Below, in pieces: positions 1-64,000 of a DNA stretch of 64,000 bases. How positions within the stretch are numbered: the first letter of the stretch is position 1; every line of letters starts with the position of its first letter. A program made the position numbers and the translations under genes. Below the pieces are notes generated by a model, which was given only the letters and a program-made list of their open reading frames with translations, searched no databases and was not told the DNA's origin. Source of the DNA: Yuukianura sp. NJ FZ-2021 (taxonomy: Eukaryota); contig CM102289.1 of NCBI GenBank assembly GCA_046563655.1, positions 3,968,001 through 4,032,000 of the forward strand, read 5' to 3'.

Positions 1-892
1 GAACGAACCCTACTTGAGGCTGTTACGTGAGGCCCATAATGATGTCCATATAAGATGGGATATACTAGATTGATAAATTATACGTAACTTCAACATACTA
101 TTCACAAAAGCTCAGCGATTTTGCACAACTGAACTCAAGGAAACATTGAGAGTCAAAATAAAAACCGAAGAACCTCACTAATGTAAAAGTTGAAAACTAT
201 TTTACTTTGCTTGATTTTGCTTGATAATGTTCTACTAACTTTTCCAAATTGAGAAACAATTTTTTTTAAATAATCAATGCTAGTTGCAAAAGATATGCTA
301 TCAAGCTTTCATGGTTCTCACTTTGTTATTTTTAACCAATTACACTTCTTGCAAGATTTTCCGAAAAGTTTAGCAAGTGATGGACATACAAAACTTGAAA
401 AAAAAAAGTGTGGAACAAATGCTTGTAGGATAGGATGTATTGCACCGCCCGCTGTGTTAAAGTAGCTGCGGCTGCCAGATTTTGTACGAAATCGGATGAT
501 ATCATGTCGTCAGGTTAAATAAACTGAATTTTATATAATATAAAATTTGTTTTAATAGTAGGAACTTGCGTAAGTAATGTTTTGTATTAAAACCAAATCT
601 AGATTATGTGTTAATTCTACACAAGAGCGTTGGACTTTTAATTATTGATTAGTTAAGTACTAGCTACTATTCTTCAACAACAGTTTGAAAATCAAAGTGA
701 TAACCTAACATGGAATCATTTGAGCAAGACACAGTAATCTCTTTTGTAGGATTTGTCCATTGAGAGGAGGTTGATCCTCTGCGTCTATTTTCAAAAACAA
801 TTAAGAAGTAGGAAACTGAATACTTGGATTTGTACATAATTACTCTGCGAGTTGCTGTCTAATGTGAATCCAGCATTGCGTTTAGAGTTAGT

Positions 893-2906
893 TCAGACAC
901 TGCTATCAGCCGAAACCAAAGTCTGGTCGCTGCCATCGTCTTCAACTTCCTTCTTCTTGGGATGCCCATTTCTTTTTGTGAGACAATGTATGGACAACGA
1001 TATTGAAAAAATTGACACAGGAATTGCGAGGATTCCCCACAAGAGAGGTGCGACAGCTTCCGACCTCTGTGCCGAAGGTTGAGGGTCAGTTGGGCATTCC
1101 TGCCAAAAAATCCCGTTAAGAAATTCGTTACTTCCGCTTCTTTCGAAGAAGTTAGCACATCTAGTTCCGATCACCGAAGTAGCAGAGTCTAAACGTTTGC
1201 AGAACTTTCTCAAATGATCAATCCTGGCAGCAAGTGCTCGTCCAGGACAGTTCTCAGATGGAGCGTCGGGTTCTGAAAAATTTCAAAAATTCAAAAACTT
1301 CAAAATGGCTAAATTAATTTGTTGTGCTGTTTTCTGTCTACCTGGATCTACATTGCACTGTGACAAAATGAAGGGTGTCCATTCGGATTGACTCGAGCAT
1401 AAACCAATGGCCTGCCATTCAGTACAAATTCCGTCCAATTGTTGAAAGAAATATGGGATTTGATGCAATTCGTGATCCCAGATTCTCTCGAGGTTACGCT
1501 CCAGTAATCCACAGCGATCCATGCCCATGTCCCACTAATTTTAGATCAACAAATCATAAAACAAGTAAGTAAATGAGAAGCGCAATTATTGTTGAGCATT
1601 TGCAATATTTGGGCTTTTCAGACTCATGCGCAAGTTATAGGCTTTGAATTAGGCTGTGAATATTTTTTACCACGCAATGCTTACCCGTTGGCTCCTTGCT
1701 TTCAGTGTTGTGGGTGACGGTGCAAGTGTGTTAGCACTGGAGGTCACGGTTGTGGTCAACTCGGTGGTCGTTGTTATTTCAGTGGTTGGAATTGGCGTGG
1801 ATGAGGTTTCGTTGATTCCGAAAAAATATTCTCCCTTTACCTAATAATTGTTCGAATTATTAATGTTGGTAATGTCCAACCTGATAACGGTAAAACTAGC
1901 CTTCATAGTAAAACATTTCTTACGCATCCAGAATGTTGCTGAAAATTTTGCAGAAAACGTCTGATAAAGACGTCGACGCTGAGGATAGAACAATTTTGTA
2001 CCGACTTCATGAGACACGATGTAATCCTACGAAAAAACTCAAATATTACCAAATAGAAAAAGTTCGTCATAAAAATTGGATATAAATTTTTTACTAGTAT
2101 TTTCAAACGTACCCGCAAGGGTTGCCAAATGTTTTGTAAGATTTCTTGATGCAATTTTTCATAACATCTTGGAATTTTTCAAGACATTGTAAGAATCTTA
2201 CGTCCAAAATATCTTTAAAAAAATAAATACGAAATTGTATGATAAAACTATCAACTCCTTGGAAAATAGAAATTGAATTTAACAAATTGCATTTTCAGTC
2301 AAACTCTTACAGCGGACGGATTGCTGACTTTCACATATCCTGTGAACCAAGTTTCCTAAGTACACAAAAATGGATTGATATTTCGGACCCCAGCATCGCT
2401 TAATCCAAGGCTGAGTTGTATTTCCAAAACAGTCCCACAGCGTAGGAATTACTTCACACATTCTTAGCAATTCCTCTTTCCATGGCAGAAAAGATGCAAT
2501 TGATGTCATTTTTGGCAATTTGACTAAAGCACGTCCCATCTGATAAAAGTGCTTTTGAGTAAGTCCAGCAAGATTTGGCATTATGGAAGTTGTGACACAT
2601 TCATAGATTTTTGCTTCCTAACCAAAAAAAAAAAATAGAAGACAGAAACTATAACTTTTCGAAAGCGAGTTCTTACTGCAGTAGATTTTTGTTTTTACTA
2701 ACTGTATTTGTTCGATTAAAGTCAGGATCAATTGAATCTTGCACTTTCTTGCAACTTCGATCAGTGTAGCTCAACCCAACATTCAGGTGAGCTCGGAAGA
2801 GGTTCCGCACAAACTGCAAATCCACTGTGGCGTTTGGATCTAGAATTGCCGCTGCGCATGTGCAGACAAGCAGCACTCTTAAACCAGCGTGGAATCCTGT
2901 CTTCAT
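893..2906 (-). CDS. Uncharacterised Cys-rich type I membrane protein (multi-exon)
   Basis: Signal peptide MKTGFHAGLRVLLVCTCAAA (2906). Exon fragments with GT/AG ends at ~2580-2310, 2215-2112, 2026-1924, 1840-1686, 1545-1342 and 1272-893. Two Cys-rich blocks are separated by a Thr-rich linker (SSTPIPTTEITTTTELTTT). The C-terminal TM LLWGILAIPVSIFSISLSIHCL is followed by KR..KKK. Internal exon boundaries are approximate. Confidence 0.65.
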
Positions 2907-5554
2907 TGTTCCAATTTCCCAAGGCGTCCTTTCGTGCTAGAGATTTAGCACTGTTCAGTTTTGCTGACTGCGGTTTGATCCTGTTCTCAGAAACTTCAGC
3001 GTCAGAATGGTGTGATCTGTGATTGTACGGGAATCGATTTGTGAAAAAAAGTTTATGGAATTTCTTACTACTGTTAGCAGTTAAGAAGAGTCAAATTTAA
3101 TGTGATCCTATCGAGAAAAAGTTGTTGACTTGTCAAATTAGACAAAGACAAAATCATTTAAGATAATATTGGTTTACAGTTAAGCCTTGATGACGTTGCA
3201 TCGATATGTTAAGGGAGGCTTTTAGTTCCAGCAGCCAAGACTGAATGTGAAATTGAACAATGTTGATGTTTATAAACAATGGAAATATTTGTAGGTTATG
3301 TGTACAAGTGACACTGAATTCCTACGCCATTGTTCAAATTTTATAGTTCTAGTAAAAATTCTTAACTGGAAAATGCTTCATTGAATCAAACGGCACATCT
3401 AAACTAACAAACAAATTTTTAACGTAATTTAATAAAGCAAAAGGCTTCAAAAGTTTTCTTTTGAAAAGCGCTGCATCGCAGTAAGTCATGACTTTAATTC
3501 GTGTCAAAAATGCTGTCTTTAGCGCTATAGAACCAAGCCCATTTTTTGAACTAACAGAAATTCCAGCGTATTGCAAGCAAGAACTCCTAACAATTTACAC
3601 TAATAAAACAATCGAAATTTAGTGGAAAACTTTAAAGCCAATAATTGCCTAGACGCGTCGTTGCTAACTAATGCTTGAGCAATGGAATTGAAAATCGTGA
3701 GAGTGAAACAAGAGACGGAAAAGTCATTGGGTTAATTACCATTTGACATTGATTAAAGTCCAAAACCAGCGTGGGAACTTGAATCTTGATTTCGTCTTTG
3801 CAAAAACTAAATGTTGTAGTGGCTAAATTATAAAAAGTATTAAAAATATTGAATTACTTTGGTAGATAAGCACTTTGGCAGAAACTTACTGTAAGTTATA
3901 ATTTCCTTCTTTAAAATCACTGATGACAGCTCTTTTTTTTTACTTTGTATTATTGAGTATAGTTTCAAAGTTTGAAGTTCAAATGATTGAAACTCAGCGT
4001 CCTTTTTAGTGCGTGGTACATTTACGTATGACGATATGATGATAACAAACAAACTTTAGAAAAAATTGAAAGAAAGTTTTAATACATTGTATATCACGTA
4101 ATCGTAAAGTAACTGTAATAGTGAGTGGATTCTAGATTAATCTCAAAACTCTACCAATGGAAAATGCTGACAAGTCAAAATTTGTGTTAAAAAAATATCA
4201 CAAGGCTTTCATAAATCCAGTTTTTATATTTTTCTAGACAGAAATTACGCATCTCGTGGAATTCCCTGATTTCCAACTCTACTTTTTTGTGCAGACTTGA
4301 CAATTTTCAGAAATCTTGTAAAAGTGAGACCACCGGAAACCTAGATTAGCAATTTTAATTCATTGGCTGGCTTTGATTAGAATAGCTACACTCAAGCGGT
4401 CTAAACTCTGCACCTTAATCAAATCACACTCTAAATTGAAGGAAAGTGTTGTAAGATTTGAAAGTCAGAGAAAACGAGAAAAAGTGATAAAAGACGCTCA
4501 TATGATTCCGTAGCAAGAGCAACCAGCATCACTGTCTTCGCTGTCAAACTTATGTTGACTTCAACCATGTACAAACTTTGCTATAAATGAATGAGGGGAT
4601 GGTAGAACGTTGATCTTAAATTCGACTCAGCAGTTTAAGGTCACTCAATGGATGGGCGTGGCCTTGACGTCCTTAGTTGCCAATGACAACATGCCATCCT
4701 TGCAAAATAAAAAGCCCGCGAATCCCGAAATTAGCAATAACCTATTCATAGAACTGTTCGAGTATACTTCAAAATTATGATGTTTAAAGGCCATAAACAA
4801 GTTTGCAAGTTCAAAAAAAATTTGTGTTTCCTATCATTTCTGGATATAATTTTCTATAATTTTCCATCAAACAAATCAAAGTTTTGGGTGCCTATCTAGA
4901 AACTTGGGTTGTATAGCTAATCAAATTCTCAATATTTCTTGAATATATTGTAAAGTAATTGAGCCTTATTTTTTAATTAATTTTAACTTTTTGTAACCCA
5001 TAAGCATATTTTGTATTTTAAAATCTAGCTAAATTTACAGCCAGAAACTGTATTTTAGAATGAAAATAATGAATATAAACTTTTCTTTTCTAAGTGCTTG
5101 CGTATTTATCTTCAAAATTTCACCTTATGGCACAACTTGGCAATGGATTCCTACCAACATGACATGATAAATTCGTCAAATTTGAACCGGAGCAAATCCG
5201 CGTTTCTTCCTGGCTGCCATACGCCTGGTGTGTGGTGTCCATAGAACGAGAAGCAATAGGCTTTTGATTAATAGTTTAAATGTACTAAAACGGCTTATCG
5301 CTAATACCCAATCCGACTGGATTTGTGATTATGATTAAATACTTGTTGGTGTCAAAACAGGGATTAGCAAAATATTCACAATGCTCACTTAATTGTCCAA
5401 ATTCCTTTGGAGTGGATGGCTTAATCAAAAACAATTGTTAATCTAATCCGAATTTCAGTAAAAATTCCTATGAAAGTAGAGTAGCAGTAAACAGTTGAAG
5501 TTAGTCAGGGTTCTCGTCGTGACACGGTCAATTGGCCATACTTCAACTTCAGTC

Positions 5555-8500
5555 ATGTCGGATCCGAAGGCCTTGCACAGGGTCAGTTTCTCCGCGCTAA
5601 ATGCTCCAACGTTAGAAGAAATCCGACGGAGCGAAGAGTCTTCTACAAGTGGAAATCCACTTGGCCATTATTTTGATGCAAACCTTCAAGTGCCACAAAA
5701 TGGTAGTACGCAAAACAGCCGAAATGCATCATCAGATTCGGACTCCTCGGAATCCGCTAAAGAAGAATCGTACGTTGGCACTTATGTCTCCCGCTACGCA
5801 AACTCAACCGGACATGGGACAGAAGCACTGCCAAGAATTGACAACTTTCGTGACATGTACTCTGTACATGCTAGCAAAACCAGACCTACAATCGACGAAC
5901 TCCACGGACATGCTCCACATGATCATTTCGCCGAATCACCTGTAAAATAACAATAGTATTGTTTACAAGAACAATATTATTTGCCATAAACTTTAAAAAA
6001 CTCAATACAAAAAGTTTAATTTGAAAAATTGAACTGCGCTTTTATTTCTAGAAAGCTGCTGTAATGGTTCAGCCCGAAGATGCGCCTCCTCTTAAAGGCA
6101 AAGTCATCAAATTCACTTGGCTTGAAGGCGTCTTGGTGAGTTTCAAATTCCAAGTAAAATTCCCACGCGCCTGCGCTTTTAACTAATAACCGATTTACGT
6201 CGATCTATAACAACTCAAAAGCACATTGAAGTTACGACCATAAATCAGGGAAAAACACTAGCGTGTCAAATTCAAACAGTAATTGCTTGAAGTGGGTGAT
6301 GGAAGGATTTGTTGGGTGATAAAAGAGATCAACGGATTTGCAGAATTGTTTTTGTATGAATTTTTGTGTTTTAGAGATTAAGCTGTGCCAATTTATGAGG
6401 TGTTCTGAGTTTAATAATTGACAGCTTGGATGGACTGAAATAATTTGTATTGGAGTGCCGGATTAAGCGATAAGATTGAACAAAAATGTTAACGCTGAAG
6501 TGCGTGTAACTTGTTGTTGTCTGTTTTGTTGTAGGATAAACTTTCCGAGATTTCACAAATTTGGGAAACCCGTGCAAAGAATTTTGAATTGATGTTGCAA
6601 GACTAGGAAGGGAATTAAAACTGCTAATGTTAAACATCGTTGATTAATTCTTTTTGCATTTTGATGCTAGATGAGATGTCTTCTAAACATTTGGGGCGTA
6701 CTTCTGTTCATTCGGCTCTCATGGGTCATTGGACAAGCGGGAGTATGTGAGTTATTTATTCAATTCAATTTTTGTAATTTTAGTATAAAAATTTGACGTT
6801 GTAAAATATCAATTGATTTTAAACAGTTGAAGGGCTGTTGGCCATTTCATGGGCCAATGTGACCACTTTCATCACTGCTCTGTCCATGTCCGCTGTAAGT
6901 ACAAACGGTCAGATCAAAGGCGGCGGCATCTACTACATGATTTCAAGGTATTTCAAAATATAAATACCTTAATTTAAATCATTTGCGTTAGAAAAGGGAT
7001 GTCCAAGTCCAATTCAGTATGTTTCGGTTTGGTGAAATTGAATTTGCAAAAAAGTAAAAATGCTAAAATGAAAATCATAACTTTCTCCTCAGAAGAGATC
7101 CAAATTGACCTGGGGTGGAAGAATTTTCATTTTTTTTTTGTGTAGGGTCATATGACATCTCATTATGCTTTACATGTTGAATGCTCTAGGTCTTTGGGTC
7201 CAGAATTCGGAGCAGCAATTGGTCTTCTCTTCACGATTGCCAATTCAATTTCAGTTGCGTTGCACATTGTTGGCTTTTGTGAGTCGCTGTTGGATCTGTT
7301 TGAAGTGACGAATGTTCCGCATATTATCGATGGTGCAGCCAATGACACGAGAATCATTGGCATTGCCGTTTTGATATGCATTTTGATCCTCGTCTTTGTC
7401 GGAATGGATTGGGTTACACGGGTAACTAACATTTTATACTTGAGCAAATCCTTACGAAGCCTTGAGTTAGTGAACAAATTACTTTGCAGACTCAAATGTT
7501 AATGTTGGTGATCCTTGTTGCTGCGCAAGTCGACTTTATTGTTGGCAGTATCATTGGTCCTATAAGTGACGAGGAGAAGGCAAAAGGATACGTTGGATAC
7601 AACTGTAAGTTGGTTGCTAGTCCCTCCGATGCACAAACACCTGAAATTAAAATCAACTAACTTTCTTTAAAATCTTTAAATTTTATTTCTTAATATTAGT
7701 GGAAACATTAAAAACAAATTTGTACTCCGACTATGGACCAGGCGCCGGCGATGACACGCAAATCCACGACTTCTTTTCCGTTTTCGGAGTTTTCTTTCCT
7801 GCTGTCACAGGTAAATTCCTACTTTACTTAAAATTACCAAAAACCAACCGACGCTACGTCAACAGCGTTACAATCCACACGAGGTATGGAAATTCTAACA
7901 TTTTGTTTTCTTAAAAATTGTTTAGGCATTGTTGCGGGTGCGAACTTAAGTGGGGATTTAAAGGATCCCGCGTCTGCCATTCCAAAAGGAACGCTTCTCG
8001 CCATTGGCATTACATATTTGTCTTACGTCAGTTATGGAGTGATGCTGGCTGCAACGACCTTGAGAGAAGCGTCAGGAAATGTCACGGAATACCTCAACAA
8101 TTCACACACTGCCTGTGCAGTTGACGACTCATGCGCGTACGGTCTATTGGAAAGTACTCAGGTGAGGACCAACGAACTTTCGAAATTATCAATTTTGCAA
8201 ACAAATTAACTCTGGATTAGCGTTGCATTGAAGAGGATAATCCTCTAAATCCATATTGCATCATGTGACTACTGAAATATCACGTTACATTTAAATTTCA
8301 AGGTTATGGAGCTAGTTTCCTCGTGGGGACCTCTCATCTACATGGGTGGATTTGCAGCTTCACTGTCATCAGCCATTGCCTCTTTGGTCGGAGCTCCTCG
8401 AGTACTTCAAGTAAATCAAAATCAAAATACTTAAAAAGAATCAACATTATGAAATGCAACATTGTTCAACTTTTGAAAAAAAAATTCTGTCTTTAGGCAC

Positions 8501-10837
8501 TGGCTCGTGATAAAATTTATCCCAAGATTGAATTTTTTGCACCAGGCTATGGAGCCAACAATGATCCAGTTCGTGGCTACGTTTTAGTATTTTTCATCGC
8601 ATTGGGTTTCGTACTGGTAGCAGATCTCAATGCTATTGCTCCTATGCTCTCAAACATTTTTCTAGCAGCCTACTGCTTGATTAATTTTTCATGCTTTCAT
8701 GCCACAATTACAAAGTCACCAGGATGGCGTCCTAGTTTCAAATATTACAACAAATGGGTTAGCCTCATTGGAAGTGGTCTCTGCATCTCCGCTATGTTTT
8801 TGCTGGTAATTTCATTTATTAATTAAAAAATAATGACTTAAATATTTAACAGACAAAAAATTGATTTGTAATGTTCATTTTGTGTTTTATTTTTATTTAG
8901 AACTGGGTCACAGCTCTCATGACGGTTGTAATCACTTTCTTTTTGTACTTGTTCGTCACGTAAGTCAGTCTAGGCTTTTGGTGATTTAGAAGTCATTTTC
9001 TTCATTTCTGACAACTTTTGTGCAGATACCGTGGTCCGCAAGTCAATTGGGGATCGTCGACGCAGGCGCAATCTTACAACTCTGCATTGACATCTGTCCT
9101 TGGACTTCAGAAAGTCGAGGAACACACAAAGAACTACAGGCCACAAATCCTCGTCCTTAGTGGTTTTCCTTCGAGTCGCCCAGCTCTAATTGATTTTTCT
9201 CACCTTCTAGTCAAAAATATTTCACTGCTGATTTGTGGTCACGTTGTGACAGTTCCAGCTCACACTAGAGCTAGAAATGCTCTTTCGCGCCATGCCAACA
9301 ATTGGATGACACTTCAAAAGAAGAAAGGTTTTTACGCCCTAATAGAAGCACCCACGGTGGAACAGGGTGCGTATTCACTGATGCAGGCAGTGGGTTTGGG
9401 CAAGTTGAAACCCAACATGGTTCTGATGGGATACAAAAACAATTGGATGACAAGCAGCAAGGAAGATGTGGCGCAATATTTTAAACTTTTTAAGTAAAGC
9501 CAGTTCGGCCTGGAAGCTTTTTTTAAAATTTTTGAATGCTACTAATAACTTTTTTTTTCTGTTAAACGCGTTTAGTGAGATTCTGAAAATGCATTTGGCT
9601 GTTGGAATTCTACGAGTTGAAGATGGCCTTGACATTTCTGCTCAAATCGAAGACGAGGGTCAAGTGGCTTTAAGGAAGCTTTACGAACATGCAAGGAGAC
9701 ATGAGGACGTTCCTAGAATTGTCCAGAACGACAAGGAAGGTATAACATAAGCAAAATCATACAAACAAAAATGAACTATCTGCATATGTAAACGTATATT
9801 TTCATGTCGTCAGCAAATATTTAGTTCAATGAAATTCGTTTTGCAGTGGCTGTAATTGACGCGCCTAAGGAAGAAGAGGAGCAATCGCCGACAGCAGCCG
9901 ATTTGAACTCGCGTGTTGTTGTGGCTCCGGACAATAATTTGCTCCAGGTCAAAGAAACTGGGAGCAAGAAGAAAGGCAGGAAAATTTCCGCTTCACTGAT
10001 GTATCCCGGTATCAACGGGACTACGCTACCAAGAGATCAATTGGACAAAATCACGCAGTTCCAGAAGAAGCAAGCTGCGGGGGTGATTGACGTCTGGTGG
10101 CTATACGATGGTATCATATGCTTTTACAAAATTCAAAAAAACTGAAGACTTTTTAAATCTAAATTTTCTAAACTGGCAACCTTTTTTGTAGATGGCGGAC
10201 TTACGCTCCTTCTACCGTACATTCTGACTCTGCGTAGTCAATACGCTAATTGCAAATTGAGAATCTTTTCGCTAACAAGCAGACAAGAGGAATTTGCACA
10301 AGAGCAACGAAAGTGAGTGAAATAATTTTGAAAAAAGTAAACTATAACCACACTTTAAAAAAAATTCACTTTTAAATACCTTTTTTTTGTGAAAATAGCA
10401 TGGCAGCACTGTTGGCTAAACTGAGAATAGAATTCTCCGACATTATCGTCATTCCGGACATAACAAAGAAAGCAGATGAGGCTACAAAGCGTGAATTCGA
10501 TTCAATGATAGAGCCGCTCATGTACAAAACCATCTTCGACTCGGAATTGATTGCGGTGCGGGAAAAAACGAATCGTCATCTTAGGCTGAGGGAACTGCTT
10601 AACCAGTATTCTAAACAGTCCGCATTGATTGTCATGTAATTTCATCAAAAGTATTCAAATCAATATTTTTCAAAATTATATGAAATTTTTTTCTTTTGTA
10701 GGACATTGATGGTACCAAAAGCTGACACTGTGCCGCCCGCAATTTACATCGCGTGGCTCGAAATCATGAGCCGTGGAATGCCTCCGTTTTTATTTGTACG
10801 TGGAAATCAGACTTCAGTCCTCACATTCTACGCCTAA
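5555..10837 (+). CDS. NKCC: Na-K-2Cl cotransporter (SLC12A1/2/3 family), multi-exon
   Basis: N-terminal regulatory segment ([10 protein letters not shown]...RPTIDELH), [114 protein letters not shown], and the end [12 protein letters not shown] (TAA 10835-10837). Confidence 0.96.
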
Positions 10838-11025
10838 CTTCAGCAACTCTATTTTTTGGCAAATTGCTAACACAGTATCTACTAGTTAACCAAAAAAGTT
10901 GAAATCTTTAAACGGGTAATCTAAATTAAAGGTTTCTAGAAAATCGTTACGAAATTTCAAAAATGATCGCTGCATTTCGTTCGTCTTTTTGGCAATTTCA
11001 AATCGCAATTCTTCTGCATCGACTT

Positions 11026-12630
11026 CTAATTTATGCTTACTCCGGTGGAGTCTCGAACTCTTTTGTTTCCTCGTGTTTGTGTCACTTCTGCAGTGACTAC
11101 TTCCCGTTTTCGTTTTCTTACAACCAAAGCGATCACTGCGATGATGATGATCAGCAAAACAATGACACCGAGGACAATGCCAGCAATTTCACCTGGATGT
11201 AGCCCTTGTAGTTCTAAAAAATGAATTGTGTTAGAGTAAGAGTCAGTTTCATTTAAGCATAACCAACCTAAATACGTAGTGATTACAACGACTACTTACC
11301 CCTGACATCCACTACGCATGCGTTAATGTTCTTATTGTAGGGGTCAGTAGTCAGAATCCGAACATATGGAGTACAACACGAAGTTTTCACCCACACTCGA
11401 ACACGATCCTGAGTTCCCGGTGTAACAAGCAATCCTGGCGGATCGGATTCAATTCCCCCTGAAAATTTAAAAATACCAAAACTGTTTCGACTTTCCGTAT
11501 TGAAAATGTTATCAATCAGTGTTGGATTTGAAATATTTCACTTTTCAGTGAGAAATGAAAAAAAAATTGAAAAACCTCAAAAATACATGAAATGAAATCA
11601 ACTTTTTCAGCTTCCTTAATTTATTTCACTGATAAGCTGAAATATTTCAATATCTTTCACTTTCTTTCAATTTGTTTCAGTGAAATGAAACAAAAAACAT
11701 AAGAGAAATTGTCAGTTATAATAATTTCACTTTTTCTCAATTTTTTGGTTTATTTCAGTTATTTCGGTTTTTTTCAGTGAAATGAAAAAAAAACCTCTTA
11801 AAGCTGGCATCTAGACGACACTGTTATAAATGTTTAAAAAAAAAAACAAAGGAGCGTCATACCTCCGAACGTTTGTACGATGGCATAAGCAGTCCACTCA
11901 TATTGGTAGCAGTACTCTGGATCAGTTCTGTATCTACAGTTGCCAGTGACGTAGCGATCATAACAAAATGGGCCATTTCCCCCGCCAAATTCTAACTGCA
12001 AAGAGGCCACATACAGAATGAGACAAAAAGCAAATCAGTTCCGATTGACCTCATTTTGCCAAACCCTTCTTCCTTTGCAGCAAGTAAAAATTTCATAACA
12101 AAACGATCTTACTTACGTCACTTCCTGGGTAAAGTATTGTTCTTTTGACAAGGGCGGAATGCCGCTTCCCCTCTTCTGCAGAATTACTTTCAAATTTCAG
12201 CAAAATATTTCTGCAAAACGTTTTAAGTACTTAACTGATAATTTATTTTAATTGCTTAAAGCTCTAAAAATTTCTTACCCTTCGATGTCGGATGCTTTTG
12301 ACTCGGCCTCGTTCTGGACAATGAAAATATAAAGTTATATTAATTTTGAACTAATTGTAAGACGAAAAAATGCTTAATCTTAATCTTAATCTGAATCTGA
12401 ATCTTAAGTTTTGAACTTTTTCCTTTCACCTTTGGCGCTCCAATTTCAGTTGCACTCTGTTGCTGCTCTGCTTGTTTGGAAAAAACGGCAGATTCCGTTT
12501 CTGGAACAAGGGACTTGTTTGTGGGCTCCATTGGAAATGCCGCTTGACTTTGTGACGATGTTCCACTGCTCAAAACTATCAAAGCGACAAGGAGCAAGCG
12601 CAGACGACGAGAATTATTCAATTTTTTCAT
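11026..12630 (-). CDS. Small type I membrane protein with Cys-rich ectodomain (multi-exon)
   Basis: Signal peptide (RLLLVALIVLSSGTSS), then exons encoding EEGKRHSALVKRTILYPGSD / LEFGGGNGPFCYDRYVTGNCRYRTDPEYCYQYEWTAYAIVQTFG / GIESDPPGLL...SCCTPYVRILTTDPYNKNINACVVDVR / TM EIAGIVLGVIVLLIIIIAVIALVV-RKRKR. Canonical GT/AG flanks. Confidence 0.7.
11520..11800. repeat. AT-rich intronic repeat with recurring TTTCAGTGAAATGAAA-like units
   Basis: The unit recurs near 11543, 11676 and 11773 inside an enlarged intron. Possibly a degenerate MITE. Confidence 0.35.
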
Positions 12631-13568
12631 TCTTAAAAACAAGGAATAATTGGCAAAATTATTTTGAAAACAATCTCTTCTAATGTTAGTAAAGATAAAA
12701 AAGATGTAGATGTAGTAAACTAAAAAATAGAAAACTGAGGTTTAAGAATTTTTGCCTTCTGGCACGGTGCTGTGGTACGTTATGGATCTTGAGATTTGTT
12801 ACTGATGATCTGAAGGTAATTGGGGAGGGACACGGGAACAACAAGGTGCTAAAACCACTTCCGCCGCAACACCGTGATCTAGGAGGGTGGCAATTGGGAC
12901 TTTCCAGCATTGGTTCCACTTTAGTTTAATGACTCACATATCCTCACACTTCTAAAATCTCATTAAGTCACCCCCAAAAAGGTCTAGCCTTATGTTAATT
13001 AACGACAACAGAGATTAAATAAACGACTTAACAAATTTTCCCGATTTTTTAATAGCTGAGGTCGAAAACCCAAGTCAAGGTTTTCCGTTCTACTTTCCAA
13101 CATCAAGATTAACTCGCTTCTATTCGATTTAAGTAATCATCGAAAGATTCTTTTGAAAAGAAATTAGCGTAGAAAAAAGACTAGTAGCAAAAAAAAAATT
13201 GATGCAATAAGCGTACTTTGCTGTGCAACTTAAAAATAAAAATTTTCACTTTACCACATTTCAAATTTTGTTAAACAAAAATGTATAAAATGCATGAAAA
13301 TGAAAAGAACATTTCCGTCGAAACTTGGAAAATTCTTGCGGTTAGGAATTGAACAAAATTCTGGTTGCAGAATTTCCTTTAAACAAGTCAGGATATCCTT
13401 TTGGTTTCGAATTCTCAAAATCCAAATTATTATTTTCTTCAACTTTTGTGTGTCAAAAAATTGAATAATCATTGCACTTCTCGACCTCTAAGCTGCAAGT
13501 GTTAACTATTTACTTTACAATCTATTTTTCATTGTACATTGGCTGAAAAATCTCTCCTAATTGACAAT

Positions 13569-13937
13569 ATGAACTCAAAACTAATGATTATTTGTCTCGG
13601 CATAGCCATTTTCAGCGTCATCGCCGTTAACTGTCAGGATTATGGTAAGTGGCACAGTTTACTGAAGAGCAATAAGTTTATAAAACTTTTGAAATCAAAA
13701 TAATACACTATGAAACTATATTCAGACGATTTCGCTGATTCGGCTGAAAGCTTGGACATGAAGGACAGCGGCGATGAAGACGAAAGCGCTGATTTTGACA
13801 AAGAATCGGTTCGTTCCGAACGTCAAATCAGTTGTGAGATATCTCGCTGTGGCCAACAGATACATTGTCCAGGACGTTGTGCGCTTTCTGCTACACCTTG
13901 TGGTGGGAATCGCGTACAAACCGAATGCTGTTGTTAA
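13569..13937 (+). CDS. Secreted cysteine-rich prepropeptide (95 aa; toxin/antimicrobial-like)
   Basis: Exon 1 13569-13644 (MNSKLMIICLGIAIFSVIAVNCQDY, signal peptide), phase-1 intron 13645-13725 (GTAAGT...TTCAG), exon 2 13726-13937 with an acidic pro-region, RSER, then QISCEISRCGQQIHCPGRCALSATPCGGNRVQTECCC*. Confidence 0.85.
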
Positions 13938-14481
13938 TAAGCTTGTTACTTTAAGCTACAACCTGAATTCGATGGATTAAGAATCGATTAGCCTTAAAAT
14001 TTCATTATGTTGCAATTATTCTAATAATTTTTCTTCCACCCTCACAATAAATCCGAACGCTTCAGCATCAACACTACACCATTAGCTATGAAATATTTAG
14101 AATTTGCAGAACTTTTACAACGACGGACTGTGTAGGCCGTTTTGGCACAGTTTACTGGCTATCGGCCAATTCCGAAAGTATAGCGACTCTTAGATATTTT
14201 GGTAGCATGTCATCCTAGGAGTGTAAAAGATTTTGACGAGTCGTAGCCCAGCCTTTGTATAGCTATCGTAGAATTGGAACAGGAAATCAACCGAATTCCG
14301 AAGGAGTCGCGTTGTCTTCATTCTAACTTCGTGTGGCTAATAATAGAACGAGAAGATCAGCTTTCCTAGTCTCTGAAAATCTATCCGTCTAAAATCAGTT
14401 CTAAAAAGAACCAGTCTTCGTCCCACTTGAGCTGTTGAACGCTATCAGTGCCGTCGTCGCCCAAAAAGATTTCTACACAAA

Positions 14482-15515
14482 ATGGTAAGAATTTGAAATA
14501 ATAAAAATTAATGTTATCAAATATTTTTTTTTGTAAAATGAAGTTTGTAATTTTTAGGCCGATTTAGACAAGGAACAAAAAGCAAGTGAGTACGACCCTT
14601 AAGGGCACAAATTGAGTGCATATCGGTTGACTAATATTGGAATCAGGAAACAAAAATATTAACACCCAATTTTTTTAGTTCTGCAAAAGGCCTTTGACAG
14701 TTTTGCTCAAGGCAAGTCCTACATTACACCTGAAATGGTTGGATCCATTCTGCGCATGATGGGAACTGCCTTCACGACGGAGACTCTGCGCGAGACAATC
14801 GCTGAAGTAGACGAAGATGGTAGGCGTCTTTTGTTTCGAAAAACCCAGCGTACTTTTTTTTAGCGGAATTGTGAATTGTGCTTAAGCCAATACTTAATCA
14901 TGGATTTTCCAAAAAAATTCCTTTCAAGTTCCAAAAATTCAAACCACTTGCTATAGTTTTTGCTCTTACCATTTCTGCATTTAGACAATGACCTATAAAC
15001 TAATCATATTCTAAAAAAATTTTTCCTTGAGAACTTGGTAACGCATTGTAACAATCCTAACGACTGTGTAGGGTCTGGTCAAATTGAATTCGCGGAGTTT
15101 TGTATATTGGCTGCCAAATTCATCATTGAGGAAGATGACGCTGACGTAGCAAGGGAACTGAAGGAAGCCTTCAGGCTCTACGACAAAGAAGGTAAATTTA
15201 CTTAAGCCTTTTAGCTGTTGTAGATTTATTTAACCAACATTGTTGAATTGACATGAAACACGCATTAAATAACAAACACTGCCGAAATTTTAGGTCAAGG
15301 TTTCATCAGCACGAAAATCCTCAAACAAATTCTGCACGAAATCGATGAGAATCTGACAGATGCTGAATTGGATGGAATCATTGAAGAAGTCGATGAGGAC
15401 GGTTCAGGAACTGTTGATTTCGATGGTAAAGTTAACATTTTTAACATTACATTAAGGCAATTCTTTAATTTTATTTTTAAACTTTTCAGAGTTCATGGAA
15501 ATGATGACCGGTTGA
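14482..15515 (+). CDS. TpnC: Troponin C (6 coding exons, first is ATG only)
   Basis: [19 protein letters not shown]...ILRMMG...[27 protein letters not shown]...[17 protein letters not shown]...[21 protein letters not shown], the characteristic arthropod TnC C-terminus. Confidence 0.95.
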
Positions 15516-16380
15516 TTCTGTTCTTACTGCTTTTGAAATTTTGGTCTTTTCATGCTCCAACGCCACCCACATAAAATAGCGTGTGCCAAATTTTGTTTCT
15601 GGATTTGCGTCATCTTGAAAGGACAATAAAACTTTTGTTGAAGATCTGAAATTTTTTTGATATGTTCCAGATTGTGTCATATCTAACGATGCAATTAATG
15701 AAGTTTTCATAAGGTTAAGTAAGCTGAAACTGATTTTAATCGTGGCATGAAATGAATCTTTTTTCTCATTCAATTTACGTTAATCTTGTTCACGTGGGAA
15801 AAGTCCTCCTGACAGCCACCCATGGTATGCATGCAAGTTTTATTTTTTAACTTTTTTATTAGAACCTGCTCCACTTGTACTTCACACTTAAAATTTCATC
15901 TTGTCTCACAGTGGTAGTCGGAGTGTCAAGGTCAAAGGTTTCTCTGCGGAGTGCAGCCGGTACTTGGCAACAAGATTTAAATGTTGAATGAGAGAGCATG
16001 ATTGAATGAATTCAATTGCTTTGCGGTGAAGTTGTGGAAGATTTGCAAATTCTGTGAGGTTGGAGTCGTGCTCCTTTTAGCCAATTTTAATTCTGCATCG
16101 CGGGACGACTTTTTTGAAGTTCACGAAGCCGAACAAACAAGCCCGAAAACCACTTGCCTTTCACCCCTTCTTTACATCTCATCTGTCATTTACGTCCTCA
16201 CATTAAGTGCACATCTGATTTCTTGACTTGATCTACCAAGTATTTTCCGAATCGGTGTGACAGTACGGTACTGACAGACTGCGACCTTAAACTCCTATGT
16301 AAGTGCATAAAATTGGTTTAATTTTAATTTGTAGGTTGCAGAGATTGATAAAAACGATTGTGAAGAGAGTTTATAGGCCC

Positions 16381-16499
16381 GATGACCTCTGTGACCTCTG
16401 CAACCTTGACCATTGTCAAGGTTATACGTCATGCCTATGTTTGCGAAACATAGAAAACCTTGAAAGTTTGAAGGTCCCAGAGGTCACCAGGAGGTCAAA
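16381..16499. repeat. Imperfect inverted repeat rich in AGGTCA half-sites, in the probable 5'UTR intron of desaturase 1
   Basis: TGACCTCTGTGACCTCTGCAACCTT (16383-16407) vs AAGGTCCCAGAGGTCACCAGGAGGTCA (16471-16497). Lies between a GTAAGT donor at 16299 and an AG at 16590. Confidence 0.5.
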
Positions 16500-16594
16500 C
16501 TCTATCTGCAAATTCCATAAGTAGATGAACTCTAAAAATGAATCTATGAGTTTAGTTATGTAATAAAATTGTTGTATTTGTTTCTTTTAGAAGG

Positions 16595-18208
16595 ATGCCA
16601 CCAAATCCTAGGATTGAAAACAATGTGGCACCGGGTTCAGATTCGACCTTTGAAACCAAAGTGAAGAAGGAAATTTTGTACGATGGATACTTCTACGATG
16701 TCACGGAATGGGTGAAACGACATCCAGGAGGAAAAATTATTGAATTTTATACGGATAGTGGGGAGGATGCGACCTTGGCTGTTCAGCAGTTTCATCAAAG
16801 GTCAACCAAGAAGGTCATGGGCATCATGAGTTCACTCAAGAAACGACCCGCTACAGTTCAAGCTCTGAGCGAACGTAAGTTCTTCAATTCGTGGATTTTT
16901 CGGTTTGATAAATTCATATTTGTTTTGGTGCTAGGTGGACTAGACAATGAAACTTTGAGACGCCATGACGCTCTCACCATTGACTTTCAAGCACTTTTCG
17001 AAGAACTAAAGGCTGAAGGAAAGTTTATTCCATCTCCGATCCATGTCACTTACCGACTTATGGAACTCGTGATCTTCGCTGCTCTTGGAATCTACTTGAT
17101 TCTCCAGGATGCGTTGTGGCTAAAGACACTAGGAGTATTGAGCTTCGCAATGTTTCAAGGTCGTGCGGGATGGCTACAGCATGAAGGAGGTCATCACTCA
17201 TTGACGGGAAACCCAAAGGTGGATCGACTTATTCAGGCTCTCGTATATGGTAAAAATCATCTTAGAATTCTGAAATTCAGCATTAGATTGCGTAAGATCT
17301 ATTTTTTTCAAAATAAAATTCAGGACTTGGTGATGGAATGGCTTCAAGATGGTGGTCCAGTCAACATAACCGCCATCACGCCATGCCGCAACGTTTGAAG
17401 CGCGATGTGGATCTCGAGACATTACCGCTGCTGGCTTTTAATTCCAAAGTAGTCAAAAATCCAAAGCATGGGAAAACATTCCTAATCCAAAATCAGGTTA
17501 GAAATCAAAACTTACGTCGTAATTTGAGGTTTCGAAAGCTTCAGGTACTTTTCTCACGAAAATTATGGACTTTTTTTTGAATTAGGCAATACTGTTCCTG
17601 GCGATAGATACGTTGTTGGTAGCTACAATGTGGAAAATTTACCTTCATCCACGCTACGTAATACAGCGAGGAAACTACCACCAATTTATTTTCATGGCTC
17701 TTCACTACGTCCTTGCGTACTACGTTGGCTTCGTTCCGTACATGATCTCTGTCTGGCTCGCGTCTGCGTACATCTTTGGCAACTTTGCTCTTTCCCACAC
17801 CCATTTGCCAGTGACATCAGGGCCCCTGCATTGGGTAGAATACGCACTACTCCATACCATGGACGTGGAACCATCTTGGTGGTGCAATTGGTGGATGAGC
17901 TACTTGAACTTTCAGGTGATTTCAAACGCAAATTATTTATGAAATAGTGTAATTTAAAAGCAAAATCTCACATTCAAAAAAAAAATCTCAAATCATTTTT
18001 CAAAACCTCAAACGAATTTTTTTAAATCTAGATCGAGCATCATTTATTCCCGACGATGCCTCAATTCAGACATCCGCAAATCACAGACAGAGTGCGAAAA
18101 TTGGCAGAGAAACATGGAATTCCTTACCATTGTGCGTCCTACTCCGATGCAGTGTGCCTCACATTCAAGAATCTGGAACATGTATCCGAGGATCTCAGAC
18201 ACCAGTGA
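16595..18208 (+). CDS. Front-end (delta-4/5/6/8-type) fatty acyl desaturase with cytochrome b5 domain, copy 1
   Basis: HPGG heme motif and His boxes HEGGH, HNRHH and Q|IEHH. Five coding exons, stop TGA 18206-18208. Confidence 0.95.
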
Positions 18209-18697
18209 CCTGTGACATTATCAACCTCAGTCTATAACTTACTTCCTGCAAAGTAACAACTATGACTGGTTGGACAACATCGATATTTTATTAATAATAT
18301 ACAAATTGCTATTCGGCCATCCTTAAAGTTAAATAGTAGATATTGGAAAAATTAAAGTTAGGAATGTCAATCTCAACATTCTCGTTAGAAAACAATTTCT
18401 TAAGATTGTTTCAGGCATGGGTAGACATAAAAGATTTACAATGTTAAATTCTCAACCTCAGAAGCACATTATGTTAAATAAATCTTAGCAGTTAAAACTG
18501 CTAGACTTTTGGAATATTTTTTTTTGAAATAGTTCAGGGTGCTTAGAAAAAAGGCGGTTATGAAATACCCTTTTTATTAAATATATTTCAATTTCAAAAG
18601 TACATTTTGTTACGTAAAAATTGAATAGTTTTTGTTATAAGCAAAAAGGAAGGAATTCTTATTAGACAACGCATAAGGCCCAAAAATATTGCTAATT

Positions 18698-20559
18698 TTA
18701 GGCATAAGGCTTTCCTTTAGTGAATCGATTGATCAAATCAAAACCCCATATTGGTTGATCGTATGGCAGGATGTGTCCAGCATTACGAACGAGCAGATAT
18801 GTCAGATTGTTTGCAGATTTCACATAACCTGCAATTTCTTTTCCTACTTTCCAAATTTTTTTGTCTGCCTTTGAGTATGCTTCGGCTCCATTCCACTTCA
18901 TTTTGTCCAGCATTTGTTCTGTGTTGACATGCGCAACGATGATATCTAATTGTCCAGAATACAGCAGGACTTTGTAGCCTTCCGGTGCTTCGAGCAGCTC
19001 TACAATCCATGGAACAACACTTTTGTACATGTCTTCCCTGAGAAATTTCTGGACTTTCTTGTCTTCATCAAAAGACCGATTCCCTACGTGAATTCCACGA
19101 CGAACATGTGCTTGTTGAACAAATTTGGAGTAGTATTCGTGGTCTGAGGGTTCATCTTTCATTAGGTAGTTGAAGTAGAACGTAAATCCAGTGACGTTTG
19201 TAAAATACGGAGTTCCCAAAATGTCGCCATCCATCAACTGGTCCATAATCTGAATGATTTAAAATTTTGTTACTTTTTGAATATTTTCCAAATCAAGTTA
19301 TAGCAAATTCATGTTGTTTTTTTTTAAACCGGACCTCAAATGCTTCCATCCACTTCCCACTGTTTATAGCATCTCTACACGCTTGCTCTTGTTGATGAAA
19401 ATATTTTTGTTCTTTGTCGTCTATTAATCCAACGTTTTTCAAATAAGTTCCGTAGTTAAGCATATTCACTGGATCAGAAAATCCATCTCCAATGGCAATT
19501 CCTTTCAAGTTGATGCGGACTTGTGGAGACTTCTGATTTTCAATATGGATTTTATGAGCGATCGCAGGGAGATACTTTCCTAAAAATTAGGAAGTTATTC
19601 TTGTACTTACTTTCTGATTTTGGTGAATTTTTTTTCCTGAAAATGCTCTTGAGAAGAGACCACTCCATACAGAAACCAACAAAAATTATTTACGACAGGA
19701 CTAAAAGTTACCTGCATAAGATTCCCCTGTGACATAGAAGTCTCTGGACTGATAGTCCGGAAACAACGTAAAGAATTGCGTAAGGGCACTATAGAGGTCA
19801 CGACCTACGTCCTCTTCGGTTCTCGCATATCCATCATCGTGGTCAGTAAAACTGAATCCTACATTTAGACCGATGTTAATAAGGTCTTGATGAAAAGCAA
19901 AGTGTTTCGCTTTTCTAAAGCCTGAATAATACCCGTTCCAACAGGATTTTCAAAATAGATGACTGAGTGCGTCAGTGTCCAGGCCGTGTTGCGCAACTCC
20001 AAGTTCATGTTTTCGTCCACCCGAAACGGCCCGTTTTCCACAAAAAGCCCAAACATTGAAGAACCTCCAGGTCCGCCTAGTGTATAACAAAATGTTATGA
20101 TTTTTCCACATAATTAATGATATCTTTCAACATTAACATTACCTTGCAACCAAATTAAGACCGGTGCAGATTGAGGGTTGAACTGAAATGATGCAAAAAG
20201 CAATTTTTTAGAAACTAATTTCTGAAAAATTTCGATTTAATTTTCAAAGTCGGAACCAAACTTACAACAGCAGGAAAAAACCAGAAGAACATATTGGAGT
20301 TGTATTTGGAATTGACCGTAAAGAAGCCGCTATAACTGACAACATTGGTGGGATTAGTGACCTTGGACAAATTCCGAGCTTGCTCCAGTTTTCCATCCTT
20401 GATGAGTGGCGTAAGGAAGAGCGCTTCTCCGACATCTTCGTTGCGTGTTTCGAAAACACGACGTTTTGAATAAATTCTCGACGGAGAAATACAATCGATC
20501 ACTGCTGGATAAATAAATGATAGTACGAGAAACAACAAAATTGGCTTTCGAAACTTCAT
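18698..20559 (-). CDS. CPVL: Serine carboxypeptidase S10 (CPVL/vitellogenic carboxypeptidase-like)
   Basis: Signal peptide, SYSGFFTVN..YNSNMFFWFFP, WLQGGPGGSSMFGLFVENGP, NPVGTGFSF, catalytic GESYAGKY, YSGQLDII and NAGHILPYDQP. Confidence 0.93.
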
Positions 20560-21850
20560 TGTTGCAGTAGAAAGTGTTAGGAGAGAGTCAGCACGTCTGG
20601 ATTCTGCCGCAACTTTAGCTCATAGCAGTTCGTATATTTGGACCCTAACTAAACAAAACTCAACAGTCCTCCTTAAGTTCAAAGCTCGAGTTTCATATCA
20701 GCATGATTCAATGACTTTTGAAGAGCAAAACGAGGTCAAACAGGATTTTTACGAAGCAAAATAAGAAAGGCATCTTTTTTCTACTGGACACCAGTCTCTT
20801 ATATTCGGCAGACTTATTACATGCCACTCTTTTCTCTTTTAAGTCTATTTGGACCTTTCTCAATAACGACATAATCTCTCTTAAGTCAAAAGATGTTCGA
20901 CCGGCATTGAGAATGTTGACAAAACTAAAACTACGGCGTGTCTCGTTTTGAGAACACGGTTTTCAAATTCGAAAATCGCCTTACAAACCGCTAGCTTTGC
21001 TAAATATCCATTTTTTGAAATTGTGGCCACAAACCTAAAAGGAAGAGCTTTTTTGGAAGGTTAATTTTTCCATAACCCAAAAATACAACAACAAAAACTG
21101 TCAAACAAAAGGCAAACTACGGTGTACAATGTACACTGTACATGCTGCATAACTAGTAAACCTTCCTGGATTAGTAAAATTTAGCCAATAAATTATGGCA
21201 ATTCCAAATCTTTGAAAATAACACATGGACAGAGGAGCAACTTTTACTTTTTAAATGTGTTAAATATATTTTTTATTGCAAACGCTACTCCTGCATTACT
21301 TTCATCTTGGAGTTCGCATGTACATGTGTACCAACGGCGTTATTGCACTAAAAACTGTTTTTAATCACAATTAAAACTAAAACTGTTTTGAACAAAAATG
21401 TGACGTCCGTGTTTATATTACTCATCGCACAGAAAATTTTGTCTCAAAAATCCATCATACTACTGACTCTGCTAGATGCTAAGAAGGAATATGACATACT
21501 AATTTTATTTTTAAAACATCTTAACCCGTTCAAAAAAGACGCAATGCTTTTGACAGATGCCATCGAAATCCACAACCAAGAGGATTCAGACGTACGCTTC
21601 AGTTGAAGAAACGAAGCGCCTATTTCATAAAAATGATAAAACAATCACGAAATTATCTGGATTCAAATGAAAAAAATTGACGTAATAATTTCCAGTGAAA
21701 AATGACAAAAAGACAGCCACATCAAGGTTACTTTCACGCATGTCAACAATTCCTAAGTCCGCATTAACAAGAAGCGACAGAACAGATTTCCTTTTAGTTA
21801 GTTCGAGATAATTTAGTTGTGTTGTATAAAGTAATTACAGTAAAATAGAA

Positions 21851-23478
21851 ATGGCACCGAATCAAACAACAGGAGGAAACGTAGAAACACACTCAGATTC
21901 TACGCTTGAAACAAAGATCAGGAAAGAGATTTTATACGACGGTCAATTTTACGATGTCACGGAATGGGTCAAACGACATCCAGGAGGAAGAATCATTGAA
22001 TTCTATACGGACTGTGGGGAAGATGCTACTTTGGCTATTCAGCAGTTCCACCAAAGATCATTTGAAAAGGTTACAGGCATCATGAGTTCACTCAAAAAGC
22101 GACCCGCTACAGCCCAGGCTCTGAACGAACGTAATGATTACATTATGAGTCGTAATTTATTGAATTGATAAGTTTTTCAGTTGAAAAAATTCATGTTTTT
22201 GAATTTGGTGGTAGAAGCAGAACTGGATAATGAAAGGCGGAGGCGCCACGGCGCTCTTACCCAGGACTTTCAAGCACTTTTCGAAGAACTCAAGGCCGAA
22301 GGAAAGTTTACTCCGTCTCCGATCCATGTCACTTATCGACTGCTGGAAGTCGCAATTTTCGCGGTGCTTGGAGTCTACTTGCTGTTCTGTGAAACGTTTT
22401 GGCTGAAAGCAATCGGAGTTTTGAGTTTTGCGATGTTTCAAGGTAGGGCAGGATGGGTTCAGCATGAGGGAGGCCATCACTCATTGACTGGCAATCCAAA
22501 AGCGGATCGATTTATTCAAGCTGCTGTTTTTGGTAACGAAATGTTTATTCGAAAATGACATTCTTCTAAAAACAACACAAAGCGAAACGTTTGTTTTGCT
22601 AGGACTGGCAGACGGAATGGCAGCAACCTGGTGGTCCAGTCAGCATAACCGCCACCACGCCATGCCGCAACGTCTGTCGCGAGATGTGGACCTAGAAACA
22701 CTTCCGTTGCTAGCATTCAATTCAAAAGTTGTGAAAAATCCAAACCATGGAAGAACGTTTTTTCTTCAAAATCAGGTAACACATTCATGTTTCAGTCGTA
22801 AAACGACGAAATTTGGTAACTTTGAAAGCTTCTTAGTGTTGATTGTAGTAAAAGTATTTGGCACAATCAGTAATTTTTTGTGCTGTTTCGGTTAGGCAGT
22901 TCTGATGGTAGCAGTAGATACCTTGTTAGTCTCTACCATGTGGAAACTCTATCTTCATCCGCGCTACGTTCTGCGTCGTGGCAACTACCACCAGTTTATT
23001 TTCATGGCTCTTCATTACGTATTTGCCTACCACATTGGATTTATACCGTACATGATCTCCGTGTGGCTTGGATCTACTTACATCTTCCTGAATTTTGCAC
23101 TGTCTCATTCTCATCTTCCCATTGCATCTGGCCCACTACATTGGGTTGAATATGCATTCCTCCATACAATGGATGTGGAATCATCTTGGTGGTGTAACTG
23201 GTGGATGAGTTACTTGAACTTCCATGTAATTCAGAGTACTTAACATACTCAAATTCAAGAATGAGTTGTTGGACAGTTAAAACTTTTGTTTTCTTTTGAA
23301 GATTGAACACCACCTCTTCCCGACAATGCCAGGATTCAGGCATCCACAAATCGCTGATAGAGTGCGAAAGTTGGCGGAAAGACATGGAATTCCTTATCGA
23401 TGTTCGTCTTACTTTGACGCAGTACGCATGACCTTCCAGAACTTGATTCATGTTTCCGAAGATCTCAGGCAGCACTAA
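21851..23478 (+). CDS. Front-end fatty acyl desaturase, copy 2 (third His box HIEHH)
   Basis: Close paralog of 16595-18208 with the same five-exon layout. HPGG, HEGGH and HNRHH are present. Exon 4 ends AAC TTC CAT|GTAATT (23226) and exon 5 starts ATT GAA CAC CAC (23302). Confidence 0.93.
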
Positions 23479-23997
23479 ACGCCCGAATTGTTTCTTTACA
23501 AGCAAATAAAAGAAAGCATGACAGGAAAATACAAGGAAAAATATTTAAAAGCAGACAGAATTTCGCATGAACCAGAGTCAGCACAAGCATCTTTCTGAAT
23601 CAATCACATTTGTCCATTAACTGACTATTCTCGTACTATTTTAGTTAACGTTAATTATCAAACTTATAGTAAATAAAACACATATTAAACATGTGCACTA
23701 ATGAAAATAAAATTTTACAATTATCTGCTTCTAGACTTCAACTTTGCATTCTCGTTCGGTGTTCAGCGGAAGCCGAACAGAAGTTGAGAGTGACCGGTGA
23801 TAGTGAAAGTTCATTTTCTGTCAATGAAGATCATACGGTGATGTCTACTTTGAGAAAAAAATTCTGGAGCTCAAGTTCAGCATTTGTGAAACTAGTTTTT
23901 TTTTCAGGGTTTCAAAACTTAATTTTTAGTTAAATTAATTAATAAATCATTCCTTTTGTTAAGTATACCATAAAAGTTCTAGGGCAAAAATATTAAA

Positions 23998-24924
23998 ATG
24001 GCAGACGGAGATTTCACCAGCGTAGTAATCGAGCCCACTTCAGTTTACGATCCAGTTCTGCAGCAGCTCCGAAGTCTATGGCTACATAGCACAGCAATTG
24101 GCGGTATTAAATTCCATCGATTACTTGATTATCGACGACAAGACAATAAGCGATGACAGGCTTAAACTAGTTGACAGCAACGGACAAACTGTGCTTGAGG
24201 TTAACATTGAGCAAATATTACCAACGTCACGGCGGGGAGACTGTGAATGTATCGGGACATCAATTGTGGAATTTTGTCTTCCTAATCACCAAGTCATCCT
24301 AAAGTCAATTCGAAATGAATTTGTAAGATTTTCCATTCGTCAGTACTTTTTAATAAAAAAGAATTAAAAGAAATTACAATAGCCCTAAAAGTAAGTCTAA
24401 ATTTCAGGAAACTCGTGTTCTGACGGGCGAAGTTGAACTAGGAAACATCTTTACCGATTGTTGCATTAGGTCACTCAGCGGCAACTTGCGTTTCCAGAAT
24501 GGTGAAGTACAGTTTAAACCAAAGGGATGTTTGACCTCTAACCTGTTGTGCTGTTGCAATTGTTGTTGCGTGTCTAACTACATTGTATGTACAAAAAATA
24601 AAGAATTCCTTGGAAACATCCATTGCGGACAACAAAAAACAATCAGATTTGAAACTGGAATCAGCCTCCAATGTAAAGCAGTCATCCTCGCTGGAGCTAT
24701 TGTAATTGTAAGGGCATTCTTGTTTAAAACATCGTTTATTTTATATAAGTATTAACGAAAAATTTTATTTTCTGTATGAGCTGTACTTTTCTCCATGCTG
24801 TGGAAATGTGGGGCTTATGGGACAACAGGGGATTTGCTATACGACTGTGTTTATTGCAGTCATCGTTGTTTGTATCTTCGCATTTGTTCCTACTGTTACC
24901 CACTTCTTTTTCAGCTTGTTCTGA
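23998..24924 (+). pseudogene. Phospholipid scramblase-like gene with an apparent frameshift (pseudogene or assembly error)
   Basis: LAVLNSIDYLII, Cys cluster CCCNCCC, and IRFETGISLQCKAVILAGAIVI, which resembles the scramblase C-terminal helix motif. The ATG at 23998 is out of frame with the 24098 ORF by one base near 24068. Confidence 0.5.
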
Positions 24925-25689
24925 TCGTATAAATAAAAGTCTCAACAGTAAAATAAAATAATAGTAGTAAAAAACACCATATTCAACGTTGTTACTAGGT
25001 TAGACGCTGGATTTAACGTTGGCAACATTAGCGTTTTATTGTAAAAGGCGCATGAGAATTGAAAATCTACGTGTTTCTATTATGGAATTATTTGTAGAAT
25101 CGAAGTTATTTGTAGACAAAAATATTTTTTTTAAAAAATTAATACAGTTAGGTTATTAACTATACGCATTTACGATTAATGCTTAAAATTGTTTTGTTCT
25201 TTCTGTGTTCAACTTCAAACTCGAAGCCTTTGCTGAGTAAAAATGGTGTACTCTAGTTACTCAAAACAGAGTTCCTCACTCTGGAATTTCCAGTTTCTTC
25301 AACCAATTGATAGCTGGCGTACATACGCTTCATGAACGAACGAAACCAAAACAGTTTCTAAGCTCAATTTTCAAAGTTACCCACATGGATGCGCAAAATT
25401 TCCGACGTATGATCCACACATGGTTCGTTTCAGTTTTATCCTTGAATTTATCATAATAAATTCATGTGTTGAAGATAGAAATTTGGTTATTTGTTTCCAT
25501 CAACAAAGGTAAAATATAAATTACTAATATATTTTATAGACATATTCACACCAGCTTCATTAACGACCAGAGTTTATTTAATTGATCGCTTTAGGGCTTC
25601 GCAATATATTTTGTGTAAAAGCAGTTGATGCTTTTCTGCCTAGATACTTCTTGGTTACTTTCCACGTCATTCCACCTCAATGCCTTATC

Positions 25690-28600
25690 TTATTGCCCAG
25701 CAAACCGTACTACCATCTGAAAAGGGTTCAGAATCGTACAATTAAAAGACGTAAACAAACCAGTCCTTATATGAGTCAATAATTGCGCTTGTATACCTGA
25801 ATTGTACCCATGTTAGGCACGCCTGCAACATACTCATCCAAATTTGCGACAACTCTTTGGTTCACAGAGTATGGCAAACGGTCAAACGGATACCCCATAG
25901 GTTTAGCATCAGGATAAAGCTGATTTGCTACGCCACAGAACAGTGGAGCAGCAATGCACGACTGTCGCGTGTTTCCACCAGGAACGAAGTCGTCGTTGCT
26001 ATTGGTTACCATCACGAACAAATCAAACACCATTCCTGCCGGCGTTCCTTTTGGCAACAGCATATTCCGCGGCCATCCACAACCACAATAAGGAGTACGC
26101 ATACTCGCGTCACCATTAAGCTCTTGCAAAGATTGGGCCCAAGGAACCGTTAGCGTAGAGTCCACTGATCTCCGTTGTAAGTTGTTTACTCCCGGGCGTA
26201 CTGTTAAGAAACAAAACAATCAAATCGGTTATAAGAACTTAAAATATGTTATACTTGTTTTTACGTTGAACGCCGTAAGTGTCCAAAACGAAAAAGAAGC
26301 GACGCTGATGTATCATGCTGAAGCGGTTTCCATTTTCATCAAATCGTGGTGCCAGGAATATTCTAACTGTCCCTTGCACATTAGCTTGGTTATCGTTGTT
26401 CTTCAAACAGTGAAACAGTTCAACAATGTTACAATCTTTCTTAATTTGGTATCTAAAAAGCTTCAAGAAAACTTACAACAGTCAGTTGATACGTAAACTC
26501 CTCATGGTCCAATTGCTTTGCACAAATTTGAATTGGACTTGTATTGGGCATAGACTGTAAGTCGAGTCCACGGCTGATTGTAATGGATTGCTGACTCCAA
26601 AATGTTGTAACTTGATTGGTCGTGCCAGATTGAGCTGGAACTACAGCCAAGCCTGTGACTCGTACTCCCGGCCACATTAGAGGTAGCTCACCCTGAAAAT
26701 ATTAGAAACTTAAGTTGACACCATGTTACGGAAGTGTAAGCAAACAATTTCAACGAACTCGGATCTAATGTTGACACATACCCCGTTTGGAGTGTATGGT
26801 GTTAGCCTATCTTTATGAGCTAGAAACATTTCCTGGACCACTTGATGCCAACGGTAAAACAGTGGATCACGTATCGCTGGAGCAGCGTCGCCCATGACTC
26901 CTGGAGCCGTCTACAAAGAAAATAACATATTGCGATATATTGCGTATAATACGTACGTTTTAATGTAAACAATTATACACAAGCCGCCAAATCTAAACAG
27001 CAGCTTGTCATACCCTTGAACGATACTGCGGATCTGCTATAAATCCAAAGATGAGATGACCATTATTGTGTATGCCAGTGGCCGAAGTGGAGCCGTAGTA
27101 TGAAGGATTTATACTCCATTGGTTTGATTGTATAATGTTGCCGAGGATGTTAATACCCTGGAGATTGTTTATCGAAATTCGTTGGTTCCGTGTCTAAACA
27201 GGTTAAGTTCATGAAACTCATTAGACAGACGGCTAGCTTTACATTGGCGGACGTGTGCAAGTAAAATCAAATTACGTTAATCACAAATCCGTCATTGATA
27301 GACTGAAGTACTCTAGCCCTTGCTTGCAGTATGTGCGTGTCAAACAAAACATTTGTTTGGAGGTTGGGGTCGTTTTGATGAAGAATATCCTGCATTACAT
27401 TAGTTTTAGTAAAGTTCAAGGCACATTTACTGCAGGTTGTTTTTTGAAAGTGGAACCTACGGAAACTGGTAGATTAGCAGGACGTGGAGTCCAATCCATC
27501 CCAGAATTATCATCTCGCAAGTGTGGATTGTAACCTTCCACAGTGGTACCCCGTTGAAGTGGAGCAATCGGTTGGACTCGGCTTAATCCATTTGAAAAGC
27601 GGTCGGCATTGTACCTTCGAGATAAAGTAGTAACATAGGAATATGGGATTTTAATATCTATCAATCCAAGAATTTGCCTTAGTTTAGTTCTCGTACCGGG
27701 CAACAATAGCACTGTGTAGGTAGTAGAAGAGTTCGCCATGTCTGTCTTCCTGTTGTCGGGCACCAAACGGGTACATGGTATGATAGTACCAATGATGCGA
27801 GTTGATACCGATGCTTTCGCGAAAGTACCACATTGCATTTTCTATTCCATTGTCCGCACCTACAGTCTCATCCGCAACTACGCAAGTCTAGCAGAAATGT
27901 TTACAAATCAGTAACTCTGTTTTTAAAAAATCTCAATTAAGGTCGAGTGCTGGTCACCTGTTGGTTCTGGCGCTTGCCGCGTCTTCGTTGTTGTCTTGCA
28001 AGTCTAAGAGTTTCCGAATAAATAAACAAGTCAGGAAGAGCATCAATTGGAGGTACTCGGTGAATAACTTGTAAGTCTGGGTTCTTCTGGGCAAGGTTGG
28101 CCAGAGCGTAGTACCAAAGATGAGGGTGAACGTTTTGATTCTTTTGTAATGATTTGGCAATGTCAAGCATTTCAACAGTGGAATTTCCGCCTATGAGCAG
28201 GAAAGTGGATGATCATTGATCAAATAAAACGTTAACTAATATTACTTCAGTTTAAATAAAATTAACGCTATTTCAGTCATCTTACTGAGCAAAATTTGTC
28301 TGACTTCATGCAAAGCCTCTCCATGAACAGGAGAGAATGAATAAAACATCCCAGCCTTTGGAACGCGCTGTGCAAGATTACTCATGTCCGGAAGCGGATA
28401 GAGTGTCGCCGGATCTGGACGAGGTGATGGAGACCCTGCTTTCGGAAATAGATCGTGATATTTGTTGCGAATGAAGTCCATTATGTCCTGAGGCGATGGA
28501 ACCCCCGGGGGTACACCTCCACTCGCTGGCTGACTTGGGGTTGAACCCCCGGGGTTTTCTTGACCCCCACTCAGTGCTGGTCCCTGCTGTGGTTGATTTC

Positions 28601-28850
28601 TGGCTTGTTCCAGCTGGCCTTGCGAGCCTACTTGTGGACTTGGCGGGAACGCATTATCAGTGGGAAATTGGGTATCCATTGGCATTGGACCAAACTCAGG
28701 CATTTGAATATTAAACGGGTCACCAGCAGCAGGTTGTTCCATTCCGTAAGGCTGCGGTCCATACTGGGCATCAACGTTTCCTGAAAACGAAATTCCCAAT
28801 AAAATGGTTATCCAGAATATTAGAGTTGATGATGATGGCGAGTTAGCCAT
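25690..28850 (-). CDS. Prophenoloxidase/hemocyanin-family type-3 copper protein with signal peptide and P/Q/G-rich N-extension
   Basis: CuA: WYFRESIGINSHHWYYHTMYP...DRHGELFYYLHSAIVARY. CuB: GIHNNGH...PGVMGDAAPAIRDPLFYRWH. Also CGCGWPRNMLLPKG and YPDAKPMGYPFDR. The last exon is MVVRFAGQ* (TAA 25690-25692). Confidence 0.92.
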
Positions 28851-29418
28851 TTTTAAATTTGGGGGTTCTCCAAGCAGTTAGTGATGGAGAAAAATGGTGC
28901 TTGAACTCAATATCAATCAGGATAGCTTATGCCAAATGGATTTTGAAAGCTAGATGTCCTGAATTTTACTTTCATCGTTTATTAATGCCGACTCCATTGT
29001 TGCCTTTGCCCTTGAATTAGAATCATAGAAGTGTTCTAAACTTGCGTCAGACAGCTTGTTCGATTTTATTCGAAAGTATGTCAGATTGGCTTGTGCTTTC
29101 AAAGCGTCCATTTTGAAGCCTTGTTAATATTTGAACTTTTATAATCTTCATTGAATGTTGTCTAAATGGAAAGCTAATGCTACTTTAAAATGTCTAAAAA
29201 GTTGGTGAAATGCTGTTTAGTAAGATTTTGAATGAGGCCATTTTCAGTTTTGAGTTCGGAACAAGCAGAATTAAAAACCCAAAATGTGAAATCTAATCGT
29301 AGATAATGGAAGACCGCGATAAAAGCAATTACAGTTCTAATCATGACCAGGGTTATAGTAATTTTTTTTCAAAAAATATACAGTAGCCTTGTGTTTTCGG
29401 ATTTTCTTGATTTAAAAA

Positions 29419-30360
29419 ATGGGACGGGTAATATTTGTTGCGATTTTATTTTTGGCTGATTTAGCTCTGGCACAAGATTGCCCACCGTCAGAAATTTTAG
29501 CACCATGCACTTGCAACGAACAGAAGAAAGTGATCACTTGTCAGTGGATCAACGAAGAATGGGATATCAAAGTAACATTCGACGCTGCTTCAGAAGCCAT
29601 TGACTCTGACGTTATTTTCAACAAATTAGAATTATTCGATACAAATTTAGAAAGCATTGGACAGGACGCCATTTCAAGCCTCAAGTTTCGTCGAATTGAA
29701 ATCAAAGGAAATCCACAATTGACGTTCATTTCTCCACAAGCCTTCAACGCCACCTACGCTCACACCACAACCCTAAGTCTCTGGAACAATCGACTAACCA
29801 ATCAGAACAACGAATACGACATTTTCCAATTCATCAGCAAATTCACACAGGCTACAAGCATCGACCTTACTCTAAACGAGCTTACACAAGTTCCAGAAAA
29901 CGCATTTGAATTCCTTCCCGCACTGACTGAATTGCTCATTCCACGCAACGCCATTACTCAGGTCAAGTCTTTTGCGTTTTCTGGACTCACGAATTTGACA
30001 TCCCTCTCGCTTACTGCAAATCAAATTAGCCCAATTGGTGTAAGAGCTGACTCTTTCCTAGGAATGAGTCCAAATGCAGTTGTTTCCTTGGCGTCTAACC
30101 CAATTGAATTTTTAGAAGAGGGAATTTTCAAACCATTAGTTGATGGTGTCACTTTGACTACAGTTGGAACCACTTCTTGTGACTTGGATGACTACTGTAA
30201 CTACAAACATCTTATCTGTGACGCCAGAGCAGAGTGGATTTGCAGCAACGTTGATTACTATGAACAGAAGCTGGCTGGATTCATGTGCAGTGATGAACAA
30301 AGTGTGTTTGACTATTGCAGAGAACAAACTGGCCAATTGAAAAACAATATTAAACTATAA
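29419..30360 (+). CDS. Secreted leucine-rich-repeat protein (single exon, 313 aa)
   Basis: Signal peptide, N-cap CPPSEILAPCTC, repeated LxLxxNxL units (LSLWNNRL, IDLTLNEL, LSLTANQI) and a Cys-rich C-cap. Resembles arthropod LRR proteins often labelled Oplophorus luciferase non-catalytic subunit-like. Confidence 0.88.
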   Translation: MGRVIFVAILFLADLALAQDCPPSEILAPCTCNEQKKVITCQWINEEWDIKVTFDAASEAIDSDVIFNKLELFDTNLESIGQDAISSLKFRRIEIKGNPQLTFISPQAFNATYAHTTTLSLWNNRLTNQNNEYDIFQFISKFTQATSIDLTLNELTQVPENAFEFLPALTELLIPRNAITQVKSFAFSGLTNLTSLSLTANQISPIGVRADSFLGMSPNAVVSLASNPIEFLEEGIFKPLVDGVTLTTVGTTSCDLDDYCNYKHLICDARAEWICSNVDYYEQKLAGFMCSDEQSVFDYCREQTGQLKNNIKL

Positions 30361-30573
30361 CTACTAAATCTATTTTAATCCAGCAATTAACTCCAAATCA
30401 GTTACAAACTTTTCAATGTGTTGTAAATGCGGCGTTTTAAAACCAAGAATAGCAGTAAAATTGGAGTAATAAAATCAATATTGGACCGTGGCAAATTTTT
30501 AAGGTTTATTAAAATGATGATTGATTTTCTTTAGCCTAGTGTTCTACTTTCCATTTTCTGATTACAAGTTTGA

Positions 30574-31391
30574 TCACTTTTCATCAAATGCTTTTCCTTG
30601 TGATTTTACAATGACTCTCCAAGCTGTGGCTCCGCCAACAACAAAAACACCGATGAGAACAAGAATCCAACTGAAAAAGTTCCAGTGGTTGACGGTAGAT
30701 TGGGACAGAATTGCTTTGTAGTATTGGATTTGGTCAATCTCCGCCGTCTATGAAAAATAACACCCTTATTAGTATAGTTTAGCTTTGTTTTTAAAGATTC
30801 ACTCAAATTAGTGGAAAGAATTTGTTAAGATTAATTATTCTAGTTAGAATTAATATTTCAATTGACAAATAACCTCCTGGATATGTATAAATTCTGCCAA
30901 CTTGAGAGGTTCCTCCCCTTCTTCTGGCTCGGCCTCCTCCCACTTGCTCATTTCCAATTCTACTGCCAATTCACCACCACCAACAGTCCCATTCTTAACA
31001 TTTATTTTAAAAAATCCATAAATTTATTCAAAAGTGTCAAGAATCCTAACTTTTTATTGAATTCTTGTCTTACCGATGCCCCCACATGAGCAACTTCAGT
31101 GATTTTCGCTTTAATTGAGATTGCCAACGGAATGCTGATCCAAGCCATCAGTTCCTCATTTACTGGCAACAGTTTCAGACCCTGAAATCAAAATGCCAAA
31201 AACGACGCATTTTTTTCAAATTTGTAATAAATAGGTAAAGTATATAATAAACTTACAATCGGTAGTCCAATGCGCAGTACTAAACCGAATCCACCAAGCG
31301 TCATGAAGACAGTCATAAGAAGAACAAATGAAGAAATTATGATTATTGTTAGCGAAGCGCAGTGCCGTCCCTTCTTCATTTTTCCAGTCAT
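30574..31391 (-). CDS. Two-TM membrane protein, mini CD36/SR-B-like, paralog A (~178 aa)
   Basis: Exons 31391-31257, 31181-31074, 30993-30874 and 30747-30574, with all introns phase 0 GT-AG. TM1, LKLLPVNEELMAWISIPLAISIK, IHIQE|TAEID, TM2 WNFFSWILVLIGVFVVGGATAW. The gene model is well supported; the family call is inference. Confidence 0.7.
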
Positions 31392-32477
31392 GAGGCGGAA
31401 TGATTTGAAAAGTTTCTAGACAACGACGTCTCAAAATGTTCTGCTTTTTCCTCCACCCTCTCAAGAAATCAACTGACTTCTTGCGAATTTTGAAAAGTTT
31501 TAACTACCACAGCGTGTTGGCGTCTTTTTCAAGGTTTTTGAATATTTGATTGCAAAATGGTCAAACAAAAGGCGTAATTAAGTCTTTTCCAGAACTGTAA
31601 TTTCCAATAGGAAATCAATCTTTTACTCCTCGTTGAATACAGAATGGAATTCTTAATCAAGCCAACCTTCGACTTCCGATTTGACCATTTTTCACCAAAA
31701 CCAAATGTTTGAAGTTCTAATTTGAATTTCGAATTGTGTTTTTCTTCAATATTTCGATCTATGGCGTTCCCCGGAAATTTTAAAACGTTGCAGCCAGTAG
31801 GAGCGGCAAAGCATAAGCAGTAAACCAGATAGGAAGTTACCAGGCAAATGTGCCAATGTTCCGCCCTAACTGGTTCCTCTCACTCTATCTTTCTTATGCC
31901 GAACTTTTGCACAGAGACAATATCAATCGATTCAACTTTATGTCGAATGGAAACTATTAAGTTTTTATGTAATTCTGTCTACATAGAAAAAATGGAGAAG
32001 ATAAGTTTTATTTTTCATCAAAAAGTGAAGAACCATGTCATATTTTATAAGAATCAATGAATCTATATCGGATTTTTGACTTTATTATTCAAAATGCGAA
32101 GGTCAGCGCACTTCCAAGAATCGAGTCCAGCGGCTTTAATCTGTATTGATTCGTGGAAATGGTGACTTTGTTTCGTAAATGGTTAATTGCAACCTTCTCA
32201 CCACACCAATACTGCCTTCTCGAAACCAATTTTCAAATTTAGAGCACCTAAATTCTAGCTGCTTCTAACTGTCAAGGTCTTCCGCTTGTTCCAGGGAAAT
32301 CGAAATGAAAAATACCAATAATTGCTTTTGTTTTTCTGCTAACTTTGACGTGGACAAAATGACGACGGCGTAAATAAGACTTGCATTTGCTTTTCAGCAA
32401 AAGACAAACGAAGCAACAGTCTCGGAATCCAAGTTGGCGTATAACTGTCGCCTTCTCAGTCACTTTTAAGAGTCAGC

Positions 32478-33395
32478 ATGGGAGCAACGACGATTCCCAC
32501 GGTAGTACTATGTGTCGGTGTAGTTTTCATACTGCTTGTAGCACTCATTGGATTTGGCGGAAAGGACAAATTTGTGCCCCTCGATGTGCCATTTGTAAGA
32601 TCAGATTTAATTACTTTTGAATTTCCGATTACTTGCGATTTCCGTTTTTTTAACATTAAAGTTTTACTAGCGAGAGTTTTTGGCAAAATTAGCACAATTT
32701 TTGTTTCCTTTGTTATCTTAAAGGTAGAAAACTCGTTTCAGTTTCGTATTTTTTGACAAATTTTCAAATTTTTAAGGGGATGCAATTCAATCCTTCCGGA
32801 GGCCCTGAACTGCACGTCTGGGCCAACACACCTCTTCCAGCATACATTCATGTTGTGTTGTCCAACGTAACAAAAAAGGAAGAAGATGGTTCTGTTACTT
32901 CCGGAATTGACATCTTCGAACTTTTTCCAGTAAAGTTGAATTTTGTACATTAAAAAAGTCAAATATTAAATAGTTTTAATAATATAAACTCTCAGACGGG
33001 TGAAGGATCAAATTTTGGAGGGGCGAATGCAAAGTTCTCAATGCGCTTGATCTCAGCTTCCGAAGTGCCAGAATTGAATAAAACAATGGACATGGTGCCA
33101 ATGGTTTGGCGGAGAGAGGTAAATTCTGGCATCACGCGAAAGAGATAAATTACAAGAAAATCGAACTGAATTTGATATTTTATTCTATTGATTTTTCAAA
33201 TTTTAGCCGACGGTGGGCGGATTCGAGCAGTTCATCTACATTGCAGCCTCATTTTCGCTGAATAACTGGGCCTTCCTCAGTTGGTCGATTATTCTGAGTG
33301 CCCTTTTAGCATTGGGTCTCGGCGTGTTTTTGTTCATGCGCGAACGGAATGCGGAAAATGATGTCATGCCGGTAGAAGCAGCAGCAGACGAGTAA
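32478..33395 (+). CDS. Two-TM membrane protein, mini CD36/SR-B-like, paralog B (~193 aa)
   Basis: Exons 32478-32594, 32777-32929, 32996-33118 and 33207-33395, all phase 0. TM1, WANTPLPAYIHVVLSNVT, IDIFELFP|TG, ANAKFSMRL, MVPMVWRRE|, TM2 WAFLSWSIILSALLALGLGVFLFM. Confidence 0.75.
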
Positions 33396-33866
33396 AGTAG
33401 TCAAGTTAAAGTTACACTGTAGGTTACCGCTAAGATTTGAGTGCTGCTGGTTCCCGTTTGCTATGAACAAAAGGCTCAAAACAGTTTGTCAAAACAGTTT
33501 TCCAGGCTTATGTCCGCCAATCATAGCTAATTTCAATTGAAATGCTGAAATACATATGCTATTAAATTCGTTTTCGTGCTTATCTACACAATTCTTCTAC
33601 ATATTCCTTCGTCAAGAAATTCAATTTAATAACATGATTTAGGCGTCAGTTTTTTTGAGAAATTCAAAGACATGGGCGATGATATCAAAACAATCACTTA
33701 ACGTAATCACTAAAATCCACTCATTGACTCTTATATCACCGTTTCGAAAGTTAGTTTTTGTATGCATGTATAATAGTCTTTACGTGAAATCAAATAAGTT
33801 TAGTTACAATATTTTTTTTATAAATGCAATGGTAAATTCCGTGTAGTTGAACAATATTCATGAGAA

Positions 33867-36659
33867 CTACGTCGCCCTGTGTTGTCTTAACTCAATTGAA
33901 TTTGATCTGCGTATTCTTCTACGAGTACATTTAGTTGAAATCCATGTTCCAACTTCTGTTAGTAGAAGTTTCAATTCTTTGCGAAATTTGTGTCCGAGAC
34001 AGGCGTAGAGGATGAAATTGAGAGCAGAATTGATGAGTATGGGGAGACAGACAATTGTTGCTGCAACTTCAGGCTCTACTCCCTTCAGAATCAAGTTGAG
34101 TTCTAATGCAGCAGCCACAGAGTTGCACAGGATGAATACGAACACAACAATCAGCAACATTCTGGTCAACGAAGTGTCATGTGCAGAACTATGTGTGGTT
34201 GCAGTGAGTTGTCGCTCTTTTGCTGCTTTTGTTACCTTATAAACATAACATGAGCAATACATTTTATAACTTTAGCTTTGTGTTTTTATAACATTTGTTT
34301 TCAAGTTACCGCTCGAATGATGAGTATGTTGAGTGTGACAATGGTAACAAATGGAATCAAGTAGATACATAGATACCAGAGCAGTTGCTGGTAAATGATT
34401 TGGTAGAGTGGAAATCTGTGCAACTGGCGCGGGAAGCTTCTGCTCCACTCAGGAGATGATGCTTCGTAGCTCAATTTGACAAATTCAAACCAACGCGGTA
34501 GATTTAAAATTGTTGCAAATCCAAATACTAGCAGTGTGTAACGTCGTGCTTTGCGAATTGTAAACATTGATGATACCCGCAGTGGCTTTGAAACTGCAAC
34601 ATATCGCTCCGACGTAACAAAAATCGTCATGTATACCGCCGATGTATATACTGGACATTGCATATATGATGAATATATTAATTTCAAATGTGTAAACTAC
34701 ATAACTTTTTTTTTTGTGGATTTTAATGCTTACTTGTTCTGTTGATTGGGTAGGCCACGTATCCGTTCAACTTTGACCGCAGGAACTTTTCTTGAAACAA
34801 ATTACCGAATTCCTCCGATGTTACAAACGATGTAATCAAGTATATGGAATCGGAGCATGTGAGTCCCAAGAGAAGTATACTTGTTGAGCTACGCATTCCC
34901 TTGCGCATGAGCACAGCGATGCTCAAGCAGTTGCAAATTAGTCCAAATATACAGATGCAGTAAACAAATGTCATGTAGGTGTTGTAAATTTGTGACAACA
35001 GCCTTGATGTTATTTCCTCTTCCGAGAATCCATGTAATTTCAAATAGCGTGTAATCCGGTACTCTTTTCTGAGCAAGCGCCAGTAATTATCGTCGAAGCG
35101 ATCAAACAAGTATCCGTGCATCCCGTTTAAAGTAAACCGTAGTGTCTGTTCACGTGTAAAATTGTTGGAAGGAAATGTTGCGTTTAAAATTGTTTTTATG
35201 ACTTTTTTAAATTGACCTTTGACCTTGTCTCCAGGCTCAAAAACAGGCATTTTGATGATGATCTCTTGAGGTCGGTGTTTTACAAATTTTAAAAGCAACG
35301 TTTCAGATAAAACATCCTCCATATTCATCGTAACTTCCTCTACATTTGGAAAAATACTGCTTATATTGTCTAAAATTGTGTTGTCAATTGTACACCTCAT
35401 GAGTGTCAAATTTTTTAAGTTTGACAACACTGGCACTGGTAATATTTTAGCTGTAACGTCAACAAATTGCAAATTTAAGCGTCTTACTGAGCTCATTCCC
35501 AGTAACCCCAGGTCAACTACAGGACACTCTTCATCCAAATACTGACAGTTGATGGCCAAATGTGCCAATTCGTTGCTTTTCAAAATATCATTGAGCGTAG
35601 TATTCCACAAGTATGAATTGAATAGGTGAAGAAATACAATGTTTTTGGATAAACTGAAAATGTCGAGGCCAATGTCACCAAAAGTCAACCTAAAACTCAG
35701 TAGTTTGTGGAAATGTCGCAAGTGCGGAGGAGCCGAATTGTAGCGGAAACTCAACCATTCTGTATCAATTCTGACGAGTGATTTAGCGGGAAGAAATGAG
35801 ACGTCAATTGCTTCCGGAACTTTGCTAGAAATCGTAAGATATTTAAGGACAACGGCTGATTTTATGAGTTGTGATATAGTACCTCCAATGAGGTCATTGC
35901 CTGTCAAGTACAAAGCTTCGACCGAGGTCAAGTCCAATGACTTCACATCAATTGTGCAATACTCTGCGGAGAATTTTTTGAACTTTGGGATCATGCTGTA
36001 CAACAGAGTCCAAACGGCCATATCTTTAATGTTCTTTATGCCCAACATTGAATTGCTAAATTTCATATATCCATGTTCTTGAGTAGAGAACTGAATTTCA
36101 AAATTCAAATTCTCGAGTACTGCGATTATTCCTGTGCTTACATTTGTATAAAAGAAGATCACTGAATCCAACGTTTCGCAGACTTTCCCAACATAGGGTG
36201 AACCGTCAATTTGCTTGAACTTAAAATTTTTTAAATTGGAGAGGTAAATGTTTTCGAAATTCGTTTCAGTTTTCCACTCCCACTCTACTTCTGTCAACTT
36301 CAAACTTGTCAAGTTGGTACAATTGGCTAAAAAATTTGCAAGCGTGGATCTTCTTACACGCACAAATTTCAAAACCACTTCTGTTATTCCACAATGGCCA
36401 TCTACTTGTAACATTTTTTCAACTGCTTCGAAATCCTCCAGAAAAGTTTCGTTTCCTTCCAATATTAGTCCATTTTCCTTCAAAAAGTATGTAGTAATCA
36501 TTATATACAATTATTGCGTTTATACATAATTAAACGTTCTACATTAATTTGTATTAATATTTTAAGATCCTGCTGATTGGGGTTACTTACAGTGACATTC
36601 CACTCGGCCTTCGCCTCTGAAACAACCAAAAATACTAATAAACTTAGGAAGAAGTTCAT
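33867..36659 (-). CDS. Class A GPCR (FMRFamide/peptide-receptor-like 7TM) with signal peptide and large LRR/RNI-like ectodomain
   Basis: Exon 1 MNFFLSLLVFLVVSEAKAEWNVT|GTAAGT (36659-36591). A long exon has LxxLxL-type repeats running without a break into TM1 (FGLICNCLSIAVL, MRSSTSILLLGLTCSD). Also SERYVAVSKPL, LNLPRWFE, IPFVTIVTLNILII and INSALNFILYACLGHKFRKEL. Confidence 0.85.
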
Positions 36660-37817
36660 AATGCAGAAATTTTAAAAACGGAAAGAAGCTTATTTGAAAA
36701 CTTGTGTGTTCTGTAAGCTAAACAGGAAAGTAATGTCTTTTTACCCGAACTTGAAAAATGAAAATATCGGTTTTGTTTAATTGCGGTTTTGAGTTGCCAA
36801 ACGAAGCTAACAAAGCGTCAATTTTGTTACAAAAATTGACTAATTAACTCTGCATGCTGGATCATAATTGAATTGTGAAAAATTAGTTGTTTAAATCATT
36901 AGCAAACTTTCCGCCATCGATTTTTCAGATAAAAAGAACCACACGCCTAACAGTTCTTTCCTCGTTGTTTGTAGCCATCGTTCTAAAGAAATGGGAGTAA
37001 TATATTCACAAAAAAACTGAAAAAATCATCAGTTTTTTTAAACTATTGTATTTTTCAAAATTTTAATTTTTTGTTCTCCTAATGGGTGCGAATACGACAC
37101 GTGAAACAACTAAAACCACCAATTAAAACAACCTTTTTAATTAGCATTCTCTTTTCATGGATTTCCATTAATTCTGGCCGATCTGCAACAAATGGCGTAT
37201 CTGACGCTACTAACGGATTTGAGAAATTGAAAATACGAAGGCCTTCAAAATTTCATTTATTGCAGAAACGTCAACTAATTTGTCGAACGATTACCATAAT
37301 TCGAATGTCATTTTTTAAAATAAGATCACCGATAGTTTCATCCCTTTAATGTAGGATTGGAAGCTCAAAGTAAAAAGAAATGCGACTGAGCCGCGCGTGT
37401 TCCAAATACTCAACCTTCTAAAGATGTTATCATAAGAACTACGTAAAAAAAATTTGAAAAAGAGATCGCGCGCCAAAAAAAAATCTCCACCACTAACAGG
37501 AAGTTTCGCGTGCGATATCTGTTTCAATTTTTTTTAACCGTCATTCGACGATACGTTATTGTTGAAGTTGAAAAAAAAAACACTGTTTAATCCGTGTAAC
37601 TTTATTTGCTTCAAAAGTTCAAGTCTAAATTCACAAAAGTTTAGGAACAAGATTTATAATTTGATTTTTGTAAAAACTATTACATTTGTATAATTTGAAG
37701 ATTTTACATACGTATAAAACTCAATATATACCAAATGGTGGTGAAATTTACAAGAATTGATTTGATTTGTCAGTCATCTGATTTAAAAAACTCTGGACGA
37801 TTGAACACATATGCCTA

Positions 37818-40629
37818 TCAGCATAAGTTTTCGAGGTCGGAGAACACTCCTTTTAATTTTTGAAAAAACGAAGGGCTGTGTCTTTTGATCCAGATGGGGT
37901 CAATTTTGATGACATTCCGCATGAATGGTTTCTTAGTTTTCACAATCTCGTGGTACAGGACCCACGCGGGAGCGGATTTAAACAGTGCACTGGCTGGAAA
38001 GATGTATGTTTCTTCGAGTACTCCACTTGCGTAGACGCTGTACGAATGACCTCGCAGTCCCTTCCGTGCAACTTTGTGGAAAAATCCAGAGCACAATGCT
38101 TGTTGAATCGGTTCGGATCTTCCGCGACAAGACGAAACCGTCAGACTTTGGCTGAAAATGACAATAGATTTGAATTTTTGCGCGATTTTGAACGTAGCCC
38201 GCCCAAGAGGTCACTTTCAAAGAAAATATAGATCGATTAATCCTGATTTGGTGATTATTTTATCTGAAACGTCTTTGAAAGTCACCTCCCGAGCAAAAGC
38301 AAATGATGAACTGATGAACAAATCAACCTTACTTGATCAAGAGAAGTGCCAGTTGTTTACGAATTTCTTCGGCCTCTTCCAGAACTTTAGCATTGACATA
38401 ATTTTGTTTACACCAACTCTCAGAGCAGCCGCTATTTTTCCAAGCTTTCCACACATTGAGCAGCGTAAGGTGATCTCCTTCCGAGTGTCGAAAAGCTGCC
38501 GTCCGCAAATCCGATTCCACTCGTTTCTTTTTGGGTCGAACGAAAACGTTTGTGTTTTGAGCCGACAGGATTGACACAATTGTCAGAATTTCATCGCTGC
38601 ATCCCAACTCTGATGATTTGATCAATACTTTGGCCAGAGTTGGATCCAAAGGAAAGTGAGCCATTTTCCGTCCAATCGGTGTCATTTCGATAGTCCCTCC
38701 GACTCGACGTAGAGCTTGCAATTCCAAGAGATACTCCATGGCAGCCAGAACGTAGCTGGGATGTGGTGGATCAATAAAAGGAAATTTGAGTATGTCCACG
38801 ATCCCCATGAACGCAAGTTGCAAAATAACGGCTTCCACGTTGCTGCGCATAATTTCTGGAACAGGTGTGTCCAGCATCAATTGAAATGTGTACTCTGAGT
38901 AGAGTCGATACACTGTTCCAGGACCTGTGCGCCCCGTTCGCCCTGCACGCTGGACAGCTTGGGCCTAACAAAAACGTGAAAAGTTAAGTGAACCGAAAAG
39001 TTGTTAAGCATAATGTCAGAAGTATGAACTGAAACACCGTTTTTCAGATGACGACACTATAACAAAAGTTCTGGACACTCAATAACGTACTTTGGTAATC
39101 CTTTTGACGACTAAACTGTCAATTCCGCTCCTGGGATTGAATTCGCGCTGTTTCTCGTAACCTGGATCGACAATGTACTGGATGTTGTCGATTGTAAGTG
39201 AAGTTTCGGCGATGTTCGTAGCCAAGATCACCTAAAATTGTGATGAAAAGTTATAACTTGTCTGGTAATAATATCCGCTAAAACTACGTTCACCTTGAGC
39301 CTAGCTTTGAGCTGAATTTTTCTTACCTTACGAACTCCGGGTGGCGTTGGATCTCCAACAGCTCTCAACTCCTCTGGAGGAAGAGACGAGTAAAATGGAA
39401 GAATGAGCATTTCCGGAAGCGTTGTTCGTTGGAATCTGGCGGAAGCTGCTGCTTCATACAGCTGATCCCATGCTTGCTCTATTTCTTCCTGGCCAGGCAG
39501 GAACACCAGAATGTCTCCTGAGAAATCCAAAACATGGTGATTAGATCAGTCAATCAGTAAATGCTATTTATAGAAAGTAACTTGTTTGCAAAAATAACGT
39601 CCTTCGTCTTCACCTTCTGGTTCGTATTTGTAAATCTCCATAACCTTATAAACAGTCCTCGGAATGTATTCAGTCTCAGAAACGGAACTGTACTCGATCT
39701 TCACCGGGAAACCACGTCCCGGAATATTTAGTATGGGAGCTCCACCAAAATAACCGGAAAACTAAAATTTAATTCCAATGGTTGTTAATTTCATTTGTGA
39801 AAAATATGTAAGTGTTATGTGAAACCGAACCTTATCCGAGTCCAAAGTGGCAGAGGTTACAATGACTTTCAAGTCCGGACGGAGAGGAAGGCACAATTTT
39901 AGCAAACCGAGAACGACGTCCGTGTGAATACTTCTCTCATGAGCTTCGTCTAAAATTAGGAACGAGTAATCCTCCATCTTTTGGTCCATCGTAAATTCCG
40001 TCACCAAAACCCCATCTGTCATGTACCTTATCAAAAATTAGCCATTAGTGTATAGTGTATCTAAATGGAATAGTGCTGATGTTAACTTAGCTAATACTGG
40101 ATTGTCTTTCACCCAAATCAACTCACTTAATGATTGTATCAGCGCTTGTACAATTCTCAAATCTAATTTTGTATCCCACTTTGGCACCAAGTGTAGTTCC
40201 GCTCTCGAGTGCAACGCGAGTTGCCAGTGATGAAGCTGCAATTCTCCGGGGTTGTGTACATCCGATTCTTTTAATACCATATCCAGCGTCCAACAAATAC
40301 TGAGTAATTTGAGTAGACTTGCCACTTCCAGTTGCACCAACCACTACGGTAACTTGATTGTTTCTCACGAGCTGTACCAACCGCAAAACTAGTTTTAGTG
40401 TTTCTTTCAACTTGCATCCATTAAAAAAAACTGAATTAACTTATTGTTAGCTTACCCTAAGTAGTTCGTCCTTCTTTCCACAGATTGGTAACGAATCCCT
40501 GAAAACTTTAAGTTCCTTCCGCTTCCTTAATTTCGACAATTCCTCCTTAAAATGATCTCCAGTGTCCCCGATGTTGCATTCCCGAAGAAGTTCTGCAGTC
40601 AAGTTGACATTTCCGTTGGTTTGCTCCAT
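37818..40629 (-). CDS. DEAH-box RNA helicase (PRP22/DHX8-PRP2-like), short N-terminus
   Basis: [75 protein letters not shown]2 (FPLDP..K.LI.S) and OB-fold ([15 protein letters not shown]). Confidence 0.93.
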
Positions 40630-41007
40630 TTCCAAATGACAAAATTAATGGTATAAGCGGTTACTTCAAGTGTCAGTATGACTCTGAGTCACACCTTGTT
40701 AACTTTAAACATTCAGCGATTCAGCCATCCTTATGTGACTCTTTCAAAGCGTTTCAGTACAGTTGTTCAGTTTTCAGAAAGAATTTGACAAACGTAAACA
40801 ATTTCCTCCCTCTCCCTCCTCCCTCCCAAAGTCCAAAAATCAAAATCCCTTTCGCGGTCCCACTAAATGTCGGATTCCTCGGATTCTCGGGTCTTTATAA
40901 ATCAGCAAATCAGCTACAATTGCATTCTCGCGTTGAGAATACTGCGCACAGTAATTTTTTTTTATTGTTCACAACCGTCTGCGGCGCTGCAAACTGAAAC
41001 ATTAGCG

Positions 41008-44000
41008 TTACGTTTGAGCTGGTAGCGGAAAATGGTCAACTACTTCTCCATTTTCTAGGCGAACGTAATTCACATCCTGACCCCATGGGTTAGCGTAAGA
41101 CATTTCAACTACGCGTGCACCGCGAGTCCTTCCGACCCAACCACCACCATGACCAGACTGCCTATTGTAGCACAGTACCGTCGTTCCATAGTTGCAACAC
41201 CAACCGTTCGCTGTTAATTACAAAACCACTTTTAAAGTCGAGTCAGATGGTTACAGTAATTACATAAATTATGCTCCGTTTCAAAACTTTATTCCGCCTG
41301 TGTATTTCTCTGGTCCCCGCTCCCAACGCCTCCCCCTCTACCTTTCTCCAAATTTTGAACCAGGTTGGCGCGAAATATTCTGGTTTGTTTACATTTTTTC
41401 AAAACTTTGCTTACAGCTGATTCTCTTCAAGAACACTTTTAAAGTTTCTCTTTCGTTAAGTTTTAATTTTTTTAAACCCAATTCCGAAAGGTTAGTTAGC
41501 ACTGGGGAGTACCGTATTTTCCCAAATAGTACACCTGGTGTACTAATTTTGTTTTCGACTTCTGGGGGTGGTGTACTATTAGGGACCTGGTGTATTATTA
41601 GAGACGGTGTACTAATTAATTTTTTAAGAATGAGGATTTTATTCTTAGCTAAAACGTTTAGGAATCAGGAGAAAATAATTTCTAAATTACTAAAAACTAC
41701 TCCACTTCGTTTTCAGAATCCGTATCCACAGTGTCCAGCTCGTATTCTTCTTCTCCACTTGAGTCAATTAACACTTTGTTAACACAATTAAGCTTTGTTC
41801 CGTCACCTTTGGCCGCTAGAACAAGCGTTGCGTGTGCCTTCTCATTTCTAGTCGACTTTAGTTGAACAGTTTTAGATCCAGTTGGAGCAATTGTTGTGTT
41901 GCTCAGCATGTCGAACCACAAACTGATTTCATCCATTGCAATAATTTGGGACGGTTCGATCTTACGCTGGCGTACGACTTTACTTATAAATGTAGCCAAA
42001 TCTGCAACTTTTGAAAACAATTGATCCGGATCCTTTTGTCCTACTGTAGTCCTCCGTCTTAATGATAGTGAGTGTCTTTTGAGAAAACGATCCAGCCAGC
42101 CCAAACTTGCGACGAACTTCGTTCTGTTTCCGTTATCCAATGTTGGGAAAATCCTCTTCGCCTGCTCTTGAATCGAACGCCGTGAGACTCTTAACGATTT
42201 GTTTCGTTGTTCCATAATCCAGTAAAAGAGTGAATCATTCAACTCAGGTATCAATCGTTTCCGTCCAGCGCCGATCAACCTTTTGTGTTTGATCTTGGAT
42301 GATTTCACGTTTGACACTGTAAACAAAATACTGTTTCAGTATGAATGTAATAATTAGGAAAAAATATTTTATTCACAATAAATTACTCACCTAAATCATT
42401 TTCCTTTCTAATCCATGTCCGAATACTCTGTCGATCAATGTTGTATTCTTTAGCAGCTGCCGCAATTGATTTATCCTTGGCCAATTTCACCACTTTCAAT
42501 TTGAACTCCAGGTCAAATGATCTTTTTTTGTTGGGAGACATTTTAAAGTAAGAATACGAATTTTAAGTAAAACAATTTGGAGAGAAGTAACGTGGGGCCA
42601 AACACAACAAAGGAAGAGCTATAATATTAGCTCAGCTAACTGCTCCGGGTGGTATACTCCTAATGCTACATTCCCAAAGACCCTGGTGTACTATTAGAGA
42701 CCTGGTGTACTATTTGGGACGGTGTACTAATTAATTTTTCGACTTCTGGGGGTGGTGTACTATTAGGGACCTGGTGTACTATTTAGGTATGGTGTACTAT
42801 TAGGGAAAATACGGTAAGTGTAGTGATGACGAGTGTATTAACACCGCCGAATCCTCCTCCAGTACGTAAGATTAAGTCTCCAAACATTAAATTGTCCGAG
42901 ACTAGATACATCCAAAACATCTATGAGTACTTGAAATTTGTGAAAGAGAACACTGGCAAAGAAAATATTCCAATTGGATTCGTTACTCCAGGGAAAAAAA
43001 CGTAAGTAATACGTTGGATTGAAAACCAAATCAAATACTTCAATTCTGAATACGTCATATTTCGAAATTGAGTATGGCTGTAAGAAATCAATTCCTGTAA
43101 TTTCAGATTCCTCAAATCATAGGGAAAATGGTCGGGGTTACCGAAAGAGCAGTGAGGAATCATTTAAAGAAAACAGACTTGGAACCAAGGAAACATAGAG
43201 GAAAGAAAACGAAGCAAGACAACATAGAGGATTTTGAAAAATGTGCCATACGCGATTTGATTACACAAATGTTCATGACGGTTAGTATAAGAAAATCAGT
43301 TTTTTGCCTAAACAATACGAAAAATGATTGTAAAATTCTGTTATTTTTTTAAAGGAATTTACGTCACTTTGTACATAACCATAACATAATCGATTATGTA
43401 CCTAACCTTATTCTTTGATGCATGTGCAAAAGTAACTGCATTTGATTGGATAAATGCGATCCGTCATTGCAAAAAAGAAGAAGAAAAGTACTGGATCAGA
43501 GACGGAATTTCGTCAATGACACCAATTCAACCCATTGTTTTCATGGTGAACACTGGAGACTCAGATGAAAGTGATGAGTTTAAAGAAACCGATAACGAGG
43601 AAAATTAAATCGCTAATTATCTGATAGTTTTATGTGAATGTTTTGTTTCTAATACCATAAAAATGCTACTGAAGATTAAAAAAGTTTTTTGGGTATTTTC
43701 GTGATGTTTTCCTTATTGTCACTACATTTCTAGCCGACGCATGGTTTTACCTCCAACTTGAGACAAACCTCCTTCGGGAGAAAGTGAAAGCGGTGGGGGA
43801 GCCCGTCAAGAGGAGACGGAATAAAACTTTGAAACAAAGTATAACTTCATTTGAACGTATATTAAGTCATACCGTGATTATGTCCAGCAAACGTAATTTT
43901 TACCATGCCCGATGTAACAAGAGCATCAATAAGCCCTGTATCTGGATCTTGCGGGTTCACGACATCATCTTAAACAGAAACAAGAAAACCTTTTGTTTTC

Positions 44001-45131
44001 AAAAGCTTTTCTGGCAATTTCCAATCGTCTGAAACTCATCACTTTACCTCTTTGTCCTGTGCACTCCGGGTGGAAAATGAGTTCTTCGTGAAGTTCTTGG
44101 TATTCGTTTCTAGAAAAATGAAAATTAATAATATTTTTACAAATACTTTCTTAAACATTAAAAAAAAATTTTATTACGTAGGATAGTGAAAGTAAGCTAA
44201 AGTAGGGACCGGCCCCCACTGTTGTTTAATCGCTTCGCTTTCATTTCTGAACCACTGAGTCACATTTTCATGAACCGTAGCGGGAAATCTACCGTCCGGG
44301 TTCCGCCCGCCTCGGCTATCAAAGAACCAAAGAATGAGAACAGGGGCCTCTGCAATCTTTGCCCCTTCAACGCATGCGTCGGCTCTTTGCGCAGTCGTAG
44401 CAGAGTAAATGGGCACGTAGTAGTTGGTTGTACCGGGAAGAGTTTCACCTCCACTGCGTGTATAAGCATTAGGATATTTTTGCTCCGTGGCAAGGATTTC
44501 TTCCCGGGTAATTATAACTCCACTGTCATGATTTCCGTAAGTAGAGCCCCATCTTTAAAAAACCGATAAATAATAATAATAGATTTACATAAAAGTACAT
44601 GCTTTGTCAAAATCTTTTATGATAACGTATTAAGATATTTTATTAGTGTACGTACTTGTAATTTCCTTGAACGACTGGTTGGAGAAGCATGTCAATGTAT
44701 TCTGTTCCATTTGGTGCGACTAAATATTCTTCAGAAATCAAGTCTCCTGTGAAAACAACGAAGTCTGGTTTTTCCCACTCTAAAATGTCCGTCATGACCT
44801 TGCTTGACTTGAGGTCATTGGCCGGACCCCACTCTGTCTCCTGCCCCTCTGCATAGTGCCTGTAAAAATCCAAAAACAAAGATCAAAAGTCAATTCGATG
44901 TTTTCGATTCGATTCGATTTGAAAGTCAAAGTCAACACTTCGATGACAGTTTGACCTGGTGCGATGTTTTAAAATACAAACAAAATGGTTTTTGACTTAC
45001 AAGTCGGAGAACATGACGATTTTAAATGTTCCATTTTCGTTGAAGGCCAACGGACATTTTGAAACTGTCGCCGGTACAAATAGTACCGGCAACAATAAAA
45101 GTACAAAACTGGAACAAATGTTCAATGACAT
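41008..45131 (-). CDS. Secreted calcineurin-like metallophosphoesterase (DCR2 / purple-acid-phosphatase-16-like)
   Basis: Signal peptide, FKIVMFSDL|HY, FTGDLI, WGSTYGNHD, LWFFDSRGG, AYFHYP, AGHNH. The last exon (41210-41008, NGWCC...CYNRQSGHGG...RGARVV) is separated by a 2.66-kb intron (43872-41211). Confidence 0.88.
41269..43844 (+). mobile_element. Degenerate IS630/Tc1/mariner-superfamily element (outer), internally deleted
   Basis: Imperfect inverted ends 41269-41299 (TTATGCTCCGTTTCAAAACTTTATTCCGCCT) and 43814-43844 match at 25/31. Transposase-like remnants: GVTERAVRNHL..EDFEKCAIRDLI (43128-43280) and VTAFDWINAIRHCKKEEEKYW..acidic tail (43420-43608). No DDE core is visible. Confidence 0.55.
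41512..42814 (-). mobile_element. pogo/Tigger-like DNA transposon, internally deleted (1303 bp)
   Basis: 24-bp TIRs CCGTATTTTCCC(A/T)AATAGTACACC (41512-41535 and 42791-42814; 23/24 identical), TA on both sides, and about ten subterminal GGTGTACTA-like repeats. The spliced ORF from ATG 42541 to 41697 has HTH + CENP-B-type HTH and the start of DDE_1 (MDE...DGTKL). Confidence 0.92.
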
Positions 45132-45595
45132 CCTTTGTTATACGCTTTGAAAATTTTTTTCCCCGTAAAACCGAGTTTTCAAAGTACAAAAAGAAATTCT
45201 AAACTAAATTCTACAACTTTCACAACGCATCATCACTTTATTTCAATAATCTACAATTTTGTAATATTCACCAAATTATTTATCAGCTCATCCAGAATCA
45301 GATTATCGAAAACAAAAATTTATAATTACTGGTTTTACCAAATCAAATAAAGTGTTTACAATTTTTCATTTTGACATTACATGACAAAACGAAAGTACAT
45401 GTGAACTCCAAGCACTCTTGATAAACATTCTTTTATTTTGGAAATGTTTCAGAAAGTTAAAGGTCACGTCAAAGTCAGTTTGTTATGTCCTTGTAGAATT
45501 TAGACCGTGATAAGCAAAGACCACTTTAGTTTTATTGTATCTTCTTTGCTTCTCAAGCGTCAGTTTCAATTTTAAACAAACTGACAATTTTAAAC

Positions 45596-47673
45596 ATGTC
45601 TCAAAAGTATTCGATTTTGTTTGCGCCACTCGACGCCGTCGGTCACGTCAACGCCTGTATCAGTATTGCGCAGACGCTGCGTGACAGAGGTCACAAGGTC
45701 ACGTTTGCTACTCCATTGAACTGGAAAGGAAAGTTACAACTCCTGGGATTTCATGAAGAAGTGTACGCAACTACGGAAACCAAGCAGGAGGATTCAGGCC
45801 AAGTAGGAGACACTTGGTCTCAAAATGTAGCCAAAATGGCGGCAGTTTTGGGCTGTTCCCCAATCGAAAGGCACGCAAAATTTCAAATTGAAAATTGGCG
45901 CAGTATGTTTGAGCAAATCAAGTACCAACATCCCAGGCTCAAGGAAATCATGGACACGGTTCAGCCGGACGTCGTTGTAGTAGACTACCTTTCACATATT
46001 CCCGCTCTCATGAATCACGGTATTTTTCAACAAATACAAATACTTTATACAATTTATATGTAGTTGTGAAATATATCAAAATGTAAAATATAAAATATAT
46101 CATTTCCCCACATGCATCTCGTAAGCATACGTGGGCGTGCATGGCAGATCGGGATTAGAACACAAACTTTCAATAATTTCAATTTCCGTCCAAAGCTTCA
46201 TCTGTCAACTTTTTATGCAGGTACAACTCCATGGATATTTCTGATGTCATGCAATCCTATTGGTATTTCGGATGTTAACGTTCCTCCTGCCAATTCCGGA
46301 TATCCAACTGATGGTGATCGTGAAATCTGGCGGAAGTACATGGAAGAAGTAGAACGAGTTTACAAAAACGAATTTCTGGAATATAAAAAATGGATTTTGG
46401 AAAATGGCGGTCCCGAACTGGAGTTCACATACCCATACTGGATGAAATACTCTCCCTGGGCAAACATTTACAAGTTCCCGCTAGAACTGGACTATACCGA
46501 CCTCCGACCAAATCCCAAAAACTGGTTTCGATTCGATGGATTTGTAAACGACTGCGCAGAGAGTTTCGAAATTCCCGCAAACCTACGTGATAGAAGCGGG
46601 AAGCTAATTTACTTCTCAATGGGAACTATTGGCTCCGCGGATGTTTCTATGATGAAGAGGCTCATGTCCATTTTGGCCAAATCTGACAACAGATTTATTG
46701 TGTCAAAAGGTAACTCAACACACGAAAAAAAAACAAGTTCCAATTGGATTTTTTTAAAAAAAAGTTTTCAAATTTTTAATTTGAAGGACCAATGGGAGAC
46801 GAATTTGAGCTTCCAGAGAACATGTGGGGGTTGAACAGCGTTGCGCAGACGCAAATACTCCCCTGCGTTGATTTAGTGATAACTCACGGCGGGAATAACA
46901 CAATTTCGGAATCGTTTTTCTTCGGAATACCACTGCTCGTTTTGCCTGTGCTCTGGGACCAGTTGGATTCTGCACAAAGAATACACGAATGTGGTCTGGG
47001 TCTTAGATTTGACCCGTACAAGGTCACCGAAACGGAACTTCTGGAAGCCATTGAACAGTTACTGAGCAATCAACTACTCAAAAAAAGAATGAGAACAATT
47101 TCTCAAAGAATCCGCAGCTCAAATAGTCAAAATGCAGTTGCTGATTTGATTGAAAAAGTCGCTGAGGAAAGAAAATCTGAACAAAAACTTCATGTTACAA
47201 GGTGTAAAATTGATATACGAAGTCCAGAAACTACTGAAGAGTGGGATGACTACTACTCACTTCGGTATGAAGTTCTGAGACGACCTCTTGGACAACCAGT
47301 AGAGTCGGCGCGAGTAGAGGACGATGACAACTCGTATCATTTTGCAGCATTTGAGCATGGGCACAAAGTCAAAGAAGTCCTCATCGGAGTAGTTTGTGTG
47401 AAGTTTAAAACGGAGGAGACAAATTCAGATGCAAAGTCTACGATGCAATTGAGACTGATGGCAGTTATGGATGGTAAACAAGGGAATGGAATCGGGAAGC
47501 AATTGGTTCTACATGTTGAAGAATTTGCAAGAAAGAAAGGAGCCACGAAGATGTTTCTGGAAGCTCGCGAAAACGCTGTCAAATTTTATGAACGTCTTGG
47601 TTACAATGTTGTTAAGAAAAGTCATCTACTTTTTGGAAAAATTCAACATTACTCAATGGAAAAGTTGCTGTAA
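45596..47673 (+). CDS. UDP-glycosyltransferase (bacterial MGT-type GT1) fused to C-terminal GNAT acetyltransferase, 599 aa
   Basis: Exons 45596-46019, 46221-46709 and 46787-47673 total 1800 nt in frame. UGT motifs: GHVNAC (catalytic His), IYFSMGTIG, AQTQILPCVDLVITHGGNNTISES...PVLWDQLDSA. GNAT from ~47209: LRYEVLRRPLG, QLRLMAV..QGNGIG, ARENAVKFYERLGY. Confidence 0.92.
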
Positions 47674-48209
47674 AAGGCGCCAAAAAAACGAACTTGACCT
47701 TGAACTTTGGCTCGGAAGTTGGCCACCTCCGGTCAAACCTTCCCTATTGTTGCTCCATTTCTTCTCCTTCATTGCACCAAACAGTGTACATCCTAATTTG
47801 ATAGTTACTGCGTCGAAGCAGATTAGGAATGATCAATTCTTAACTTTTAATTTAAGAAATAGAAAAATGAATACAGAAATCATATTCGCCACTAAGTAAC
47901 TCCAAATTCGGTTTGTATTTTTAGATTGAAATAGAGAGGACAACGCAATTTGACAAAATTCAAGGTTAAAGTTAAATTGCAATATCGACATAAAGCTACT
48001 AGGATGAGTTACAGTAGTGAAAGAGAAACAGAGATTCGAGAATGGACTCAAAACAGATTAGATTTAACTCCATAACAGACCTATTGACATTTGAAACTTT
48101 ACACTGACTTGGAGTTCTTACAGCCAGACAGTAGTAACAAACAGGCTAAATTTTGTTGATAGCCAGTTGTCTCTTTTTTCTGTTAATTTTCTAGAACATT
48201 TTGAAAAAT

Positions 48210-50493
48210 ATGTTATTCACGTTGACTTTAATTTTTTGTATAACTTTGCTTTTATGGGGGTTTAACATTCTATCACGTCCAAAAAACTATCCTCCAGGTA
48301 AGATTTGTTATTTTAAATAAAAAATTAAAAAAATTTTTTTTTGTCAAACTTCATTTGTCTTAGGACCATTTCGGTTTCCCATTGTTGGAACGTTGCCCCT
48401 GCTAGCAATTGGAGGATTTCAGGAGAACTTGAGCAAATGGAGAAACCAATTTGGAAATATTTTTAGCATCTATGTGGGTCCAATTAGGTAAAACAGACTA
48501 TGATCATGGCGTTTATTCATTTATATACATACTTATTTTTTATTGTTGAATTTCGGTAGCATTGTTGTTCTAAACGACTACAACTTGATCAAAGAGGCTT
48601 ATTCCATGGAAGAATTTACTGGACGACCATTCAATCCACAAATTCGGGAGATTGCGGGTGATGGACGCAGGGGTATGACCATCATATCTAAAACATTAAG
48701 TTAAACCAAACCAAGGTTCCTTGACAACCAAATTGTATTCCTACAACAGGTTGTGCAATAACTAAAAAATCTCAAAAGAATATTTTTTTCTTCCAATTTG
48801 TATTAGACAACAGGTAAATAATTACTATAAAAATATAGATATATATAGGGGAAAATTTTTTTAACAATTCTCAAAGCATTGCGTGATTGGACAACCCGGG
48901 GTAGAAAAAACTTTTTTGTCTTTTTTACGAACCTTGAGTTAAACCTACTCTTAACAAATTAGGCGGCAAATGTCATGAAATGCTTCACTCTAATTCTGCA
49001 GGACTTGTAGCTTCAGAAGGTGCTCAATGGGAAGCTCAACGTCGCTTTGCTCTGCGACATTTGCGTGATTTTGGCTTTGGTAAAAGATCTCTAGAATCAG
49101 CAACGCACGAGGACATAGTTGACCTCATAGCTAAGTTCAAACAAGACGCAGGTCAACCGATTTCAACAGCACTCAGATTCAACCTGTCCGTCGTCAGCTC
49201 CCTCTTGCGTATCGTCACAGGTCAAAGATATGAACTGGATGACCCTGAGTTGTGGAATGTCATCAACAAGCTAAAAGCGTAAGAATCAAACGGATATTCT
49301 TTCCTTCAATATAAACTGTGCAATGATATTGATAATGCGTTTTGAGCTGGGCTATATTTTTAATCAGCGCCATTACTACCTCGACTGGAATCACACCAGC
49401 GCTATTTTCACTGACATGGCTAGTAAAAATCGCACCAAACTTAATTGGTTGGACTCGATTTAAAGATGGCATTGAAACTGCAAAGGAATTCATGAAGCAG
49501 CAAATTGAAGAACACAAAAACACGTTTCAGGAGGGAAACTTTCGAGACTTCATTGATGTCTACATTAACGAAATGAAGCAAACAACTGATCCCAAGTCTT
49601 CATTTTTTAATAGTGCTGGCGGTAAATTCTAAAATGTAAAATTAAATTATATAATTTTTCAGGTTGAGGAGTTTAGTCCTTTTTTTTGTTACAGAAGAGA
49701 ATTTACAAATAACGACGCTAAACCTATTGGGTGCTGGCTCAGAAACTACGAGGTAGCAATTCAATTAATCAATTAACGTCAGAACATTATAGTGATAAAA
49801 ATCGGACTAAATTTTAAAAATTGCAGCTCAGCGTTGACATGGGCCTTGTTCTACTTAGCTCAAAATCTAGAAATCCAGAAAAAGTTTCAGGCTGAAATTG
49901 ACGCTGTTGTTGGGCGATCAAGACTGCCGAGCTTAGCAGACCAAGACTCGTAAGCTTCTACGAAGTACACGTTTTTATTAGTTTTAACTTTATTTTAGTT
50001 CATATTAGTTTAATTGGGTTTTTAACGTAGCCCATAAACGTTTTTTTTTAGAATGCCCTACGTTGTTGCAACTATCCAGGAAATGTTCAGAAAAGTGTCT
50101 TTCGCGCCACTTGGAATTCCGCATAGTACCATGACTGAAGTCAACTTTCACGGTTTTACAATTCCAAAAAACACGATTATCATGGCAAACATCTACGATG
50201 TGCATCACAACAAACAGATTTGGGGTGACCCAGAAGTTTTTCGACCTGAACGATTTTTGACCCCTGATGGTAAAGCACTGGTCAAAGGTCATCCCCCTGT
50301 AATTCCATTTGGCATTGGTAGAAGAGTGTGCATTGGAGAAACCTTGGCAAGAAACAATATTTTCCTGTTTCTCGTTAGTCTCCTTCAGACGTTTCACATC
50401 AAGTCACCAAAAGTTCTTGAGGAACCGAAAATTCCAGGCGGCGTTTTTCGATTTCCACCAGAATTCATGGTTGTTTTTGAAGAGCGACAATAA
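48210..50493 (+). CDS. Cytochrome P450, CYP2 clan
   Basis: N-terminal anchor + YPP|GP..FPIVG, WEAQRRF..LRDFGFGK, RDFIDVY, I-helix AGSETT, ExxR (EMFR), PERF and heme motif FGIGRRVCIG. Confidence 0.95.
48705..48942. mobile_element. Putative MITE in P450 intron
   Basis: Starts ACCAAGGTTCCTTGACAACC...CAACAGGTTG and ends ...GAACCTTGAGTTAA (weak inverted end). Resembles the ends of the repeats at 62122-62395 and 63893-64000. Confidence 0.35.
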
Positions 50494-51154
50494 ATAGCTT
50501 TGTCGATAATATTCTTTAAATCAAAATCACCTCAATTAATAATTTTACTGAGAGTACCAAGCACTACTTTTCGAGACCGAAATTAAACAGTTTAAAGTAT
50601 TTGATGTTATATTTTTAATTATCTTATCATTTTTTTTGGAAACCATTAAAAGCAAAAACATTTTTTGCTCAAACTCTCCTAATTTTGATAACTTAATTTT
50701 GACGTTGTGTTTGACTTAATTGAAGAGCATAATAAATTAAAATTTTTTAGATTTATTTGTTCCTGCCTAAATTATTTAGAACACCATCGTGACCTACATT
50801 GTTTGAGTTCGTCTTTGAGTAAACTCAAAGAAAGGACAAGGTCAAGGCTTCGAGTTCAAAAACGTGTACCTTGTACTATAAAAGGAAGAGTTTTCCTTCG
50901 GAAATCTTTTGCTGTTTTATTTCTGAAGTGGGCCGCCGCTTTGAAGAATTCGAAAGGCCTTTACCCATCTTTTGTCGTTAAATTTAACGAATTAGGTTAT
51001 TAAAACTATTTTTTGATTACTTTAAAAAAACTTAGCGTTGTGAGCTTCATTTCCAAGCATTATTGAACTCAAGCTGCGTTAAACTTTAAGGTAAGCAAAA
51101 GAAATCAATTTTGGGTTTAGATGAAACAATTACATTTCAACATGAATACTTTAG

Positions 51155-52408
51155 ATGGCGAGAGTAATGCTGAAATTTGTGGGATTAAGCTTGTTCACAT
51201 TGGTTTCTGGAGCTACAATTTCAAATATAACCGAAACTTCACCTTTGATCAGCATCTATCAACCAATGGGTTTACAAAGCCTTCCGGATTTTGAATTCGG
51301 GAGTGATGAAATTGAAAGCAAGAATTCATTACTAGAGTCGGCAGCATCAGAACACCAAGGATATTTTTTGAATTTGGACGACGAGCGGATACGACGCTTA
51401 CGACGGGCACCGGAAGAACAACCGCTTACTTCCGATGAGAATGGGCTCCTTATTCGCACTGAATTTTTAGACTCGTTGCGAGAATTCGTTCCTGCTCGAA
51501 CAAAACGATCAAACGCTGATCAACTTAACATTGATGACGAGCTATTAACTGATACCGAAAATGGAGTTGGATTTTTATGGGAAAGCAAAGGAGAATCTGT
51601 TCAAGATGAGCGGAACAGTGAAAGCGATATTTTGGTAAACGGATTTAGCAAGAAAAGTCCTTTCTTTTCTTTTTCCAGAAAGCTGAAAACGAACACAAGT
51701 CAACTTTTTTGTTTAATTTCTTGTACTTTGTACTTATAGGATGATTTTGCATCAGACTTTCCAACATCAGAAGAAGCATTATTTGACACAGACTTTCCAT
51801 CCATGGAAAACGAGTTTACATCGATATTCTCTGCGGAACTGGACAACGTTGATGCCCATAACGACGATCAATTTTTTGACGGAGGAGACCAAGACAGTAC
51901 AACTACACTATCTGTATTAAATTCAGCGGATCAGAATACGGAAACCGAAGAACAGACTACCACGACTACTGAAAACTATGCAACGATGACAATTGAGACG
52001 CCTACAGTTTCATACCAGCCAACATCATTGCTCTTGTGTTCCGAAAATTTCAACGAAGCACCTTGTCTAAAAGAGATTCCGGAGGATTCTTCACCAACAA
52101 ACGCTACGCCGATTCCAACTTCAACTGAAACGACTGGATCTGCGTTCACTTCGAACTTGCAAAATAATAACTCCGATTTAGAAGAAGCGGAATCAGCGGA
52201 TTCACAAAACAGTGCATCGGAAGAGGCAGCTAGCGACACTGCAATAAACTCTCCAACGATCCAGTTAAATGCTGACCAAACCGGAGCATTTAACCAAGGA
52301 CATCATTTTGTTGTAAAGGCTCCAACAAGTACTACAACGCAGCGCCCTCTACTTAAGCTTACCAAATTTGCTGAAAACCTGCTTTCACTTTTCCTAGGAA
52401 ATCCGTAG
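51155..52408 (+). CDS. Secreted acidic Ser/Thr/Glu-rich low-complexity protein
   Basis: Signal peptide MARVMLKFVGLSLFTLVSG. Exons 51155-51634 and 51740-52408 join in phase 0. Basic clusters RIRRLRR and RTKR. Confidence 0.75.
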
Positions 52409-53010
52409 CCTAATTCTTACTATCAAACAAACGAAAGCGGTAACAGCTTGATTACAGTAGATAGCAGGGACATTGACAAATAAAGTTCAGATTAAGTTTC
52501 CCATCCAGTTTTACACTAAATCCAGTTTGGAGTGAATTAAAAAATTTATTAAAAATTACGTATTAAAAACGAAACGCTTAAAATGCGATATGATGAGAGT
52601 AGATTTTCGAAATAAAATAGTAATGAATAACTTTGTTCCACTTCTAAGCGGTGTGTAACATTCTTGGTTCAAATGTCAATACCACTTATGTATCCTTGCA
52701 TTGCAATTAGCTTTATCATAAACCGGTTCTTTTGAAATCTGAATTTACAAAACGAAGGCGAGCCTTCCACTACTAAAGAATGTAGGCAAATCAGGAAAAA
52801 AAATTATTGCAAAACTGAGTTTCATAAAAAAAACTACGTATGGTTCATGCAAAAGCATGAACAACAAAAATTGTGCTTCGCATTGCGCACATTTGCGTTA
52901 CACGACTTCTCGCACGTGTTCGTTGTTCTTTTGAACAAGAAAAAAAAGAGAAACTACAATGGTAAAAGATAGAATTTTTATTAATTTTTAATTTTTAATT
53001 TTTTAACACA

Positions 53011-54703
53011 ATGATTGTTTTCTTGCTTTTTCTGAAAGAGTGCGTTCTTCATATTTTGTGTTGCTCAGCAACGCTAATTGTTATTGTTCCAGTGTCAGTA
53101 ACATTTGGAATTTTTGCGTTAATCAAGTGGACAATCAATTATTTTGTTATTCGTGCTCATCCGACGTGGACACCTTTAAGTGCTTTTGACCTCGCATGTT
53201 CCGTTTTCTTCAACCAATTCGACACAAAGGAAGCTTTCAACAATATTGGATTCACAATAGTTCTCGATACAGAAGTGACATTAGAACAAATCAGAAAAGA
53301 TTTTTGCCGTCATTTGTTGGATGTAAAGTCTGGGTCAACTGCCCATGCGCAAACTGCGGAGTATGCATTTGATCGACTCCGAAAGCGTCCCGTAAAATGT
53401 TTTGGAAACTACTATTGGAGAGACATTCCAAACGACAAGATTGACCTCACCAAATTAATAATTGAGCGGAAGATAGTGGCGAAGACTGACCTGCCCAAAT
53501 TTTTGAGCGATTGGCTGAGGGTGAACTTTGACCCAAATGGACCCATGTGGGAAGTTGTAATTTACAGAGATGAAGATGAGTACATTGGCAAAACAGTTTT
53601 GGCTTTCAAAATGAGTCACGTGCTGGGTGATGGAATAACAATTCAACAAATGGCTGAAGCCATTTTCACTTCGAACGAAAACAATAACAACGTTATTACA
53701 GTTTCTCAAACTTCCGCCACGTCGAGAAAGTCAACGCTAAGCTTGAAGACTGTTTTGGCTGCTCCTCGCATGCTTCTAGGGCAAGCTTCAGCAATCTTCC
53801 TCCACTCCGATCTCATTTCAAAAATGAAAAAGTCTCATGAAATGCTTCTGACACTTGCAACGATTGATCTTGAGCCAGTGAGAACGTTGGCGCTTGCAAA
53901 TCAATGCAAAATCAGTGATATCTTGGTCACTGTTTGGTGCAACGCGTTGCGCAGAATCCTGTTGGATTTAGGCATCGCTGAGCAGAAACTACCAAGCAGT
54001 GTACGAGTCGTTTCACCCGTAGCAATTCCAGGGCGAAAAGCGAAAATGCTCAATGCAATGTAAGGAAGCTTGATAAATTTGTTTTGATGGTTTTGATTTC
54101 TTAGACAGTTTTATTTGTCTTACAATTGTTTTGTTTTCTGATTTCATCCAGGTCAATTGGAATCTTAGAAATGAATATCCGCAGCAGGGATCGAAACCAG
54201 AAATTAGCACAGCTATTGGAACAGTCCAGAAATAATGTGGAGTACGGTCTGTATGATGTGATGGAAATTTTTTTGAAATTAGCATACTTTTTACCATTGT
54301 GTTTTGTAATTCCCCCGGAGAAAGCTCGGCCTGGAGTGTCCTGTGCAGTGAGCAGTTACCCCATTCCGAGTTTGTTGACGTCAAAAAAGCTGGCGTTTGG
54401 AAAATATCATGTTTCGCACTTTTATGCAATTCAACAACTATTCACAAAGGAGTTTGGTGTGTTCCCAACGCCTTTCTTTTTAGTACTAAATTTATTTATT
54501 TATCGTACATACTTAATTATACATACATTTATTGTTTGGCAGGGTTCACGAGTACATTTGTTACAAACAACGGCCGAATCGACATAACAGTGTCTGGGAA
54601 CAAAGGGGTAGTGAATTCTCAAGAACTCATGGACAGATTTCAGAAATACTTGATCAAAGAAGTTCATAATCTAATGGATACTTGCAGCGTGTCCGCAGTG
54701 TGA
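53011..54703 (+). CDS. Wax-ester synthase/DGAT (WS/DGAT)-like O-acyltransferase, copy 1
   Basis: N-terminal hydrophobic segment, F-DPNGPMWEV, catalytic-loop variant FKMSHVLGDG (HHxxxDG family), and C-terminal TFVTNNGRIDITV. Three coding exons. Confidence 0.75.
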
Positions 54704-55603
54704 CGCAAAAAATCTTCATTTATTTTGTCATAGGAACAATCAAATTGTACATACATATGCATATTATCGGGAAAAAGATAAGAAAAACTAGATATAGAAA
54801 AAATACTGACATCAGAGTAAAAGCCTTTGGAAAATATGCCTTTCACGCTTTTCCCATAAGGTATACAATAGCTACTCACAAATAACATTAGTATGTTACC
54901 AGCTTAATCCTTAAATATATTTTGTATTAGTTTAGTACAAAAAGCAAATTCATTAATATCAAAGCTTTACGCGTACCACTACTGCAATCAAACGGCAAAA
55001 TTGAAGTCACTAAGTCGGGAAATGGCAACGTAGAAGTTTTCCCAATTGGACGGGTTTTAGAAATATTTGGTGGACCAAACTCAATGTGTAATGGATATTT
55101 GTGATATTTTTACAGTGTGATGAATGCAAACTTAACCTGTTTTTAAGAACTATACCATTCAATAATTTCAATCACTTTAAAAACCGGTTTGTCGATACAT
55201 TATCCAAGACAGAATTAGGAAACTTGTAGAAAAAGTAAACTGAAAAAATTATTTCATAGAACCTCACATGAGAAGCTTCCAAGAAGAAGCTTCCAGAACA
55301 TTTAATTTTAAGTTAAAACGACGTTTTTGCACACGTAGGGCATTGCTGTAAGAAAAAGCAATAATATATAAGTTGCGTTAATGAATATATGGATCCGTGA
55401 TTTCAAACTTTCGTGTTGTCTAAAGCTAGTTTCATAATTAAGTTTAATAATTAATAAGCAAGTTTAGTTAATTAAGCAATAATTAATAAGATTAATAAAG
55501 CAAGTTTAGTTTCATAATTATCACATTTTGGTTTCAAGGGCGTGATTACTCAAGTTGAAGGCATTGATTGATTTCTACGTTGGTATAATTAAAATTAAAC
55601 CTT

Positions 55604-57427
55604 TCAAACAGTTTGCAACATGCAACAATCGCTTAACAAATGAAGTTCTTCTTTCAAATAAGCTGGGAACAAATCCAATGTTGCCTGGGTATTTACGACG
55701 CCGGTATTGGCAGCAATTGCAACGTCGATTTTTTCTTTGCAAGTTGTGACAAACGTTGCCGTGAATGCTATAAATATCCAAAAAAAATTAATTAAAAATA
55801 AATAGGGTTTCCTTAAAAGCTTTTAGCTAGAAAACTGCTAAGGATTTATTTAAAATAAACAATTTTTTTTAAAAGGTTATAAGAAATCGTAGGCGACCTA
55901 CCCAAGTCTTTTGTAAATAGCTGCTGGAGGACAAAAAAATTCGACGCTGGATACCTTCCGAACGCCAAATTTTGGCTTTGTACTAAACACGGTATAGGGA
56001 AGCTTGTGACTGCGCATGTGACTCCTGGTTTGGCTTTTTCTGGTGGAATTACAAAACATAATGGTAGGTAGTATGCCAATGCCATAATTCCTTGCATCAC
56101 GTCATATAGCCCGGAATTCAGATTGTGCTGCGATTGTGCAACAAGAGCGGAAAGCTTTTCTCTGCGGTTTGGATTTTTAATTTGTGCGTCCACTATGGCC
56201 ACAGTCCTAGAAGTAAAAAGTATTCGATTTGAAAGTTAACGATTGTTACGCATGTTGAATACGGATATGAACTTATTAGTTGAAGTTACTTCTAAGTTTA
56301 CGTAAGATTAATTAAAGGCTGGTTTAGAAAATTATAAAAATAGTTTGTATAATTCGTAAAAAGTTTATGCTTAATTACAGGCTGTTGCCCATTTTCTTGA
56401 CGTTTCCTGGGATAGCTCTGGGTGAGACTATTGCAATGTTTGACGGCAACTTTTGTTCCTCAATTTCCAAATCCAGCAGGATTCTACGCAAAGCGTTGCA
56501 CCAAACACTCATCAAAATGTCACCAATTTTGCACTGGTTCGCATGGGCTAAAGCCCTCACTTGTTCAAAATTCATCGTTGAAAGAGTGAGAAGCATTTCA
56601 TTAGACTTTTTCATTTTTGAAATAAGATCAGAGTGGAGGAAGATAGCTGCTGCTTGGCCAAGGAGCATGCGCGGAGCTGCAAGAACAGTCTTGAACCTCA
56701 GCGTTGATTTTCTTGACGCGGAGGAAGTTTCAGAAACCGTAATAACGTTGTTATTGTTTCCGTTCGAAGTGAAAATGGCTTCAGCCATTTGTTGAATTGT
56801 GGTTCCGTCACCCAATACGTGACTCATTTTGAAAGCCAAAACTGTTTTACCAATGTACTCATCTTCATCTCTGTAAATTACAATTTCCCACATGGGTTCA
56901 TTCGGGTCAAAGTTCACCCGCAGCCAATCGTTCAAAAATTTTGACAGGTCAGTCTTCGCCACTATTTTCCGCTCGATTATTAATTTGCTGAGGTCGATCT
57001 TGTCGTTAGGAATGTCTCTCCAGTAGTAGTTTCCACAACATTTTACGGGACGCTTTCGTAGTCGATCAAATACATATTCGGCAGAAATCAAATTCTCTGT
57101 TGTCTTGTACTTCAAGTCCAACAAATGAGTACCAAAGTCATTTCTGATTTGTTCCAGAGTCACTTCGGCGTCCAGAACTATTGTGAAACCAACATTGTTG
57201 TACGCCTCTTTCGTGTCAAATGGGTTAAAGAACACTGAACAGGCGAGGTCGAGGGCGTTCAACGGAGTCCATGTCGGATGAGCACGAATTACAAAGTGAT
57301 TGACTGTCCACTTGATTAACACAAAAATTCCAAAAGTTACTGACACTGGAACAATAACAATTAATGTTATTGTCCAAGACGCAATTTGGAGAAAACTTTC
57401 CTTTATTATTGTCACAAAGAAATACAT
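55604..57427 (-). CDS. WS/DGAT-like O-acyltransferase, copy 2 (inverted, convergent paralog)
   Basis: Core nearly identical to 53011-54703, including SHVLGDG, with the same three-exon layout. The last exon is FTATFVTTCKEKIDVAI...LQTV* (TGA 55604-55606). Confidence 0.75.
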
Positions 57428-59533
57428 TATAATAAACAAAAGCCAAATAAATTCGGTGAGTGATTTGCTGTTCCTCTTTTATAATTTGGTGCTAAATATT
57501 CAACGTTTTAAATTCTTGGTGATTGTTTGTTGCTCAAGTATGATCTGATAACTGAAAAAATTTAAGTTCAGTCTTTATACTATAACGGAGATTTATTTCA
57601 TAGTGGCTTCATTGTAAATTCTTGTAGAATATTAAAACCCATCTCTTCCACGCGTCCTCCCATTTTTCTTTCGTGATATTTGCTTCCTGATTAATACCTA
57701 GTATACATAGTTTTCTGGAACTTTAATTGAACTTTATAGGAACTCAAGACATATTTGAGAATTCAGCGGGTGGTACAGATGTACATATGAATTGTTATTG
57801 TTATTGTCTAGTGACAGGATAGGAAAGATACCAACAATCATCCTTGTGACTTGATTTATTTGCGTCAAAAGATCAAACTGTAAACAACCTGTGACGCACC
57901 TTTGTCATTCCTTTGTTTTACCAGAGGCTTTTGTATAAAAGCACGCATTTTCGAAACATAACACCTTCACACAAAAAATTTCTACGTAAACTATCGGAAT
58001 TACAAATTAATCTTTTTCTTGAATTTCGAAATTTTAAAAATATGAATCAGCTTGAAAATAATTATGAATTGCAAAAGTATCAAACTGCTCTTATCATAAG
58101 AGTCAGGTGAGTTATAATACTGGATTTGGGAATTTTTTTTCTTATTTTTATTTTAACAAAAAAAAATGAGAAAAAGTGGTCGAACCAGTTGAACTCACTT
58201 ACCGTACACTCATCTATGCGTGTATTGAAAGTGTATTAAAGTGTATTAAACGCTGAAAACAAAAACAACGTCGCTTTGTTGAGCGACCTTTTCTGTCTTT
58301 AGCATTAGACAAACAATGTAAATAATTAATATTGTTGTTGTGTGGAATATTTCCATGTGGTATATATTTCCACTTCCTTATTCTGATTTTCTGCCGATCG
58401 ATCCAATAACTTTTATTTATGATATTACTATATCTACAAAATTGAAAAGAAAGCAGAGACGTTGTTAAATTATGGCTACCTGTAAACGGAACTGAAAAAT
58501 AAGGTTAACACGGTAAGCGACGTAGGAAGAAAATTCAGCTCTTCAAGGTGTGCCGAAACGCCATGCACCGTCAATAGTTCTATTTTCTAATCCACATACA
58601 GATCTATAAATATTTTGAAATTTGAAATTTGAAATTTTGAAATTTTAATTTTGTTTTTATACGTCACAAGTATACTATAGTATAGTAGTGAAGCTATTCT
58701 ATGCAAATTTTCAGTTCCTTTTGTAAAAGTATTTGAAATTTAAACTTGATTTTTCTTCATTATGTTTGGAAAATGAGAACAGAGAATTAGTAAATTTCGT
58801 CCTTAACCGTTAAGAGGATTTGTGAACGCGTATTATACGCGAGTGTGTATTACAGCCATGCAAATACGTATCAGCATCAGAACGTGGACAAATTGAAACG
58901 TTTTTGGACGTAGATGGATGTTATCTGAAATTTGTAGACAAAACTTATAATCTTTGTGTATGCCAGTTGTCTCTAGACAGTTACATGGGTAATGACAATT
59001 GCACGTTTAATAAGTGTGAGATGATAGAAAAGTTATGTTCACCGCTATTGATTTTGAGGGCGTCAACAATTGACACTTTTATATAACAGTCGAGACCACT
59101 GACCCACAATTCACAGTTCAGCTTCCAAGTAAAGGAAGGGAAAGTTCTTGAGGAGCCTCAATTTTCCACCACGGCGCTTGAAAAGGGAGAGTATGAGTTG
59201 AACGGACTTTGTCATCAGCACTTCAAGAATTCTTTTATTAAGCCACAAATTCCTCCATCACTTCCTTCCTAGCATGACTAAGAAGGATTTTTGCACAAAA
59301 ACTTCCAAATTCCCTGCATTCAATACTAATCCTCCTTGCAAATGCCTTGCACTTCTTAGTACGGTCTTGAAAGAGCCTAAAGGACAATAAAAACGAGCTT
59401 TTTGAAATTTCCAATTATCAACTAATCATTTGACGTTGACCTGTGTAAAGTGTAACCTTATAAAAGTGAAATTGAAAAGTACAGCTCGATCTACACACTG
59501 AAGTTTTAAAGATATATTTAAAAATTTTGAGTG

Positions 59534-61981
59534 ATGGGTGGCGTGTGTGGTAAACGAAAGCATTCAATCAACATTATAGAAGTAGGAGAAAATGTGATTA
59601 CGACAAAATCAAATTCTACGGAACCGACAACTCCAGAAGAGAAATGTGAGATTTGAAATTAGTAAGAACAATTGTAAGAACTTCTGAATTTCATTTTTAC
59701 CACTCACTCTTAGCTTCATTCCTTGTTGGAGATGTGTCTAGTATCAGAGACGACAAGTAAGCGGAGCGGATGCTTGTAACTTTAATGTTAATTGTTTCTT
59801 CAACAATGAAACATTTTTATTATTTGAAAAGGTTCACCGAAGTAAAAATAGGAGAGGATAAGTCAATTCTGGTGGCAAAACATGAGAGTGAGTTTTATGC
59901 CATTGGGGCCAAATGTTCACACGCAGGGGCGCCATTGATCAATGGAGTCCTGATCGATGGGAAAGTTCGTTGCCCATGGCATGCGGCTTGTTTTGATATC
60001 AAAACAGGTGAAAACTATGTTTTGCAGTGAAGATTTATATATTTAATTACAACTAAATAATTATTATGTACTTACGCTTACTATATATTAATATTTACAA
60101 TGTGACCTTCAGGTGACCTTGAAGATTTTCCTGGATTCGATTGTATTCCATCCTACCCTGTGAAGCAAGACGGGTCTAACTTATATGTTCAAGTGAGCAC
60201 AAAAACGTTTGTCGAAAAGCGACAAAAACTAATGATGCGCTGCACAAACAACAAAAAAACTGTCATTATTATTGGGAGTGGTAAGAACTTTAAAAATTTT
60301 TTGAAGCTTTAACGTTTTTTTTCCAAATCATGACCCTGAAACATTTCAAAATAATTAATCACCTTAAAAATCTACTCAATTTCTAGTTTCAGTTTTTTCT
60401 GAGCACAAGAATGTCTGTTTTAGGTCCTAGTGGATACTGTTGTGCGCAAACACTACGGGAAGAAGGTTACGACGGACGAATTGTAATGCTCACATCGGAT
60501 GCGTATTTGCCATATGATCGTACAAAACTCACAAAGAAATTTGGGTGCCAGTTTGCCGATATCAAAACTAGAAATGAAACATTTTACAAAGTAATTTTCT
60601 ATTATTCGGTTTTCATGCAACTCAAATTTTGGTAAAAATTTGACATTTTCGGTTTACTCTTATCATTTTTCTACTATACTACCTATTCTACAGGATAATG
60701 ATATCGAAGTTTTCTTGGAAGCAACAGTACAGAATGTGGATGTCAACCGCCGCACAGTTACATTTCAGCATCACTCACTAGCAGAGTTATCGTTTGACTG
60801 TCTCTACATTGCCGTTGGAATGAAGTAAGTATTTGTAGCAATTTTTGAATTTGAAATTTATTTGTTTCTTCATTCTTCAACTCTTCAAAAAATACTAAAA
60901 TTACCGCTTTTTTAGACCAAGGCGTTATTCACCCAGCATCCCAGGCGAGCACCTCAAAAACATTTTTACATTGCACGAGTTGCGTGAACATATTGAAATT
61001 ACAGAAAGAGCAACAGGAAAAGACGTAGTTCTCGTCGGATCATCGTTTATTGCAATGGAATTGGCAGAACTGCTGAGCCCAGCGGCCAATCACATTCATA
61101 TTTTATCCAGAGGTAGAGTTCCTTACAGTGCCGCTTTTGGAGAACCTACAGGCGAAGCCCTTCTGAAACATTTTCGCGGAAAACTTCAAAATGTGACATT
61201 TCACCCCCAGACTGAAGTCAGAGAGTTTGTAGAAAACAATGGAGAAGTATCTGGAATAATAACGACTGGAAATGAAATGATCTCGTGTCAAATGGTTGTG
61301 CTTGCAATAGGAGGAGTAGCCAGCACGTCATTCCTGGAAGAATCTGACATTGAACTTCATGCAAAAACAAAAACACTTTTGGTCAATGAGGTAAGTCAGA
61401 CAATTTCGAAGTGCTAGGCTATAAATATGGCATGCATGTTGACGTTTGACTTATAACATAGTACTTGGAGACCAATTCTAAAGGGATTTTTGCCGGAGGA
61501 GACGCTGTTACATTCCCAATTGACCTCTCTCCAAATAAAATCGGAAGCGTAGCCCACTGGCAACTGGCGTCAAAGCATGGCAAAATTGCAGCCTTGAATA
61601 TTCTCGGTCGTCAGGAGAGCGTGCGAAAAGTAGTTCCGTTTTTTTGGACAAATGTGTGTGGAGTGCAAGTGAGATACACGGGTAAAACAGAATATGGAAT
61701 ACATACCTACATGTATAAAAATGAATTGGATCACAGAATTTTCAATTACGGTTTTTGATTTTTTTTAAGGTTATGGCGAAGGTCATGATGAGACGCTTGT
61801 ATTTGGAAGCATGGATGAATTAAAATTCTGCGTCGTGTACCGCAGCAATCAACGTCTAATGGCCGTCTGCTGTGTGGCGTGTGGCAATTTGGCGTCTGAA
61901 CTTGCACTGATTTTCCAGAAAAACAGCGAGTGGATTTCTGCAATTCCGGAAGCTATCACAAAACGCTTCCCAGATAACTAA
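59534..61981 (+). CDS. AIFM3: AIFM3-like Rieske + FAD/NAD(P) oxidoreductase
   Basis: Rieske CSHAGAPL..G...VRCPWHAACFDIKTGD.EDFPG, IIGSGPSG, PYDRTKL, VLVGSSFIAME, IFAGGDAV, HWQLASKHG, VPFFWT and RYTGYG. Confidence 0.9.
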
Positions 61982-62121
61982 GTTGTAGAATAATGGGACA
62001 TAAAAACTAATTTATCGCCGTTTAAATTTATTGGAATTAAATTTTTGATTATTCTTTTTTTTTAATCAAACTGTAACTTTCAACTACATTACAATGTCAA
62101 TTTGTTTTGAAACCTTCCGTT

Positions 62122-62395
62122 TAACCAAGATTTCTTGACTTTGGTTTTCTTTAACAGGTTAGGTAATACCTCATGTTTGTTTTGATTTTGCAAAAAAAAA
62201 ATGTAGTTTCACTTTAGCGCATCGTAGTTATAACAATAGAGCGGAAATTTTTAAATTTTGCATGCGAACTGGTAGAAATTTTTCGGATTGGTACTGAGAT
62301 TAGTACCAATTTTTGTTTTTCGTTTTTCAGTCAACAAGCGAGGTGGTACCCAACCTGTTGAAGAAAATTAACTTTTTATTGTCAAAGAATCTTGC
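62122..62395. mobile_element. Putative MITE with imperfect terminal inverted repeats
   Basis: TTTTCTTTAACAGGTTAGGTAATACCT (~62145-62171) is inverted relative to AGGTGGTACCCAACCTGTTGAAGAAAA (62341-62367). The segment 62288-62385 recurs in inverted form at 63905-64000. Confidence 0.55.
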
Positions 62396-62920
62396 TTTTG
62401 ACGATAAACTCTGTTAAACACTGTGCTAATTGGAGGAATGATACCATTTCGTTTTTGTTTACCTTTACAGGCTTGACAAAAATTAAAAACCAAAATTGGA
62501 TTTTCAATTTTATATTTTCTTTAGTACTTTTCCTTGTTAAAACTAAAAAAACTCGCGTCTATTCCACAAGTAATTATTCTGTTTAGATAAATTTTGAACT
62601 AAAGTCAATGACTCCTGTAAGACTTATCTATAGATAACGTTTTGTATAAAATACCATGCGCAGTTTTTTAACTGTTTCTGCTGGTAAAACATTTATCATT
62701 CGACAAGTTAACGACAATTGACTAACTTGTTTCTTGCTTTGAGGCATGTCTGTTAGAGCATTTAAACGTATACTTCGTCGGAATTTTAAAGAAAGTATTC
62801 CGTTCAAAAGCAAGTCAAATTTTCGAGTACAGCCTGACTTTCTTTAATGACTTATAAGTTTCTTATATATAATATTAATAACATATTAATTTTTCATCAC
62901 TTCACTTTCTACTTTAACAG

Positions 62921-64000
62921 CAAGAGGAAAACCTTGTTGTGATTGACACTGATGCTGGGACAGACGATGCATGGGGTCTCTTCATGGCTGTGCGGGCGCA
63001 TCAAGATACGCTAAATCCGCTGCGTATCCTTGCAATCACAACTACGCATGGCAATACTACTGTGGACAACGTTACTATAAATGTCACTCGGACTCTACAA
63101 ACTGTCAACGAATCCACGGTAAATACAATTTACTAAACCAAACTTAATTCTGTGACTTAAATGTTATTGAATTAAGTAGAAATTAGTAGTAGCTTATATA
63201 GAAAAAGTCCTTTCAACATAATCTGTAATTTTAGATTCCGATATTCCGCGGTGCAACCGCTCCGTTGACTGTTCCGTTAATTCTAGATGGACCGCCGTAT
63301 CATGGAGAAGATGGTTTTGGAGATGCAGATTTACCACCACTAGATCCTGTTCTGGCAGAAGGACATGCAGTAACCGCACTCATCAACATTGCACAACAAT
63401 ATCCAGGCAAAACATAACGCTTTTGAAAATTGTTAAAAATTTCTGTTAAACGTCGGTTTCAATTTTTAAGGCTCCGTCACTGTATTGGCGCTTGGCCCGC
63501 TAACAAACTTGGCATTGGCAATTCGACTCAAGCCAGAAATAAATTTTAAACAACTATTTATCATGGGTGGTAATTATCTAGGTATTTAAAAAAATTAAAA
63601 TACGTCGGAAGCATTGCCTTTTTAGACTGATCCAGCTCAACTAATGTTGATTAATTCAATGTAATATTTCACAAATTGTTGTGCTTGGGTGTGTTACTCA
63701 GGTGAAGGGAACACTACGCCTGGGGGTGAATTTAATTTTCTTGCCGACGCAGAAGCCGCGCGTACCACTCTGGAAAACTACACATGCCCAATACTTGTTG
63801 CCCCTTGGGAGACATGCCTCAATTACGGAACGACGACAAAGGTAACTCCTCTCCTCATGTAAACCCTAATTTGCTATAGCTTTAGTCTTTACTAACAAGG
63901 TTTGTTGACAACGAAAAGTTAATTTTCTTTAACAGGTTGGGTACTACCTTGCTTGTTGACAGAAAAAGGGGGAAAAAATTGGTACCTATTTTAGTACCAA
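62921..64000 (+). CDS. Inosine-uridine-preferring nucleoside hydrolase (start exon not identified; 3' end beyond window)
   Basis: [66 protein letters not shown]. Confidence 0.92.
63893..64000. mobile_element. Second copy of the putative MITE, intronic, truncated by window end
   Basis: TTGACAACGAAAAGTTAATTTTCTTTAACAGGTTGGGTACTACCTTGCTTGTTGAC closely matches the reverse complement of 62330-62385. Confidence 0.55.

Follow-up and report, generated by a model that had tools for sequence, protein, structure and literature searches.

The receptors of the CD36/SR-B family have been studied as whole ectodomains, in which the tunnel and the apex do the work. Shortened forms are known from human CD36 and SCARB1, where the gene itself is full-length and the short isoforms and truncating alleles arise by splicing or as disease alleles. 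Truncated-paralogue regulators, of the 'microprotein' or decoy-subunit kind, are small paralogues that retain the interaction part of a protein and are without its working domain. In the structural account consulted for the CD36 fold, the N-terminal motifs M1 and M2 and the C-terminal motifs M17 and M18 make up the longest strands of the barrel, which lie next to one another in space (PMC10715195). For SNMP1, a review reports a series of 17 short ectodomain deletions, every one of which eliminated the response to pheromone (PMC7873011). The literature returned for naturally shortened or miniature CD36 families comprised, in the text available from it, human alleles, peptides and unrelated papers alone. 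SNMP4 was considered as a known short group and set aside, as the accounts at hand describe it solely as a scarab-beetle expansion and not as short. A stripped-down form of CD36 is apparently without earlier description.

Our study revealed two neighbouring genes, A and B, within the window, by which we mean the whole 64-kb stretch of DNA that was analysed. They are divergently transcribed, have four exons each and encode small two-pass membrane proteins (Table 1). We consider A and B to be real and intact genes that probably descend from a CD36/SR-B gene via an in-frame internal deletion and a subsequent divergent duplication. A sequence-only reading of this DNA had proposed two divergent four-exon genes of about 178 and 193 aa, with three phase-0 introns in each, and both genes were found in place, with all six introns in phase 0 and bounded by GT..AG ends; the motifs that it had quoted for the two proteins were all present. 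The spacer between the genes presumably holds both promoters and includes a 116-codon open frame without a Pfam match. No third paralogue was found in the window by tblastn of A and B.

Table 1. Parts of the divergent gene pair, with positions counted from the first letter of the window
Feature	Position	Strand	Length	Description
Gene A	30574-31391	minus	178 aa (45+36+40+57)	
A exon 1	31257-31391	minus	45 codons	Start codon, basic N-terminal tail, first membrane helix
A intron 1	31182-31256	minus	75 nt	Phase 0, CD36 profile position 40|41
A exon 2	31074-31181	minus	36 codons	L-x-L-x-P...W-x3-P-L segment, aligned to CD36 profile 41-67
A intron 2	30994-31073	minus	80 nt	Phase 0
A exon 3	30874-30993	minus	40 codons	Acidic loop segment with the sole A sequon (N82)
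A intron 3	30748-30873	minus	126 nt	Phase 0, GTTATT..CATAG
A exon 4	30577-30747 (stop 30574-30576)	minus	57 codons	Loop end, N-x-W-x-F-x-S-W, second helix, short tail
Spacer between start codons	31392-32477		1086 bp	Start codons point away from each other
Gene B	32478-33395	plus	193 aa (39+51+41+62)	
B exon 1	32478-32594	plus	39 codons	Start codon, first membrane helix; aligned to CD36 profile 1-40
B intron 1	32595-32776	plus	182 nt	Phase 0, CD36 profile position 40|41
B exon 2	32777-32929	plus	51 codons	Putative fusion exon
B intron 2	32930-32995	plus	66 nt	Phase 0, between P90 and T-G
B exon 3	32996-33118	plus	41 codons	'A-K-F-S-M-R-L' and 'V-P-M-V-W-R-R-E', aligned to CD36 'R-x-Q-I-N' and 'P-x-x-W-x-E' strands
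B intron 3	33119-33206	plus	88 nt	Phase 0, immediately downstream of W-R-R-E, at profile 430|431
B exon 4	33207-33392 (stop to 33395)	plus	62 codons	Juxtamembrane segment, N-x-W-x-F-x-S-W, second helix, acidic tail

Hydropathy predicted one membrane helix at either end of each protein (residues 14-32 and 145-163 in A, 6-24 and 157-175 in B), as the sequence-only reading had claimed. N-glycosylation sequons occur solely in the loop between the helices, those of B being N69 and N118, and the loops of both proteins contain zero cysteines. Smith-Waterman alignment of A with B gave a score of 84 (z 8.8, 500 shuffles). Restricting the comparison to the loop lowered z to 1.6 and tblastn gave no cross-match between the two genes, so their paralogy is drawn mainly from adjacency, a common topology and exon-intron layout, and the N-x-W-x-F-x-S-W motif that precedes helix 2. 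With the Smith-Waterman z of the whole proteins added to these shared features, we accepted the earlier suggestion that A and B are old paralogues.

The similarity to CD36 was quantified using a home-made profile of modest size; its members trace back to motif-selected seeds but were not themselves picked by motif. A motif scan of metagenome contigs yielded 89 loci, 85 of which were CD36 N-terminal exons by a GP[YFW] test, and each of nine full-length open frames matched PF01130 (E 1e-110 to 1e-157). A further 17 proteins were fetched, and the profile was based upon 14 proteins, 10 of them without the search motif. Against this profile B scored 17.5 bits (p 5.5e-8), which lies below the gathering score of 26.5 bits that serves as the cut-off of the Pfam CD36 model, and it did so in two colinear domains, with residues 1-75 placed on profile positions 1-74 (11.7 bits) and residues 106-181 on positions 417-496 (4.0 bits). 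Split matches to the two ends of the CD36 model had been predicted, and hhalign agreed with them, aligning B 6-75 to 43-111 (P 2.5e-4) and B 98-180 to 431-517 (P 0.009, or 8e-4 when limited to the C-terminal part). Gene A reached 5.4 bits (p 2.6e-4), and its match was likewise divided over the two ends. A large share of the B score depends on the first membrane helix being in register.

It is conceivable that A and B belong to a lineage-specific two-helix family unrelated to CD36, in which the motif matches arose by chance and were helped by the terminal helices, and public databases offer this reading some support. The Pfam CD36 model gave no match at E<=10 for the eight single exons or for P0003, a relative described below; PDB sequence searches using profile A2 and exons 2 and 3 returned zero matches at E<=10; and the ESM Atlas gave no usable match with P0003. 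Removing the helices reduced the hhalign comparison to P 0.012 (probability 3.6 %), and the C-terminal loop of B taken alone was marginal (-1.7 bits, reached in 49 of 1000 shuffles). However, 17.5 bits was reached by none of 1000 full shuffles of B and by none of 1000 in which the helices were held fixed, the latter having a mean of 0.2 bits and a maximum of 9.8. The N-terminal part without its helix still scored 4.7 bits in B, a value reached in 1 of 1000 shuffles, and exon 2 of P0003 scored 3.5 bits, reached in 0 of 1000. Pairwise comparison of the N-terminal part of B with the N-termini of 23 CD36 proteins gave a mean z of 4.1 (maximum 7.6), whereas swapped and middle-region controls had a mean z of about 0, so that the signal was specific to the correct CD36 end. 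An unrelated origin is, in our judgement, improbable.

Position by position, the N-terminal strand motif of CD36 (W-x3-P-x-P ... F-N-x-T-N-P) was aligned in B at profile 54-75, with W, P, P, N and T kept, and it was aligned at the same place in P0003 and P0004; A retains the W and one P, and its N-terminal part by itself gave 0.2 bits (reached in 12 of 1000 shuffles). Exon 3 of B by itself scored -0.9 bits at the correct place, reached in 16 of 1000 shuffles. The C-terminal part of A and exon 3 of P0003 had no match to the CD36 profile, and neither P0004 (153 of 1000 shuffles) nor the A loop by itself (115 of 1000) was significant against it. Pfam also returned weak matches of a helix type (BNIP3, E 0.007; Sec61_beta, E 1), which were discarded as being neither CD36 nor another meaningful family.

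Furthermore, the introns occupy CD36 sites, which chance similarity does not predict. The first intron falls at F39|G40 in B and at I45|G46 in A, both of which correspond to profile 40|41 in phase 0, and of the 71 genomic CD36 loci that allowed the test, 70 have a phase-0 acceptor AG at 40|41 (35 of 36 clusters at <80 % identity). The second intron of B matches the phase-0 introns of locus L023 ('...IEP|RSG') and locus L012 ('...MHS|MSG'), and the third those of L012 ('YWYQE|GTACGT') and L024 ('IWAEE|GTATGA'), this C-terminal comparison comprising three CD36 loci. Alignment by hmmalign covered the N-terminal domain alone, and intron 2 was placed by greedy or global hhalign. A genuine CD36 gene need not have all three introns, as L023 is without the W-x-x-E intron and L024 without the E-P intron. 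Each of the three introns of B shares its position and its phase with an intron of genuine CD36 genes, as had been anticipated with reference to the human gene, the genes compared here being arthropod-like and from metagenome contigs. One detail of the sequence-only reading, the pairing of '...IHIQE|TAEID' in A with 'LDIxPxTG', is probably wrong, as exon equivalence points instead to the intron after W-x-x-E. At the level of sequence and gene structure, a descent from CD36 is supported, chiefly for B, with A linked mostly via B.

The loss that this descent would entail is large. About 300 profile positions (~76 to ~380) are without a counterpart in A and B, in good agreement with the earlier estimate of some 280-300 aa including the lipid tunnel and the helical apex. 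With GPY and PHF, the apex helix bundle has gone, as have the tunnel and most of the barrel; hmmalign aligned nothing beyond E75 of B and I72 of A. The cysteines that are invariant in alignment A3 (C265, C294, C333 and C356) likewise have no counterpart in the loops of A and B. On the AlphaFold model of L060, a genuine CD36 protein (pLDDT 72), the retained parts fall on the first and last helices and on strands 60-69, 393-396, 403-416 and 433-445. The model of P0003, made from exon 2, the translated intron and exon 3 with alignment A2, had a mean pLDDT of 41 and was unusable. Since the apex, the tunnel, GPY/PHF and the disulfide cysteines are lost, A and B cannot act as ligand-binding or lipid-tunnelling receptors.

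Relatives were sought by an exhaustive profile search of 1.84 billion representatives, which recovered P0003 and P0004 alone; A was excluded from the search profile because MAFFT put its exon 3 onto exon 2 of P0003. Longer proteins homologous to exon 4 of B were not found, and A, B and full-length relatives were absent from the protein collections searched, so far as these go; the genes appear to be restricted to this lineage. P0003 is 88 % identical to B over exon 2 and 71 % over exon 3, the translation of the intron between them being unrelated, and P0004 is ~54 % identical to exon 2 of B and keeps the same exon end. As in B, exon 2 of P0003 is directly followed by exon 3, and because the shortened architecture is shared in this way, the deletion is read as old and kept. 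Coding differences from runs X1, X2 and X5 were synonymous in seven of seven cases, including five of five variants in exon 4 of B against X1 and two in exon 4 of A (30622 and 30700), where synonymous sites make up ~23 % of coding sites; 21 listed differences were non-coding. Judged from these sequence comparisons, both genes look to be under purifying selection.

These observations bear on the reading that A and B are decaying remnants, i.e. two duplicated CD36 genes that have undergone a large deletion, lost their function and are still transcribed from leftover promoters. Such a fate would account for the disappearance of some 300 positions together with the invariant cysteines and both the GPY and PHF motifs, for an A loop so diverged that it carries no significant CD36 signal, and for a gene B that is without RNA support and a family that is without an annotated homologue among the representatives searched. 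Decay is hard to reconcile, however, with two intact reading frames and 12 of 12 intact splice sites, with coding polymorphisms that are synonymous in all seven cases, and with exons that are conserved in two further taxa when the intron between them is not. We regard the remnant reading as improbable, and the shared short architecture of P0003 also stands against it.

The gene models themselves were examined for splicing and for missed exons. Contigs of run X5 contain the joints 30747>30874 (contig record 15), 30993>31074 and 31180/1>31256/7 (both in record 16), with CT..AC ends, and these are exactly the three predicted introns of A; X5 is listed as 'DNA?', and its spliced contigs are inferred to derive from RNA. 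Exon 3 of A is joined on either side across the two contigs, and record 16 extends to 31424, which provides a 5' UTR for A. The splicing proposed for A was in this way borne out, with all three introns removed exactly. For B there is no X5 cover, and the cover from X4 (12 of 30 bins) is unspliced DNA; its model is based on the canonical splice sites, on exons 2 and 3 being conserved in P0003 where the intron between them is not, and on the synonymous-only polymorphism of exon 4. A six-frame scan of the 64-kb window (2731 open pieces, two CD36 profiles) found no CD36 mid-domain exon, the best mid-domain-like piece having E 1.5 and lying ~28 kb distant. A 34-codon open piece at 32269-32370 with a weak match to the CD36 'C-F-C' region was rejected, being out of order and not significant (E 2.6 among 2731 pieces). 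That the models are wrong, with the exons in truth forming the two ends of an ordinary full-length CD36 gene, or of another isoform, and the middle exons overlooked, is very improbable indeed: B has no spliced reads and exons this small are easily missed by gene predictors, but introns of 66-182 nt hold no open CD36 exon, none of the scanned pieces is a mid-domain exon, the N- and C-terminal motifs lie inside one uninterrupted exon 2 in both B and P0003, and the four exons of A directly abut in the X5 contigs.

Returning to descent by deletion from a CD36/SR-B gene, the composition of exon 2 of B suggests how it may have come about. The 5' part of this exon is the CD36 N-terminal strand motif (W-x3-P-L-P...N-V-T), and its 3' end, '...F-E-L-F-P', is similar to that of the CD36 exon terminating in '...E-P'; we infer a deletion junction between the two. 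In this scenario, an in-frame deletion in a CD36/SR-B ancestor would have removed ~300 codons and the intervening introns, fusing the 5' part of ancestral exon 2, which encodes the first long beta-strand (W-x3-P-x-P...N-x-T), with the 3' end of the exon stopping at '...E-P', while the three flanking ancestral introns would have been retained. The deleted gene would then have been duplicated to give the divergent pair, of which A drifted much further than B. What would remain is the CD36 membrane hairpin with about four membrane-proximal strands, and the products would be hairpin glycoproteins with both ends cytoplasmic and a loop of ~100-125 aa outside.

What such proteins might do can be suggested by analogy. 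The sequence-only reading had named a co-receptor, a dominant-negative or a trafficking subunit as possible roles. We tentatively propose that A and B use their helices and base strands to associate with full-length CD36-family receptors, or with partner proteins of these, and act on assembly, trafficking or activity. More doubtful still is the broader notion that they form a conserved, expressed 'minimal CD36' class, consisting of just the membrane hairpin and four base strands, whose members would be subunits dedicated to assisting or inhibiting full-length CD36, SNMP or SR-B receptors. If that notion holds, the base-and-helix module would have a function separable from ligand binding and lipid tunnelling. 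A form without about three-quarters of the CD36 ectodomain has been kept and duplicated under apparent purifying selection. If functional, it would isolate the roles of the hairpin and of the first and last barrel strands, e.g. in oligomerisation, partner binding or sorting, and would provide both a ready-made tool and a hypothesis for the regulation of full-length receptors. The locus also suggests that one in-frame deletion between two exons can found a small gene family that is missed by standard annotation and Pfam scans.

In comparison with known systems, A and B are closest to the CD36/SR-B proteins (PF01130: CD36, SR-BI, LIMP-2, insect SNMPs and Croquemort), which share with them a hairpin of two helices and a glycosylated loop, both predicted here. 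The L-x-L...W-x3-P-x-P...N-x-T segment keeps the same spacing from helix 1, and three phase-0 introns are at the same places; candidate counterparts of the C-terminal 'R/K-x-x-x-N/R' and 'P-x-x-W-x-x-E' are present, as is a W where helix 2 begins. A and B differ in the loop, which measures ~400 aa in CD36/SR-B proteins but ~100-125 aa in A and B, and in giving no Pfam match. The short forms of human CD36 and SCARB1 resemble A and B in being CD36-family products that are without part of the ectodomain; in contrast to them, A and B have a shortening that is built into the genome and has been duplicated, and that is conserved in other taxa and apparently under purifying selection. Truncated-paralogue regulators offer an analogy for the proposed mechanism alone, in which the hairpin and base strands kept by A and B may correspond to the retained interaction part.

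Our study showed A and B to be divergently oriented four-exon genes spanning 30574-33395, in a eukaryotic window with a G+C content of ~37 %. Their introns are 66-182 nt long (GT..AG), and all six are in phase 0 with canonical ends. The three phase-0 introns per gene, the two terminal transmembrane segments per protein and every motif cited in the sequence-only reading were found in the sequence. In both proteins, N-glycosylation sequons are confined to the inter-helix loop, which is devoid of cysteine.

Genes A and B and neighbouring features of the window
Feature	Position	Strand	Remarks
Gene A, exons	31257-31391, 31074-31181, 30874-30993, 30577-30747	minus	178 aa
A, hydrophobic helices	residues 14-32, 145-163		one near each end
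Gene B, exons	32478-32594, 32777-32929, 32996-33118, 33207-33392	plus	193 aa
B, hydrophobic helices	residues 6-24, 157-175		one near each end
Cytochrome b5-fused fatty-acid desaturase (front-end type)	16556-17947, 21830-23243	plus	two tandem multi-exon copies
Hemocyanin/phenoloxidase C-terminal Ig-like domain exon	25776-26216	minus	arthropod-type; E 6e-26
Single-exon secreted LRR protein	29416-30357	plus	downstream of A
Gene directly downstream of B	33867-36510	minus	LRR-like region and start of rhodopsin-type 7TM receptor
Tc5/pogo-type transposase DNA-binding domain	41697-42335	minus	E 6e-16
UDP-glycosyltransferase C-terminal and GNAT acetyltransferase domains	46780-47670	plus	one open frame
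Pair of large open frames	52999-54063, 56375-57478	plus, minus	inverted, highly similar; 354 and 367 codons

Gene A is real, because contigs of sequencing run X5 splice out exactly its three predicted introns (joints 30747>30874, 30993>31074 and 31180/1>31256/7, with CT..AC ends); one contig continues for 33 nt beyond the start codon on its 5' side. X5 shares its sample with the main DNA runs and is catalogued only as 'DNA?', with exon-shaped cover, and we infer that its contigs over A are RNA-derived. The proposed splicing was therefore confirmed for A, whereas B is without spliced-read support. The model of B is supported indirectly by three lines of evidence, namely two database relatives and the pattern of synonymous differences. 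P0003, a database open frame of 122 aa from a relative, runs from exon 2 through an in-frame intron into exon 3; its identity to B is 88 % in exon 2 and 71 % in exon 3, and the intron translation is unrelated. Exon 2 of the more distant P0004 is ~54 % identical to that of P0003 and has the same exon end. A contig of run X1 shows 25 differences from the window, each of which was classified, and the six in coding sequence (one in A and five in B) are synonymous; a further synonymous difference in A, seen in runs X2 and X5, makes this 7/7, to be read against a synonymous fraction of ~23 % of coding sites. The membrane hairpin and base of both proteins appear to be under purifying selection.

The first searches all used pieces of 36-122 aa as queries. 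Those of Pfam (with each A/B exon and with P0003), of PDB sequences and of the ESM Atlas were empty. A word-indexed search with exon 4 was also empty, and a profile search run exhaustively over 1.84 billion representatives returned P0003 and P0004 only. The paralogy of A and B is very old, as had been claimed, and rests on their adjacency, topology, common exon pattern, first intron at the same profile position and N-x-W-x-F-x-S-W before helix 2. Their alignment reached a z of 8.8 (1.6 for the loop alone), and tblastn gave no cross-match between them.

Genuine CD36 genes for comparison were gathered from metagenome contigs using a 59-nt degenerate DNA pattern of the N-terminal family motif. 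It retrieved almost exclusively true family members: 85 of the 89 loci (L001-L089) continue to GP[YFW] and are genuine CD36 exons, two are truncated short of it and the remaining two are unrelated sequences. Many of these loci come from a few host-associated sample series, and they illustrate the large amount of animal host sequence, both DNA and cDNA, in these metagenome records. Each of nine full-length, non-redundant open frames matches PF01130, the Pfam CD36 family (E 1e-110 to 1e-157), and a profile of their alignment, A3, found 17 further proteins (collembolan SR-B or LIMP-2-like proteins, SNMP2s and platypus CD36). To avoid circularity, the main profile was restricted to 14 CD36 proteins (P0006-P0019), ten of which lack the search motif.

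Spliced B scored 17.5 bits against this profile (p 5.5e-8 for one sequence), in two colinear domains comprising B 1-75 on positions 1-74 (11.7 bits) and B 106-181 on positions 417-496 (4.0 bits). Spliced A scored 5.4 bits (p 2.6e-4) and was also divided over both profile ends, so that the split match predicted earlier was recovered for both proteins. The score of B was reached by none of 1000 full and none of 1000 fixed-helix shuffles (mean 0.2, sd 2.0, maximum 9.8), and that of A by 2/1000 and 9/1000, respectively. With helices excluded, the N-terminal part of B scored 4.7 bits (reached by 1/1000 shuffles), P0003 exon 2 3.5 bits (0/1000), the N-terminal part of A 0.2 bits (12/1000) and P0004 exon 2 -3.0 bits (153/1000, not significant). 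The corresponding values were -1.7 bits for the C-terminal part of B (49/1000) and -0.9 bits for its exon 3 (16/1000), and neither P0003 exon 3 nor the C-terminal part of A matched the CD36 profile. Pairwise comparison of the N-terminal part of B with the first 140 aa of 23 CD36 proteins gave a mean z of 4.1 (maximum 7.6), compared to ~0 for swapped and middle-region controls and 0.7 for the C-terminal part of B. Using hhalign, B 6-75 aligned on 43-111 (P 2.5e-4, probability 43 %) and B 98-180 on 431-517 (P 0.009, or 8e-4 when limited to the C-terminal part), and a helix-free exon profile (A4) aligned to A3 at the same place, but with a P of only 0.012 (probability 3.6 %). Based upon these profile, shuffle, pairwise and hhalign results, kinship with CD36 is solid at the N-terminus and, by sequence alone, suggestive at the C-terminus.

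In our view, intron positions settle the relationship with CD36. Intron 1 of B (between F39 and G40) and of A (between I45 and G46) both fall between profile positions 40 and 41 by hmmalign. Among genomic-type CD36 loci, 70 of 71 testable cases (35/36 by cluster, <80 % identity) have an in-frame AG immediately before the codon for profile position 41, which lies 13 aa ahead of the motif tryptophan; the offsets 11, 12, 14 and 15 aa yield just 0-4 of 84 loci. Comparison of L023 with a homologous uninterrupted open frame, L068 (~47-76 % identical), places an intron at the same junction, in phase 0 according to the L023 DNA. Intron 2 of B directly follows P90 and precedes T-G; phase-0 introns occupy this spot in L023 (after '...IEP' and before 'RSG', GTACGT...ACAG) and in L012 (after '...MHS' and before 'MSG'), and greedy or global hhalign sets P90 opposite the family 'E-P'. 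Intron 3 of B lies directly after W-R-R-E, profile-aligned to W-x-e-e, exactly where phase-0 introns occur in L012 ('YWYQE', then GTACGT) and L024 ('IWAEE', then GTATGA...AAACAG). Among the three CD36 loci that cover the C-terminal part (L012, L023 and L024), L012 has all three introns, L024 lacks the second, and L023 lacks the third and has instead a phase-2 intron nine residues earlier. Introns 1-3 of B and intron 1 of A thus correspond to introns of these CD36 loci.

Approximately profile positions 76-380 are without counterpart in A and B, in agreement with the ectodomain loss claimed earlier. The deletion would have removed the GPY and PHF motifs, the invariant A3 cysteines and the introns in between, and exon 2 of B would be a fusion exon, in which a 5' part from the start of ancestral exon 2 is joined to terminal residues from the end of the '...E-P' exon. 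A scan of the whole 64-kb window for extra exons found no CD36 mid-domain exon. A 34-codon open piece in the A-B spacer (32269-32370, plus strand) contains 'N-N-C-F-C-F-S', a weak match to CD36 'N-x-C-F-C' (profile positions 316-334); it was rejected as a relic CD36 exon, its E value of 2.6 among 2731 pieces being not significant and its order wrong.

Elsewhere in the spacer, 31703-31851 is covered by an X5 contig with 15 mismatches, and at 31754-31924 an X4 contig of a related organism has 151 other letters in place of 169 nt; both observations hint at an element, repeated or rapidly evolving, that separates the promoters. The first open frame of the gene downstream of B (595 codons) holds the LRR-like region and the 7TM start, and the receptor continues in the next two. 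The hemocyanin-type exon is the strongest sign in the window of an arthropod-like host. The tandem desaturase copies have closely similar exon translations. Within 45530-47673 on the plus strand, exons upstream of the glycosyltransferase-GNAT open frame resemble the rest of a glycosyltransferase, and the frame would be an unusual fusion. Each member of the inverted pair has a hydrophobic N-terminus and an acyltransferase-reminiscent 'H-V-L-G-D-G' motif; 52999-54060 gave no Pfam match. The transposase domain is probably a transposon remnant.

Literature on mini, truncated or derived CD36, SNMP4, Collembola CD36 and class B internal deletions returned human alleles, peptides and unrelated work only, and the available parts of PMC10715195 and PMC7873011 do not mention shortened family members. 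The mini-CD36 pair is real, its conservation extends at least to close relatives, and annotation easily overlooks it. Judged from the retained sequence, CD36-type receptor or lipid-transfer activity would be excluded, since the tunnel and apex could not form from what remains. As the membrane hairpin and base appear to stay under purifying selection, A and B might associate with full-length family members or the partners of these and modulate assembly, sorting or activity, which is our best guess, though one of low probability; an unrelated new role and slow decay are the alternatives. The retained parts map to helix 5-41, strands 60-69, 393-396, 403-416 and 433-445, and helix 448-491 of a genuine CD36, L060, as modelled by AlphaFold (pLDDT 72, pTM 0.74). 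According to PMC10715195, the longest strands of the CD36 barrel are formed by motifs M1 and M2 at the N-terminus and by M17 and M18 at the C-terminus, and these are spatially adjacent; because these strands adjoin, the CD36 remnant could plausibly form a small sheet atop the membrane hairpin.

Follow-up and report, generated by a model that had tools for sequence, protein, structure and literature searches.

The fused gene and its surroundings

Within the window of 64,000 nucleotides, positions 45596-47673 are occupied by one gene of three exons on the + strand. When the introns were removed by script, a spliced sequence of 1800 nt was obtained, corresponding to 599 amino acids followed by a stop codon. 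The first 440-450 residues of the product are a glycosyltransferase of the MGT/YjiC type (UGT), and the last 155 residues or so are a GNAT acyltransferase. The features of the gene are listed below.

45596..46019, + strand: exon 1, with the ATG at 45596; UGT N-terminal acceptor domain with the presumed catalytic-His motif (His17)
46020..46220, + strand: intron 1, 201 nt, GT-AG, phase 1, 31% GC
46221..46709, + strand: exon 2, middle of the UGT; without a Pfam match of its own, aligned with relatives throughout
46710..46786, + strand: intron 2, 77 nt, GT-AG, phase 1, 22% GC; splits a Gly codon
46787..47175, + strand: exon 3, part 1, UGT C-terminal UDP-sugar-binding domain with the HGG...DQ signature
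47176..47205, + strand: linker of about 10 codons, with an A5 run at 47183-47187, a weak GT at 47202 and no in-frame stop
47206..47670, + strand: exon 3, part 2, complete GNAT acyltransferase domain without a start codon of its own
47671..47673, + strand: TAA stop codon of the fused frame

Exon 3 extends from 46787 to 47673 including the stop codon, and both domains lie within it in one frame. The preliminary description of this DNA had claimed such an in-frame fusion inside a single exon, and this was confirmed by the open reading frames, the splicing and the domain matches, its coordinates being right within 3 nt. Removal of the two phase 1 introns restored the reading frame, and the spliced protein could be aligned with 14 UGT relatives without gaps across both exon junctions. 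The introns had been described as truly spliceosomal. They proved to be so, with GT-AG borders, an AT-rich composition, phase 1 and positions that are common to the unfused relatives L081-L083.

The joint between the halves is narrow. In the alignment of the 14 UGT relatives, 13 finish at most about 12 residues from it and the other is a fragment, and the GNAT homology starts at about 47206-47209, spanning the bacterial homologues (about 145 aa) from residue 2 to the end. Since the relatives of the UGT end close to the joint and the GNAT aligns from residue 2 of its homologues, the linker amounts to only about 10 codons.

The flanks of the gene are AT-rich (29% and 35% GC), and its neighbours are ordinary intron-bearing animal genes, namely a P450, a DEAH helicase, an LGR-type GPCR and an SLC12 gene. 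No second copy of either the UGT or the GNAT domain was found in the 64-kb window, which also gave no Rfam matches. In the flanks, a tblastx comparison with the bacterial GNAT loci revealed no bacterial remnants at E < 0.1.

A separate observation concerns the - strand, where a hemocyanin/phenoloxidase-like gene is located at 25779-27841. The profiles Hemocyanin_M and Hemocyanin_C (E 6.3e-26) were both matched, and among solved structures a moth phenoloxidase came closest. A 2026 survey (PMC13449613) reports a hemocyanin/phenoloxidase gene in no mite or tick. The host is therefore probably not a mite, and a springtail or some other arthropod outside the arachnids is the likelier candidate.

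The two halves and their relatives

The GT1 glycosyltransferases of the MGT/YjiC type were defined by Pfam PF00201 and PF06722 and by TIGR01426. The translation of exon 3 (46789-47670, 294 aa) scored 44.4 bits for UDPGT over residues 25-105 (E 1.4e-11; cut-off 19.5) and 46.9 bits for EryCIII-like_C (E 3.5e-12; cut-off 31.7). It also matched the TIGR01426 MGT profile at residues 6-125, corresponding to profile positions 271-391 of 393 (E 4e-24). When TIGR01426 was scanned piece by piece, exon 3 gave 85.4 bits and exon 1 gave 30.2 bits, the NCBIfam cut-off of 260 being meant for the whole protein. The MGT and Glyco_transf_28 matches of exon 1 were weak, and its N-terminus aligned with the starts of mite UGTs. 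His17 lies in the same N-terminal motif as in the UGTs of Oppia and Dermatophagoides; in GT1 enzymes, a histidine near residue 17-20 is the catalytic one. In the C-terminal domain, 25 invariant alignment columns are kept.

The best solved relatives of the UGT C-terminal domain were the spider-mite enzymes UGT202A2 (E 7.5e-28) and UGT203A2 (E 2.7e-27), found as PDB entries 6pnt and 7lvy. The best bacterial PDB entry reached E 1.6e-16 and YjiC about 1e-15. Among named proteins, the nearest were UGTs of an oribatid mite (Oppia nitens) and of dust mites, with 41-52% identity over the shared part, while matches of mammalian UGT2B to this half reached only E 1e-4 to 1e-5. The preliminary description had noted that the UGT is without the signal peptide and the C-terminal transmembrane segment of canonical animal ER UGTs. 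A hydropathy scan, the only method applied to this point, bore this out, as it detected no signal-peptide-like or membrane segment at either end. The highest 19-residue value was 1.62, at residues 343-361 in the conserved donor-binding core. The gene was thus not found to be of the canonical ER type (UGT1/UGT2), and it grouped with the mite UGTs.

The assignment of the UGT to the bacterial (MGT) type, in a family of mites that was acquired by horizontal transfer, likewise agreed with the earlier claim, given the spider-mite structures among its matches and passages in two papers (PMC10731231, PMC9113151). A bacterial origin of the mite UGT family is stated in a passage of the first. It is also stated in a passage of the second, in which springtail and rotifer UGTs are described as clustering with those of mites and Ahn et al. 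2014 is cited.

As the preliminary description had proposed, separate trees were built for the two domains. The UGT tree included the gene of the window and all 28 proteins obtained from two protein searches. The window gene paired with a metagenome protein, P0002, with a support of 100/99. This pair was located inside a starred clade of 19 rows, together with Oppia, Dermatophagoides and a group of nine bacterial-like rows, and the mammalian UGT2B proteins lay far off. Inside the 19-row clade, the order was a polytomy of arthropod and bacterial-like rows, so that the tree by itself is no proof that this UGT descends from an old transfer.

More was learned from metagenome loci. An earlier scan with a single protein as query had given 120 pattern matches, none of which was confirmed. 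With a UGT alignment as query, 582 relatives were confirmed, and the best 80 of them were taken as loci. Three of these (L081, L082 and L083) are low-GC environmental contigs (GC 0.36-0.40) whose UGTs are 56-61% identical to that of the window. In all three, a break falls within the very Gly codon that intron 2 splits, and a break at the position of intron 1 is also present in L083 and probably in L082. They stop at exon-3 codons 131-135, which is where the linker begins in the window gene, and no GNAT was found in the remaining 1.2-2 kb after the stop. Other low-GC loci (L106, L123, which holds a tandem array, and L127) were likewise unfused. Most of the remaining loci were uninterrupted high-GC genes. 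No GNAT was detected in any of the 80 loci (best 80 of 582). Because relatives without the fusion have the same introns, the UGT would have been an established paralogue with introns before the GNAT came to lie behind it.

The GNAT half was recognized by Acetyltransf_1 (PF00583) at exon-3 residues 160-272, with E 2.1e-15 and 57.4 bits against a cut-off of 20.7. In an alignment of 18 sequences it kept all 16 invariant columns. Its translation contains a Q-G-N-G-I-G stretch within a conserved column block, which fits the motif Q/R-x-x-G-x-G/A that binds the acyl-CoA pyrophosphate. The same alignment revealed a loop insertion that the window GNAT has in common only with two proteins, P0030 and P0037. 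The predicted structure displayed the classical GNAT fold (mean pLDDT 92.7), and Foldseek returned a probability of 1.0 to YjcF, SACOL1063 and glyphosate N-acetyltransferase, with TM values of 0.76/0.85 to 1q2y. The nearest structures were YjcF (1q2y), SACOL1063 (5jph), HP0935 and glyphosate N-acetyltransferase (2bsw), none of which fixes the substrate; YjcF and SACOL1063 are solved proteins that are functionally uncharacterised.

When 1.84 billion representatives were searched exhaustively with the GNAT by HMMER, 2701 of them reached E ≤ 0.001, and the best of these hits were 38-49% identical. The hits with a name or a label were bacterial, mainly from Bacteroidota, and most hits carry no taxon label. 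In a scan of prokaryote genomes with an alignment of seven sequences as query, 493 relatives were found; the best 80, which were examined, were 40-51% identical and came nearly all from Flavobacteriales or Cytophagales. The 122 rows of the GNAT tree were the window, 40 of these 80 loci and 81 taken from the 150 listed representatives. Here, the window GNAT paired with P0030, a stand-alone protein of 156 aa (SH-aLRT 93), in a clade that contains all 38 rows labelled as Bacteroidota (SH-aLRT 96). The GNAT may have come by way of a eukaryotic intermediate, for which P0030 is one candidate; such a step is conceivable because most GNAT relatives bear no taxon label.

In seven of the 12 Flavobacteriales loci examined, the GNAT homologue overlaps the end of a gene for a family III CoA-transferase. 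This coupling suggests that the acyl donor of the GNAT may be other than acetyl-CoA. Among the hits, the fusion partners of the GNAT were CoA-transferase III, DDAH-like, YiiD_C thioesterase, NUDIX, NAD-binding and TPR-methyltransferase modules. The GNAT module is one that is often recombined, and it was never seen with a UGT in the hits examined.

In order to find the fusion elsewhere, several searches were carried out. A word-index search of proteins of 516-2000 aa revealed no fused relative, the one hit among 3068 candidates being deer UGT2B4. No fused relative was found near the length of the query either, since all 27 hits reached at most 45% of it and covered the UGT half only. Among the best 150 of the 2701 GNAT hits, seven were at least 400 aa long, and none of the seven carried a UGT. 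No UGT was present within 3 kb of the bacterial GNAT in any of the best 80 of the 493 loci. In the literature, no published UGT-GNAT fusion in arthropods was found. The sole similar domain order that surfaced was bacterial, a PseG-type GT-B domain followed by a GNAT, which belong to other families and gave Atlas scores of 0.78-0.85, values below 0.9 counting as leads only.

Origin and putative function of the fusion

The UGT-GNAT gene is best read as a lineage-specific fusion, seen in one genome, in which a GNAT would have been added to a horizontally acquired arthropod UGT. The locus is a nuclear gene of an arthropod, probably a springtail-like soil animal, and is predicted to yield a single cytosolic protein of 599 aa, made of two modules of bacterial ancestry, the GNAT apparently having been captured at the 3' end of the UGT. 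The UGT belongs to a family that acariform mites and springtails owe to an old transfer from high-GC bacteria. A promoter-less bacterial GNAT frame, most like those of Bacteroidota, would then have come to lie directly 3' of a UGT paralogue already present in the genome. Loss of the UGT stop codon and of the GNAT start codon would have led to expression of the GNAT within one polypeptide, so that the GNAT would now be produced only as the C-terminal part of the UGT product.

The composition of the gene is host-like. The UGT half had a GC3 of 0.45 and the GNAT half one of 0.37, and the range over the 15 further coding pieces in the window was 0.35-0.49. A codon-adaptation-like index was 0.71 for the UGT half and 0.73 for the GNAT half, compared with 0.68-0.77 in the other pieces. 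No in-frame ATG is present from 47089 to 47443, where the first one is found at residue 80 of the 155 residues of the GNAT. As the GNAT has no start of its own, a whole GNAT could only be made as the tail of the UGT. The conserved residues, the host-like codons, the animal neighbours and the missing GNAT ATG together make it likely that the fusion protein is translated and maintained by selection.

An unlikely alternative is a locus with two products, whose main transcript would encode only the UGT, through a donor at 47202 or a 3' end that escaped notice, the GNAT being a rare or decaying passenger. A GT does follow the AAG at 47202. The two real donors of the gene are also weak matches to the consensus, so that the strength of the site is no bar to its use, and all close relatives are UGT-only. 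However, the GNAT retains every family-invariant residue, a confidently predicted fold and a host-like codon usage. Moreover, the UGT-only product would be without a stop codon unless splicing provided one, and neither AATAAA nor ATTAAA occurs between 47000 and 48215.

The fusion could also be attributed to an assembly or base-calling error at the joint that hides a true UGT stop, which is considered rather improbable. A single extra base in the A5 run (47183-47187) would be enough, as it would put the TAA at 47205-47207 in frame and would place the end of the UGT near the ends of its relatives. The GNAT would then be left without a usable start, the first in-frame ATG lying at 47443, although all its 155 codons are intact and conserved.

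Slightly less probable still is a single transfer of a bacterial MGT-GNAT pair or fusion that was already linked, with introns gained later and the GNAT lost from the other paralogues. Only about 5-10 codons lie between the point where the UGT would be expected to stop and that where the GNAT would be expected to start, like the joint of a bacterial operon, and the UGT tree fails to part the window gene from the bacterial-like rows. The PseG-type fusions of GT-B and GNAT from other families in bacteria point the same way, although their scores below 0.9 make them leads only. Against this, the halves were adjacent in none of the 80 + 80 loci, the intron positions are common to unfused relatives, and the best solved relatives of the UGT are from mites, with E 7.5e-28 against 1e-15 or weaker for bacteria. 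The closest bacterial kin of the UGT also differ strongly in GC content from those of the GNAT, the median being 0.69 for the UGT-like loci (L084-L160) and 0.42 for the GNAT loci. On account of this gap and of the lack of linkage, two separate acquisitions appear to be the better-supported history, and the preliminary suggestion of two transfer events was strengthened accordingly. Bacterial contamination or a chimeric contig, which the wide kinship of both halves among bacteria might suggest, was rejected as extremely improbable, as had been held from the start, in view of the two spliceosomal introns inside the gene, the host-like composition and codon usage, the AT-rich flanks and the intron-bearing animal neighbours.

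If the fused protein is made as favoured here, its sequence points, on balance, to a soluble bifunctional conjugating enzyme of the phase-II type in which both modules would be active. The UGT half would glycosylate small aglycones with a hexose taken from a UDP-sugar, and the GNAT half would add an acyl group to the amine of a small molecule. Conceivably, both modules could act in sequence on one substrate. A more far-reaching proposal, which is put forward tentatively and with considerable doubt, combines the in-frame capture onto a domesticated gene with a coupled two-step cytosolic conjugase, whose products could be acylated glycosides or doubly tagged amine/hydroxyl compounds. To our knowledge, such acylated-glycoside or double-tag chemistry has not been described for any animal phase-II enzyme.

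Bacterial-type UGTs are a textbook example of horizontal transfer into mites and have been linked to detoxification. In the window gene, a second and independently bacterial module seems to have been added onto such a UGT, which would make it a layered chimera, with one transfer stacked on another. It may also be a case of a promoter-less foreign frame that rides on a resident animal gene for its expression. Should both halves be active, the protein would have a domain architecture that is new to the conjugating enzymes of animals, and it would be a candidate enzyme for the tailoring of unusual metabolites in soil arthropods.

Comparison with known systems

The preliminary description had seen in the GNAT a bacterial type resembling YiiD-N and ElaA. 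The bacterial type was upheld, but the nearest relatives proved to be the stand-alone Bacteroidota proteins. YiiD N-domains were indeed found among the hits of the window GNAT (P0057, P0092 and P0112); they are more distant hits, and the YiiD rows fall outside its clade. In the YiiD family the GNAT is followed by the YiiD_C thioesterase domain, whereas the window protein ends with the GNAT and is without a YiiD_C match. ElaA appeared only at rank 41 in the fold search.

A parallel in domain order is given by the PseG-type proteins (Glyco_tran_28_C plus GNAT) of pseudaminic-acid synthesis, in which a GT-B C-terminal domain is also followed by a GNAT. In this PseG-PseH type, a GT28/PseG hydrolase is joined to Acetyltransf_3, and these are different families. 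In the window, PseG (TIGR03590) reached 18.8 bits against a cut-off of 153.55, and an Acetyltransf_3 match was absent. The PseG-type proteins are analogues of the window protein and not relatives.

The bacterial macrolide-type glycosyltransferases (MGT/YjiC/OleD, TIGR01426) display the fold and the donor-binding signature of the window UGT. The high-GC metagenome genes of this kind are uninterrupted and 37-42% identical to it over the full length. Unlike the window gene, bacterial MGT-type genes are without introns and lie in loci without a GNAT. In the bacterial-like clade closest to it (P0004-P0010), the catalytic motif is without its histidine, whereas the window UGT has His17.

The GNATs of about 145 aa from Bacteroidota (Crocinitomicaceae, Cytophagaceae and Aquirufa) are 40-51% identical to the window GNAT over the whole domain and share its fold. 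They have a start codon of their own and stand alone or with other partners, never with a UGT among the examined hits, whereas the window GNAT forms the tail of one.

The acquired UGTs of acariform mites and springtails (such as UGT202A2 and UGT203A2 of Tetranychus urticae) are like the window gene in the histidine motif, in a similar UGT length, in the soluble build and in introns gained after the transfer. In contrast, they end at about 430-460 aa and none carries a GNAT, whereas the window gene continues through a GNAT to 599 aa.

Neighbours of the UGT-GNAT gene

The fusion gene for a bacterial-type UDP-glycosyltransferase (UGT) and a GNAT acyltransferase is accompanied in the window by the following features:

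16556-18234, + strand: cytochrome-b5 domain/fatty-acid desaturase fusion, first gene of a tandem pair
21830-23240, + strand: cytochrome-b5 domain/fatty-acid desaturase fusion, second gene of the pair
25779-27841, - strand: hemocyanin/phenoloxidase-like gene (Hemocyanin_C, E 6.3e-26; Hemocyanin_M, E 9.7e-07)
41700-42335, - strand: ORF matching the DNA-binding domain of Tc5 transposases (E 6.2e-16)
48211-50490, + strand: cytochrome P450 gene with introns
52999-54060, + strand: uninterrupted ORF of 354 aa matching TIGR02946 (E 2.7e-15, score far under the cut-off)
56378-57478, - strand: uninterrupted ORF of 367 aa matching TIGR02946 (E 1.4e-14, score far under the cut-off)

The P450 gene lies on the same strand as the UGT-GNAT gene and starts about 540 nt downstream of its stop codon, and therefore a phase-I-type gene adjoins a phase-II-type gene. 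The Tc5-domain ORF, located about 3 kb upstream, is likely a remnant of a pogo/Tc5-type transposon. TIGR02946 is a bacterial-type wax ester synthase/DGAT O-acyltransferase family. No PDB sequence match was found for either of the two ORFs that match it, which may be additional bacterial-type acyltransferases close to the fusion gene. Both desaturase genes are of the front-end type.

Host of the DNA

The top PDB match of the hemocyanin/phenoloxidase-like gene was Manduca phenoloxidase. Since a 2026 survey (PMC13449613) found no hemocyanin/phenoloxidase gene in mites, the DNA probably comes from an arthropod other than a mite.

Relatives of the two modules

In 7 of the 12 loci examined (L003, L005, L012, L013, L018, L038 and L055, at about 1900-3430 in each), the GNAT homologue of Flavobacteriales and a family III CoA-transferase gene overlap at the end of the latter, and the two are fused into a single protein in P0086, a match to the window GNAT. 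Among the matches listed, four long and four shorter proteins carry a DDAH_eukar domain fused to the homologue. The GNAT module is tandemly duplicated within P0029 (292 aa) and P0038 (316 aa). As for the UGT, at least three bacterial-type genes stand in tandem on a metagenome contig of low GC (0.33; L123:221-4425), an arrangement like that described for storage mites and dust mites.
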